From assembly GCA_019828565.1 (NCBI GenBank), contig JAHDYR010000003.1, forward strand, positions 495,409 to 559,408: a stretch of DNA of 64,000 nucleotides, in the 5' to 3' direction. The notes below the pieces were generated by a model, which did no database searches, was not told the origin of the DNA, and was given only the letters and a program-made list of their open reading frames with translations. Within the stretch, counting starts at the first letter, position 1. Every line of letters begins with the position of its first letter. Made by a program: the position numbers and the translations under genes. Shown here piece by piece: positions 1 to 64,000 of the stretch. The stretch is from Carpediemonas membranifera BICM (Eukaryota > Protista > Fornicata).

Positions 1-9862: not shown

Positions 9863-11581
9863 ATGCTAGACTTGTTCACTTGGCTGGAAGAAGCCACTGA
9901 GTTCGAGAAGAAGGAGCTAATGACCAAGATCAATGCAGCTGCAAGCGCTAAAGGCAAATGCGACGTCCTTCGCGCGCTTTTGCTGCCTAGGCGCGATTTA
10001 CTCGCTACTGTGATCAAGGAACGTACGTTACTGAGCGAAATTGTTTACACAGGTGTTAATCTCAAGCGTATTGCCACGTTCTTCCGCCTCACGCGCCAGG
10101 AGACGGAAGATATGAAGAAGGACCTTAAGGCGCAGTTTATGGCGACGATGAAATTGAATGAGGGTGAAAGGGTCACAGGGGAACACAAGAAAACACTGAA
10201 GCAGGTCCTCGGCGGGGATACCTTCACGCACCTGTACGACGGCGAGGTGGAGAGCGCGCGTATTCGGGTGAAGAAGAGCATTCGTGAGGCTAGAATGAAG
10301 ACAAACGCTAGGCTTGAGTGTGAACTCGCGAAGGAGGAGGACGAGGACATCAGGGATTGTACTCGGGTTCAGATGATGAAGCTGGCCGATGAGGAAGACC
10401 GAAAGGAGTTGGAAAAGGAGATGGAATACACGCGCGAGTCCAAGTATGACGTGGTATGGGAGCGAGTGTACGATGAGATCTGCGGTACTCGTCGTGTGCG
10501 GGCCCGCAGGGATAACGCCCCCTGTCCCGGCGAGGATCACGCCGACCACGTGCTTCAGCGCTATCTCTGGGCCGACCAGATCGATACTCAGGCGCTTACT
10601 GGCGAGAAGACGTTGACCACGAGACTCCCTGCTGAAGCTCGAGTCGTACGTCGCGTGACAGCCAGTCTGATCTCTGCTCAGAAGACGGAGATCCAATCTC
10701 TCAAGGAGCAGGTCGAGCGGCTGAAGAAGCAGGTGACTGACGAGAGAAGAGACCACTTTCTTGAGTGCAGGCGTATCCATCATGAGCATGACGTTGGGTA
10801 CCTTGCTTCCTGCGATGTTTCGTTCGCCGCCAGCCCCATGCCGCCACAGTCTGGCACGCTCTCCAGGACTTCCTGCCCCCGACGCGCTACGAACGAGCCC
10901 GAGGCCTCCATGTCTGTGAAGCGCAAGGCCCTCTTCATCACGCCCGAGAAGGCCAGGCCTGAGGACTCAGAGGAGGAGACAGAGGAGGAGCAGGAGGAGG
11001 CGAAGGAGAAGAGGGGTGAGGCAGAAGAGGAGACGGTGAACACATGCGACGCCTGCATCCAGACTGAGCCGGAGACTCAGACTCGCATCACCTCTGAGGC
11101 CGCGGTGCAGACGTGCATCAACGTGGAGGCTCTCACGACTAACTGTACCGCGATTCATGTCAAGAGTGACGGCAACTGCGTTGCATATTGTCTCCAAGCC
11201 ATTGAGTTGGGTGGCCGAGTTGATGGCGACTTCGAAAAGTGGCAGCGTGGCCTCTGCCAGTCAGTGAAGGCCAAGTACTGGTCTAAGAAGAATGTCACGG
11301 AGCGTAGCCTGACAGATCCGGACTCCGGCTACTATAACTCGAACGCCATCCGAGTCTGGGCAAGGAAGCAGAAGCGGAACATCCTTGTTGTCCAGTCATA
11401 CGACGGATACAACGGCATGCAAGGCATCTCCGCCATCTTATACCTGTTTGATGGCACCACCATGCTTGCACCCGATGCAGACTTGTGGGGGTTGACAGAT
11501 AATTTCGCTATTGTCATCGAAGGCGATCCGGCTCACGCCACGCTGTACCAGAAGAAGTGCGAGGTCGTTGAGATTGAATAA
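9863..11581 (+). CDS. Coiled-coil/acidic protein with C-terminal OTU-like cysteine protease domain
   Basis: VKSDGNCVAYCL (OTU Cys loop), central GYYNSNAIRVWA, His in GDPAHATLY. Confidence 0.7.
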   Translation: MLDLFTWLEEATEFEKKELMTKINAAASAKGKCDVLRALLLPRRDLLATVIKERTLLSEIVYTGVNLKRIATFFRLTRQETEDMKKDLKAQFMATMKLNEGERVTGEHKKTLKQVLGGDTFTHLYDGEVESARIRVKKSIREARMKTNARLECELAKEEDEDIRDCTRVQMMKLADEEDRKELEKEMEYTRESKYDVVWERVYDEICGTRRVRARRDNAPCPGEDHADHVLQRYLWADQIDTQALTGEKTLTTRLPAEARVVRRVTASLISAQKTEIQSLKEQVERLKKQVTDERRDHFLECRRIHHEHDVGYLASCDVSFAASPMPPQSGTLSRTSCPRRATNEPEASMSVKRKALFITPEKARPEDSEEETEEEQEEAKEKRGEAEEETVNTCDACIQTEPETQTRITSEAAVQTCINVEALTTNCTAIHVKSDGNCVAYCLQAIELGGRVDGDFEKWQRGLCQSVKAKYWSKKNVTERSLTDPDSGYYNSNAIRVWARKQKRNILVVQSYDGYNGMQGISAILYLFDGTTMLAPDADLWGLTDNFAIVIEGDPAHATLYQKKCEVVEIE

Positions 11582-11624
11582 AGATTTGGATATGCCTTTG
11601 TAGTGCGTTCGACTGTGTACGTTT

Positions 11625-12341
11625 AGGAGAAGGCTGAGACGGAGAAGAAGGAGGACAAGGAGGTGGAGACAGAGGAGAAGAAGGGTAAGTAGGCAGACGA
11701 GGAGGAGCCTGACACGGTGGTGCGTGGGCCGGAAGATGACGACAATATGTCAGTCGTGTCGATCAGTGACAACGAGCATGAGCCTGAGCTGGTCTTCGAC
11801 GTACAAACCGCGATCGACAGGATCCTGACCTGCCCTGCCAAGGAGATTCACCGTGACGGAGCCTGCATCGCTCATTCGCTCAACGACATTAAGCACGGCC
11901 AAGTACTGGGTAAGAATCGAATCAAACATTTCAAAAAATCATCTGAGAGAACACACCGAGGAATCCATGGCCAAAAAGGCCGAGGGCCAGGTCAGGGGCA
12001 CATGGTGGGACCCTTCCGAGCTGTTCAACGGCCAGGGCTGGCTGACAAGCACTGCTATCTCGGCTTGGACGCATCTTGAGAAGGAGAAGGTCATGGTCCT
12101 GCAGCGCAGAGAAGAGGAAGATGGTCGCATAGTCAACTCAGCGACTGTTTACGACAACGGAAGGGTCTACCCTCAGGATTTCAGAAGTCTGACTCAACTC
12201 AGTGATGCCATCAGGGAGACGGGCCACGAGAAGGTCATTGTCATTACGGGTAATCATGCCACGGTGTATCTCGTGGCGGAGCTTCTGTCAGATGGCACTG
12301 GTGAAGAGAGTGTGCCGAAGACAAGGAAGGGGAGGAAGTAA
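11625..12341 (+). pseudogene. 5'-truncated second OTU-like paralog (in-frame TAG near 11689, frameshift near 11935)
   Basis: IHRDGACIAHSL in one frame; GWLTSTAISAW...ITGNHATVY in another. Confidence 0.6.
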
Positions 12342-12425
12342 ATGGTTTGATGTGTTCGGCTGTCTTTCATCTGTGAAATGAGAACAGGCGTGAGTGTCAT
12401 GGACACAGATGGCCCGGACAGCGTT

Positions 12426-12899
12426 GCCTCCGTCTTGGCATTTGTTGAGGACAACACAGCTGTAAACGACAATAAGATGAAACAGAAGTAGCAAGCAATG
12501 TTTAATAACGTATGAACAGTCCTTTTGATGTTGTTTAGTGATTTTGTGCATTAACGACCGAGAACAGTGGAGTGCAACGCAGATGTTGGTTATTGATGGT
12601 AGATGGCGCGCTTTTGACGACAGCTGGTTGCTTTTGCAGTATAAAGAACCGCATAGCTGCCACTAGTTCCTTCCAATAATGCTTTCCCGCCATTTTGAGG
12701 TTGGAATGAAATTCCAAGCACCGTGCACTTTATGTAATTGCCCAATATCAACGCCACCCCCGCCCCCAGCGCCTCCACGCCCCACGCCAACGCCACCTCC
12801 GCCCCCCTGGCGCTCAGTTCAGGAGATGTCCGGTCGATAAGCCATAAACTGCACGGATCCACAAACGTGGATTGGCCTGAACGACAGCGCTGAGGCCCA
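12426..12899 (-). repeat. Module M, copy 4
   Basis: Reverse complement of M2. Confidence 0.95.
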
Positions 12900-14460
12900 G
12901 ACATGCACATATACATTCATTTATTCCTGTCTCGCTCTCTTGCCTGTCTGATCGCGACGTTTGACCCACTCAAATGCCTCATCTGTGAGGTAGACAGAGA
13001 CGTCGCGAGTATTCCCAGTCCTAACCTTCCGAATCAACGTTCGGCAAGGATCTTTGGGTGTCGTCGTTGAGGTACGACGGCAAGCCCACTCTGAGGTCTC
13101 GCATGAGCCCCCGCACACGATGCAACGTCCTGACAGGACAAGCGGGGGGTCATGCGTTCTGGCCATAGCTAGCTGGTCCACCTGGCTAGCAGTCAGTGTG
13201 CGGGACATGAGCGTACCGCGCGTCTTGCCCGTGTCTTCGGGCCTGGGCCTCGGCTCATCCAGGTCTCCGACGTCCGAAGTCGTCATCGTTGCCTGCTCCA
13301 AAGTGGTGGGCTCCGGCTGAGACCTGACACCTGGCAGCCTGAGCATGGTCTTACGGCCGCCGCTACGCAGCCTCTCAATCTCATCCTCAAGAATGCTGAC
13401 CTTCTTCGTCAGAGCATGATGTTCACTTGTCGCAACGAGCGACACTGGCGACTTAAGCAGCGCGATGAACGCCCTGACGTTATCGTGCAATGGAACCGAG
13501 AAGGCCTGGGCCAAGCTCTCGACCAGCTCCAGGACCTTGGGCAGGGTGTCGGGCTCAAGCTCATTGTGAGCTGCGCGGTTCCGGTACTCAACGAGATCAC
13601 GAATGATCTTGGCATGGGCTTTGTTGTACGCCGCTCGATTGGACATCTCACGAAGGATTCTTGATGAATCCACGTCCTGTTCGAGCTCTTTGCCGAGGAG
13701 GTCCTTCTCGGTGCTATTGGGCTTGCACCCGGGGTTAAATGCAGGCGAGGCCAAGATCTTCCGCATCCAAGGGACCATCATGGCGAGCAGCTGAAGAACT
13801 CGCGCATTATCGCCAAGGATGCGGAGCTGCTCATCGTTCCATGGTGAAATGAACAGGTGATGATCTTGTCGAGCGGATGATTGCCCTTTGAGAGGTGCTT
13901 GGCGATGCTTAGCGCGATATCGGTCCATCCACAACTGTGGATGACGAGCAATTTAAGGTAGGTGCCGCATCAGTCAATAACCCCGTGCTATCGTGCAATA
14001 GAACACAGTTAACACTGCTTTCCATGCGCAGCAACACAGCCTGTGGCGGAGAGACGCCCGGTATGGACGACACCAGGTGATCCACAAACGTGGATTGGCC
14101 AATTACGTCGGCCCCTCCCATCCCGCATCCCTCAGGATACGCAAGCACAAGCTCTCTCCCTGCAGCACCTCTCTGGCGCTCTCTAAAATCGTCGTATAGC
14201 GTAAACAGAATGTGCCGCATCAGTCATTCGTTCATTTTATTCCACTTATCACTCTTGGTCATCCTCCTCATCACTCACCTCCTCGCGGATACTGACATCA
14301 TCACGAGCCTCGTCATCCGCGAGTGTCAATGGCTCTGTAATAGCGCGGGCAGCGTTGGTATACTCACCGTTGAACTGTCGCTGGCCTCTCTGAATGCGAG
14401 GAAAGCAATTCACGCACACCGGAACACGACGAGAAGGACGCTTCAACATGTCAGTTCCAG
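12520..14460 (-). repeat. Right arm of inverted duplication of 228-2171
   Basis: Direct sequence comparison. Confidence 0.95.
12921..13928 (-). CDS. Swt1-like HEPN-domain protein, copy 2 (intact, ~335 aa)
   Basis: Uninterrupted ORF with the RNRAAH motif. Confidence 0.7.
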   Translation of the reverse strand: MDRYRAKHRQAPLKGQSSARQDHHLFISPWNDEQLRILGDNARVLQLLAMMVPWMRKILASPAFNPGCKPNSTEKDLLGKELEQDVDSSRILREMSNRAAYNKAHAKIIRDLVEYRNRAAHNELEPDTLPKVLELVESLAQAFSVPLHDNVRAFIALLKSPVSLVATSEHHALTKKVSILEDEIERLRSGGRKTMLRLPGVRSQPEPTTLEQATMTTSDVGDLDEPRPRPEDTGKTRGTLMSRTLTASQVDQLAMARTHDPPLVLSGRCIVCGGSCETSEWACRRTSTTTPKDPCRTLIRKVRTGNTRDVSVYLTDEAFEWVKRRDQTGKRARQE

Positions 14461-15063
14461 CCTCCGTCTTGGCATTTGTTGAGGACAACACAGCTGTAAA
14501 CGACAATAAGATGAAACAGAAGTAGCAAGCAATGTTTAATAACGTATGAACAGTCCTTTTGATGTTGTTTAGTGATTTTGTGCATTAACGACCGAGAACA
14601 GTGGAGTGCAACGCAGATGTTGGTTATTGATGGTAGATGGCGCGCTTTTGACGACAGCTGGTTGCTTTTGCAGTATAAAGAACCGCATAGCTGCCACTAG
14701 TTCCTTCCAATAATGCTTTCCCGCCATTTTGAGGTTGGAATGAAATTCCAAGCACCGTGCACTTTATGTAATTGCCCAATATCAACGCCACCCCCGCCCC
14801 CAGCGCCTCCACGCCCCACGCCAACGCCACCTCCGCCCCCTGGCGCTCAGTTCAGGAGATGTCCGGTCGATAAGCCATAAACTGCACGGATCCACAAACG
14901 TGGATTGGCCTGAACGACAGCGCTGAGGCCCAAACAGGTGGTGAGACATTAAAAAGACTCATTTGCAATCCATTTACTCAGTCCTCACCCTCTTACCACT
15001 TGTCTCGATCTCTGAATCATCCTCTATTGTGTTGTCCGCATGCTTCTGCTTTTCGGGCGACTC
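14460..15063 (-). repeat. Module M, copy 5, carrying the 3' tail of the 4495-5427 gene
   Basis: Reverse complement of ~5338-5470 joined to an M2-type module. Confidence 0.95.
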
Positions 15064-15208
15064 TACATGAGTCACCCTTGCAGTGGACGTGGTTGTGGAG
15101 CACCCCCAGTGTCTCCACGTCCGCCACCAGCGCCAGATCCGCCACCATGCCCTACATCAGCACATTTGTGTATTTACTTTGTAAATTTGTCCTATTGCTA
15201 TTGAAGCA

Positions 15209-15813
15209 ATGCGTTTCGAGAACTGGGAAGTCGTCATCACCTATGGGGCGGACAGTTCTCTTGGATCTATCATCACCGCTGTCTTAGACGAGTTTCTGCT
15301 CCGAAACCGCGACAAATCGTTTCGTTTAGACAGCAAGGAGCAGTGCTTGCGCATTCTCCGAGATTTCCTGACGTCATGTCCACTGAGGGTGACACATAGT
15401 GATGCTACGTTACGTAGTGCAGTCGTTAATGCTGATTGGAGCGCATTGATGAGGAATCACAGCACTGCTCATGTGACTGTTACGCGAGTCGACAACGAGG
15501 CGAAGACGAAGAGCCTATACACGGCCATGGCAATTATCTGTGCCGTCGAGTTAGGGAAGAATCGCTACGACCGACTCCGCCATGCATTTGTTTCAATGGC
15601 CTCCGACATGCTGTCTGGAGGGGGTGTATGGGTGGCAGTATACACCTACGGAACAGAGGGGCTCTGTCAAAAATGTCCGATTTAGAACGTCTTACTCTGG
15701 CACCATGTAACCCCCTTCCTGATGCACCTTTGAGCACGTGCTTGGCCTGCGATAATTACTTGGCGTCCCGTAAAGCCCAAAAATTAATCAAATCGTCATC
15801 AAATGCGAATTAA
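15209..15813 (+). CDS. Hypothetical protein, possibly with a frameshifted C-terminal C4 zinc ribbon
   Basis: 158 aa ORF ending CQKC; adjacent frame carries CLAC. Confidence 0.4.
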
Positions 15814-16941
15814 AGATGCTGATATTGCTCATGAAACGACTCTGCTGATCAGCTGGGACTCTACGCGGCGATATGGCATGGCAAGTCTCTACACTTTGGA
15901 GTCAATTCGGTCCCATGGTTCCTACCTTGACCCACGTTGTCTCGCGCGCGCGAGGACTCACTAAAAGGATATATCAACACTGGGAGCAGAAAAAAGGCAC
16001 GGCGAGATGCAGGCGCTGTTGCTGAGCTCATTTTCCGGATAAGACCCGTTTTTGTCACCTCAACCCATTCATATTGGCGGCTGTTGCTTCGTTTTTGATC
16101 AAATCAAATGGAAACCAAAACGAGATCCGGGAAACGAGGATGATTGGGAGAGATAGACACATCATAAGGTCTTTAATATAGTAATGCACCGTCAATGAGA
16201 AGTTCTTGGTTCCTGAAATGGATTATTGATCCCAAACGCTTTTCTTTGAGGATAACGCACTTATAGCGGTGATTTCCACACAATTCATCCAAATACTGAT
16301 CAAAACATCAGAACTGCAAGTAAAATGGGTATAGATCGTTTATCCACGGAGATATCAATTGCTCCCAATCCCAGCTTGCAAGAAAAAAAGTTAAGGGGCT
16401 GTATTGGGGCTTGCACTGATATCTCTATATATGCCGACACAGTCACTGGGCTGCCCATCACTGAACAGCTCTAGCCCAATACAAAAACTTGAGGGCTCGA
16501 AGTTTTGGCCTTCTCGGAAAAGGGTGGCGGAACGCTGCAACACTACAATGCTAATGGACAGAGGGGAGGAAGTGGTCCACTGGTATGTCCTATGGGTCGC
16601 TTCTTCCCCTCTGTCCATTTTTACACGATATCGATTTGCCGGATTTGACACATGTTGTGCGATCTTTAACTCCTCGCGTCCAACCACCTCTCCCAAACGA
16701 TCTGCAAGATCGACCAGCCCCTGGATCACTTGGGCCTGCCTCCGTGCCCGGCCTGTTGCGATCAATGATGGTGATTACTTGCAACGAACGCGATCACCGG
16801 AAATTACCTTACCTTACCTTACCTGCAGGTACCATGGGTGTTCGTTTTCGTCTCCAAACGCCATGGTGTAAGAGCATAAAGTGCATTTTCTGTTTACTGT
16901 GCCGTTGGGGATTGATGGCGCTGGCGTAGGGGTGCTGTGTG

Positions 16942-19036
16942 GGCGCCAGGGATGAGGCGCCAGGGATGAGGGCGCCAGGATGAGGCGCCAGGGATGAGGC
17001 GCCAGGGATGAGGCGCCAGGGATGAGGCGCCAGGATGAGGGCGCCAGGGATGAGGCGCCAGGGATGAGGCGCCAGGGATGAGGCGCCAGGGATGAGGCGC
17101 CAGGGATGAGGCGCCAGGATGAGGGCGCCAGGGATGAGGCGCCAGGGATGAGGCGCCAGGGATGAGGCGCCAGGGATGAGGCGCCAGGGATGAGGCGCCA
17201 GGGATGAGGCGCCAGGGATGAGGCGCCAGGATGAGGGCGCCAGGGATGAGGCGCCAGGGATGAGGCGCCAGGATGAGGGCGCCAGGGATGAGGGCGCCAG
17301 GGATGAGGCGCCAGGGATGAGGCGCCAGGGATGAGGCGCCAGGATGAGGGCGCCAGGGATGAGGCGCCAGGGATGAGGCGCCAGGGATGAGGCGCCAGGG
17401 ATGAGGGGAGCGCCAGGGATGAGGCGCCAGGGATGAGGGCGCCAGGGATGAGGCGCCAGGGATGAGGCGCCAGGGATGAGGGCGCCAGGGATGAGGCGCC
17501 AGGGATGAGGCGCCAGGGATGAGGCGCCAGGGATGAGGGCGCCAGGGATGAGGCGCCAGGGATGAGGGCGCCAGGGATGAGGCGCCAGGGATGAGGCGCC
17601 AGGGATGAGGCGCCAGGGATGAGGCGCCAGGGATGAGGCGCCAGGGATGAGGCGCCAGGGATGAGGCGCCAGGGATGAGGGGCGCCAGGGATGAGGCGCC
17701 AGGGATGAGGCGCCAGGGATGAGGGCGCCAGGGATGAGGCGCCAGGGATGAGGGCGCCAGGGATGAGGCGCCAGGGATGAGGCGCCAGGGATGAGGCGCC
17801 AGGGATGAGGCGCCAGGGATGAGGCGCCAGGGATGAGGCGCGCCAGGGATGAGGCGCCAGGGATGAGGCGCCAGGGATGAGGCGCCAGGGATGAGGCGCC
17901 AGGGATGAGGCGCCAGGGATGAGGCGCCAGGGATGAGGGCGCCAGGGATGAGGCGCCAGGGATGAGGCGCCAGGGATGAGGGCGCCAGGGATGAGGCGCC
18001 AGGGATGAGGCGCCAGGGATGAGGGCGCCAGGGATGAGGCGCCAGGGATGAGGAGCGCCAGGGATGAGGCGCCAGGGATGAGGCGCCAGGGATGAGGAGC
18101 GCCAGGGATGAGGCGCCAGGGATGAGGCGCCAGGGATGAGGCGCCAGGGATGAGGCGCCAGGATGAGGCGCCAGGGATGAGGCGCCAGGGATGAGGCGCC
18201 AGGGATGAGGCGCCAGGGATGAGGCGCCAGGGATGAGGCGCCAGGGATGAGGGCCAGGGATGAGGGATGAGGGATGAGGCGCCAGGGATGAGGGAAGCGC
18301 CAGGGATGAGGCGCCAGGGATGAGGGCAGGATGAGCGCCAGGGATGAGGCGCCAGGGATGAGGCGCCAGGGATGAGGCGCCAGGGATGAGGCGCCAGGGA
18401 TGAGGCGCCAGGGATGAGGCGCCAGGGATGAGGCGCCAGGGATGAGGCGCCAGGGATGAGGCGCCAGGGATGAGGCGCCAGGGATGAGCGCCAGGGATGA
18501 GGCGCCAGGGATGAGGCGCCAGGATGAGGCGCCAGGGATGAGGCGCCAGGGATGAGGCGCCAGGGATGAGGGCGCCAGGGATGAGGGCGCCAGGGATGAG
18601 GCGCCAGGGATGAGGCGCCAGGGATGAGGCGCCAGGGATGAGGCGCCAGGATGAGGCGCCAGGGATGAGGCGCCAGGGATGAGGCGCCAGGGATGAGGGC
18701 GCCAGGGATGAGGCGCCAGGGATGAGGCGCCAGGGATGAGGCGCCAGGGATGAGGCGCCAGGGATGAGGCGCCAGGGATGAGGCGCCAGGGATGAGGCGC
18801 CAGGGATGAGGCGCCAGGGATGAGGCGCCAGGGATGAGGCGCCAGGGATGAGGCGCCAGGGATGAGGCGCCAGGGATGAGGCGCCAGGGATGAGGCGCCA
18901 GGGATGAGGCGCCAGGGATGAGGGCGCCAGGGATGAGGGCGCCAGGGATGAGGCGCCAGGGATGAGGCGCCAGGGATGAGGCGCCAGGGATGAGGCGCCA
19001 GGGATGAGGCGCCAGGATGAGGGCGCCAGGGATGAG
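16942..19036 (+). repeat. Minisatellite (GGCGCCAGGGATGA)n, 14 bp unit, ~150 copies
   Basis: Directly visible; only ~6 units in homologous blocks at ~25752-25836 and ~28439-28523. Confidence 0.98.
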
Positions 19037-19049
19037 GAGTACAGTATTT

Positions 19050-19390
19050 GAACCCCGAAAACGCCATATTACCAGCACCAATGAGCTTCATCAACGAAGA
19101 TGCGCTCACTGGTGCCGGTTATGGCGTTTTCGGGGTTCGTCGATCATTCTGCTCCCAAATCTGCACCTGTATTTTCGTGAGCATGCCCGGGAGCTGGGCC
19201 AGACGAGTGGTGCCACAGGGACTAAGCTCCGCTGCTCAGCCTCTGCCAGGCGACACTCGTCTGAATTCTGCACGAAAAAATTCAGACGACGAATGATGGG
19301 CAAAGGGCCGCGAAAACGCTGAAGTACCAGCGCAAGTAGAGCGGTTTGCAATAAAATAGCTTACTTGCGCTGGTGCTGGCGTTTTCGGGG
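19050..19390. other. Nested inverted repeats (dyad-symmetry core of a large imperfect palindrome)
   Basis: Four CCCGAAAACGC-type boxes in alternating orientation; ATCATTC/GAATGAT, TTTTCGTG/CACGAAAA and CAGACGAGTG/CACTCGTCTG nested around ~19230. Confidence 0.85.
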
Positions 19391-19401
19391 CCCTGAATTG
19401 C

Positions 19402-19597
19402 CCCGGGCGCTCTCCCGGGCTTCTCTCTCCCGGGCTCCTCTCTCCCGGGCTCCTCTCCCCCGGGCTCCTCTCCCCCGGGCTCCTCTCCCCCGGGCTCCTC
19501 TCTCCCGGGCGCTCTCCCGGGCTCCTCTCCCCCGGGCTCCTCTCTCCCGGGCGCTCTCCCGGGCTCCTCTCTCCCGGGCTCTATCCTCCGGGGCTCC
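19402..19597 (-). repeat. Minisatellite (CCCGGGCTCCTCTCT)n, ~13 copies
   Basis: Directly visible; reverse complement (GAGGAGCCCGGG) resembles the 14-mer (GAGGCGCCAGGG). Confidence 0.9.
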
Positions 19598-19689
19598 TGT
19601 CCCCAGCGCTGTTTCCCAGGCGCTCTGCTCTCTCCAGCGTCCTCACTCGTAAATGTACGTTGCTGTCTTGTCTGCTTGATCTGATTTCA

Positions 19690-19950
19690 TTTAGTGTGCA
19701 CTTTAGGGGATAGTTTCATTGCAACGCCAAAATGGCGAGTTCTGGTTGTAGCAATGATCTGATGCGCGGAATGTACTAGAAAACATTGCAATTACAACGC
19801 AAAGCAGCGAAAAGCGGAGAAATCAACATCAATAACAACATCAACACCAAAAGAACAGTATCCCAAAGAATTGTGGGCGTTGCTGCGCCAAAGAGCAATA
19901 AATGACCACAAAGCATTCGCTTATGCACAATTAGCTGCCAGAAAGAACAC
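19690..19950 (+). repeat. Diverged M-family module (O)
   Basis: GTGCACTTTA, TTTCATTGCAACGCCAAAATGGCG and CATCAATAACAACATC match M landmarks in order. Confidence 0.6.
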
Positions 19951-20093
19951 TACACCGTTACTTTGGATCATCCCAGTTCGCCGGAGATGACGCAGGTCCA
20001 GAACGCTGCCTTGGAGGGCTGGTGAAGCGGTTGTGTAGCGCTTACTCGCCTGGCCTTTGGGGCTCTCTCAACATCCTTCCAGACTACTGCATT

Positions 20094-20537
20094 GTCATTC
20101 ACCGGAGGAGCAGGCCAGAGTCACTTGCCATCTGGCGCATCATGAGGAGATATTGGAATGTGATGATGTGTTTATTGACTAAATGAGCTGGAATTAGGCG
20201 GGTTTGATGTTGCTTACATGCTCTGTGGCATGCCTGATGTCCAAAGATGTATTTTGGCACAGTGATGTTGTTTAGTGTGCTCATTGCTGACCGCATAGTT
20301 ATCTGACTTCAATGTGTCGTGTTGATGCCAAGAAATCGATGGTAGCTCGCACGTTTGAGGTAGTTGCTTGTTGCATCGATGCAACGCACTTTAAGGATTA
20401 ACCACCTGCACCCCATAGCCGTTTCCTAAGGCCAGATACGGTCCTCTGTAGCGTATATACACGCGTGAATTGGGACTAGATGGGACTAGATGCAGTGTTG
20501 TGGCATGCCCGGTCTAGCTGAATCCACAAATGTGGAT
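20094..20537 (-). repeat. Diverged M-family module (R); further copies at ~25096-25509 and ~27833-28196
   Basis: On the minus strand: ATCCAC-N4-GTGGAT (20522-20537), TAAAGTGC, ACCTCAAA, CTATGCGG, CACTAAACAACATCA. Confidence 0.8.
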
Positions 20538-20640
20538 CGGCTCGGGCTGCCATATAGGTGGCCTGCTCTGGACTTATGGCTGGAAATACAGTTGGCAGGT
20601 AGTTGACTCGTACATGCTCATATGGACAACCGACGGCCAT

Positions 20641-22029
20641 TTACTTCTGGTGCTTTTCCTGCTCTCTCTTCTCCATCAGGTCGTCATACTCGGCCCTCGT
20701 CAGCCTCACAGTTGTCATCCCGGCATCACGGATGTGCTCAAAGGCCTCAACGGGCAGCTTCGGCATCCCGTCGTCGCTGTCGCTGCTGCTGCCCAAGTCT
20801 GACTCGCTCTCGTGATAGCGGCGAAGGCGAATGCGTCTGCTGGGCTCCCTGGTCTTCATAGAGTCATAGAGCGGAGCGAGCCCACTTCCATTGGTCCCGC
20901 TACGGACACCCTCATCGGTATCTCTCTCAGACATATCACACTCAACCTGTTGTGACTGAACAAATGACAGGTTGTCGACGAGGCTATCCTCGGCATCGCT
21001 GTCTGAACTCTCCTCATCCTCCCACTCTCCTTCCAGCATCTCCAACCCGGCCTCATCGTCAGACTCGCCCTCCACCGCGGTCTCCGGCATCTCTGCCTCG
21101 CCAGCTGTCTCGTCAAACAGCGCCTCATCGTCAGACTCCCCCTCCCCCGTGTCGCCCCCCTCGGGCTTACGCTGGTCGTGGAGTTGGACCATCCTCATCC
21201 TGAGCTTTTTGTAAAGCCAGTCATCGAGCGTCGGCGGCACCAGGTCGGCAGAGCTTCGGATCTCCGGGTTGAGATCGAGGATCGTTGGGCGTCGCGTGGT
21301 CGTTAAGTGACTGGACGCCAACTGGCGCCTGAACTGCTCATCGGTCAGGCTGATGCGCTTGTCCTTAATGACCTTACGAACCTTGGTCGGATCCCTGGGC
21401 CTGCCAGTCCGTCTCTGTGTCTCAATCACCCGCTTCTTGAGCTGATTGAGATCGACATGCACAGTGGGCGCATAGCGAAGCTGGTTAACACTCAGCCCGA
21501 CCGACTTGAGAGCCTGCGAGAAGGTGCTAGGCATCACAGCGGACATCGCGGATGGTGCCCCGGTGAATAGCAACCAGTCAGCGAGTTCCGGGGGAATCTG
21601 GAGCTCGCTCACATCAATATCGCGGGCTGATGTGGCAGTCATGCCTGTGTGGCTGATGATAAGAGCCAGCGCATTGTAGGGGAAGACTAGTCGGACAATA
21701 GCTTCCGATGCGACAGGCTCAAACTGCCCAAGCGGCTTGACATTGTCTCTGCCGGAGTTTCGGAATGAGTTGACGGCACTGAGAGTGACAGCAGCGGTTG
21801 CCTTGCTCAATGATGCAGCAAAACCGGGCACAAGCGATCTAACCTCCTCGGACCGGATCACGGAGAGCGCTTCGTCCTCGGTACTCCCTCGCTCACGTTG
21901 TACGAATTGAACGAACCGCGAAAGGTTGTTTGCGGCCGCTTTCCGGGAAGATTTCTTGCTGATGGTGCACAACCAAGCATTCTTCACGTCTTGAATGCTT
22001 GTTTCCATCTCCCGCGGGCTTCCTTCCAT
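20641..22029 (-). CDS. Catalytically dead tyrosine-recombinase-fold protein 2 (462 aa) with GRP motif and acidic tail
   Basis: NLSRFVQF...SKATAAVTLSAVNSFRN core-binding pattern; ALALIISHTGMT; VNQLRYA; LASSHLTTTRRP. Confidence 0.65.
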   Translation of the reverse strand: MEGSPREMETSIQDVKNAWLCTISKKSSRKAAANNLSRFVQFVQRERGSTEDEALSVIRSEEVRSLVPGFAASLSKATAAVTLSAVNSFRNSGRDNVKPLGQFEPVASEAIVRLVFPYNALALIISHTGMTATSARDIDVSELQIPPELADWLLFTGAPSAMSAVMPSTFSQALKSVGLSVNQLRYAPTVHVDLNQLKKRVIETQRRTGRPRDPTKVRKVIKDKRISLTDEQFRRQLASSHLTTTRRPTILDLNPEIRSSADLVPPTLDDWLYKKLRMRMVQLHDQRKPEGGDTGEGESDDEALFDETAGEAEMPETAVEGESDDEAGLEMLEGEWEDEESSDSDAEDSLVDNLSFVQSQQVECDMSERDTDEGVRSGTNGSGLAPLYDSMKTREPSRRIRLRRYHESESDLGSSSDSDDGMPKLPVEAFEHIRDAGMTTVRLTRAEYDDLMEKREQEKHQK

Positions 22030-22030
22030 C

Positions 22031-22360
22031 GATATACGGATTTCAGACTTTCGTCATGCACAAAAATTCGAATCTCTCCAAATGCCCAAAACAGTGGTCA
22101 AACCGTGTTCAGGGGTACAATAGAGTGCCATAGGCACGTTCTTGCATTTCAAAATATTCTAGAGGTCGTTCATAAATTCTCAGATGGCCAACAGTACGAA
22201 AGTCTGAAATCCATTTATCATGAGACCCGACAAATTTGAAATCCATTTATCGGGTGGATACATCACTGTAGAGGGTATTCATGGATATAGGTGCCTTTTC
22301 GGTGCCGAGGGGAGTCAACATTTGAGGTCGTGCAGGCAGAAAGTCTGAAATCCGTATATC
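22031..22360. promoter_or_regulatory. Triplet of cognate sites upstream of pseudo-recombinase 2
   Basis: 22031-22052 is the perfect reverse complement of 22339-22360 (GAAAGTCTGAAATCCGTATATC); further copy at ~22198-22219. Confidence 0.75.
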
Positions 22361-22486
22361 TCATCACTGCTTATAGATCCTGGCAGACAACGCCTTCTTG
22401 GCAACGCCTGAGGTGTAAGGATTCGCTTGCCTCTGTGTTGTCGCATCAGCTTCGCTGAAAACGGGTGAACTGACCCGCGCATTCGC

Positions 22487-22980
22487 GCACTTTATGCTCG
22501 CAACGAGACCGAAATGACGAACTGAAGAATAGGAAGAATACTGGCGGCTTTAACGATACAGGCATGCACATATCACTAAGAAACATCAGTAAGCGAGCGC
22601 AGAGCATCATTAAAGCAACAATTATCCCTAAACAACATCAACAACTATAAGTCCATCAGGACCATATGATATGAACTATAAATGGAGCACTGATCAGTAT
22701 AGATGATTTGAGAGTACCAGGCATGGCCAGAATACCGCAATACTCGCCCGTTGATCCACGTGACCTCCATCTTGGTCGGTATCCAGAGAACGCCCGTCAG
22801 ACGCTTGCAACGGAACATTTAGGGGGTGCATCCTAAATGGGTCCAGATTTGAGGCACCCTTGGTCTGACATGCCATGACCGAGCACTCTAGGGGCCTCCA
22901 CAGTGCGTCCCGAGGTACGTTAGAGCACCACAGACCTTCCCCCAAAAGCTGACTCCTGGACCCCTTGGCCGGAGCTCGCC
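22487..22980 (+). repeat. Module N, copy 2
   Basis: Similar to 9092-9588. Confidence 0.85.
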
Positions 22981-23265
22981 CGAAGCGTGCCTCGGCTTGA
23001 ACTAACGGCAAGAGAGCATAAAATCAGCCCTTTCGAACCGTGTTTTATGCTCTGCTGCCGTTATAGAATTATTCAAAGGGCCCTCTCTTTGCGCTTTTTT
23101 TCTGGTTCGTGGGACGAAGTAGGGACGGACAAAAAAAGCACATACGGAAGGTATTGGAGGTACTGAGGCCGCCTAGGTACATAGTTGCCATGTGGATGGT
23201 TTCAGTTTATTACTTTTGGCACTCTATGTCCATTTTTTTATGCTCTCTTGCTGATAGTGCCGAAC

Positions 23266-24980
23266 ATGGACTTGCTAAAGTGGATTGAGAGCGCTAGCAA
23301 GGAACAGTACGATGCGATATTGGCTGCATACACCAAGGCAACCACCAATCATGCCAAATGTGCTGTCCTTCGCGCGGTTTTGCTGGATGAACGGAAACTG
23401 CTCGATCTAGTCATCAGGAAGCGTTTGTAGTCATAGCAATGCTTATATAGGAATCAACCTGAACCATATCACCACGAAATTCCGCCTCACGAAGGACGAG
23501 AAGGAGGAGCTCCATGATAAGTTGAAGAAGCAGTTTATGGCACTCGCCGGACCAAGAAGTTCCAAGAAGCTCGGCGCGCTGGCGAAGTGGGTTGACGACA
23601 ACCAGGCTGATATCGTGTATAGCCAGGGAGAAGCGCAAGGCGCGTAAGGCCATTATTGAGGCCATTGACGCCGAGGAGAAGGACAAGGGCAAGGGCAAGG
23701 CCGAGAGCGCTAAGAAAGAACCCGTCGACGATGAGAGTGGCGTGGACAGTGGTGAAGAGAGCGGCGTCGACGATTCTGAGTTGTGCGACAGTGAGAGTGA
23801 GGTGGACTTTGACAACGAGTCCGACGATGAGATTAGAGAACGCGCGATCAAGCGCCGGCGCGAGAGAAAGATCGCCCAGAAGCTCAAGGAGTGGGAGGAC
23901 AATAACGCTCGCAACTACGTCCTGTGGCATAGAGTCCAGAAGGAGGTGCACGGCGAGCTTCGCATTCGCGCCTCTCGAGAGTCAGCTTCGGTTGCTGGGG
24001 ACAACCACGTCGACGTCCAGTTCGACAGATACCTTCGCGTATCCAAGCTGCTCGAAATGAAGGACTGGATTCACAAAGACCTCCCATCTCTTCCGATGGA
24101 GGCACGAGTGCTCCATCACAAGGCGCAGAAGAGAGTACTCGAGCTGGAGGAGACCGTCACGAGGCTGCTGCAAGACGTGGGGTACGCAGCTGACATCTCC
24201 ATGGGTGCCAGCCCGACACCCGCGCCGTTTCGCCGCGACCTACCCCAGTCGGGCACACACCAAGCACGAACGAGTACCCCCCGCCGTACGGGGAAGAGCG
24301 ACACAATCCACATGAAGCGCAAGGCCCTCATGACAATCCCTCAGAAGATCGCTGATGTCGATAGCAACTCAGAGGAGTCAGACGAGGAGGAGGTGGTGAC
24401 AGAGGAGAGGAAGGGTGAGTCACATGAGGAGGACGTGACCAAATGCGACGCCTGCATCCAGACTGAGCCGGAGACTCAGACTCGCATCACCTCTGAGGCC
24501 GCGGTGCAGACGTGCATCAACGCGGAGGCTCTCACGGCTGGCTGTACCGCGATTCATGTCAAGAGTGACGGCAACTGCGTTGCATATTGTCTCCAAGCCA
24601 TTGAGTTGGGTGGCAGAGTTGATGGCGACTTCGAAAAGTGGCAGCGTGGCCTCTGCCAGTCAGTGAAGGCCAAGTACTGGTCTAAGAAGAATGTCACGGA
24701 GCGTAGCCTGACAGATCCGGACTCCGGCTACTATAACTCGAACGCCATCCGAGTCTGGGCGAGGAAGCAGAAGCGGAACATCCTTGTTGTCCAGTCATAC
24801 GACGGATACAACGGCATGCAAGGCATCTCCGCCATCTTATACCTGTTTGATGGCACCACCATGCTTGCACCCGATGCAGGAATGTGGGGGTTGACAGATA
24901 ATTTCGCTATTGTCATCGAAGGCGATCCGGCTCACGCCACGCTGTACCAGAAGAAGTGCGACGTCGTTGAGATTGAATAA
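23266..24980 (+). CDS. OTU-like protease paralog 3 (frameshifted at ~23420-23600)
   Basis: N-terminus MDLLKWIE..KCAVLRAVLL aligns with the 9863 protein; OTU domain nearly identical. Confidence 0.65.
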
Positions 24981-26122
24981 AGATTTGGATATGCCCGTGT
25001 AGCCAGCGGTTCATGACCTGCAGCAGACATTTGGACGTACAGCGGGATACCACATCAATTAGGTCACTTGCGGGCTAAGATTGTCGTTGTCGATCGTCAT
25101 TCACCGGAGGAGCAGGCCAGAGTCACTTGCCATCTGGCGCATCATGAGGAGATATTGGAATGTGATGATGTGTTTATTGACTAAATGAGCTGGAATTAGG
25201 CGGGTTTGATGTTGCTTACATGCTCTGTGGCATGCCTGATGTCCAAAGATGTATTTTGGCACAGTGATGTTGTTTAGTGTGCTCATTGCTGACCGCATAG
25301 TTATCTGACTTCAATGTGTCGTGTTGATGCCAAGAAATCGATGGTAGCTCGCACGTTTGAGGTAGTTGCTTGTTGCATCGATGCAACGCACTTTAAGGAT
25401 TAACCACCTGCACCCCATAGCCGTTTCCTAAGGCCAGATACGGTCCTCTGTAGCGTATATACACGCGTGAATTGGGACTAGATGGGACTAGATGCAGTGT
25501 TGTGGCATGATCTGCAAGATCGACCAGCCCCTGGATCACTTGGGCCTGTCTCCGTGCCCGGCCTGTTGCGATCAATGATGGTGATTACTTGCAACGAACG
25601 CGATCACCGGAAATTACCTTACCTTACCTTACCTGCAGGTACCATGGGTGTTCGTTTTCGTCTCCAAACGCCATGGTGTAAGAGCATAAAGTGCATTTTC
25701 TGTTTACTGTGCCGTTGGGGATTGATGGCGCTGGCGTAGGGGTGCTGTGTGGGCGCCAGGGATGAGGCGCCAGGGATGAGGGCGCCAGGATGAGGCGCCA
25801 GGGATGAGGCGCCAGGATGAGGGCGCCAGGGATGAGGAGTACAGTATTTGAACCCCGAAAACGCCATATTACCAGCACCAATGAGCTTCATCAACGAAGA
25901 TGCGCTCACTGGTGCCGGTTATGGCGTTTTCGGGGTTCGTCGATCATTCTGCTCCCAAATCTGCACCTGTATTTTCGTGAGCATGCCCGGGAGCTGGGCC
26001 AGACGAGTGGTGCCACAGGGACTAAGCTCCGCTGCTCAGCCTCTGCCAGGCGACACTCGTCTGAATTCTGCACGAAAAAATTCAGACGACGAATGATGGG
26101 CAAAGGGCCGCGAAAACGCTGA

Positions 26123-27027
26123 TATCAGTCTCACAGCCTCCCTTCATGCATATAGTCTGCTTCTCAGCGTTTGAACAGAGCTCACAGACGGTGAACGTCT
26201 TGTCATTGTTGTTCTTGTCCTTGCGAGTGACCGTCGAAAAGCTATCATCCTCTGTGTCGGAACTAGCCCCGCGACACCTCACAGATTCTGTGGACGAACC
26301 TGTGGCAGAAGTCGCACTCTAAGACAGTTTCGTCTGTTCTACCGTCAACGAAGAAGAGGCCACGTAAGTCTGCGCAGTAAGGGCAACACTTGCGGAGGCT
26401 GTTCTTCCACATCTTGGCAGTGCTGCCCATGAAGTATTCCGCGTCGGAAGCGCCTGGGTTCGTGCTCCTAAACTGCTCAGTCATGTGGTTCATGGCCTCA
26501 ATCATCTCAGCGACGTTGGCACCGTTGACTGACGAAGCTTGCATTGCACGCGTGGAGTCAACGGACATAGTGGGCTGCTCAGCGGTCTGAACAGTGGGGT
26601 GGGGGGTGGGGACGGCAGGATTGCGGCGCGGCTGGCACACCCGGAAGGCTCTTTGGGAGCTGTCGAGCTTGGAATTTCGCAAATGATCAATTTCAGCGTC
26701 AGTGAGGGTTACAAGCTGGCTGAGTCCGGCTATCAATGCGGCACGCCCTGTATCTGTCGCGTGAATTCCTTGGTAGATGCCCTTCGTGTTAGGAGAGAGT
26801 TTGCGGCCAGCAAGGTTCTCGATAGCCTTGGGTACTGACCTCATGAAGTCCTACTTGCGCGGCATGCGCTCTAGAATAGTTTTTGGGAGGATTGCAAGGA
26901 TGGCATCCGCGATGGAGCGACAATCGCATTTCGTGCTTCTCTCTTCCCAACGATAGCATGTTGCGATGATTGTGTGCACAATATCACGCACAGTATCTCT
27001 TGAAAGCCGCTCCTGGTCTTCTACCAT
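26123..27027 (-). pseudogene. PHD-finger gene, copy 1 (in-frame TAG at 26851-26853, frameshift near 26268, 3' end joined to a repeat block)
   Basis: CPYC...LECDFCHRFVHRIC...CELC matches C4HC3. Upstream ATG 27027 is in frame. Confidence 0.65.
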
Positions 27028-27082
27028 ACTGCCCCCCTTTTGTGGGGGTGTAAAAAAAACTGAGTGCAGTTTTAAGTTGGAA

Positions 27083-27298
27083 ATGGAATCCTACAGGTAT
27101 AGAGACTATTACGAAGAGATAGGAACCGTTATAGCTGCAATTGATGCAATATTAGCGCATCCAGGACTGTGGGCGGTAGCAGAGCGTGCTGGAATGGATA
27201 GATTAGCAAGAGCGAAGGACTTACTCAATATAGAGCAAGAAAGGGCCAAATGCGGGATTCCGCCATCAAGTTCAGAAGAGTACAGTGATTCACAGTAA
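27083..27298 (+). CDS. Small hypothetical protein (71 aa), divergent from the PHD gene; duplicate at ~29769-29984
   Basis: ATG ORF starting ~55 bp from the divergent PHD ATG. Confidence 0.35.
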   Translation: MESYRYRDYYEEIGTVIAAIDAILAHPGLWAVAERAGMDRLARAKDLLNIEQERAKCGIPPSSSEEYSDSQ

Positions 27299-28809
27299 AC
27301 CGTAGCGATCTATTGAGTTATATTCAGTTCTGGCCATGTTCGGCTTTTCCGGAATGTCAAAAATTTGACACGTCCATTTCTCCAAATTGCTGATTGCCAA
27401 CGCTAGACCAGACATGCCAGGCTGTAGTACACGTGCTATACTACAACGTGGTGGTTCTGGTTTGCCGTTGGCAATCAGCAATTTCGAGAACAGACAAACT
27501 TCTTTTGCGATTTTTGCAACTTCTGGAGCATATATCATTTGGTACAGACCCAGCCACGCAATAAAAACGCATAGCGTGGCTTAACATGGTCGGAACTATC
27601 CTAAAAAAGTTTGCGGTAAATATTGAGTAAATATTTAATATAGATCTCGAGATTTAACGTCCCTTAGGTAGCCCTTGGATGCAAACATCCGCCCAGTAAA
27701 TTTTGCTGTACAGCTCTAGCCCAATACAAAAATATGAGGGCTCGAAGTTTTGGCCTTCTCAGAAAAAGGTGGCAGTATACTGCTACTTTTCTTTGCTTGA
27801 GTAGCTGTATTACACCCCCTCCAGACAGCATGGAGGAGATATTGGAATGTGATGATGTGTTTATTGACTAAATGAGCTGGAATTAGGCGGGTTTGATGTT
27901 GCTTACATGCTCTGTGGCATGCCTGATGTCCAAAGATGTATTTTGGCACAGTGATGTTGTTTAGTGTGCTCATTGCTGACCGCATAGTTATCTGACTTCA
28001 ATGTGTCGTGTTGATGCCAAGAAATCGATGGTAGCTCGCACGTTTGAGGTAGTTGCTTGTTGCATCGATGCAACGCACTTTAAGGATTAACCACCTGCAC
28101 CCCATAGCCGTTTCCTAAGGCCAGATACGGTCCTCTGTAGCGTATATACACGCGTGAATTGGGACTAGATGGGACTAGATGCAGTGTTGTGGCATGATCT
28201 GCAAGATCGACCAGCCCCTGGATCACTTGGGCCTGTCTCCGTGCCCGGCCTGTTGCGATCAATGATGGTGATTACTTGCAACGAACGCGATCACCGGAAA
28301 TTACCTTACCTTACCTTACCTGCAGGTACCATGGGTGTTCGTTTTCGTCTCCAAACGCCATGGTGTAAGAGCATAAAGTGCATTTTCTGTTTACTGTGCC
28401 GTTGGGGATTGATGGCGCTGGCGTAGGGGTGCTGTGTGGGCGCCAGGGATGAGGCGCCAGGGATGAGGGCGCCAGGATGAGGCGCCAGGGATGAGGCGCC
28501 AGGATGAGGGCGCCAGGGATGAGGAGTACAGTATTTGAACCCCGAAAACGCCATATTACCAGCACCAATGAGCTTCATCAACGAAGATGCGCTCACTGGT
28601 GCCGGTTATGGCGTTTTCGGGGTTCGTCGATCATTCTGCTCCCAAATCTGCACCTGTATTTTCGTGAGCATGCCCGGGAGCTGGGCCAGACGAGTGGTGC
28701 CACAGGGACTAAGCTCCGCTGCTCAGCCTCTGCCAGGCGACACTCGTCTGAATTCTGCACGAAAAAATTCAGACGACGAATGATGGGCAAGGGCCGCGAA
28801 AACGCTGAT

Positions 28810-29714
28810 ATCAGTCTCACAGCCTCCCCTTCATGCATATAGTCTGCTTCTCAGCGTTTGAACAGAGCTCACAGACGGTGAACGTCTTGTCATTGTTGTT
28901 CTTGTCCTTGCGAGTGACCGTCGAAAAGCTATCATCCTCTGTGTCGGAACTAGCCCCGCGACACCTCACAGATTCTGTGGACGAACCTGTGGCAGAAGTC
29001 GCACTCTAAGACAGTTTCGTCTGTTCTACCGTCAACGAAGAAGAGGCCACGTAAGTCTGCGCAGTAAGGGCAACACTTGCGGAGGCTGTTCTTCCACATC
29101 TTGGCAGTGCTGCCCATGAAGTATTCCGCGTCGGAAGCGCCTGGGTTCGTGTTCCTAAACTGCTCAGTCATGTGGTTCATGGCCTCAATCATCTCAGCGA
29201 CGTTGGCACCGTTGACTGACGAAGCTTGCATTGCACGCGTGGAGTCAACGGACATAGTGGGCTGCTCAGCGGTCTGAACAGTGGGGTGGGGGGTGGGGAC
29301 GGCAGGATTGCGGCGCGGCTGGCACACCCGGAAGGCTCTTTGGGAGCTGTCGAGCTTGGAATTTCGCAAATGATCAATTTCAGCGTCAGTGAGGGTTACA
29401 AGCTGGCTGAGTCCGGCTATCAATGCGGCACGCCCTGTATCTGTCGCGTGAATTCCTTGGTAGATGCCCTTCGTGTTAGGAGAGAGTTTGCGGCCAGCAA
29501 GGTTCTCGATAGCCTTGGGTACTGACCTCATGAAGTCCTACTTGCGCGGCATGCGCTCTAGAATAGTTTTTGGGAGGATTGCAAGGATGGCATCCGCGAT
29601 GGAGCGACAATCGCATTTCGTGCTTCTCTCTTCCCAACGATAGCATGTTGCGATGATTGTGTGCACAATATCACGCACAGTATCTCTTGAAAGCCGCTCC
29701 TGGTCTTCTACCAT
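28810..29714 (-). pseudogene. PHD-finger gene, copy 2 (same lesions)
   Basis: Tandem duplicate of 26123-27027. Confidence 0.65.
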
Positions 29715-30419
29715 ACTGCCCCCCTTTTGTGGGGGTGTAAAAAAACTGAGTGCAGTTTTAAGTTGGAAATGGAATCCTACAGGTATAGAGACTATTACGA
29801 AGAGATAGGAACCGTTATAGCTGCAATTGATGCAATATTAGCGCATCCAGGACTGTGGGCGGTAGCAGAGCGTGCTGGAATGGATAGATTAGCAAGAGCG
29901 AAGGACTTACTCAATATAGAGCAAGAAAGGGCCAAATGCGGGATTCCGCCATCAAGTTCAGAAGAGTACAGTGATTCACAGTAAACCGTAGCGATCTATT
30001 GAGTTATATTCAGTTCTGGCCATGTTCGGCTTTTCCGGAATGTCAAAAATTTGACACGTCCATTTCTCCAAATTGCTGATTGCCAACGCTAGACCAGACA
30101 TGCCAGGCTGTAGTACACGTGCTATACTACAACGTGGTGGTTCTGGTTTGCCGTTGGCAATCAGCAATTTCGAGAACAGACAAACTTCTTTTGCGATTTT
30201 TGCAACTTCTGGAGCATATATCATTTGGTACAGACCCAGCCACGCAATAAAAACGCATAGCGTGGCTTAACATGGTCGGAACTATCCTAAAAAAGTTGGC
30301 GGTAAATATTGAGTAAATATTTAATATAGATCTCGAGATTTAACGTCCCTTAGGTAGCCCTTGGATGCAAACATCCGCCCAGTAAATTTTGCTGTACAGC
30401 TCTAGCCCAATACAAAAAT

Positions 30420-32515
30420 ATGAGGGCTCGAAGTTTTGGCCTTCTCAGAAAAAGGTGGCAGTATACTGCTACTTTTCTTTGCTTGAGTAGCTGTATTACA
30501 CCCCCTCCAGACAGCATGGACATGGGAGTTCGCCTTGGAATTCACACTCCACCGGTGGTAGACAGTCTCCAGAATCTTGGGTATGACCTGCTGTCCATCC
30601 CAGCCATACGATCTGTTATATCAGACCCAACACTGATCGAGGACGTCAACGCGTTCACTCCTGAGCAGCCCGATGTCTCTGGGCGTGATGGGGTGTCTAA
30701 CCAAGAGCTTCAATGTCAAGCAGGAGCCGGTTTCACGCGTAGCGTGGAAGTCGCGGAGGCTTTTTACGTCCTATATGACCCAACCACCCACACCGACCTG
30801 CAAGAGACTCTCGATGAACACGACTGCCTCTTCGCTCACCACTTCGAGAAGATATCGGGGGAGTCACGGCTATACATTTCGCATGATGATCCATCCAAGC
30901 TGCCGGAGATTCAGAGATTATGCCGGAACATGGGCATCATTCCGCGTGGAACAAAGAAATCTCACCGGATGGTGATCAGCGCTCTGTCCTATGACCCTGT
31001 CGCCCAGATTAAGTTCATGCTGAAGTTCCCCGACCGAGTTCAGCGCGATATCAAGTCAAGCAAGTTCGTTCAATCCGTCACTATTAACCCGGAGAGCCGA
31101 CAGGAGGCTTATGGTCTTGAGATGCTCCTATGGTTTGATGGATATCGGGCCGACTGTACGGCGGTCAAATATCGCATAATTGATCGCGAGGGAGCAGCCC
31201 TACCACAGAAGATTACCCCACCCATGACGCTTCTTACATTTCAGGGCACAGAGAAGCTCATTCCTTCGTTCTTTGATGATGTACAGCGGCTAATGAACAA
31301 GCTCATTGGTATCCCCTTCGCATGTGGTGACAGTTCGTTGCTCCCACGCAGCCGTGTTGTCATCAGCCTGCTCGGGATCTGCGGCGATCACAAAGCGTTG
31401 CAGATTGTTAGTGGCGTCAAGCGGGGACGATACTACCGCTCTCCATTCTCCTCCCTACACATGGGAAAGGTCGCAAGTGACCCGTTTGCCAATCGTTGCG
31501 ATCGCTGGACAATCGCAGATAGCATCTTATGAAGGACTTCTGGACGCTGCTTGGCCTTGTCAAGGTTCAACACGCTGGTCAGAACGTGCAAACACTTGAG
31601 CAGATTGAAAAGCTGTTCACGCGGACAACTGGCTGCAACGAGCAGAGCTGGAACAGACGAAAGCTCGCGACACTAGTCAACGAGCACCTTGAGGAGTTTG
31701 ACCAGTCACTCCAGCCCTTCATACTCCTTACAGCCAAGTTACAGGCGTTGTATTACTCCTCTGACCACGTGACACACCAGACAATCGCTTTCCATCACGC
31801 GGCGTCCTTTTCTACGTTCATCATGTTCCATGTCTTGACTTTGTTCTATGACCTTCCATCGAGTCGCTCCTCGGTTGCTACGACGCTCAATGATGGTCTC
31901 AGACTGACTTACTCTCCCAAGTTTACCGGCTCGCTATATCTGAATGCAGTGGTGTCAGTTCTGCCCAAGGTTCACTCGAAACTGCGGCTTCCGATGTTCT
32001 ATTTGCTTGAGGAGTACTTCGAACGTGATTTCCTCATCAATGCCCAGTTGCGAGTGGACAAGCATCGATCTTGGGTTCTCGGCTTCCTGGCTCAGAAGAC
32101 AATGGTCGGTCGTGTCCTTGCTCACTACACCCGCCGTGGCTCATCGAGAAAGCATGGTATGGTGTTGCCGATTGCAAGGCAGTGTAAGTCTGTCACATTC
32201 TGCTCGTGTCTATTTGATGCCGACCGGTGTGCCGCCTGGAGAAATCGTCTATTAACTAAGGTACCCAACTGGGATAGGGAGGCGAGCCAACAGTCGCTGA
32301 ATGCGCTGTTTAGTGGATGGGTCAAGGGTATCTGTGAGGAGCCGGAGGAGATCCGGGAACTCATCACTGTTGACGAGACAGCCAAGACGATTTGTGTAAG
32401 GACGGCGGACAGTGGTCTGGATGAGACTCTCTGCATCTGCAATCTGTGCAACAGTGAGCAGCGAGCGGAGGAGCTGATGAGGAGGACTGGGCACAATCTT
32501 CGCCCGAGAAGATAG
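30420..32515 (+). CDS. Putative DDE transposase, RAG1/Transib/Chapaev-like (one frameshift at ~31529)
   Basis: MLLWFDG (D1), LLTFQGTE, GICGDHKALQIVSG..YY (D2; cf. RAG1 GTGYDEKLVREVEGL), YLNAVVSVLP...LLEEYFE (E). Adding one A joins the two ORFs as ...SILMKDFW. Confidence 0.5.
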
Positions 32516-34295
32516 ATAGATGGATAATCGGAGTATGTATATAAAGGGTTCTTTATGTTTACACTATCTTCACCAATCTACAGTCAATTACGTCTATTGC
32601 GAGCGAAGAACAGCTTTCAGTAAGAAATTTGAGGCAACTGTCAGGTAATTCTTAGTAACGTCGTCGGCAATGACGTAATAGTCATCCATTTCAGTCAAGT
32701 GACTCAGCTTAACGCGCATTTGCTTGATTTCGGCGATAAACTCGGCCCGCTTCATTCGTTTGTCATAAAGTGCATTCCGGCCATATCACAAGTTTTCTTC
32801 ATCACAAGGCACGCACGGGGGTGTAAGCGGGACCGAGGCTACCACCACAGCCTCTTCTGAGCCGATGGATACCTTTTGTTGATTTGCCAGAATTGACCAA
32901 ACGACGAGGAATGCTTGATATGCCGCGTATGGATGATTTGAAGAAGAACTGAAGGTGAAAGACAAAGATCATAGAAATATACATCATGCGGCTCACTTTT
33001 TGGAGACATTGGAGGGAAATTAGCTTTTAGGATCGTTTTTCGTTTGCCAGGCAAAGTTTTGAGTGTTTTCTCGAGAATACTCGATGCCGTATGCAATCTT
33101 GCTGCTATTTGATGCAGAACAAAGGTTGTTATGTGACACAGATGTTCTCACTTGCTTTCGGCCTTCTTTGTTGGCGAGCAAAAGCAAACTTCTTTGGGAG
33201 CAATTCCCAAAAATCGCATCTTTACGCACCCAGGAAATTTTATCTCGGCATACTGGACCAGTGGGGGAGGCACGGCAGTCTATCCCGACCCTAGATGAAC
33301 CATGAGACAGTTTTTCGACGAGAGTTTGTGCGATGCCACTGACTTCGCGAGTGAAGGTCTTCAGCATGTTGTACGGATGTCTAAACGATGCCTTGTGCAA
33401 GTGCAAGGCGTAATACGCTGTAGTTTAATTGTTTGAGCGCGTTCATTTTTTCTTGCAATCGTCCTTTTTTCATGTATTCCGGGACTTATTCCGGGACTTA
33501 AAGTCCCGGTTAAAGTACCAGAAAAAACAGCATGGACTGACTCCCGCTACCATGACACACTCATCAAACACCAGACAGACGACTCTACCGTCTCCAAGCT
33601 GACCGTAGACAGCGACGGTCTTCGCCGCAAGGACGGCATCGTCGTCATCCCTACTTCAACCGTGTGCAGACCCCTCCGAAAGGAGCTGATACAGATCGCC
33701 CACAGAGGACACCACGGCGCCAAGGCTACCATCGAACGCCTGAGAGCAGACGGCTATACCTGGACAGGCTGCACAGCAGATGTCGAGGAGTTCATCGCCT
33801 CATGTGACGAGTGCCAGAAAGCTCGCCTACGCAACTTCGCCGAGGCAGAGCTCCGCACAACAGCAGTGTACAAACCGTTCCACACTGTCGCAGTGGATAC
33901 TATTGGTCCAATCCCGGCAGACGCAGTCGGCTCCAGATACATCACAGTTATGGTCGATATGTTTACTCGCTACACTGAGTTGGCCGCGACGGACGAGAAC
34001 ACAGCTGATGCAGCGTCAGAGGCCCTCTGGCGCCAGGTGATTACCCGTCATGGGACTCCCCTGTTCATCAAGTCCGACAACGGGCCTGAGTTCACCGGCA
34101 ACGTCGTCAAGGCCCTGCTCGAAAGCGCGGACATCACAAAGCAATTCACCCTCCCCTATCACCCTCAGTCGAATGGGCTGGTAGAGCGTCGTAACGCGGA
34201 GGTCATGAAGCATCTTCGCTGTTTGATCCTCCAATTCGACAAGTTCTCCCGTTGGAGCGATCTCCTTCCGGTAGTTCAGCTGCTGCTGAACACAA

Positions 34296-34420
34296 TGTGG
34301 CAGTGTGCCAATCAAATATTTTATTTGATTGGCGATTCGATCCGCCATTCCGGTCGACACTGTTGTGTCGACTTCTCTTTGACTAAAGCACCAAGTTGTT
34401 TTTCCGTCCTCTCGAGCACA
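34296..34420 (+). repeat. 5' LTR
   Basis: Matches 38628-38752. Confidence 0.97.
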
Positions 34421-34438
34421 GTATTAATACTCTCCATC

Positions 34439-37400
34439 ATGGTGTTGCCTACTCCCATAGAGCAGCCCAGTATCCCCTTGGCCGGTCTTTCCGCCGACTC
34501 CTGGCGGGCCGCCAAGCGCTCATTCAGAAAGTTCCAGGTATACTACCCCGAGGCCAAGATCTCCCTGTTTTTAGACGACGACCTCTACAACGCCCTCGAG
34601 CTCCAGTTCGATGCCGATCTGGACACGCTCACTGACGAAGAGGTGGGTCACCTCATCGAGCGTCTGATCGCTCCAAGAGACCTACTCTCACTCAAGGAAC
34701 GTCTCGATAAGATTGTCTGTGCCGTGGACGCAACGCACAAGAAGTCTAGAATCGTTCTAGTCCGAGACTATATCCACCGCTTCAACGAGGTTTTTAACCT
34801 GCACACCGTACTACAACGTGATGACGACAACGACTCCGACTCCGAATCCGACAGCAGCTCCGACAGCGACTACGAAGAAGCAGCCATCGTCCCTGTAAGG
34901 CACGTCGACGGTGATGCCCCTGATGACGACGATCCCGATCCTCAATCCCCCTCAGGCTTTCTGAAAGACTGTATGAGGATCTTCACCGACAACCTACGTC
35001 CGAAGCCCTTCAAGGAGGTCATGAAGTTCAAGAAGGCTGAACGCAAGCCCACCGCCATGGATGATCTCCAGCGCCTTGCTCTCCGCGTTGCCAAACGCGA
35101 CGACAACGCCCGCGAGGAGGCTCTCCGCTACGGCTACTACGCCCAGAGCTCCACTCCAGCCAACAATAACGGCAACACCGGGCCCTCGGGTGACAACACC
35201 CGGCAGCCGGCACGCCCCTGTCGCCACTGTCAGGGCAACCACTTCGACCGAGATTGCCCCTCTCGTCAGTCACGTGGTCCCCAGACACAGGTCAACTTCG
35301 CGAAAAGCCGCGGAGCCGACGCCCTTAAGGTGCCCGCCTCATGCGGCACGTCCCACTTCCAAGCCATCATTGACACGGGCGCAGCAATCTCATGCACGAG
35401 TGATCGTTACGCAAAGATATGGCAGCTCCCCCGCACCAGCATCGACCCCGTGTCGGTCACTCTCGCCGACGGCAGCTCAATCACCGTCAATCAGGCCGTA
35501 GATGCGCCCATCCTCTTCACAGGCCTCGCCGGATTCCCTGTCGCTGTCTCCGTCCGTTTCATCATCCTCCCTGGCCGCCAGTGTCCTCTAATCGGGTGCG
35601 ACACTCTCAGAGACCTCGGCGTTCTCACTTCAGACGGCCTATCGCTTGGGCTCACACACTCTACGCCAGCGGCTGACGACGTCGTCCTCCCAGTGTTCTC
35701 GGTGTCCGGATCAAGGCTACAGTCAGCCCTTGCAGACTACCGCTCGGGCTGGCAGTCAGTCCAAATACCCTCGGACGAGCTCCGCTCTCGCGTCGTGCCA
35801 CTTCTGCGAGAGTTCTCAGACATCTTCGAGCCGCTCGGTCCTGAACCGGCCAACGTTCCCCCATGGTCTTGCACGTCAAGGACGATACCCTCGTGCAGAT
35901 TAAGCCGCGCCGCCTCTCGCCTGATAACAGGAAGAAGACGAAGGAGATCGTAGCGGAGCTCGCCCAGAATGGCATCGTCACTCCCTCCAAAGGCCCTTTC
36001 GCCTCACCTATCGTCCTCGTCAAGCAGAAAGACAAGACACGCATGTGCGTCGACTACTCGGAGCTGAACAAGCACCTCGTGGAGGATCACTTCCCGCTAC
36101 CTAACATCAGAGAGTTTCTGATGTCCATGCGCGGCGCGAAGTGGTTCGCTGCTCTTGACCTCGTCAAGGGATATCACCAGCTTCCCCTCCACGAAGATTC
36201 ACAAGCCCTCTCCGCCTTTGTCACGCCAGACGACTACCTACAGTACACCCGCGTCCCGTTCGGCCTTGCCTCGGCGCCCTCGTACTTCCAGCGTACCATC
36301 CAGGCTGTCATAGCACCCGCCATTGCCACCGGCCGCTGCAAGGCGTACCTCGACGACATCCTCGAGGCCGCCCACTCAGATGACACGTTCATCGACGACC
36401 TGCGCACCATATTCATGGCCTTGCGGGAGCATAACCTCAAGCTCTCGCCCGCAAAATGCGTCATCGGCGCCTCCGAGGTCAGATCGGTCGGCTTTATCGT
36501 CGACCGAAATGGCATACATGTCGACCCCGACCGCATCCAGGCCATCGTCAGCCTCAGGCCCCCCGGGACCAGTCTGAGTTGAAGTCAATCCTCGGAAAGA
36601 TCAACTACATCGCACAGTTCCTGCCTGACGCCACCAAGTCACTCGCCACACTCAACCGGTCACTCAGAGCCGGCGAGTTCGTCTTCGGCGAGGAACAACT
36701 GACTGCTTTTGACGACATCAAGTCCCAGTTGGCGCTTCACATCAGCCTAACATACCCAGACCTCGATAGACCCTGGCACATTTACACCGACGCTTCATCA
36801 CTTGGCGAAGGAGGCGTGCTAATACAAGATGAGGAGGACGGTACTCGCTCAATTCTGGCCTGTTTCCAGAAGACCTACGACAAGACCATGTCGAATTGGT
36901 CAACATACGAACAAGAGTTGCATGCCGTGATCTCTGTCCTCACCAACAAGGTCTTCGAACCCCTCTTCCAGATCAAGTCTGACCTACATGTCCACACCGA
37001 CCATAGCAACCTCGTCCAACTCAGACGGAAGGCCCCGACTGTCAAAAAGCTTCTCCGCTGGGCCCTACGACTATCCGAGTTTCGCTTCACCATTCAGCAC
37101 GTCCGTGGCGTCGACAACGTCATTGCAGACGTCCTCTCCCGGATCCTCCCCGACGCGCCTGTAGTCAACGCTGTCGTCCAAGAGCCTCACTTCGACAAGT
37201 TCTCCGCCGTCCACAATGACGCGGTCGGACACTTCGGCGTCGACGAGTGCATTCGCCGTGTCAAAGCCGCCAAGACCACGTGGCCTGGCATGTACAAAGA
37301 CATCAGACGCTGGATCAAGGCCTGCCCCCACTGCCAGCTGCATGCCCCTGCCAGAGAGTGCCCCATCGCGTATCACCCATCCTCCTCGGACGCTCCTTTC

Positions 37401-38399
37401 CACAGAGTTCAGGTCGACACTCTTGGGCCCCTACCCACCACGCCGTCGGGAAACTCCTACATCATCTCGATCGTGGACACCTTCTCCAGGTACATCAGAC
37501 TGTTCCCAGCCACGTCCACTGACGCCCTCGCGGCCGCTCGCGCACTTTATGCTTACTGCGGTGCCTACGGCGTACCTCGCGAGATCCAGTCCGACAACGG
37601 CTCGCAGTTCACAGCGAAGCTAATAGATGAGCTTACATGCGCACTCTCGTTGAATCACCGCTTTTCCGCCCCTTACAGCCCACAGTCCAACGGCATTGTG
37701 GAAAGGTACAACTTCGAGATCGAAAAGATCATCAAGCCCGCTACGATGCAACCCTGGGACGAACATCTGCCCTCTGTCGAGCTTATCCTCAATTCCAAGC
37801 AGGTTTCGTCCACCAAGGCCTCTCCTCTGGACATCCTCTTCCCATTCACCGAAGGGAAGGCCGATCCTTCGCGCCTAAAGGCCGCCCGCGAAGCCCTCGC
37901 TCGCTACGCCGCCAAGAAGGCTGCAATTCCCACCAATGTGCCCCCCACGCACGAGCCCGGCTCTCTCGTACTCCTCCTTCGCCCGAAGTCCGCCAAGATC
38001 GAGGCAAACTGGCGCGGTCCGTTCAGATATCTGCGCCGCGGTGACCACACGTCGTCGTCGATCATCCAACACATCACGACCGATAAGACCATGGAAGTTT
38101 CCGACCGCCGCATCAAGGCCTGGACTGGCTCCACGGACCTCGACGAGCTCAAGACCCTAGTCGCCGAGCAAGAGGGGGAGTACGCCGTAGACCACATCGT
38201 CTCGGCCCGTCGTCCAGCCAGATCGAAGACCATATACCTCCTAGTCCACTGGGCCGGGTGCGAGTCAGCAGAGGATTCGGAGGTCACGCTCAACGCTGAG
38301 ACAGCCCAGATGGCCGCTCTCGACGACTTTCTCAACGTCAGCCCTTCATGGAGACAGCCAGTCGAGGCCGCCTGCCGCCGCAATGGCTGGCAACTCTAA
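34439..38399 (+). CDS. Gag-Pol (CCHC knuckle, protease, RT, RNase H, integrase, chromodomain); two apparent -1 shifts at C homopolymers
   Basis: CRHCQGNHFDRDC, IIDTGA, YLDD, TDAS/TDH, SDNG/NGIVER, YAVDHIV..YLLVHWAG. Confidence 0.95.
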
Positions 38400-38627
38400 G
38401 CTACTGTCAAGGCAGGACATTGGTTCAGCGTCCTGCCCAAACAAATAAACGATCCGTGCTAGTACAAGTTGTCTCTACTCTCCCACCCGTCAGAGCCTTG
38501 AGGGAAGGTGTGCCCGGCCAAGATGTCCGCCCGTGTCCTGCTGCAGGACCCGCTGTGCGCCTGTCGCCAGGCGGAAATGAGCTTTGACCGCTCTTGAAGG
38601 TCTCGGGCTCCGCCTCTGGGGAGGTAG

Positions 38628-38752
38628 TGTGGCAGTGTGCCAATCAAATATTTTATTTGATTGGCGATTCGATCCGCCATTCCGGTCGACACTGTTGTGT
38701 CGACTTCTCTTTGACTAAAGCACCAAGTTGTTTTTCCGTCCTCTCGAGCACA
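38628..38752 (+). repeat. 3' LTR
   Basis: Matches 34296-34420. Confidence 0.97.
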
Positions 38753-39017
38753 ACAACCACCTGCAGCGCCACTGGGGTCACACCCCACGCCATGCTGTAT
38801 GAAGACCAACTCGACCCCAGCTCCACAGTCGCTAGAATCCTCCGACCGAGCGACAATGACTCGCCCCTTGCCTCAGCCTCAGCCTACATCACTTTACTTC
38901 GAGCCCACCTCTCCAAGTTGACCTCTAGGGCGGCCGAGAAGCAGCGCGAGACTGTAGACAAGCGCCTCGCCAAGGCCAACGCCGACCGCCAGCCGACTAG
39001 CTTAACCTTACCTTACC

Positions 39018-39545
39018 TAGCTTGAGTGAGGGCAACGTTTCACCGCGGCCCTCACTTCATTGGGCTGTCCCGACCAGAATCCCATCTTCTTAGCGTTCGA
39101 AACTGAAGTGTTCTGTCTTTCATGGCGTCTGTGCGCGTAATCGATGATGAGGCGGCGCAATTCAGGAACCTCCGGGACAATGGGGACGTCGTTCCATCTC
39201 CAGACATCGTCTGGTCCCTTAATTGCTCCCTTCTGCTGCCATTCCTCCCATATCGTAGCCTCGTCCTTATTCTGTGCAGCCTTAATCTGCGCGAGAATGG
39301 ACGGCTCAATCGCTTCGACCGCGAAGCACTCCCTAGAGTGGGAGAGGTGGTCGGCGATGATGTTATCCTTTCCTGGAATGTGTTCTATTACGAAATCGTA
39401 GTCCTGAAGTTCTCAATGACCACCTCAGGAGCTTAGCGTTCATCTCCTTCCTCTTCTTGAGGTATTGGAGGTTCCGATGATCAGTTTGTACTGTTAAGTT
39501 CTTGTGTATCTTGAACAAGGGCGCAAAGTCCTCCCTCGTTAAGCA
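39018..39545 (-). mobile_element. Inverted fragment of a third gypsy pol (RNase H end plus integrase zinc finger)
   Basis: My translation of the minus strand: VQTDHRNL..LLRW / DFVIEHIPGKDNIIADHLS ... YAHRRH..FW..VKRCPH. Confidence 0.8.
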
Positions 39546-39734
39546 AGCAAGGATCGAGGAACGAGGAGGTCACGTATCAGGGCCCGAAGGTTGGTTCGCA
39601 ATGCAGTTTAACACTCAGATATGCTTACGAGCATCCCGGCATAGCCGGTGGCACGAGCGCGTAGCTCCATCCGTAGCTACAAGCGCCACATTGAGCCCAG
39701 GTAAGTCATGCTCTAACGAGCATTGGGGAGGCAG

Positions 39735-39865
39735 TGTGGTGTGACACCCAATATTTACATAGATTTATTATTGATACGATCAGTCAAAGGGTTTCTTGCC
39801 GACACCTATTGTGTCGACTCTTCCCTTGTTGTTTTGATAAGCTATAAAGTCTGCGTCAGACCACA
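39735..39865 (+). repeat. Single LTR of a related family (probably the 3' LTR of the outer element)
   Basis: Preceded by PPT GGGGAGGCAG; TGTGGT...ACCACA termini; shares the CGACAC-n-GTGTCG hairpin with the inner LTR. Confidence 0.75.
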
Positions 39866-40631
39866 GCGCTCCCTAGCGCCACTTAACTTCGAGCACGAAG
39901 CGGCGAGGCGCAGCCGAGCTTCGCGAGCCTGAGCGCAGCGAAGCAGGTGGGGGCTGTGGAGTGCGTCGGAGTCCTCCGTCGCTCCGTCCTGTGAGTCGTC
40001 AGAATTGCCAACAAGCGTTGATCGCGCTCTGCACGAGCTGGAATGCTCCACCATACATCAGGATTGTCTACTGAATGGGAGAGGCCCAAAGAAAGGCCCG
40101 GGAGGGAGCATCTTTTATTGCCAAATGACGACGGGAGGGACCATTTTTCGCCCTTTTTACAAGGACGCGGGTTCGAATCTTAAACTGCGAAATACGCAAG
40201 ATGATCAAGCATGCAACACGATCGAGCCAGTCTCCACAAAGGTACCGCGAAAGCGCGGGAATGGTGTTGAAAACAATATCAGTTTATGGTTGGGGGAGTA
40301 ATTGGTAGTTTTGTGCAGTTCGACCACGAAGGAGAGCTGTCGACAAATGCGTCATGACTTTGACAAAGTGCCCGACGCCTTACCGCCCCAAGCGTCAATG
40401 AATATGAAGAGAACCCTGCGAGCGGCGAGGCAGAGCCCAAGGGCCTGAAGAGCTCCGCAGCGGGAAGGCGTAGCCAAGGACAAACAAAAAAAATATGATT
40501 TACCCAGCATGGAACCCACTAAATTTCTGTTTCCACAAATATTAATAATAGGTCAACAATGATTCGACTTGCTCTCGTCGCTATTCGGCGCACTCACACG
40601 ACAAGCTGCGATGATCCGCGGGGCCTGACGC

Positions 40632-41549
40632 TCAGAGCCCGATAACTCCCGCGAGTCGCCGGAACACGCCGGACCCACCCCGGACATATCTACTCTTGAG
40701 AGCCCTCTCCACGCTCCAGCGCTCGTGTGCGGGGGAGAGCAATCCCCGCAACATCTCGGCCAGCGGGGAATCCTCAATATCGAGCAGGATGTCGTCAAGG
40801 TTGACTCGCTTGATCGACTCAATCAACTGATACACTGACGCGCCGTCGAACGGGAAGGCGCCCGTTGCGGCACACAGCAGGGAGAGGCCGACGCCCCAGG
40901 AGTCGATGAGTCGTGCTGAATGGTTGTCCAGCACAAAGCCTTCATACAGAGTCTCCGGACTCCTGAAGGCGACTGCCCCGAGCTGAGTGAGGTTTGACCT
41001 CCCGGCGACCCAGGCCGACCCGAAATCAATGAGCCGAACGCCGTCCGGGACCAGGAGGATGTTGTCCAGCTTGATATCGCAGTGGGCAACACCTTTGCTG
41101 TGGACCGCGGCCACTGTCCTGAGCAGGGACCGCGATACATGTCTATGGAGGCTGGCCGGTAGCCCTCTGTACTGGAATCGGTGCACCAGCGTCTGCAGTG
41201 ACGTGTTGCCGCAGTACTCGGAACAGATGAAGATCTGATCGTTCACGGACTCGACTTCTTCGAGTGTCGCGACGTTGGGGAGGGCCGAGAGCTTCCTCAG
41301 GGCGTCGACTTCGTTCACAGCAATGTCCAGTTGCTCATCGGAGCGGGAGGACATCAGATCGATCACCTTAACGGCACAAGGAGCTCTTTTCTCAACATGT
41401 TGCCCATGGTACACGTTTCCAAAGGATCCCTGCGCCAAAAGACGGGCAATATGTATTTTCCCGCCGACGAGGTGGCCAATGACGGGATCCTTCAACTCAG
41501 TATGATCCGTCTTGTCTGTGAACGCCATGAAGCTCTGAGCAGCGATCAT
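40632..41549 (-). CDS. Ser/Thr protein kinase (305 aa)
   Basis: AQGSFGNV, AVKVI, HCDIKLDN, DFG, SPE, DSWGVG. Confidence 0.92.
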   Translation of the reverse strand: MIAAQSFMAFTDKTDHTELKDPVIGHLVGGKIHIARLLAQGSFGNVYHGQHVEKRAPCAVKVIDLMSSRSDEQLDIAVNEVDALRKLSALPNVATLEEVESVNDQIFICSEYCGNTSLQTLVHRFQYRGLPASLHRHVSRSLLRTVAAVHSKGVAHCDIKLDNILLVPDGVRLIDFGSAWVAGRSNLTQLGAVAFRSPETLYEGFVLDNHSARLIDSWGVGLSLLCAATGAFPFDGASVYQLIESIKRVNLDDILLDIEDSPLAEMLRGLLSPAHERWSVERALKSRYVRGGSGVFRRLAGVIGL

Positions 41550-42009
41550 GCCAGCTGAATATGGCAGGAGCGGCCTTGGTCTTCGGCGAGCTGGTTGAAG
41601 ATACGCCGATCGATGTTAAACTTGAACGATCAGCAGCGAATCAGCGTGAGTTTTATGTCCAATCAGCCGACACAAGAGTTGAAGTCGTGCTACATAGCCT
41701 GCCATTGGGGGCAGGCCGACAGACCATCAAATTCTGGACGAATATGAATTAATTTGTCCAAAATTCAGTGAAAAGCACACACGCATGTGCAGCACAACTG
41801 GACGAGCGCACAGGGGCCACGTTACCCCGAGGTTCCTGTCGCATCTGGTGTGGATCTCTCCTTCCATCTCGACTCCAATCAGACAAAATCGGAGTATTAA
41901 AGCCAGTCAGCAGGGTTCACAGCTGGCGACGGTGTACATCGCTCCCCCCCAGACCTTATGGCGATTTATGAATTTACTCGATTGTATGTAAACATGTACA
42001 TACCATTAT

Positions 42010-45000
42010 TCAGCCATTGCGGGGCGCCGAAGCGCCTCCACGCTGACTCCGCTGGATGGCGGCGGTGGGAGGGGGTGGGGGGAGATGTGGAGGATTGATC
42101 ACGGACGTGGCCAGATGGAGCAGGCGGTGTGCCTTGCGGAGCTCGAATGACTTCTTCAGTAGCCAGCCCATCAGTGCGATCGCGAGAACCGACCGAGCTC
42201 GGCGGTCAGTAAAGCATTCTGCGCCAGTGATCGTGCAGATTTCCTGTCCGATTTCAACCAGACTCCTGGCGGCTGACTCGATGTGGCTGCCGGTTGGAGT
42301 GAGTGCGACGACGATGACGTCAACATTGTAGTCGGCGTACTGGTCCTTCTTCTTCTGGATGAATGAGTCCGAGTCAGACTTGCCGACTGTGACCTCAATC
42401 ACTAGAGGACGGCCGTTCCGGAGCAGAGGCTCATTAATCAGGATATCTGCGCGTGCCTGCGTGATCTTACTTGCCTGATCAGCGATTGCTTGCGGAATAG
42501 GCCTGTTTGCTTTCTGCAGGCGTTCCATTTCGTCGTATGCAACCTTTGCTCGGTACTTCTCGTCCTTTAGGAGCCCATCATCAAGGGGTTCCTCATGAAG
42601 GACCTCTGTCGAGGTCGTGCTAAGCAGCTGTACGATTCCGTGTTTCACCAAGTCATGGCGGTGCAAAAGGTTCCTCTTCCGCTGAGGGAACCAGCGCTTC
42701 GCGCTACAGAGCATGGCATGGTCTTCCCACGTGCCTCTAGTTACACCTTTGCCGCAGAAGGGGCAGAAGAGTGCCGTGTTCCCGTCCTGGAGGCGCCGTG
42801 CCACTGGGCTGGGGAGCCCCGAGATCATGCCAACCCCGAGGACCGCCCTATAGGCTGCTATCACCGGTCGTGCTGTCGCGTACTGGTCGTCTACCGCCGT
42901 GTTGAGGCAGGCCGCCAGCAGCTCGCCGTACGGAATCCTCGACGTCCTGTGACGGGCGCGGTATATGTGCTCGGAGAAAACGCACTGCGGCCGGTCCGCC
43001 TTAGGCATCATGAGTTCCGGGTCCGAGCCTGCCATGTGGGGGATGGGCGGGACTGTGTCGCAGACAGGGGGTGTATCCAGGGCCGCCCATGCGTATGAGA
43101 TCACTCCTGGCGCCAAGGTATGCTGCCACCCAGTGGTCGAGTGGGTGCCTGAAGCCCCAGCCGTTGTCACTCGGCTTCTGCCACAGTGCATCTAACCTCG
43201 CGCTCTCCCAGCCGGCTGGGGAGTTCGCTATGACCCTCGCCACCTCGATGAGGCTGGCTTCTAACCTCTCAGCGATGGCTACATTCGGTGCGTTCGTCCT
43301 GAACATGAAATTCAGGTCCGCGCTGATGCATTTGCGGATGATGTGCAGACACATCCAGGACACCTGGTTTTTCGCGTGCCCCGTCGACTGCTCGATAATT
43401 CCACACAGCCAGCTGAGCTCGTCAATAACCTTCTCAGCCGTAACCTGCACCGCTGTAACGCGGCTCGTGGTCGGGCCGATGGTCACCCCGAGGTATTCCC
43501 ACGCATGTACGAATGGGTGTCCTGCGTCGTGTACGTCCGGGTGGGCGAGGATCACCGTCTTCGCCATATTCAGGCGGAGACCATACTTCGACGCGATGCG
43601 CGTGAGCGTGGCGATCTCAGCCGTGGCGTCGCCAGCCGTGCTGTGGATACTGGCGACATCATCCAGGTACGCAAAGCGTTCATTTGGAGCCGCCTCGGTG
43701 AGCTCGTCGAGTATGCAGCGCATGACGAAGGAGAACAGCAGCGGGCCAAGAGCGTCTCCTTGGATGGTCCCGCGTTTGACGTCCACCCACCGCGCGGTTG
43801 TGCCAGCCGCGCCGTATGTCTCGTAGTAGAGGCGCGGGTCGTCGTAGAACTGGTCGACAAAGTCAGTAAGGGCCGGCGCGTACTCATGAACCATGGCCTT
43901 CATCGTGTGACGGTTCGCTTCGTTGAAGGCGTTCGTGAAGTCCGCTATGACGATATACTTCCCAGCCCGGTATGCCTTGTCGACACGGTCGATCAGTTTC
44001 TCCACGTCGCTCCGGCCGCCCAGGCCATATTGTTCCGGCAGCCAGTCCGGCAGTGCCCCGGCCGGGTCGTCCCCGCTGTCGTCTGGCTTCAGGTGCCCGA
44101 GAGCAAGCTTAGCGAGGTATTTGCCTGCGATCACGTAGAACGGTTCGTTCACCCCTATTGGCCTCAGGCTACCGTTCGGCTTTTGGCAGCATCGAGAGGT
44201 ATGCCTGCGTCAACGGTCTGCAGGACGACTCACCCCTCACGATGCAGGAGACAATCTCGGTCATTGCGCTGACTACCGATTTGTTGGAGTCGGCTGGCCT
44301 CAGACGTCGGGCGTTCCTCCTCGTGTCGGTGGCGAGATGCCGGCCCAGGAGCTGTAAGATGTGTTTGTTCGACCATCCTGACAGTCCCGCCGCTTTGGTG
44401 CCGTCCAGGCCGGTCATGATCTCCTCGCATTCTCGGGTCGGCAGGTCCCTCGGTAGTGTGGGCGGTGGGCTGGCCCATTTCAGGGACTCCGCTCGAGCCA
44501 CCGTTGTGCGTGGGAGGGGTACGATCTCATCAGCACGGTCTGCCGGGAAGAGCCTGTGGACCTCCGCCACTATTTGGTCCTCCGACCATGCCGACTCATG
44601 GCGTGGTGCCAGAAGCTTCCGTGATTTTCCGACCTGTCCAAGCATGAAAGAGTCCACTGCCTTCTCAACCTGTCTCCTCTGCCGGGATGCGGCGGTGCGG
44701 GGGGTGGCAGGGATGTTGCGGATTACCCGTCTGATGGCATTTCGGAAGCCGACCGCAGCGAACTTCCCGCTGTGTGGCAGGCACCTGATGAGCACTGCGA
44801 CCGTCTCCATCGCGCGGTCGACGCCCTCCTGTGGGTGTCCCGCCATGAACGCTCTGAGCTGACTCAATTTCGAGGTGATGACTGCCCTGCTGTCTGCAGA
44901 CAGGTTCATGCTCCCGAGCATGCGTGCTCTACCCAGGGATCTCCCGGCCAGCGCTGTGCCTGCTGGTGCGAGCTCGCTGTGGGGGACGACACCGCGTGGT

Positions 45001-46669
45001 CTCTGGGGCAGGTGGGTCTGGGCCATATGTGGGGCTCGGTGTCCGACTCTCGCCGCCATCTCAAGCTGTATGGACGCTGCTGTGATGCGGTTGGCGAGCC
45101 TGCTGTCGTCACATTGATCCACATTGACGTGCCGGCGCCAGATTGCGTGGCCGCCATGGTGGAAGACCATCCCGCATTCTCTGCAGATGCGTGGTAACTC
45201 CTGGCACCCGCAGTATCTGCTAATCTGGTCCGCCGTCGCAGCCACCAGCAGGTGTCGGAGGTCCCTGCCGGTTGCGGCGTCTGGTACGCCCGGCAGGCGT
45301 ATGGGGCATGTCGCGGAGGTGAAGTCGGGCTCGTCATCGCTGGACCCCTCTGCCCCGCCTCCCGACAAGGACTCGTAGTCTTCGTCAGAGCCAAGGATGA
45401 AGGTTGGGGCCTCGGTGGCCGAGCCTGCAGCGTCTATCACCGTGGCCTCGGAGTCTGTCTCCTCACCTTCGCCGCCCCACGAGGACTCGTAATCCGACGT
45501 TGGGCTGGATGTGCGGGACATGCGGTGGAGGTCTGGCCTGGGCGATGGGGTCAGGAACGCCCCAAGCTCGACACGGGCTGCGTGTGCCTGGTCGCCCTCT
45601 GCTGCCCTCGATGTCAACCGGGCGACCGGGATGCCAACCGCCCGCGGAGCTCTTCGGCGGGGCGAGGGTGGGGTGTACGGGAGCTTGACCTTCCTCGCTC
45701 GGACCGGTCTCCGTGCTCGCTGAGCAGAGGCTGGTGCCTCTGCCGCTGGGCTTCCTGGCGCGCCATTGTTTCCCGCGGGCGTAAGTGCGGGCATGGGCGC
45801 GGGTGCGGGCGTGGACTCCGGCCTCCGGGCGGACTCCACCTGAGTCAGGCGGGCGAGGGTTACCTGCTCGAAGCCCGGGGGGATGGTGGGGGAGTCTGAG
45901 TCCCGCTTTGACTATTAAAGGAACAGTACTTACGACTCTTTACATCCTTCCCACTCGCCTGCCGGCTCCGACCGCCCCTCCCTCCTCGCGTACGACGCCG
46001 CTGGCCCACTTGGTTGGCCGCAAGCGCCTTGTTCTTGGCCTTCAGGCTCTCGATCTCAGCCTGGAGGGGCTTGCTCGTCTGCCTTTCGGCGGTGAGTAGC
46101 TCTTCGTCCCTAGCCTGCGCGGAGCGTAGGGAGTCGATGAACTGCGTAGCCTCGGGCATCTCGGCATGAACGAGCGCCGATAGACTGCTCGCGGCAGTCT
46201 TAGACTTGAGCTTCCCGCACATAAGGAGCATCATGTCGCCTCGTTGGCGGTCGTCGAGGGCAGGATCGCCACCGGTCAGAAGGTCGGTGACGAACCTTGT
46301 GTTAGCGGTACTGAGAGCGCCTCTGGGGATGGGGCGCATCTTTTGTACCTTCACGAACCTGTCCTGCACGCTAAGAGCTCTCGAGCGACTGATATTGTTA
46401 ACGACATTCTCAAATAGGTCAGAGATGTCGTTCATCAGGCCAGCGGCTCTGAGGCTTATCAGCGCTTTGTCGGTGAAGTTTCGCAGGGCATCAGCTGGCG
46501 GGTTGGAGAAGTACCGGCGCCTAGCGAGGAATATCTCAAGCTTGTCCGGTGAATAATCGTCACACGGGGCCCATCCTTCGGGAAGCGGTGCTGCTTCGGA
46601 TACTGGCCTGCTGTCGTTGGCATTCGTCTCGCCTTGCCCTCGCTGTGGTGAGTTTTCAATTCCACTCAT
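42010..46669 (-). mobile_element. Non-LTR retrotransposon with restriction-like endonuclease (CRE/R2-group); probably one long ORF broken at three homopolymers
   Basis: C2H2 (CRECG..H), PK.NGSLRPIG, ADFTNAFN, GTIQGDALGPLLF, AYLDD, EYLG, CPFC..HAMLC, RHD, RADI..IEVT. Termini not resolved. Confidence 0.92.
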
Positions 46670-47316
46670 TTTATGGGTGACAAGTTGAGTCGCGACTCGT
46701 AGCCACCACACAAACACAACAGAAAGATCGAGATGGGACAGACGAATCCGAAGCCTATGTTCAGCAATGAGGATTGCATTCTCCACGACTTAACTACCGA
46801 CGGCATTGGCGTTGGTGGATCCAACACTGGCGGCTGTGGCCACACTATGGACTATTAAATGCCCACCTGTAGCGAATTTGGCTGTACGAGAAGAGAATTC
46901 TCATGTTTGAAGCGGTATTTCCCTTCCCACGACATCTGGACGCGGAACAGTATCTGTATTCCAATCTCAGATTGTGGATGGCGATTTCCGGGATTGTCGG
47001 CCACATGGGACGAATGTCGCCACAGCATCGCGCCTTGTCGCCGCATCGCGCATCGGACTCCATGGGGATGATATTTGTGTGAGAGTATGCTTCATAGTGT
47101 TGTGAACTCTGAGGGGCCCGACAGACCGAGCACGGCCGCGGTGACCACGGGTGATCAGCTGGTCTGCGTGTGTCCGATCAGGACCTACTTGTACTGGTTG
47201 GTGATGGTCAACAGCTTGCTTTGGGTTTCTTGCGCTGATTGTTGACATCGTCACCAGACTGCATCCCAGGGGTTCAAGGGGTCCACAAAACCTCTTTACC
47301 AGCGCTGAACATTCCC

Positions 47317-48681
47317 CTACTTGCGGCAGGACCCCATGCACGACCCGCCCCGCATCATCGCCAGGAATCTCTGCCGCTGCATCTCCTTGACCTCGTCGGG
47401 GAGGTCGTCCTCGTCGAGATCAAAGTCGTCATCGTCCTCTTCCTTCTCTTCCTTGGGCTCCTCGGCCGTCTTCTCAATCTTGGGCTCGAACGGCTTGAAG
47501 TCGGTTGGGATGAGCTGTATCGTAGCATCATGCGACGAAATCACGACGTACTTCTTCCCGCGCCACTTGACGACCTGCATGCTGCTGATCTGCTTCGAGT
47601 CGTCCTCACCGCTGGCCATCGAACCCCGGACGGCCCCCTCGGACCTGACCTTGATGGCCTTGATCGGCTCTCCGGCCAGACTCCACTGCTTGATGACCCC
47701 GTCCCGGGAGGCCGTGTAAACGTGCCCGGCCTCCTGATCGATGCAAGTCCGGGTCACCCAGTCGTCGTGGACGAGGCCGTCGAGCTGCGGCATCGGGGCG
47801 GTTGCGAGGGCGGCCTTCATGGCAGCGACGCTCATGGAGTTGGGGTTCCAGCGGGTCGCATCCTCAGCGCCGGCGGACTTCTCCTCGACCCTGAAGGCCT
47901 CGGCAAAGGTGTCGCGGGGGTCGGTATCATCTTCCAGCAGGGCGATCACCCGCTCGATCGACCAGATCTTGGCGCTGTAGTCCGCCGAGGCTGACACGAG
48001 CATGCTTTCGTTCGCCGTGATGTGCCAGATCGTCGTCTCGTGGATGGGCTTCAGACCCCCCTCGACCTTGCGAGTGGTGGCGGCGATGAACTTGACCTCG
48101 ATGTCGGCTGGGGCGTCTGGAGTGAATGAGACGAGCCAGAGGATGATGCGGCGGTCCGACCCAGTGGAGAAGACGGCGTACGAGGCCTTGGTGGTGTGGG
48201 CCGTGCGGAGGGGGACCACCGCGATGGACTCGATGGACCTGGTGTGGCCCTCCTCCTCGGACTTGCCTCTGGTGGCGATGCACGTGCCCTCCTTGGTGTC
48301 CCACCACCGCAGCTCGGCGTCTGCCGAGGAAGTGACGAATACCCGGTCGCCCAAAGGGTGCAGGTCCTTGATGAAGTCGGTGTGACCGCGCATCGCCATG
48401 ATCTCATCGCCCGTAGACGCCTTCTGGACGACGATGGTGCGGTCCCACGAGGCCGAGACCATTTCATCCTTGACGGGGTTGAAGACGAGGTTGGTGATAG
48501 GGCCCTTGTGGTGCGTGTAGTACCGTTCGAATGTGGGCTCGGGGATGTTGATCTTGTCGTTCCAGTCCCAGTGGGAGATGGAGATCATGTTGGAGGCGTC
48601 ACCAGCGTATGTGGTGAATACCTGCGTCTCTGGGTTCACGTAGGATGTTGCAGTAAGAAACTTGGTTGCTCCTCTCAGCAT
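47317..48681 (-). CDS. WD40-repeat protein
   Basis: Multiple GH..SAS.D...WD repeats. Confidence 0.9.
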   Translation of the reverse strand: MLRGATKFLTATSYVNPETQVFTTYAGDASNMISISHWDWNDKINIPEPTFERYYTHHKGPITNLVFNPVKDEMVSASWDRTIVVQKASTGDEIMAMRGHTDFIKDLHPLGDRVFVTSSADAELRWWDTKEGTCIATRGKSEEEGHTRSIESIAVVPLRTAHTTKASYAVFSTGSDRRIILWLVSFTPDAPADIEVKFIAATTRKVEGGLKPIHETTIWHITANESMLVSASADYSAKIWSIERVIALLEDDTDPRDTFAEAFRVEEKSAGAEDATRWNPNSMSVAAMKAALATAPMPQLDGLVHDDWVTRTCIDQEAGHVYTASRDGVIKQWSLAGEPIKAIKVRSEGAVRGSMASGEDDSKQISSMQVVKWRGKKYVVISSHDATIQLIPTDFKPFEPKIEKTAEEPKEEKEEDDDDFDLDEDDLPDEVKEMQRQRFLAMMRGGSCMGSCRK

Positions 48682-48783
48682 TAGCTCAATTGTCAAACGA
48701 CAAGAAACTGCGAAATTCTCAAAGCGCGTCACAGTGACAGTTGGAGCTAGCGATAGTCTATGTCAAGTACTCTGTTTACTTCC

Positions 48784-50214
48784 CTAGAAGGGGATCTTGC
48801 TGGGGTCGATGACGGGCACGAACGCCTCGAGGGCTACGCCGTACTGGTCGCTCCGGCCCAGGGCTACGCGCACCAGACCGTCCTCGCGCCACACATTGCC
48901 CCAAGAGTTCTGGATCAGCCAGTAGGGCTCGCCAGATCCCTCGTCGATGCCCGCGCCAACCAGCAGCACCGCGTGGTCGAGCGTGTCCATGGTGCACTTG
49001 TCCCTGTTGCTCGCCACGCGGTCGTCCAGACGTGATTCGTAGAAACCCTCCTCCGCAGAGCAGATGGAGATGGAGACGGGGCCGCGGAAGAGCAGAGCAT
49101 GGAGCAGTGCGGCCTCGCTGCCACTCGGGATGACTTGGACGCCCCTGATGAGGCCGGGCGCGTAGCTGTGGGCGTGGGGGACGTCGTCCTCCTTGCACTG
49201 CTGCGTGCTGATGACGTAGGGGTACGCGCCGATGGTCGGGATGCGGGCCTTTGAGCCGATGAGGTCCTTGGCGACCGAGAGCGGGTAGCCCCCGTCACAG
49301 GAGGCGCTATGGCCGGAGGTGTCGCAGTCCATGAGCCACTGGGGGGAGGGCATCTTGTCGTTGTCGAGATCAGGCCGGTACTTACGGACCTGGGAGAAAA
49401 CGCCCTGCATGATGCCCCAAGCCCAGCAGGAGCCGCACGTGTCCTGGTTGCTCACAAGGGGTGTGTAGCTCGTGCGGCCCTTGGTGTAGTCCACGGCGAA
49501 TCCTCTCGGCCAAGCCTTGTCCATGTCGAAGTCGTCGGGCACCTCGTATTCTGTGACGAGCGGGTGGGAGAGGACTGCGGAGACGTCGGATGCCAGAGCC
49601 CGGCCGCCAGTGGGGGCGGTGGGGGCCTCGTTGGCTAGGGCGCTGCACTCGGCGGGGACGCTAAAGGCGGAGGCGGAGGCGGTGTGCCCTACGTTGGAGA
49701 AGATGTAAGTGTGGGCGAGACCGGTCGATAGGGCGGACATGCCGAGGGGCACCCGGGTGTCCTGGTCGATGTACAGCGTCCTGAACGAGGTGGATGTGAG
49801 CCAGCCCATGGTGTAGGCGGGGGTGTGCATGAACTGGCTCGTGCCCGTGTGCTCGAAGTTGGCAGATGTAGCGGTCATGCCTATCGTGTAGATGAACGCA
49901 CCAATCTGGCTAGCAGCAGCGGCAGAGCTCATCTTCTGGCATCTAGTTCCGGTGGCAAGCTCTTGCACGTAGTAAGAGTTCTCCGTGTCGCCCAAAATCG
50001 GGATGACGCGGGAGCCACCGCTGTTCCCAGTGTATGCAAACTTCTGCACACCGTCCTGAGTGATCATATCGACGGCAATCGGGCGGACCTGCAGAGGCGC
50101 GTTCTGGTCGACGAGCATGATGTCGAAATGGCACTCAGTACTACACGGATAGTTCACAGTGATGGTACACAGCGATAGCGCTACGAATAAAGCAACGAGC
50201 GCTGCTCTTATCAT
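48784..50214 (-). CDS. Secreted papain-family (C1A) cysteine protease
   Basis: Signal peptide, QDTCGSCWAW, SCDGG, LDHAVLLVG, WLIQNSWG. Confidence 0.95.
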   Translation of the reverse strand: MIRAALVALFVALSLCTITVNYPCSTECHFDIMLVDQNAPLQVRPIAVDMITQDGVQKFAYTGNSGGSRVIPILGDTENSYYVQELATGTRCQKMSSAAAASQIGAFIYTIGMTATSANFEHTGTSQFMHTPAYTMGWLTSTSFRTLYIDQDTRVPLGMSALSTGLAHTYIFSNVGHTASASAFSVPAECSALANEAPTAPTGGRALASDVSAVLSHPLVTEYEVPDDFDMDKAWPRGFAVDYTKGRTSYTPLVSNQDTCGSCWAWGIMQGVFSQVRKYRPDLDNDKMPSPQWLMDCDTSGHSASCDGGYPLSVAKDLIGSKARIPTIGAYPYVISTQQCKEDDVPHAHSYAPGLIRGVQVIPSGSEAALLHALLFRGPVSISICSAEEGFYESRLDDRVASNRDKCTMDTLDHAVLLVGAGIDEGSGEPYWLIQNSWGNVWREDGLVRVALGRSDQYGVALEAFVPVIDPSKIPF

Positions 50215-50404
50215 CGTTGCGATTGTGGCTAGGTTTTGTCCGCGGGCGTTGACTGTAGCCGAAAGCCGATAGAACGGCAGTCAGCCCGGAAGCCAGCCAG
50301 CAGGACCATACCATCCACCCCGACAGGCTCACCTAAGAGGAGTTTATTCTAATTCCGCCGATCGGCGAACCATCCACTCTATCAAGCATGCCATCACCCG
50401 CCCT

Positions 50405-51704
50405 TCACCGTACAGGGCGCGTCTGCTGAGCATATATGTCCAGCCGCGTCCTGTCGGCAGGGTCGTAGGTCATGCGGGGCAGCGGAGTCCAGTGCAGTTT
50501 AGCCTGGCTCACGAGCCTCTGCATGCGCTTCGGCCGCTTGTGAGGTAGGCAGACCATGACGCCCTTGCTCTCATCCCCCCTACTCCGCCTGCATATGCCC
50601 ATCGTCGCAAGAGTCTCAACGACATCTCTCTCTTGGATCTGGGTGGCAGTGCAGATGTCGTCGATGGTGACCTCCTCGACGTTGTTCGCGGGGTCGTAGA
50701 GGAACTGGAGGATGGCTGTCCGCCAGTATGACAGGAACGAGATCTTGCCCAGGTCGGACAGGGGCTTCTCGGGGCCACCGAACCGGCCCTCCCGCTTAGC
50801 TAGGGCGTACGAGAAGTCGATGAGGACCTTGCCGAAGCCCTTCTTCTGGTGCTGCGGCAGGGTAAGGATGCAGGCGAGGATGTTGCGGTACTCGGGGTCG
50901 AACGTCTTTGAGAAGAAGCCGACCGTCTGGCAGCCCATGGGGGTCGTCTCGGTGAGGCAGTAGAACAGGAAGAGGTCAGTGTCAACGACGACCTTCTTGT
51001 GGTCGAGGAACAGCTTGCAACAGAGACACAGGTTCCTACAGAACTGCTTCTGGACCCGGCCATCGACCTCGAAGAACGACAGGTTGCCCATGCGGTAGAT
51101 CTCGTCCCCCGGCGGGTGGTGGGCAGTGCATTTGGCGGCGTGCCGGGTGTATGACGTCTCGTCAAAGTGGTACCGGAAGCAGATGGGACATATCCACAAC
51201 GTGTCGACGCCCTTGGGGACATCCTGGTATGGGCTAGCGTACCACGTCTTGAGCTTGTGGGCTCCCATCACAATGTAGTCGATGATCTTCTCAAAGTCGT
51301 CGTGGGCATCCGCCGCAGCCACAGTGGATTGGCTCTGCTTGGTCTGCTTCGTCGAGCCCTTAATGGACTTCAGGGACTTGGCCGACTTGGTCGTCTTGGC
51401 TGCCGGTGTCTTGGGCGCGGGTGTCATTGTCTCGGTGGTATGCTTATGAAGCGGCGCTAGACAGTCTCTCGTGAGCCAAGTGTCCAGGCGCTTGTTAACT
51501 AAGTAATTATAAGGTTCAGGAGACACAAACATGCAACGTAACTCACGTAGAAACGCTCGATTCCATCATCGGTTCGCTTCTTCAGGATTATGACTTCTTC
51601 TGCATAATTTCGAGTGGAGAAGATCACAAACGCCAATCAAACTTGGAACCCTCAATCAGAAGGCCGTCAGCATGGCTACCGACAGGATACTCAGGGGCAT
51701 CCAT
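50405..51704 (-). CDS. MYST-family histone acetyltransferase (Esa1/MOF-like); two 32-nt introns (51499-51530, 51600-51631)
   Basis: TWYASPY, CPIC..H..C, FEVDG, LFLDHK, VGFFSK, QKKGFG, PEKPLSDLG. Splicing restores the Tudor-knot FYVSYVAFNKRLDTW. Confidence 0.93.
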
Positions 51705-51847
51705 TGCCTTGAGCAAATCTGACAAAACATTTCGGACTCATCAGGATGAATAATTATCCACAGCAACTCCCAGCTGTCTGTCTGAGTCAGCTCTGACGTA
51801 AATACGCGTTTTTGGTCAAAACTGGCAATACCGCACATTCGACGAAA

Positions 51848-53212
51848 ATGGAGGAACAAGACTTCGTCGAGGACATTGTGACGCATCAAATAGACGATGA
51901 GATGTCCAATCCACCAGAAATGGACATGGAGTACACAGCTGAGCAGCAGATTGAAGAACTGCTGGTCAAGCTCGAAGCTTCTGAGATGGAGAACTCCCAG
52001 CTTCGTTCCGAGATGGAGACGCTGACAGAGGATCGCCGCCACCTATCCACTGTCGTGGATGAGATGCAGAACGCCATGATTGAGATGGAAACGCTGTACA
52101 CAAATTCCCAGGACCTGGAAGACTTAAAGGAGGCACTCCAGTCCCGCGAGGACCACATCAAAGAGCTCGAAGGCACCCTGGACGACTGCTACCAGAAGAT
52201 CGGCGACCTGGAGTCTCAGCTGGCGGAGATCAACAAGGACGGCGACCGCGTTCAGGAGCTTGCCGCTGAGTACGAGGCCGTGCAGCGGAACCTGATGAGC
52301 ATCGCCGTTGAGACCGAGCGGCAGAGCACAGACGCCGCGCTGGCCCGGATCACCAAAGAGGTTGTTGCAGAGGCGACGTCAGCGGCAGAGGAGCGCATGG
52401 CGGCGGACGAGGACCTCCAGCGGGACATCCGGGAGGAGCACACGATCGTCCACACGTCCGTGGACGCGCTGTTCGACGAGAGCGGGACCCGCGCCCTCAC
52501 GCGTGAGCAGGTGATGGCGGCCCGGGCCGACCTGCAGCGGTACTCGGCGCTCATCCGGGCCGCCACGAAGCAGATCGGCCACGAGCAGAGCAGGCTAGCA
52601 GAGCTGGACAAAGCCCACGTTGCCGTCCAGGAGGGCATGCAGACAGTGTACGCCGAGTCCGTTGAGCGGCTGAGGGGCGATTTCGAGAAGCGCCTGGACG
52701 ACGCAAGGCACCACTATCTGGGCAAGCTCAACGAGGCCGAGGCTGCCGCGGAGCTTGCCCAGCTGAGGGCGAAGGAAGCGACGAGCCAGACGAGGACGGT
52801 GGTGGACGGCGTAGCGGAGGCCAAGGCGCAGATGAAGATGATCGAGGACGTGAGCATGGTCATCCGGACCGAGAACAACTGCATCATGCAGGGGCTGGGC
52901 ACCGTCGCCGGTCCCGTACCAGCGTCCATGTTCGGCAAGCTTCGCGGACCCGCCAGCGTGGGCAGGGGAAGCGGTAAGAAGATGCCGACACCGCCCGGTG
53001 AGGTCGAGCGGGCCTTGCGTGTAATGACCCGGCGACTGGAGGAGAACGGCTTTACCGTGCAGGTTAAGCACCTTCACGACGACCGGTGGCGCGTGGGTAA
53101 GAAGACGGTGATCTTGAAGCTAATGAACGGGGTGCTGAAGGTCTCCGTCGGCGGGGGTTGGGTGAGCCTGGTCGACCACATGCGGCATCACACAAAGGAC
53201 TATCTGCAGTAG
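51848..53212 (+). CDS. Coiled-coil protein with C-terminal GAS2/GAR microtubule-binding domain
   Basis: RWRVGKKTVILKLMNGVLKVSVGGGWVSL motif. Confidence 0.85.
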   Translation: MEEQDFVEDIVTHQIDDEMSNPPEMDMEYTAEQQIEELLVKLEASEMENSQLRSEMETLTEDRRHLSTVVDEMQNAMIEMETLYTNSQDLEDLKEALQSREDHIKELEGTLDDCYQKIGDLESQLAEINKDGDRVQELAAEYEAVQRNLMSIAVETERQSTDAALARITKEVVAEATSAAEERMAADEDLQRDIREEHTIVHTSVDALFDESGTRALTREQVMAARADLQRYSALIRAATKQIGHEQSRLAELDKAHVAVQEGMQTVYAESVERLRGDFEKRLDDARHHYLGKLNEAEAAAELAQLRAKEATSQTRTVVDGVAEAKAQMKMIEDVSMVIRTENNCIMQGLGTVAGPVPASMFGKLRGPASVGRGSGKKMPTPPGEVERALRVMTRRLEENGFTVQVKHLHDDRWRVGKKTVILKLMNGVLKVSVGGGWVSLVDHMRHHTKDYLQ

Positions 53213-53271
53213 TGTAAAGTAGACGTAGATGGAGCACGAAACGGCTGTTTAGAATATGAATAAAACGGGAC

Positions 53272-54795
53272 TCAGCGCATGACACGCGTCTCGATCCAGC
53301 CGACCTCCCCCGCGAAGATCGTCTCAGCCTTGACGGTGCCGAGGACGGGGACGCCAAGCTCGGAGCACTCCTTGATCATGGCATCGTTGGCCGCATTAGT
53401 CAGCAGGGCGCTGCCGCCCGACGCACTGGACGCCAGGAACACGGCCTCATTCAGGGCCCTCCCGAGGTGGTGGACGGTCAGACTCTGGGTGCCGCTCACC
53501 TGCCCGAGGAGGGGGCCGACACTCAGGCCGAGCGAGACCGCGATCTCGCTCTTGAGCATGCCGCCCTGCCGCAGCACCGTGAACAGTGTCCTCAGGAAGT
53601 GGCCGGTGAACGTCGCAGCGGCGAGGGCGGGGAACTCTGTGTCACAGGCGGGCTCGCCGTCGGCCTTCTTGATCTCGTCAGGCACCTTAGGCGGGGCGCA
53701 CGAGTCGATTACGGAGTCGAGCGTGTGGTCGTCGATGGCTGGGTCAGCCCCAGACTGTATGGCGTCGAGCTCCATCTGGAGGGACGTTGTGTATGAGGCC
53801 TCGGACATCTCGTCCAGCTTCTGCAGCTCGCCCACGGGGCTCTGGGAGAGGAGGTAGACATACTCCTGGTGCATGCCGATCACGGCGATGCGGTATCGGC
53901 TGCATATCGCGTCCAGCACCTTGATGGTCGACCTCAATATCGACACATATGCCGTCCGGGACCCCAGCTCGAATGAACTGCTGTACCGCTGGAGCGTCGC
54001 CTTGGATAGCTTGGGCATGGCCAGTCGGACGGCGATCACGGCCGCATTATCGGCCACCTCTGAGTGGGGAACGAGTGTGTTGAGGACAAGACGGACGTCA
54101 GTGCCCTCGATTTGGCTGGGCCGCACGAGGTCGTACGGGTCGACGGTGCGGTGCTTGCTCTTGCCGTCCCTGCCCTTGACCCGCACCAGATGGGCTGATG
54201 CGAGGATAGGCTGCAACATGGAGGGCGGCACGAGCAGGGAGAGCAGCTTCGTCTGCACCTTGTCGTTCGTCCGCTCGTAACGCTGCTGGATGAAGGAAAT
54301 GGCGGCCGCCTTGCTGACCCAGGCGCGCAGAATAAGTCCCGAGGCGTAAAGTGCGATTGGGACCATGGAGCAGACGAGGACATCCGCTGTGACGAGCCGC
54401 AGCTTGTCCGACCGGAGGATGTTGATGAAGTCGGCGATGACCGCCACGGGGACGGTGAATACGGGGGCGAGGACAGCCAGGGGCGACCCGGCGACGGCAC
54501 ATACAGTGAAAGAGACACACATGGCCATGGGGAGCGGCCACAGGACGGGGTGCAGGGTCGGGTCGGGGGTGGGGCTGCCCTTGAACTCGATGACGACGAG
54601 CACGAGGAAGGAGAGGAGGTGGCAGAGGACGAGGGCGGGCTGGAAGAGTGTGAAGAAGATGCCTGTCGTGCGGCGGAGGTACTGGGCGAGGATGATGTGG
54701 CGGTGCATGAAGGTGGACGACTTTGCCACGGCCATGCATGCCAGGGCAGCCACCATGCATGCGAAGAGGGCACACACACCGCACGCCCCGATGGC
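53272..54795 (-). CDS. Membrane adenylate/guanylate cyclase-like protein (degenerate catalytic domain), 5'-truncated
   Basis: TM helices, LLSLLVPP linker, LGLSVGPLLGQVSG...LGRALNEA. Confidence 0.7.
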   Translation of the reverse strand, partial: AIGACGVCALFACMVAALACMAVAKSSTFMHRHIILAQYLRRTTGIFFTLFQPALVLCHLLSFLVLVVIEFKGSPTPDPTLHPVLWPLPMAMCVSFTVCAVAGSPLAVLAPVFTVPVAVIADFINILRSDKLRLVTADVLVCSMVPIALYASGLILRAWVSKAAAISFIQQRYERTNDKVQTKLLSLLVPPSMLQPILASAHLVRVKGRDGKSKHRTVDPYDLVRPSQIEGTDVRLVLNTLVPHSEVADNAAVIAVRLAMPKLSKATLQRYSSSFELGSRTAYVSILRSTIKVLDAICSRYRIAVIGMHQEYVYLLSQSPVGELQKLDEMSEASYTTSLQMELDAIQSGADPAIDDHTLDSVIDSCAPPKVPDEIKKADGEPACDTEFPALAAATFTGHFLRTLFTVLRQGGMLKSEIAVSLGLSVGPLLGQVSGTQSLTVHHLGRALNEAVFLASSASGGSALLTNAANDAMIKECSELGVPVLGTVKAETIFAGEVGWIETRVMR

Positions 54796-54796
54796 G

Positions 54797-55182
54797 GTAT
54801 CAAGTCGTACAACTACGTCGGCGGGTACTTCGGCGCGTCCACCCCCGAGGCGTTCATGAACGAGCTCTACACCAACGGCCCCGTCGCCGTCTCCATCGCT
54901 GTTGACGACGCCTTCATCAACTACCGTTCGGGCATCTTCGGTGTTGACAAGGCCGAGTGGCGCCCCACCCCCGGCGTCGACACCTTCATCAAGACCGACC
55001 ACGTTGTCCTCATCGTCGGCTGGGGCACTGACCCCGACCACGGCCGTTTCTGGATCCTTCGCAATTCATGGGGCCGGCATAGTAGTGATTACCACGGCTA
55101 CTGGCACATCTGGGCCGAGGAGGACGTCCTTGGCGTCATCAGCATGCCTGTTGCCTTCGAGCCCGTCGTCGACTGGGAGTAA
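54797..55182 (+). pseudogene. C-terminal fragment of cathepsin C-like protease
   Basis: YNYVGGYFG, NGPVAVS, TDHVVLIVGWG, WILRNSWG; the catalytic Cys region is missing. Confidence 0.8.
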
Positions 55183-55836
55183 AGTACTGTGTTGATGTGG
55201 GCTTATATTCAGCGAGCGAAATAATCAAGAGAGGAGAGAGTTTACAGGGGCTCGAGTCGAGGTGTGGGAATTGATGTTGTTCTGTGTGAGAAGGAGAGAG
55301 GTGTTGGAGTCAGAAGAAAGTTAGGTAGCGCAAATTCTTCAACAGTGCACAGGCTGCGGACAAAACGCCACACAGCAAGCGACTCGGATAAATGCCTTTT
55401 TCATCATTCCAACCTGTGACAAACAGTATTTGTGTAATGGCGCGAAGGGAGAGATGGCGTGCTGTGTAATAAGAGAGGGTGTGCGGTTCAGAACAGGTAG
55501 CCGGTGTAATCATTCACAAAACCTAACCCGCAGAGCGATGAAAGGCAATGAATAAGGCAGTGGGTTATCCAGAACGGCATGCCACCTCCCGATTCACCAG
55601 TAAGACTCGTCATCAAGGCATCAGAACCACAAATGGACATACTTAGAGTTAGGGGCGTCGGTGGAGAGCTGAGTGTGGTTTTCATCATTCGTCTTCATTC
55701 GTTACTCGTGAGGAAACCTGCGCAACTGGTGAAAATGGCCAAACCCGACAACTGTGAAGTGCTCATTGTACTGACCGAAAGGGAGTGATAAAGCGGCCAG
55801 ACAGCTCATAATCAATTTACAATCCTCAGCGAGTGC

Positions 55837-58800
55837 TCACTCGAACATGGTTGGCTCCTGCGGCCTCACTTGTTCAACATCAATCTCGTTCACCTGTTCC
55901 CTCCAATTCCGGGTCGACGACGGGATGGACGGCCCCGTAGCAGTCAGGTCATGCACGTGCTGCTGCAGGGTCGACTGGAGCTTGGCGTCATTAGTCAGCG
56001 TCTTGACATTGCGGCTCAGCCTTGGTTCAGTGTCTGCTGGATGAATCAATGCCGTCACAGGAATCGCTAAGATCTCTGTCGCCGTCACAACCGAGATGGC
56101 GGAGGTCACTTGTGTCGGCTCGGTCAGGCCGACGTCGACCGTGGTGACGCCGATGCGCATAACCTTGTGCAGCCCGGCTGGGATCGGTCCAGGGGTCCAG
56201 TCGACCCAGACCTGCCCCGCGATGGGGGCGGTCATGGGCGGGGGCGAGGTCACGCGGACCCGCACTGTCTGGATGCCCGTGTTGGTGATCTTGAGGGGGA
56301 TCTGATACGTCTTCCCGACCTTGATCGAGCCGAACGAGAGCTTCGACGGAGTGGGGTTGAGTGAGTGATAAATGCGGTTCGGGTCCTTCTTGGTCAGCAG
56401 GTTGGCGGCAACGGTGCGGACCATACGGGTGCTGTTGCCCTCCATGACGAGCTTACCGACGTTGGGCTCTGCGATGGACTGACCCGACTGCGCCGCATCG
56501 ATGAGGACGTTTGCCTCGTGCTCCCTCATCGTTGCTCCTATAGACACCTTGGCCGGCAGCCTCTCGACGGGCTGGGCCGGCTGCTCGACCTCCTTCGGCA
56601 ACTGTTGCTCGGTCGCGATGAGCACCGCGCTTGATTGGCGCTGGATGTCCGCTGTGACGGGCTGCACTCGGGGTCTGGGACGTGTCGGGATGCCCAGACG
56701 GGTGGCCTCGAGGTCGAAGTGGTCTACCACTTCGGCGAAACCCCTGTCGCCGAGCTCACGCCAGCTCTTGCCCTCCTGCTCGTGGAAGTAGGACGTACCG
56801 CCCAGCGAGGGCTCGGGCTCCATGCCGACGGGCTCGGGCGGGCTCTCCAGGGCCCTGTCATACTCGTCGGGCATCGGCATCGTGCTGGCGGCGAGGTCGT
56901 CTTCGTCAGGGAAGAGTGCGGGCGCCTCTTCGTCTCCGGCATGCTCGAACTCAGGCTCAATGGGGCCCGACTCCTGCGGGGCAGCCAGTAGCAGTCGCAG
57001 CATAGCCTCGTCGGACACGGTATGCTCAGCCCGGGGGTCAACGATCGTCATGAGCTGCTGCTGCTCGTCCCGGGCCTCCTTCCAGGCGCTGTAGCCGGCC
57101 ATGGCCTCGTGTAGGATGAGAAGGTGGTCGTCAAACACGGGGTAGTGCTGCGTGATGCACGAGTAGACGCTTTCCTCCTCCTCACGGGACACGTGCGGCC
57201 GGGCGCCGGTACGGGTGGTGCCCCTGCGGACTGTCTGACCCCTCAAGACGTCTACGACGGGGCCGAGCCGCATCGACAGGGGGATCATCGCCGTGATGGA
57301 CTCGCGGTAGGGGCTGTATGAAGTCGCGCCGTCCTGCCTGAGCAGCTCAGCGGTCGTCCGGTCGAGGTCGTGCGGCAGCAGGAGGCCGAGGCGGCATGGC
57401 ATCGGCTCCTGGTCGGCCCCGATGGGGGCCACGACGACCCTGAGGCCGTGGCGTTCCTGGGCCTGGGAGAGGGCGTACAGGCGCCACACGTAGTCGACGT
57501 ACGACGCTACCTCTGTGCCGATGACGGTGTCGGTCGCGGCGGACTCGGGCTGCTCCTGCACGAGGGCCGCAGCGCTCTCCTGTGCGGTGAACCCGAGCTC
57601 GTCGGGATCGACGGGCGGCTCGCTGTCGGGCATGGCGGCGGGGCTGGCCGTACTGATGGGCATAGCCGTGCTCGACCCGAACTCGGCCGAGTACGCGTCG
57701 TCCAGCTCAGACCTTGAGTCGGCTGAGTCACTCGACTCTGTGGATGACTCCGAGGGCTCTGGGAGGAAGCGTTCGATGTCGGCCAGTGGTACAACGAACA
57801 GTCGCGGCCGGGTGTACAGGGCGCCGGGGTGGGGCGCGATCTCGATGTACTCCGTCGCCGGGACAGTCGGGGGCAGATAGGGCTTGCCCGGGAAGTTGTC
57901 CCCGCCCACGGGGAGGGAGATCCCGGGGAGCATCGGGTGCATCCGCATCGGGGCGTCCTCGAAGTCGAAGTCGTTGTCCGACTCGGTTGAGTAGCCCGAT
58001 TCCATGTCGTACCCACTCTGCTCGTCCGGGTTCGCCGTCTGGTCGTCGTCCATTGTCCCAGAGGGGGGCGGGGTTGACCCGACCACGGACCCGTGGCCGT
58101 CAGTCACCCCGCTCACCGTGACGTCGGGCACGGGCAGGGCTGGGGTGTGGGGTGCATCCTTGCCGTCCTCGTTGCGGGCGTTCTTGAGCAGCTCCGGTGT
58201 CTGGGCCTCCTCCTGCATGGCCTCCTGGCCCTTGTCGACGTGGGGCCCGAGGAATTCGCTGTTGAGGTACATCCCGTCCATGGAGACGATGGCGACGTTA
58301 CGGTAGAAGTCGGTGAGGTGGTAGACGAGTGAGGGCTCCCCCACGGGGCCCCTCATCAGCCGGGCGTGGTGGATTCCGAGCCGGAGGATAGGGGCGACGT
58401 AGGGGTCCGTCTCGCCGGACAGCTCCTCGCCCAGCATCACGCGCGCCAGCTTCCGCTCCGACATGGCCACCCTGGGCGGCGTGGTGATCGTTGCGGTGTT
58501 GAACATCCGGGACTTCTGCTCCAGGTCGTTCTGCTGGTCCGAAACCGTGTTATACTGGTCGATGAGGATCTTGTGGGCGCGGGTGGTGCCGCGGGGCGCC
58601 ACCTTGATCACAGCGCTCGGCTCTGCGGGGTTCTTGGTGGCCGTGACGATGGTCCCGTCCTCCCGGATGAGGGTGAAGGACCGGTGCTGACGTGCAGTCC
58701 GGGACTTGGCGATGGGTATGTCGGCCCGGACGATGATGGTGTCCCTGTTCTTGAACGTCAGCGCCATCTTACGACAGCGCTGCTCGCCGTCCGAGATGAA

Positions 58801-61593
58801 GTCCGCCGTCATATTCCTGAGAGGATGCTCTACGGTCACACTGGCGTATCCCCCACGGGCCGTGTAGCCCGGTACATCCTGCCCCGCCTCCTCGTCCACC
58901 TGGCTGAGTGTGATCCGCGTCTGGTCGGCGTGCTGGGTCACTGAGACGCCCGTCCCGACCGTCACCGTGCCCACCATGTCTCGCCGGGTGATGTTGACGG
59001 CGTCGGTCAGCCTGTCTCTCGTCCGGGCGACGGTGATGGCCGGGAGCTCCTGGATCTCGACGTCCTCGCGGCTGATGGCCTGGGCAGACAGGCTCACGAG
59101 CTCGTCGACGGTGGTAGGAGCCGGGAGGGAGGTCATGTACTGGATGCCGGAAGGCAGGGTCACCGTGGCGCCGGTCGGGCCGTACTGTACGACCGTCCCG
59201 TCCTCGTAGAGGCTCGCAGTACCCTCGACCGGGGACAGCGTGTGCTGGGAGCCGTCGGGCAGGATTGCGACGTCTCCGGCCTTGCTGGTGAGCTTGACGG
59301 TCATGTCCTCCAGGGACACGGTCGCGACGACGCCGGACGAGGCGTACTGGATGCTGCAGTCGGGCCCGATGACGAGGGTCGAGTCTGCGAACTTGGCGAC
59401 GGCGCTACCACCGTGTTCTGTCGTGTGATGCATGGTCAGCGTCACGCCGTCGCTGGCCGCAGTCATCTGCGCGTGGTTGCCGTCGGTCCTGTTGGCCACC
59501 GACACCGTCGTCTTGCTGCAGCAGGGGAAGAGCGTCGTGACGTCCTCAGGGATCAGGCGGGCCGGGTCATCGGCAGCGAGCTCCCTGGCCACCGAGGAGG
59601 CGGACGTCGCCTCGTCCTCATCCTCCTCCTCCTCCGGCTCCTCTGCCTCAGGCACGTCTGGGTACTTCTCGGCGGCCTCGTTGATGGGCACGGGACCCAT
59701 CCGGTAGAAGCAGGACGGGGGGGAGTCACCCCGGACGACGTACTTGCTCAGGGGAGAACCGACCGTCTTGGCGACGAGGACGCGAATCTTGTCAGGGGCG
59801 AACATGTCGGCCGGCTTGGATGCCTTAGGGCCCTTCTCGAACAGGGCGTCGAGGGCCTGGGCGATGGCCTTGCGGTGGATGCAGGCCCACTCGTTGAGGG
59901 AGGGCACGGTGGCGAAGGCGGCCTCGGGCTCCTTCTCTACATAGAAGCCCATGGCCCGCTTGCCCGTATCAGGGACGGCGGGGTCGTGGATCACGACGAG
60001 ACGCATGCCGATGGGGTCGAAGCAGGCGTCGATCATGCCACCCTTGGCCTCTATCTCCGTCTCGGACATGAACATGCGCCAGAAGAGGTCATGAACCTGC
60101 GTGTACTCGAGACCAAACGTGTACTCGGCGACGAGGTGGCGCATACGGTCGGCGCTCTCCTGCGTGTCCATGAACAGACTGCGCCCCTTGGCCTTGAGGC
60201 TGTCGTGCAGGGCCAGCAGCAGAATGATATGCTGGATGTTGACTACGCGGGTTGCCTGGAGATCGTTGCCCTCCCCCGCGACAGTGGACACACCCTCGTC
60301 CTCCTCCGCGTCGGACATCATCATGCTAGGGCCCTGGGAGGCCGTCTGGATGTCCATCACGGTGCTGAGCCCAACCCCGCTGTCCTCGCTCGAGGGCTCG
60401 GCCTCAGGCTTCGTCTCCCTCGTCACCATCTCGAACCCGGCGTCTCCAGGCCTCAACCGCTTGACTGAGGGCATAACCTCGGACCTGGTGCGGTCTGTGA
60501 GGAAGGAGAGCAGCTCTCTCAGGGCAATGGTCCGGTCGAACGCCCCAGACGTCACAGAGACGGCGCCGCGGCTCTTGGGGTCGAGTAGACCGGCCACGCG
60601 CGGCATCGCCTCCCGGACGACCTCCTCCTGGATGTCCTCGGTCATTCCGAAGGGGACGCACGCTGCGGCCATCGCCTGTCCGGCCTCAGCGGCGAACCGC
60701 TTGCCCTCGTCCTCGGGCCGGTCGCCGGGTCTGAACTCACCCTGGTCGCCCGTCACCTGCCGCAGCATCGCCTCGAGACACGTGACGGGGGTCGCGGCCT
60801 CATCGGGCAGCAGGTCCATCAGATTGTTGTACACAACCATCGGCTCGTCGTCCTCGGGGACCGCGCGGTAGTCAATGAGGTCGTCTGTCGCCTCCGCCAC
60901 GTCAATGATCTTGAGAGCGGACGTCCAGGAGTCGTACATCGCTCTGGTCGCCATGTGGTCCCTCAGGGCACACGCCACAGCCTTGCCCACGACCAGGGCG
61001 TCCTTGTCGGTGAGTGTCTCGGGGCATGGCACGTCCAGCATGAGGAAGCCGGGGTTCTGCTGCACACAGAGGGCCCGGAGGGCAGTCATCACCGTTGGAA
61101 CGGTCTTGGGCAGCTCGACAACGCCCTCCTCCTTCGCGGGCTCCTTAGGCGAGGGCTTGGGGTCCGGCTTCTTGGCATCCTTCTTCGACGCTGGCCGTTT
61201 TGGCTGGGGTTTTGTCTTCGCCGCGGGCTTGGCCTCCTTCGTCTCCTCGGGCGCAGCCATGACTTCAAGCCGGACCGATCCGCCAAGGGCGAGGCCGTAT
61301 GCTGTGCCCTGCTTGATCCACTCCTCCGTGACGTCGAAGCCTTGTAGGAAGTAGAACGTAGGGGCGTCAGGGGGCATGTCGTCGGATAGAGACTGCACCT
61401 GGGGGGGCGGAGTCACCGTAACGGGGCACACCTGACCGCGTTTCTGGCCGCGGGAGGGGGCGCGGGCCTTCGATGTCTTTGACTGGCGGCTCGCCGTGGG
61501 CTGAGGCTGGCCGACGGAGTCCAGAGCGGATAGGATCAGCCGCATCTGGGTAGCGATACTCAGCTGGCCAGACTTTGCGTATTCACTCTGCAA
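55837..61593 (-). CDS. SPAG17/PF6-like axonemal central-pair protein (~1900 aa); start uncertain
   Basis: N-terminal DDMPPDAPTFYFLQGF, central beta-repeat region, C-terminal ASH/PapD-like LSFGSIKVGKTY..ITNTG. Confidence 0.65.
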   Translation of the reverse strand: MQSEYAKSGQLSIATQMRLILSALDSVGQPQPTASRQSKTSKARAPSRGQKRGQVCPVTVTPPPQVQSLSDDMPPDAPTFYFLQGFDVTEEWIKQGTAYGLALGGSVRLEVMAAPEETKEAKPAAKTKPQPKRPASKKDAKKPDPKPSPKEPAKEEGVVELPKTVPTVMTALRALCVQQNPGFLMLDVPCPETLTDKDALVVGKAVACALRDHMATRAMYDSWTSALKIIDVAEATDDLIDYRAVPEDDEPMVVYNNLMDLLPDEAATPVTCLEAMLRQVTGDQGEFRPGDRPEDEGKRFAAEAGQAMAAACVPFGMTEDIQEEVVREAMPRVAGLLDPKSRGAVSVTSGAFDRTIALRELLSFLTDRTRSEVMPSVKRLRPGDAGFEMVTRETKPEAEPSSEDSGVGLSTVMDIQTASQGPSMMMSDAEEDEGVSTVAGEGNDLQATRVVNIQHIILLLALHDSLKAKGRSLFMDTQESADRMRHLVAEYTFGLEYTQVHDLFWRMFMSETEIEAKGGMIDACFDPIGMRLVVIHDPAVPDTGKRAMGFYVEKEPEAAFATVPSLNEWACIHRKAIAQALDALFEKGPKASKPADMFAPDKIRVLVAKTVGSPLSKYVVRGDSPPSCFYRMGPVPINEAAEKYPDVPEAEEPEEEEDEDEATSASSVARELAADDPARLIPEDVTTLFPCCSKTTVSVANRTDGNHAQMTAASDGVTLTMHHTTEHGGSAVAKFADSTLVIGPDCSIQYASSGVVATVSLEDMTVKLTSKAGDVAILPDGSQHTLSPVEGTASLYEDGTVVQYGPTGATVTLPSGIQYMTSLPAPTTVDELVSLSAQAISREDVEIQELPAITVARTRDRLTDAVNITRRDMVGTVTVGTGVSVTQHADQTRITLSQVDEEAGQDVPGYTARGGYASVTVEHPLRNMTADFISDGEQRCRKMALTFKNRDTIIVRADIPIAKSRTARQHRSFTLIREDGTIVTATKNPAEPSAVIKVAPRGTTRAHKILIDQYNTVSDQQNDLEQKSRMFNTATITTPPRVAMSERKLARVMLGEELSGETDPYVAPILRLGIHHARLMRGPVGEPSLVYHLTDFYRNVAIVSMDGMYLNSEFLGPHVDKGQEAMQEEAQTPELLKNARNEDGKDAPHTPALPVPDVTVSGVTDGHGSVVGSTPPPSGTMDDDQTANPDEQSGYDMESGYSTESDNDFDFEDAPMRMHPMLPGISLPVGGDNFPGKPYLPPTVPATEYIEIAPHPGALYTRPRLFVVPLADIERFLPEPSESSTESSDSADSRSELDDAYSAEFGSSTAMPISTASPAAMPDSEPPVDPDELGFTAQESAAALVQEQPESAATDTVIGTEVASYVDYVWRLYALSQAQERHGLRVVVAPIGADQEPMPCRLGLLLPHDLDRTTAELLRQDGATSYSPYRESITAMIPLSMRLGPVVDVLRGQTVRRGTTRTGARPHVSREEEESVYSCITQHYPVFDDHLLILHEAMAGYSAWKEARDEQQQLMTIVDPRAEHTVSDEAMLRLLLAAPQESGPIEPEFEHAGDEEAPALFPDEDDLAASTMPMPDEYDRALESPPEPVGMEPEPSLGGTSYFHEQEGKSWRELGDRGFAEVVDHFDLEATRLGIPTRPRPRVQPVTADIQRQSSAVLIATEQQLPKEVEQPAQPVERLPAKVSIGATMREHEANVLIDAAQSGQSIAEPNVGKLVMEGNSTRMVRTVAANLLTKKDPNRIYHSLNPTPSKLSFGSIKVGKTYQIPLKITNTGIQTVRVRVTSPPPMTAPIAGQVWVDWTPGPIPAGLHKVMRIGVTTVDVGLTEPTQVTSAISVVTATEILAIPVTALIHPADTEPRLSRNVKTLTNDAKLQSTLQQHVHDLTATGPSIPSSTRNWREQVNEIDVEQVRPQEPTMFE

Positions 61594-62003
61594 ATTATCG
61601 TTAAAATTGCGGCTAATGAGCTCATTGTAGTTAAGAACTTCAACGCCACTCTTCAGACCGCCTCTGTGTCAAATAGCCAGTGAATCATGGGAAACAAACC
61701 TAAATAGGTCGGCAATCTGGTTGGAAGGTCCCTCAGGCCCCTCCAAGAGCAGAATTGTGCGCTTCATCCTGTGGTGGGAGGCATATTCTGCACCCGTAAA
61801 ATTCTGCCCCCAGCTGCGCATCATACCCCGGCGAGGAGCATACGGCACAGCAATACACTGGCCAGCCTACCCAATCCATCTTTATAATTCTTCAAGGCCC
61901 ACATCGGCATTCCAGCCCTCCTAGTGATTAGCTTGGCCGCCTTTTTACAAAAGTAACTCCATCCTCAAACGGACAGAGCGAATAAGATGTCTGGGAGGGT
62001 GGG

Positions 62004-63221
62004 TTAAAAGTCTGCGACTGGCACCCGGAATGCCACGGGGCTACACGCGTCCTCGTCGTCCGTAAAGACCTCGAGCTCGCCGTAGCCGTAGAACTCGTCG
62101 AACGGCACGGATACGGTGCCAATGAGGGCCGACCACTGCTCAACGGCGTCCAGCTGGGCGACAGTCACGTCGATGGGCTCGTAGAACATGGAGGGGAGCC
62201 TCAACGTGCACCAGTCCCCGCGGCGGACCCGCACGAGCCTGTCCTGGGCGATGAGGTACTCGATGATGCGGCAGAGGGCCGTGGGCGGAACCCCGGGGAT
62301 GGCGTCGCAGATGGTGGTGCGGGTGAGCTCGAGCTTGCCGGTGAACAGGCCAAGGATGGCGTCGATGATCGCCTCCTCAGGGAACGAGGGCGTCGCGGTG
62401 GTGGCTGAGGTCGACCACTGGGCGCGGGTGTTGACTCCGAGGGTGTGCTCGGCGTACTGCTTGAATGACTGCGTCGGGCGGGTTTCGCGGCCGCGGACAA
62501 CGGCCGTGAGCCCCTCCTCCTTCATGCGGTCGAGGCAGTTGGCGACGATCTCGGGGGACACGGTGATCTCCTTGAACGCGATGACGTCGTGGAACCCGGT
62601 CAACCCCGTGCGGGCAACGACCTGCAGGACCTGACGATAGTCGTCGTTCGTGTGGTGCCAGTAGAGCTTGCGGGACACGCCGTCATCGTCAATGACACCA
62701 CGCACGGCGAAGGGTTGCTCGTGGTTGATGAAGGGAGAGGCGGGCCGTTCGCTGGCCCGGGATGGGGGCTGGGAAACCTCGGGGGGGAAGTCGGGCGACA
62801 GGTCGTCGATGCAGACGTAGATGTTGTCGTCCTCGCGGAGGGCTTCGCAGACTTCGATATCGATCATTGCCGAACGGCCGTCTGAACTCATGGTAATGAG
62901 ACCGTGATCGGCGAGGCCGTTCAGCAGGGCTTTTGCGGCGGTGGCTGGCGAGGATGAGTTCTCAATGCAATGCAGGAGCGAACGATAGGTGATTGGCTCA
63001 ACACGGTGCATTTGCTCAACGCAAAAATGTCTCACACGATTGTAATCATCGAGTGACACATGAGGCGCATTGGGAAGAACTTCTATGCCCTTACTGTCGA
63101 ACGTGAGCATGCAATTGGTGGGCTGGGGGAAAGCGTCGACGTTAAGGGAGAAATCCATCGCAAGCACTTTAAGGAACGTGTGGCTGAATGTTGCTTCAAG
63201 ATCAATCAATCTCGGATCCAT
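62004..63221 (-). CDS. Hypothetical protein (405 aa), possible winged-helix segments
   Basis: Long ATG ORF with host-like codon bias. Confidence 0.75.
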   Translation of the reverse strand: MDPRLIDLEATFSHTFLKVLAMDFSLNVDAFPQPTNCMLTFDSKGIEVLPNAPHVSLDDYNRVRHFCVEQMHRVEPITYRSLLHCIENSSSPATAAKALLNGLADHGLITMSSDGRSAMIDIEVCEALREDDNIYVCIDDLSPDFPPEVSQPPSRASERPASPFINHEQPFAVRGVIDDDGVSRKLYWHHTNDDYRQVLQVVARTGLTGFHDVIAFKEITVSPEIVANCLDRMKEEGLTAVVRGRETRPTQSFKQYAEHTLGVNTRAQWSTSATTATPSFPEEAIIDAILGLFTGKLELTRTTICDAIPGVPPTALCRIIEYLIAQDRLVRVRRGDWCTLRLPSMFYEPIDVTVAQLDAVEQWSALIGTVSVPFDEFYGYGELEVFTDDEDACSPVAFRVPVADF

Positions 63222-63504
63222 GAGAACTCTCTATGCGGTAGACACAAGTGCTCCACGGGTGACCCGAGCTGGGTTGGTTGGAGGTCACGTTTGTCTCAAA
63301 AATTGACCCAATCTTTCAGCCACTTACATGGTTGGTAGCATTTTGAGATTCGCCCATAAATGGGTCGACGGCTCTATATTACACCCTGGACAACGCTCAG
63401 AACGCTCATATGCCATCATGTGTTATTGTGACGTCTTAAATCAGCGCCATGACGAGGGAGGACCACTATAAAACACTCAAATCAGATGGTTTACATATGT
63501 TACA

Positions 63505-64000
63505 TTAGTCCTCCTCGTCCTCGTCGAACTCCATCTGCTCGATGGCGTCCGCGAGCTGCCCCAGAGGAACCTGCTCGAGACCACTGTCAACCTGGCTCTC
63601 GATCTGACAGAGATGCTGGTAGCACGCTTTGACGTGGGCATCATCCTCGCCGTACGCCGCCACAAGCCCTACAAACGCCCTGCGGATGTTACCCGACGCC
63701 GGCTCGATCCTACCGAGCTCCTGCAGGAAGAGGGCGAGGTCGAGATAGAGCTCCGCAACGGCTGGGTGCTGGAAGCCCACGGCCGCCTCCGCAGCGTCGA
63801 TAGCGGCGTCCAGATGGTCGAGGGCAACATCGTGGTCGGTCGAGGCAGCGATGCCGCACAGGCTCCGGTGGGCATCGGCACACCGCATGCGGCAGGGTCC
63901 GTCAGTAGAATCGGTCAGCCTCTCGACAATCATGTCGTCCACCTCCTCGAGCTTCTTCAGCATGTCGCACGGCTGCAGTGCCGCCAGTCTGTTCCAGCGG
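63505..64000 (-). CDS. TPR-repeat protein, 3' part (runs off the window)
   Basis: HPAVAELYLDLA...YGEDDAHV kinesin-light-chain-type TPR. Confidence 0.8.
   Translation of the reverse strand, partial: RWNRLAALQPCDMLKKLEEVDDMIVERLTDSTDGPCRMRCADAHRSLCGIAASTDHDVALDHLDAAIDAAEAAVGFQHPAVAELYLDLALFLQELGRIEPASGNIRRAFVGLVAAYGEDDAHVKACYQHLCQIESQVDSGLEQVPLGQLADAIEQMEFDEDEED

Follow-up and report, generated by a model that had tools for sequence, protein, structure and literature searches.

A transposon-like insertion within a predicted transposase gene

The window analysed here, a 64-kb (64,000-nucleotide) stretch of Carpediemonas membranifera DNA, contains a DNA transposon-like insertion of 14.9 kb (15607–30518) that splits the P0024 gene and bears terminal inverted repeats (TIRs) of 22 bp as well as a GA target duplication. 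Proteins encoded next to it show 98% identity to C. membranifera proteins. The left TIR, CATGCTGTCTGGAGGGGGTGTA (15607–15628, plus strand), gives a 22/22 bp match, and the right TIR occurs twice on the minus strand: an outer copy (30497–30518), after which comes the duplicated GA of the target, and a first copy (27811–27832) that abuts an internal site immediately ahead of a GA. By comparison with the intact P0024 gene, the duplicated GA at 15605–15606 and 30519–30520 delimits one complete insertion, composed of a basic unit (15607–27832) and a tandem copy of its final 2.7 kb, with 25146–27834 and 27833–30520 being 99.8% identical. The joining of a second right end before GA suggests recent transposase action. 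No transposase was seen among the ORFs of the element (15607–30518), which is likely a non-autonomous cut-and-paste transposon.

The insertion also carries protein-coding genes. One (20641–22029, minus strand) specifies a protein of 462 aa that has an acidic tail and for which a tyrosine-recombinase core-binding fold is predicted (Atlas 0.95). Another (23526–24980, plus strand) is an ORF with a D-G-N-C ... H motif, which we take to be OTU-like; a Pfam search of this ORF gave no OTU match.

The interrupted gene is itself multicopy and codes for an 854-aa predicted DDE transposase. Both parts lie on the plus strand, the 5′ part (aa 1–132) at 15209–15606 and the 3′ part, with a further break between aa 484 and 525, at 30519–32515; ends of this outer element were not found. 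Across the family alignment, D339 and D422 are invariant (13/13 sequences) and E687/E688/E691 near-invariant. Structural look-alikes in the Atlas fall into Transposase_21, Plavaka, and RAG1 clusters (features 0.91–0.94, TM by query 0.40–0.61; the single-sequence model has a pLDDT of 34), while comparison with Pfam and PDB sequences returned no transposase match. Seven of the 15 named loci of the transposase family are at most two locus numbers away from a member of the recombinase-fold or OTU-like families. A TIR search of the 64-kb window returned no further copy and no intact autonomous element with these ends, so the pairing of transposase and TIR is one that we infer.

The CMCT clade (EnSpm/CACTA, Mirage, Chapaev, Transib, Plavaka, ESTA, Lanisha) is described as having TIRs with 5′-CA..TG-3′ termini and target site duplications of 2–5 bp (PMC12730594). 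Several features of the carrier agree with that description: the termini are CATG..CATG, i.e. of the CA..TG type, the element begins with CAT as PlavakaB does, the target duplication is 2 bp, cargo genes are present, and the associated putative DDE transposase may have a Plavaka/RAG1-like (CACTA/Plavaka/RAG1-like) fold (PMC12730594). Unlike the CMCT transposases described there, however, the one found here has no Pfam match, lacks the C(2)C motif (no CxxC in the relevant stretch), and carries H(2)H, as M-H-x-S-H, in place of H(3-4)H, with H521 and C562 invariant instead; the cargo also differs, with a recombinase-fold and an OTU-like gene, as does the internal mirrored minisatellite-hairpin module (PMC12730594). 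We file the carrier as CMCT-like, short of membership in the CMCT clade. The enlarged EnSpm elements of Chondrus crispus (16–20 kb, 4–5 ORFs) are, as described, of the same size class and likewise hold several ORFs (PMC6431247).

Mirrored arrays and hairpins inside the element

The left part of the module is a G-rich minisatellite (16942–19037, plus strand) of the 14-mer GGCGCCAGGGATGA, with 148 units as assembled, a GC skew of +0.41, and the main unit making up 106 of the 150 parsed pieces. On the right lies a second minisatellite (19402–19598) of ~13 units of 12–15 bp, G-rich on the minus strand, in which 19410–19598 is an array of 13 copies of a 15-mer. The relatedness of the two arrays on opposite strands (score 99; shuffle mean 38; 0/300 shuffles reach 99) bears out the original prediction of mirrored G-rich minisatellites. 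Between them, the core (19038–19409, ~360–365 bp) consists of two related ~90-bp hairpins placed around a 13-7-13 dyad, with a dyad symmetry score that 0 of 300 shuffles reach and a folding z of −12.8 (0/100 shuffles as good). The symmetry initially described is thus genuine on a smaller scale, as a dyad core with mirrored arrays (0/300 shuffles), but there is no palindrome of 2.8 kb, the outer flanks being not clearly mirrored and the arms unequal. Mirror alignment of the flanks outside the arrays gave a local score reached by 98/300 shuffles and a global score reached by 5/300, and these are not clearly mirrored; the arm lengths, 2,096 bp vs. ~200 bp, are so different that an end-to-end fold-back of the region is impossible. 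The two predicted pairs of CCCGAAAACGC boxes are exact in three of four cases, the box at 19309 having one mismatch.

Of the two main hairpins, H1 (19050–19138, 89 bp) has a folding z of −10.5 (0/200 shuffles) and H2 (19304–19394), its diverged homologue, a z of −11.0. A weak central stem (19200–19263) competes with the 13-7-13 dyad, and the folding of 19195–19295 is no better than that of shuffled sequence (17/200 shuffles). Further long hairpins are located elsewhere in the element (16553–16619, 23003–23063, 27378–27490, and 30064–30176). The G.T-versus-A.C counts of the hairpins are 4:0 for HA, 0:2 for H1, 2:0 for H2, 4:1 for HD, 1:1 for HC, and 1:1 for the centre, and this strand bias is too weak to identify them as RNA structures. 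A tRNA scan found none, bacterial promoter and terminator scans remained at chance level, and a scan of prokaryote genomes with the hairpin motif gave three matches, none extending past 11–14 bp. In sequencing run X5, one depth-2 contig matches H2 with five differences before continuing into a different C-rich repeat, which hints at a trace of diverged copies, with errors possible in the contig.

Partial copies of the module, comprising the left flank, a 6-unit array, H1, and the dyad, are found at 25509–26122 (plus strand) and, >99% identical, at 28196–28808; they lack H2 and the right array. The variant map of their 6-unit arrays, aaDaCB, corresponds to both ends of the long array. These end variants are common to three copies, and the duplication junction coincides with a TIR end, so that an assembly artefact is an unlikely source of this layout. 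The 760-aa ORFs that span the array were rejected as genes, being repeat read-throughs without support. A metagenome scan with two array units yielded a single match, to a short terminal repeat of a bacterial contig that is otherwise dissimilar. The 14-mer is abundant in contigs of sequencing run X1, which track ORF spans but carry neither strand nor level information, and whose RNA nature is a guess.

One possible, if rather doubtful, reading is that the module is a neutral foldback-like relic within the transposon that serves no function, its symmetry maintained by arm-to-arm conversion and its length gained through slippage. This would fit the range of array lengths within one element (6 vs. 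148 units), the loss of H2 and the right array from the partial copies, the absence of any higher-order pattern among the 14-mer variants (183/300 shuffles equal or exceed it), and an Rfam search with no family at gathering score, in which three miRNA-like matches fell far below that score. Set against it are the clustering of strong hairpins, 8 of the 9 in the 64-kb window being located within it (3 shuffles gave none), the enrichment of the TAAAGTGCA motif described below, and the comparison of H1 with H2, in which 5 of 28 stem pairs are altered on both sides and one is broken, even though arm-to-arm conversion can produce such paired changes without function. Foldback elements (FB, Tetris, Galileo) share with this module the inverted arms, tandem repeats that vary in number, and a non-coding middle, and are described as a source of satellite arrays, but the present arms lie in the element's interior, have diverged strongly, and possess neither their own target duplication nor a mirrored flanking domain (PMC4079207). 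A search for foldback boundaries among 306,525 pairs found at best a TIR of 5–7 bp and a target site duplication of 2–4 bp, i.e. chance level.

Telomere fusions leave G-rich strands directed towards each other. The G-rich strands of the two arrays do face each other, and the 14-mer could be a telomere repeat, the locus then marking two ends fused to each other or telomeric sequence in an interstitial position; the abundance of the 14-mer in the X1 contigs and the unusual 10-bp telomere repeat described for a related metamonad (PMC11316075) would be in line with this. We nevertheless consider it very improbable, given that the arrays have different units with a structured ~365-bp core between them, that the locus lies inside a TIR element, and that 6-unit versions recur in which both flanks and end variants are the same. 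The literature searched gave no telomere motif for this Carpediemonas species.

The repeats-plus-dyad layout was also what had led the original prediction to liken the region to viral origins. An integrated DNA virus origin or terminus (oriP-, hr-, or herpes a-sequence-like) would be consistent with that layout, with the lower GC content (0.48–0.52 vs. 0.61), and with intron-free reading ORFs, including those of the recombinase-fold and OTU-like proteins. The transposon-type ends speak against it, no capsid or polymerase family was detected in this window (34 ORFs compared to Pfam, 14 to PHROGs), and viral contigs and phage records gave no match; we regard a viral source as extremely unlikely, and the likeness to viral origins was not upheld.

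Candidate protein-binding sites and the recombinase-fold protein

The TAAAGTGCA pair thought to mirror the outer edges of the palindrome is present, at 16877 (plus strand) and 19697–19705 (minus strand), but it is not a terminus marker: the motif is dispersed, with 12 copies in the 64-kb window (chance mean 0.21) in 6 non-redundant contexts. The extended form CNTAAAGTGCR, with its left instance at 16875–16885 (plus strand), keeps a C at −2 in 7/7 non-redundant contexts and, on this conservation, is likely a protein-binding site. The idea that TAAAGTGCA combines a TA duplication and a 7-bp TIR was dismissed, since 7/7 contexts retain the C that lies two bases beyond it. The right TAAAGTGCA is overlapped by a diverged copy (19684–19913, plus strand; 0/300 shuffles) of a ~480-bp module whose other copies in the window are placed downstream of genes; at the mirror position in the left flank, no match to this module was found (114/300 shuffles).

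At the centre of the core, the 13-7-13 inverted repeat (19257–19289, 12/13 match) has the geometry of a tyrosine-recombinase site. The alternative hairpin predicted for 19258–19289 was recovered here, with arms at 19257–19267 and 19279–19289 and a start that had been placed one base off. Two distinct 13-7-13 sites occur in the 64 kb, the second inside an unrelated ORF (2451), and such sites appeared in 1 of 10 shuffles, the dyad having been spotted after the fact. Resolution sites of tyrosine recombinases are described as having inverted arms of 11–13 bp and a spacer of 6–8 bp (PMC3212892), and none of the three rearrangement junctions (16699/20507, 19322/26122, and 20091/25093) falls on the dyad.

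The recombinase-fold protein encoded by the element belongs to a dispersed family, with 21 proteins listed on 13 contigs, and for 7 of the 20 named members the next locus number is an OTU-like gene. When its N-terminal domain was compared to 48,161 chains, the best 16 were mostly recombinase core-binding domains (11/16 by title), and the VIA comparison gave a Z of 8.3, middling for a helical domain, with an rmsd of 2.5–3.0 over 85–91 aligned residues; Foldseek returned no match at E ≤ 0.001. The protein is likely catalytically inactive, judging from its residues. Of the R-H-R-Y tetrad, R185 alone is kept at the expected box positions, and H241 and Y273 are conserved at odd spacing, in a domain whose model is mostly below pLDDT 50.

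Composite transposons combining a DDE transposase and a tyrosine recombinase (Euplotes Tec1/Tec2, Fusarium MarCry-1_FO) are, as described, alike in that one TIR family pairs both genes and in their internal site with 11–13 bp arms and a 6–8 bp spacer; unlike them, the element reported here involves another DDE superfamily, likely has no catalytic tetrad, and shows no junction at the site (PMC3212892).

The fold matches also include Ndc10 (Z 6.9, rmsd 3.0, 85 aligned), which brings into view a co-option by the host, in which the module would serve either as a replication start, through R-loops forming where the G-rich arrays are transcribed, or as a platform of centromere-like kind to which the recombinase-fold protein binds. 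Carpediemonas is described as lacking ORC, Cdc6, and most kinetochore subunits, including the Ndc80 complex, and an RNA:DNA-hybrid route has been proposed for it (PMC8516963); with the GC skew of the left array, this would leave room for such a role. By analogy, co-option would repeat the route taken in yeast, where Cbf2/Ndc10 descended from a Crypton recombinase (PMC3212892), a parallel that we think improbable. The module is part of a mobile element that is itself nested within another transposon gene, its carrier family has four loci on one 906-kb contig, and Ndc10 scores no better than ordinary integrases do, all of which make co-option a poor prospect, although in a host without ORC and most of the kinetochore it is worth testing.

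A proposed platform where the element's proteins may dock or regulate

Taken together, these results make it very probable that the module is a non-coding interior part of the 14.9-kb TIR insertion. As a whole, we favour, with some reservation, its explanation as a transposon-internal docking or regulatory platform for the proteins of the element itself. Within this explanation, the mirrored repeats and hairpins inside the 15-kb insertion likely constitute its internal control or docking region, and the docking or regulatory role taken by itself is proposed tentatively. The suggestion of a head-to-head junction of element termini held up in its link to mobile elements but not in its placement, the module being internal and the true termini (15607 and 27832/30518) having no sequence in common with the outer array ends.

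In the proposed scenario, a unit that joined the motif to a G-rich repeat and a hairpin would have been duplicated head to head long ago, after which the arms diverged and the left array was lengthened in its middle by slippage or unequal exchange. A related CMCT-like transposase would move the element in trans, the arrays would be transcribed at some level, and the recombinase-fold protein may bind the 13-7-13 dyad or CNTAAAGTGCR without cutting, the dyad and protein potentially resembling a relic of the resolution sites that composite DDE plus recombinase transposons carry internally.

The guess of an origin or centromere is thereby replaced by a defined mobile element, from a transposon family in which a Pfam-dark predicted DDE transposase is accompanied by a recombinase-fold protein and by an OTU-like gene. 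These features point to a giant CMCT-like transposon family in a free-living metamonad, of which we found no description in the literature searched. The dispersed modules could conceivably act as Carpediemonas replication starts or chromosome-attachment sites, with R-loops at the hairpin core and the dyad read by the recombinase-fold protein, although we hold this to be unlikely. For a host species with no known mechanism for building origins or kinetochores, a module that is multicopy, strand-skewed, and structured, and for which there is a candidate binding protein, therefore represents a concrete mapping target.

Mirrored arrays around a hairpin core

The repeat module at 16872-19705, which the original prediction described as a ~2.8 kb imperfect palindrome, is symmetric in its arrays and core. 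The left minisatellite (148 copies of a 14-mer, 16942-19037) is mirrored by a right minisatellite on the opposite strand (13 copies of a 15-mer, 19410-19598): the end of the left array aligned to the right array's reverse complement with a score of 99, reached by none of 300 shuffles. The core between the arrays was likewise symmetric (0/300 shuffles as good) and had a folding z of -12.8. Hairpins H1 (19050-19138) and H2 (19304-19394), which are homologous and both fold with a z near -11, make up this core together with a weaker centre between them. Of 28 stem pairs compared between H1 and H2, 5 show double changes and 1 is broken, a pattern compatible with arm-to-arm conversion or with selection for the stem. 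Beyond the arrays, however, the outer flanks are not clearly mirrored, their score being matched by 98/300 shuffles in local and 5/300 in global alignment, and TAAAGTGCA, of which the original prediction had noted a mirrored outer pair, is dispersed, with 12 copies within the 64-kb window. The module is therefore better described as a mirrored layout with very unequal arms than as a 2.8-kb palindrome. Of the two pairs of boxes also noted there, three boxes are exact and the fourth is inexact.

The carrier element and its genes

The module is real and transposon-internal, within a CMCT-like family apparently undescribed in the excerpts of the literature searched. A predicted transposase gene is interrupted within the window: relative to its intact reference P0024, an 854-aa predicted DDE transposase family protein with several copies elsewhere, residues 1-132 end at 15606, and residue 133 begins at 30519. 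The intervening carrier element (15607-30518) has a perfect 22-bp inverted repeat at both ends, with GA on each outer side, and none of its ORFs is a transposase. The final 2.7 kb of the element are tandemly duplicated at 99.8% identity, the junction being the right terminal inverted repeat (TIR) end fused directly ahead of an internal GA. CA..TG termini and 2-5 bp duplications mark DNA transposons belonging to the CMCT clade (PMC12730594). In the Atlas, both features and predicted structure put P0024 residues 300-780 close to clusters of Transposase_21, Plavaka and RAG1 (family shares of 11-19% for Transposase_21 and Plavaka among feature neighbours), proximities that are leads only. A search of 1.84 billion representatives yielded 17 relatives; across P0024 and 12 of these, D339, D422, H521 and C562 are invariant and E687, E688 and E691 nearly so. 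Since this predicted transposase lacks the C(2)C motif, and Pfam and PDB sequence searches with it gave no transposase match, we use "CMCT-like" rather than filing it as a CMCT member.

The N-terminal 105 residues of the recombinase-fold protein encoded by the carrier element (ORF 20641-22029; 98% identical to a Carpediemonas membranifera protein, with 8/8 matches from C. membranifera) model well, with pLDDT 80-93 across residues 11-90. Among 48,161 chains compared, they match recombinase core-binding domains (best Z 8.3, rmsd 2.5-3.0); 11 of the 16 best-ranked matches are titled integrase or recombinase, and Ndc10 ranks ninth. The Atlas assignment is likewise recombinase core-binding (0.95), and a Foldseek search returned nothing at E <= 0.001. 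Only R185 is retained of what we take to be the catalytic positions of the tyrosine-recombinase fold, so that the protein, judged by its sequence, likely binds DNA without cutting it. The divergent ORF next after this gene is presumably OTU-like, a label without Pfam support. The recombinase-fold family comprises 21 listed proteins on 13 contigs, one contig having four, and an OTU-like gene occupies the next locus number for 7 of 20 named members. Similarly, 7/15 named transposase-family loci lie within two locus numbers of either family, a count that covers 10 of the 17 relatives. Both counts take locus numbers as a proxy for physical adjacency. Composite DDE and recombinase transposons are known, including Tec1/Tec2 and MarCry-1_FO (PMC3212892).

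A second recombinase-fold and OTU-like gene pair lies at 7796-11581, upstream of the interrupted transposase. An outer element (5962-11581 plus 15209-32515) carries genes for a kinase, recombinase-fold and OTU-like proteins and a transposase; a search of the window for its ends found none. The window also holds a 1.9-kb inverted duplication (228-2171/12520-14460, 99.3% identity) containing an ORF with weak HEPN-family matches (E 0.01-0.09), and a Ty3/gypsy-type LTR retrotransposon (34296-38752, identical 125-bp LTRs) within an integrase ORF beginning near 33533. A reverse transcriptase ORF (43004-44209, minus strand; Pfam RVT_1), bordering a 61% GC host region, apparently belongs to a non-LTR element.

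Origin of the module

Partial copies of the module at 25509-26122 and 28196-28808 are >99% identical and hold 6 repeat units, whose variants come in the order found at the long array's two ends. The length difference thus sits in the array middle, by expansion or contraction; of these we favour expansion, in which the long array would have grown in its middle by slippage. At both 25509 and 28196, a 20507/16699 junction links the end of the 16699-20507 block to the beginning of that block, as expected of a circle or tandem junction, with microhomology of just 1 bp.

The right flank, not the left, is a diverged copy of a ~480-bp module (G-rich tract plus TAAAGTGCA) that lies behind a number of different ORFs in a shared orientation (1787-2171, 3596-4125, 5328-5853, 12426-12903 and 14460-15076; diverged copies at 19684-19913 on the plus strand and about 20220-20420 on the minus strand), resembling a common 3' end or the boundary of a cassette. 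The outer motif, CNTAAAGTGCR, keeps its leading C in 7/7 contexts and by this sequence pattern looks like a putative binding site, not a terminus. No TIR with target duplication of the module's own was found at its boundaries, and its likeness to foldback elements (PMC4079207) is therefore confined to layout. Satellites derived from transposons are known (PMC7320549).

Possible roles in element and host

At the module centre lies a 13-7-13 inverted repeat with the geometry of recombinase sites (PMC3212892), at a distance of 1.4 kb from the recombinase-fold gene, and 8 of the 9 strong hairpins of the window lie inside the carrier element. We infer that the element's own proteins would use the module as a platform for docking or regulation; it is perhaps a relic resolution site. 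Against these readings, the dyad was spotted only after the fact, another such dyad sits in an unrelated ORF, and none of the rearrangement junctions coincides with the 13-7-13 dyad. That other dyad is a perfect 13-6-13 inverted repeat at 2451-2482, inside an ORF (2209-2922, minus strand) that we take by eye to be SET-domain-like and that had no match in a Pfam search. In sequencing run X1, which we guess to be RNA, contigs track ORF spans and the repeat is present at high summed depth, which hints that the array is transcribed.

The original prediction had also proposed an origin-, terminus- or centromere-like role. A viral origin is unlikely, and so is a telomere fusion. Short (CCTTA)n runs at 16805-16822 and 39006 resemble what we presume to be diplomonad telomere-type repeats and are candidates for a real telomere motif. 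The C. membranifera genome is reported to lack ORC and Cdc6 and to have few kinetochore subunits and a CenpA candidate, and replication driven by RNA:DNA hybrids has been proposed for it; the accessible portions of the supplements mention no transposons, satellites or tandem repeats (PMC8516963). That the host has taken over the module as an origin or centromere is, in our estimate, very improbable, and such co-option would be important if true.

Follow-up and report, generated by a model that had tools for sequence, protein, structure and literature searches.

Why does one 22-bp word stand four times, once in one direction and three times in the other, directly in front of a gene that resembles a recombinase? 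The question is raised by a locus in a 64,000-nt window of the Carpediemonas membranifera genome (the window being the whole stretch of DNA that was analysed), where the word and the gene are arranged as follows:

22031-22052, minus strand: site 1, 22 bp, proximal to the start codon and facing the opposite way to sites 2 to 4
22198-22219, plus strand: site 2, 20/22 identical to site 1
22230-22251, plus strand: site 3, 16/22 identical, 32 bp after site 2
22339-22360, plus strand: site 4, complementary to site 1 at all 22 positions and 109 bp past site 3
20641-22029, minus strand: gene 1, encoding a dead tyrosine-recombinase part, a kleisin segment and an acidic tail

Sites 1 and 4 form a perfect 22-bp inverted repeat with 286 bp between them, and the repeat extends imperfectly to 31 nt at 90%. 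Among 1000 dinucleotide shuffles of 21900-23300, the longest perfect inverted repeat was 15 bp and was reached in 1 of 1000, and 30 shuffles of the whole window also gave perfect repeats of at most 15 bp. The perfect pair, the internal third copy, the partial fourth near 22237 and the one-versus-many orientation had all been proposed in the initial annotation, and all are borne out, with site 2 as the third copy and site 3, whose 15-mer TGAAATCCATTTATC starts at 22237, as the fourth. The repeat had further been placed 2 bp from the ATG. It does lie beside the first in-frame ATG of gene 1 (22027-22029), at one base and not two, while the second in-frame ATG (22006-22008) is 22 bases away; public gene calls of gene-1 paralogs start at either of these or at a third.

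The sites are asymmetric, with a self-complementarity of 12/22 in sites 1 and 4. A matrix built from eight sites, four from this array and four from the paralogous array described below, scores its own sites at 25.7 to 35.1 and the next match in the 64 kb at 14.7, and within the window the word is found only in front of copies of gene 1. There are no coding cassettes between the sites, where the longest stop-free frame is 68 codons, and a degenerate site pattern gave 0 matches in viral contigs. A 330-bp MITE-like mini-element with terminal inverted repeats was considered and rejected, as the flanks show a 2-bp TC match in copy 2 of the array and none in copy 1, and no stand-alone copy occurs in the window.

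The other array of the window provides a direct comparison:

8647-8977: paralogous four-site array, with sites at 8647-8668 (minus strand) and at 8815-8836, 8847-8868 and 8956-8977 (plus strand)
7796-8674, minus strand: gene 1 of the paralogous module, a type-B copy with 40% identity and a frameshift near 7885

Both arrays share the one-versus-three layout, with inter-site spacings of 167, 32 and 109 bp here and 168, 32 and 109 bp in the paralog, whereas three neighbouring non-site intervals differ between the modules by 5, 10 and 9 bp. Neither this shared layout nor the kleisin segment described below features in the initial annotation. Identity between the arrays is 122/235 (52%) in the spacers and 60/88 in the sites, and 9 of the 22 site columns are invariant across all eight sites. 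The perfect pair is made of sites 1 and 4 here and of sites 1 and 2 (24 bp) in the paralog, where two central bases set site 1 apart from site 4; what is conserved is therefore the geometry together with the word, and not one exact pair. Columns 17 and 21 differ between the paralogs in all 4 + 4 sites, and the N-terminal domain of the gene-1 protein differs between the same two paralogs. We infer that word and protein drift together between subfamilies, although with two readable arrays (n = 2) such co-variation is equally expected from gene conversion among the sites.

These sites could also be relics: an ancestral element with an active tyrosine recombinase may have used them for recombination or as arm-type sites, and only duplication and gene conversion would keep them now. 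The recombinase ancestry of gene 1, the frameshifts in both window modules and the mosaic paralogs, which show frequent exchange, all fit such a history. It leaves the geometry, held within 1 bp at 52% spacer identity, hard to account for, and the many full-length paralogous ORFs, together with a kleisin segment that is intact in 22 of the 23 records examined, suggest selection; we consider this reading improbable.

Alternatively, the repeats may act in RNA, with a long 5' leader in which site 1, by pairing with site 4 or alternatively with site 2, hides or exposes the start codon. The leader folds with z-scores of -3.2 (copy 2) and -5.4 (copy 1), and 0 of 100 shuffles were as stable, but any inverted repeat yields such scores. 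Columns 17 and 21 change in a compensatory manner, and 6 of the 7 mismatches that are transitions could pair as G-U on the gene-1 transcript strand (6 of all 19 site mismatches, against 1 on the other strand), which is a mild hint; the pairing is nevertheless broken by 12 of the 19. Exact spacings of 32 and 109 bp are superfluous for RNA pairing, and site 3 pairs poorly yet stays in place. The mechanism also requires a leader of 170 to 330 nt, and leaders in related fornicates are very short. An RNA switch is thus unlikely, if somewhat less so than relic sites.

The layout itself invites comparison with a DNA switch. In the R64-type shufflon, asymmetric inverted sites are set one against many beside a recombinase-family gene, much like the array here, and the initial annotation had likened the locus to a shufflon or invertible switch. 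In such a scheme a recombinase acting in trans would flip the DNA between site 1 and sites 2 to 4 and turn the presumptive promoter on or off, for which the perfect 22-bp pair here and the perfect 24-bp pair in the paralog would be suited. Unlike the R64 shufflon, the locus has no intact recombinase, no alternative orientations are seen, and nothing that could serve as a coding cassette lies between the sites. Both window arrays are in the same orientation, and five of six type-B records begin with MYEILKLQYQQ (the sixth is uninformative), a start that is encoded only if site 1 has its assembled inner flank, so those five are in the assembled orientation as well; an assembly gives the majority state only, and rare inversion may still occur. 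The two central bases that differ between sites 1 and 4 of the paralog also stand against exchange between its outer pair. The remaining argument concerns the protein encoded by the adjacent gene, the relevant parts of which are:

21409-22008, minus strand: recombinase-derived part (about aa 1-200), of which aa 1-97 form a core-binding fold
21648, minus strand: Box I-like motif TGMT
21486, minus strand: Box II-like motif NQLR

Gene 1 encodes 462 residues from the first ATG or 455 from the ATG at 22008. An AlphaFold2 model from a 7-row alignment is confident only over about the first 90 residues (pLDDT 73 to 93 by ten-residue block), and residues 95 to 275 are mostly below 50. In a structure comparison (VIA), tyrosine recombinases or proteins derived from them account for 14 of the top 16 rows, and the other two are unlabelled structural-genomics domains; the first clearly unrelated row is rank 17, at Z 5.8. 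The best Z, 8.5, falls in the range where helical bundles match by chance, and the phage repressors SroF and MrpR and the yeast protein Ndc10 score 8.3, 6.4 and 7.2. Foldseek places XerA first and XerD fourth, neither of them significant, and returns nothing at E<=0.001, while matches in the ESM Atlas at 0.94 to 0.95 include recombinase clusters. Alignment of the family to an 11-sequence XerD-like profile with hhalign gives an E of 4e-4 at a probability of 36, and Pfam yields nothing above threshold on gene 1.

Of the R-H-R-Y catalytic set, only the second arginine is kept in the family. Box I reads TGMT or TGWE (one TGWK), and the catalytic arginine is missing from 21 of 21 full-length records, a count that depends on a low-confidence placement of Box I by relaxed hhalign (global hhalign put Box I on the Box II region). 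Box II, aligned by eye, reads NQLR or RMLR, so that the histidine of HxxR is missing in 22 of 22 records, none of which has a tyrosine 15 to 55 residues past Box II. These counts omit P0010 and the truncated P0007, P0012, P0028 and P0029, and P0016 is counted for Box II only. By comparison, the Box I arginine and HxxR are present in 11 of 11 reference recombinases. The core site of an active tyrosine recombinase is described as 6-8 bp flanked by two arms of 11-13 bp in inverted orientation (PMC3212892), and the asymmetric sites of the array do not fit that architecture. No catalytically intact relative was found among 1.84 billion representatives at E<=0.001.

With the catalytic arginine, histidine and tyrosine missing, the gene-1 protein likely cannot invert DNA; it is likely recombinase-derived and is predicted not to cut DNA. 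The name pseudo-recombinase given to it in the initial annotation is supported by the core-binding fold and the lost residues, and the idea that protein-binding sites lie upstream of the gene gains support as well, in the form of predicted sites. The invertible switch, which would need a catalytic tyrosine or an intact relative and a second orientation, and whose outer pair is non-identical in the paralog, is left unsupported, and we regard it as very unlikely.

Reuse of dead recombinases as DNA-binding proteins is already known. Like gene 1, the SPbeta-like phage repressors SroF and MrpR (YopR) have a tyrosine-recombinase fold that has lost catalysis, and they act on a long repeated operator in intergenic DNA, as is predicted here. 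SroF is described as a catalytically dead protein that recognises its operator of 24-26 bp in monomeric form (bioRxiv 10.1101/2025.11.27.690993), and MrpR is described as binding a repeated element (PMC10516654). In contrast to both, gene 1 belongs to a eukaryote, its C-terminal part is a kleisin segment, and its sites are clustered before its own gene. Eukaryotic parallels are found in Ndc10/Cbf2, Gcr1 and the DUF3504 genes, which are described as domesticated Crypton recombinases whose catalytic site is gone (PMC3212892), and it is the DNA-binding domain of Ndc10 that matches gene 1 in the structure comparison. Unlike Ndc10 and other Crypton-derived genes, which are conserved single-copy host genes, gene 1 exists in 25-plus copies in one species, several per contig. 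Crypton elements themselves are described as having 4-6-bp terminal direct repeats at their ends (PMC3212892). Pfam searches of 11 gene-1 members for the Crypton domains DUF3504 and GCR1_C gave no match at E<=5, the family being very divergent, and a PDB sequence search for homology to SroF, MrpR or Ndc10-type proteins gave 0 matches at E<=10. Gene 1 likely works in the manner of the SroF, MrpR and Ndc10-type binders, a likeness that is put forward for function only.

On the strength of the geometry shared by two modules, the recombinase-type fold assignment, the lost catalytic residues and the kleisin match, we read the four 22-bp words as operator sites for the dead-recombinase/kleisin protein of the adjacent gene, a reading to which we would assign a probability of roughly 55%. 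A single monomer would occupy each asymmetric site, using its core-binding domain and what remains of the catalytic domain, in the way of SroF. Site 1 covers the likely transcription-start region, and its occupation could result in negative autoregulation. Sites 2 and 3, which are 32 bp or about three helical turns apart, may join with site 4 in a looped or phased complex.

What such a complex might do is suggested by the C-terminal part of the protein:

21172-21372, minus strand: segment of kleisin origin (aa 213-279), sharing 62% identity with host protein P0011 and 38% with the annotated Rad21-like P0013

In a search across 1.84 billion representatives, P0011 (E 1.7e-24) and P0013 (E 3e-6) are the only matches beyond the gene-1 family. 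The foreign segment starts where the catalytic tyrosine would be expected, so that about 70 kleisin residues take the place of the C-terminal catalytic part, and the captured block is the best conserved block between the two host kleisins. Similarity of P0011 and P0013 to gene 1 is limited to this middle segment, and it is all that gene 1 has in common with Rad21/Rec8 kleisins. Rad21_Rec8_N is absent from gene 1, present in P0013 (1.8e-7) and weak in P0011 (0.0096). As gene 1 lacks both the Smc3-binding N-terminus and the Smc1-binding C-terminus, its product cannot close a cohesin ring. By these comparisons gene 1 and its array do not qualify as an active recombinase, a complete kleisin or a MITE, nor, with one orientation seen, as a shufflon. 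P0011 (J8273_2889) lies beyond the window and is unannotated; it shares N-terminal, middle and C-terminal blocks with P0013 in addition to its weak Rad21_Rec8_N match and is likely a second kleisin. It is missing from the Rad21/Rec8 rows of the supplement to PMC8516963.

The captured block lies at roughly 50-65% of kleisin length, which corresponds to the Scc3-binding position of Scc1. The tentative assignment to Scc3 binding leans on this position and on a resemblance. Yeast Scc1 is described as binding Scc3 through residues 319-327 and 349-393 (PMC4175184), and the contact is also given as 309-400 (PMC6120753); the STAG gene of C. membranifera is listed as J8273_8643 (PMC8516963 supplement). 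PDB sequence searches with P0013, P0011, a gene-1 family profile and a kleisin-segment profile returned no solved kleisin, and a search with P0013 returned only P0013 itself. More speculatively than the operator reading, the captured piece may recruit the host Scc3/STAG subunit of cohesin and dock it at the array, or may titrate it.

To our knowledge, Rep1 and Rep2 of the yeast 2-micron plasmid are not kleisin fusions, and their STB system offers no more than an analogy for the kleisin segment. The plasmid is selfish, and its proteins are described as bringing cohesin to the STB repeat locus (PMC2174020). Evidence for an episome, for an origin or for a functional Flp-like enzyme is absent in the present case. 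It is conceivable, although doubtful, that a selfish, genome-wide module has built its own cohesin anchor from a dead recombinase, a phased array and a stolen kleisin segment that plants Scc3/STAG. With similar caution, the array could be an Ndc10- or STB-like chromosome-organising site in a eukaryote without ORC and most kinetochore subunits.

The predicted operator sites have a counterpart on the far side of the locus, where a divergent gene carries repeats of its own:

22487-22989, no strand: conserved non-coding core between divergent genes 1 and 2, 93% identical to 9094-9595
23000-23022, minus strand: gene-2 arm site a, a different 23-bp word
23044-23066, plus strand: gene-2 arm site b, separated from site a by 21 bp
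23237-23259, plus strand: gene-2 arm site c, just upstream of the ATG at 23266
23266-24980, plus strand: gene 2, the divergent partner, in three frames here
9617-11581, plus strand: paralogous gene-2 arm, with sites at 9617-9639 (minus strand), 9660-9682 and 9839-9861, and an intact 572-aa gene at 9863-11581

The layout of this arm is kept in both modules (an inverted pair 20-21 bp apart and a third site at the ATG), and its 23-bp word is pseudo-palindromic and unlike the gene-1 word. Perfect inverted repeats of at least 13 bp within 600 bp number 14 in the window, all of them in 2.4-30.2 kb. Together, the second array and these repeats raise the possibility that repeats are a general feature of the region and that the sites serve another binder, be it a host factor, the product of gene 2 or some further protein encoded in the repeat region, with gene 1 merely downstream. 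That gene 2 owns a conserved array, and that long inverted repeats are common across 1-30 kb with none of at least 13 bp in 30.2-64 kb, would be in keeping with this. It is harder to reconcile with a word that occurs in the 64 kb only in front of gene-1 copies and changes with the gene-1 subfamily, or with type-A gene 1 being paired with two gene-2 types. Further, the N-terminus of gene 2 has no ESM Atlas match, and its AlphaFold2 model, of low confidence at pLDDT 51, gives no DNA-binding call. We judge another binder to be unlikely, though less so than an RNA switch. The gene-2 family (P0032-P0044) is modular, with three N-terminal types, a common acidic linker and several OTU-protease-like C-termini; the C-terminus of gene 2 itself is, by eye, what we take to be OTU-protease-like, with no Pfam match.

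The core between the two genes is 93% identical between modules though its flanks are at about 50%, and it could be a shared bidirectional promoter, an origin or a crossover region. It shows no unusual folding (z 0.21), and Rfam gave no match in the whole window. Public contigs do not extend over either array; on one that spans the core, depth is 21.5, against 1.6 to 5.6 for other pieces, a figure that is not a copy number.

Relatives of gene 1 fall into 9 clusters with 25 sequences, all from C. membranifera, and the family, which divides into subfamilies A, B and C, amounts to 25 records and two fragments on 15 contigs; the assembly is given as 69 contigs (PMC8516963). The gene-1/gene-2 pair recurs at four adjacent locus-tag pairs elsewhere with subfamilies mixed, and type-A gene 1 stands next to one gene-2 type at locus tags 0002/0003 and 5860/5861 and next to another at 8434/8433; from these pairings, arms appear to have been exchanged across the core. 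Records that match gene 1 (455 aa) and the paralogous gene 2 (572 aa) exactly belong to contigs that differ in length, suggesting that a letter-identical copy exists elsewhere. Searches of viral and metagenome contigs gave 19 and 516 pattern matches, none of them confirmed, and PHROGs gave nothing useful. The module is probably a selfish, dispersed repeat of the Carpediemonas genome, and its spread would require another enzyme or ectopic recombination. A centromere with one site per chromosome was also considered and is weakened by four records on one contig with widely spaced locus tags.

Should the protein bind Scc3/STAG as well as the array, cohesin would have a direct, sequence-specific tether built of mobile-element parts, in an organism whose segregation and replication machinery is described as an open question (PMC8516963). 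The interest of the locus lies mainly in the kleisin capture and the conserved geometry. In the literature searched, with most subscription journals outside its scope, we found no fusion of a recombinase with a kleisin middle segment in about 25 copies with a fixed array; searches on Carpediemonas tyrosine recombinases, on its transposable elements and repeats and on captured kleisins found no description of the module; and among the matches listed in the viral-element literature, none names Carpediemonas.

The first 30 kb of the window, in which both modules lie, is a repeat mosaic. One repeat, 400-570 bp long with 89-99% identity, occurs at 1787-2171, 3596-4125, 5328-5853, 12426-12903 and 14460-15076, where it adjoins ORFs that are unrelated and takes either orientation, much as a cassette spacer would. 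Additional perfect inverted repeats of 13-19 bp with loops of 23-63 bp are found at 16553-16619, 19050-19138, 19304-19394, 25850-25938, 27384-27484, 28537-28625 and 30070-30170. A long 14-bp G-rich minisatellite fills 17000-19030 and is reduced to a few units where it recurs at 25750 and 28440; a C-rich array of 15-bp units follows at 19400-19600. Larger duplications are present in tandem (25146-30520, 2.69 kb, 99.8%) and inverted (228-2171 against 12520-14460, 1.95 kb, 99.3%). Cargo-like ORFs include one at 2209-2922 that is SET-domain-like by eye with no Pfam match, a protein kinase at 5962-7137 (4e-23), a weak HEPN match at 12921-13928 (0.013) and a weak PHD finger at 26263-26844 (0.039). 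Beyond the mosaic, an LTR retrotransposon with RT, RNase H and integrase (33662-38752), bearing identical 125-bp direct repeats at 34296 and 38628, is apparently inserted into another integrase ORF, and a second RT-bearing element occupies 42010-46669.
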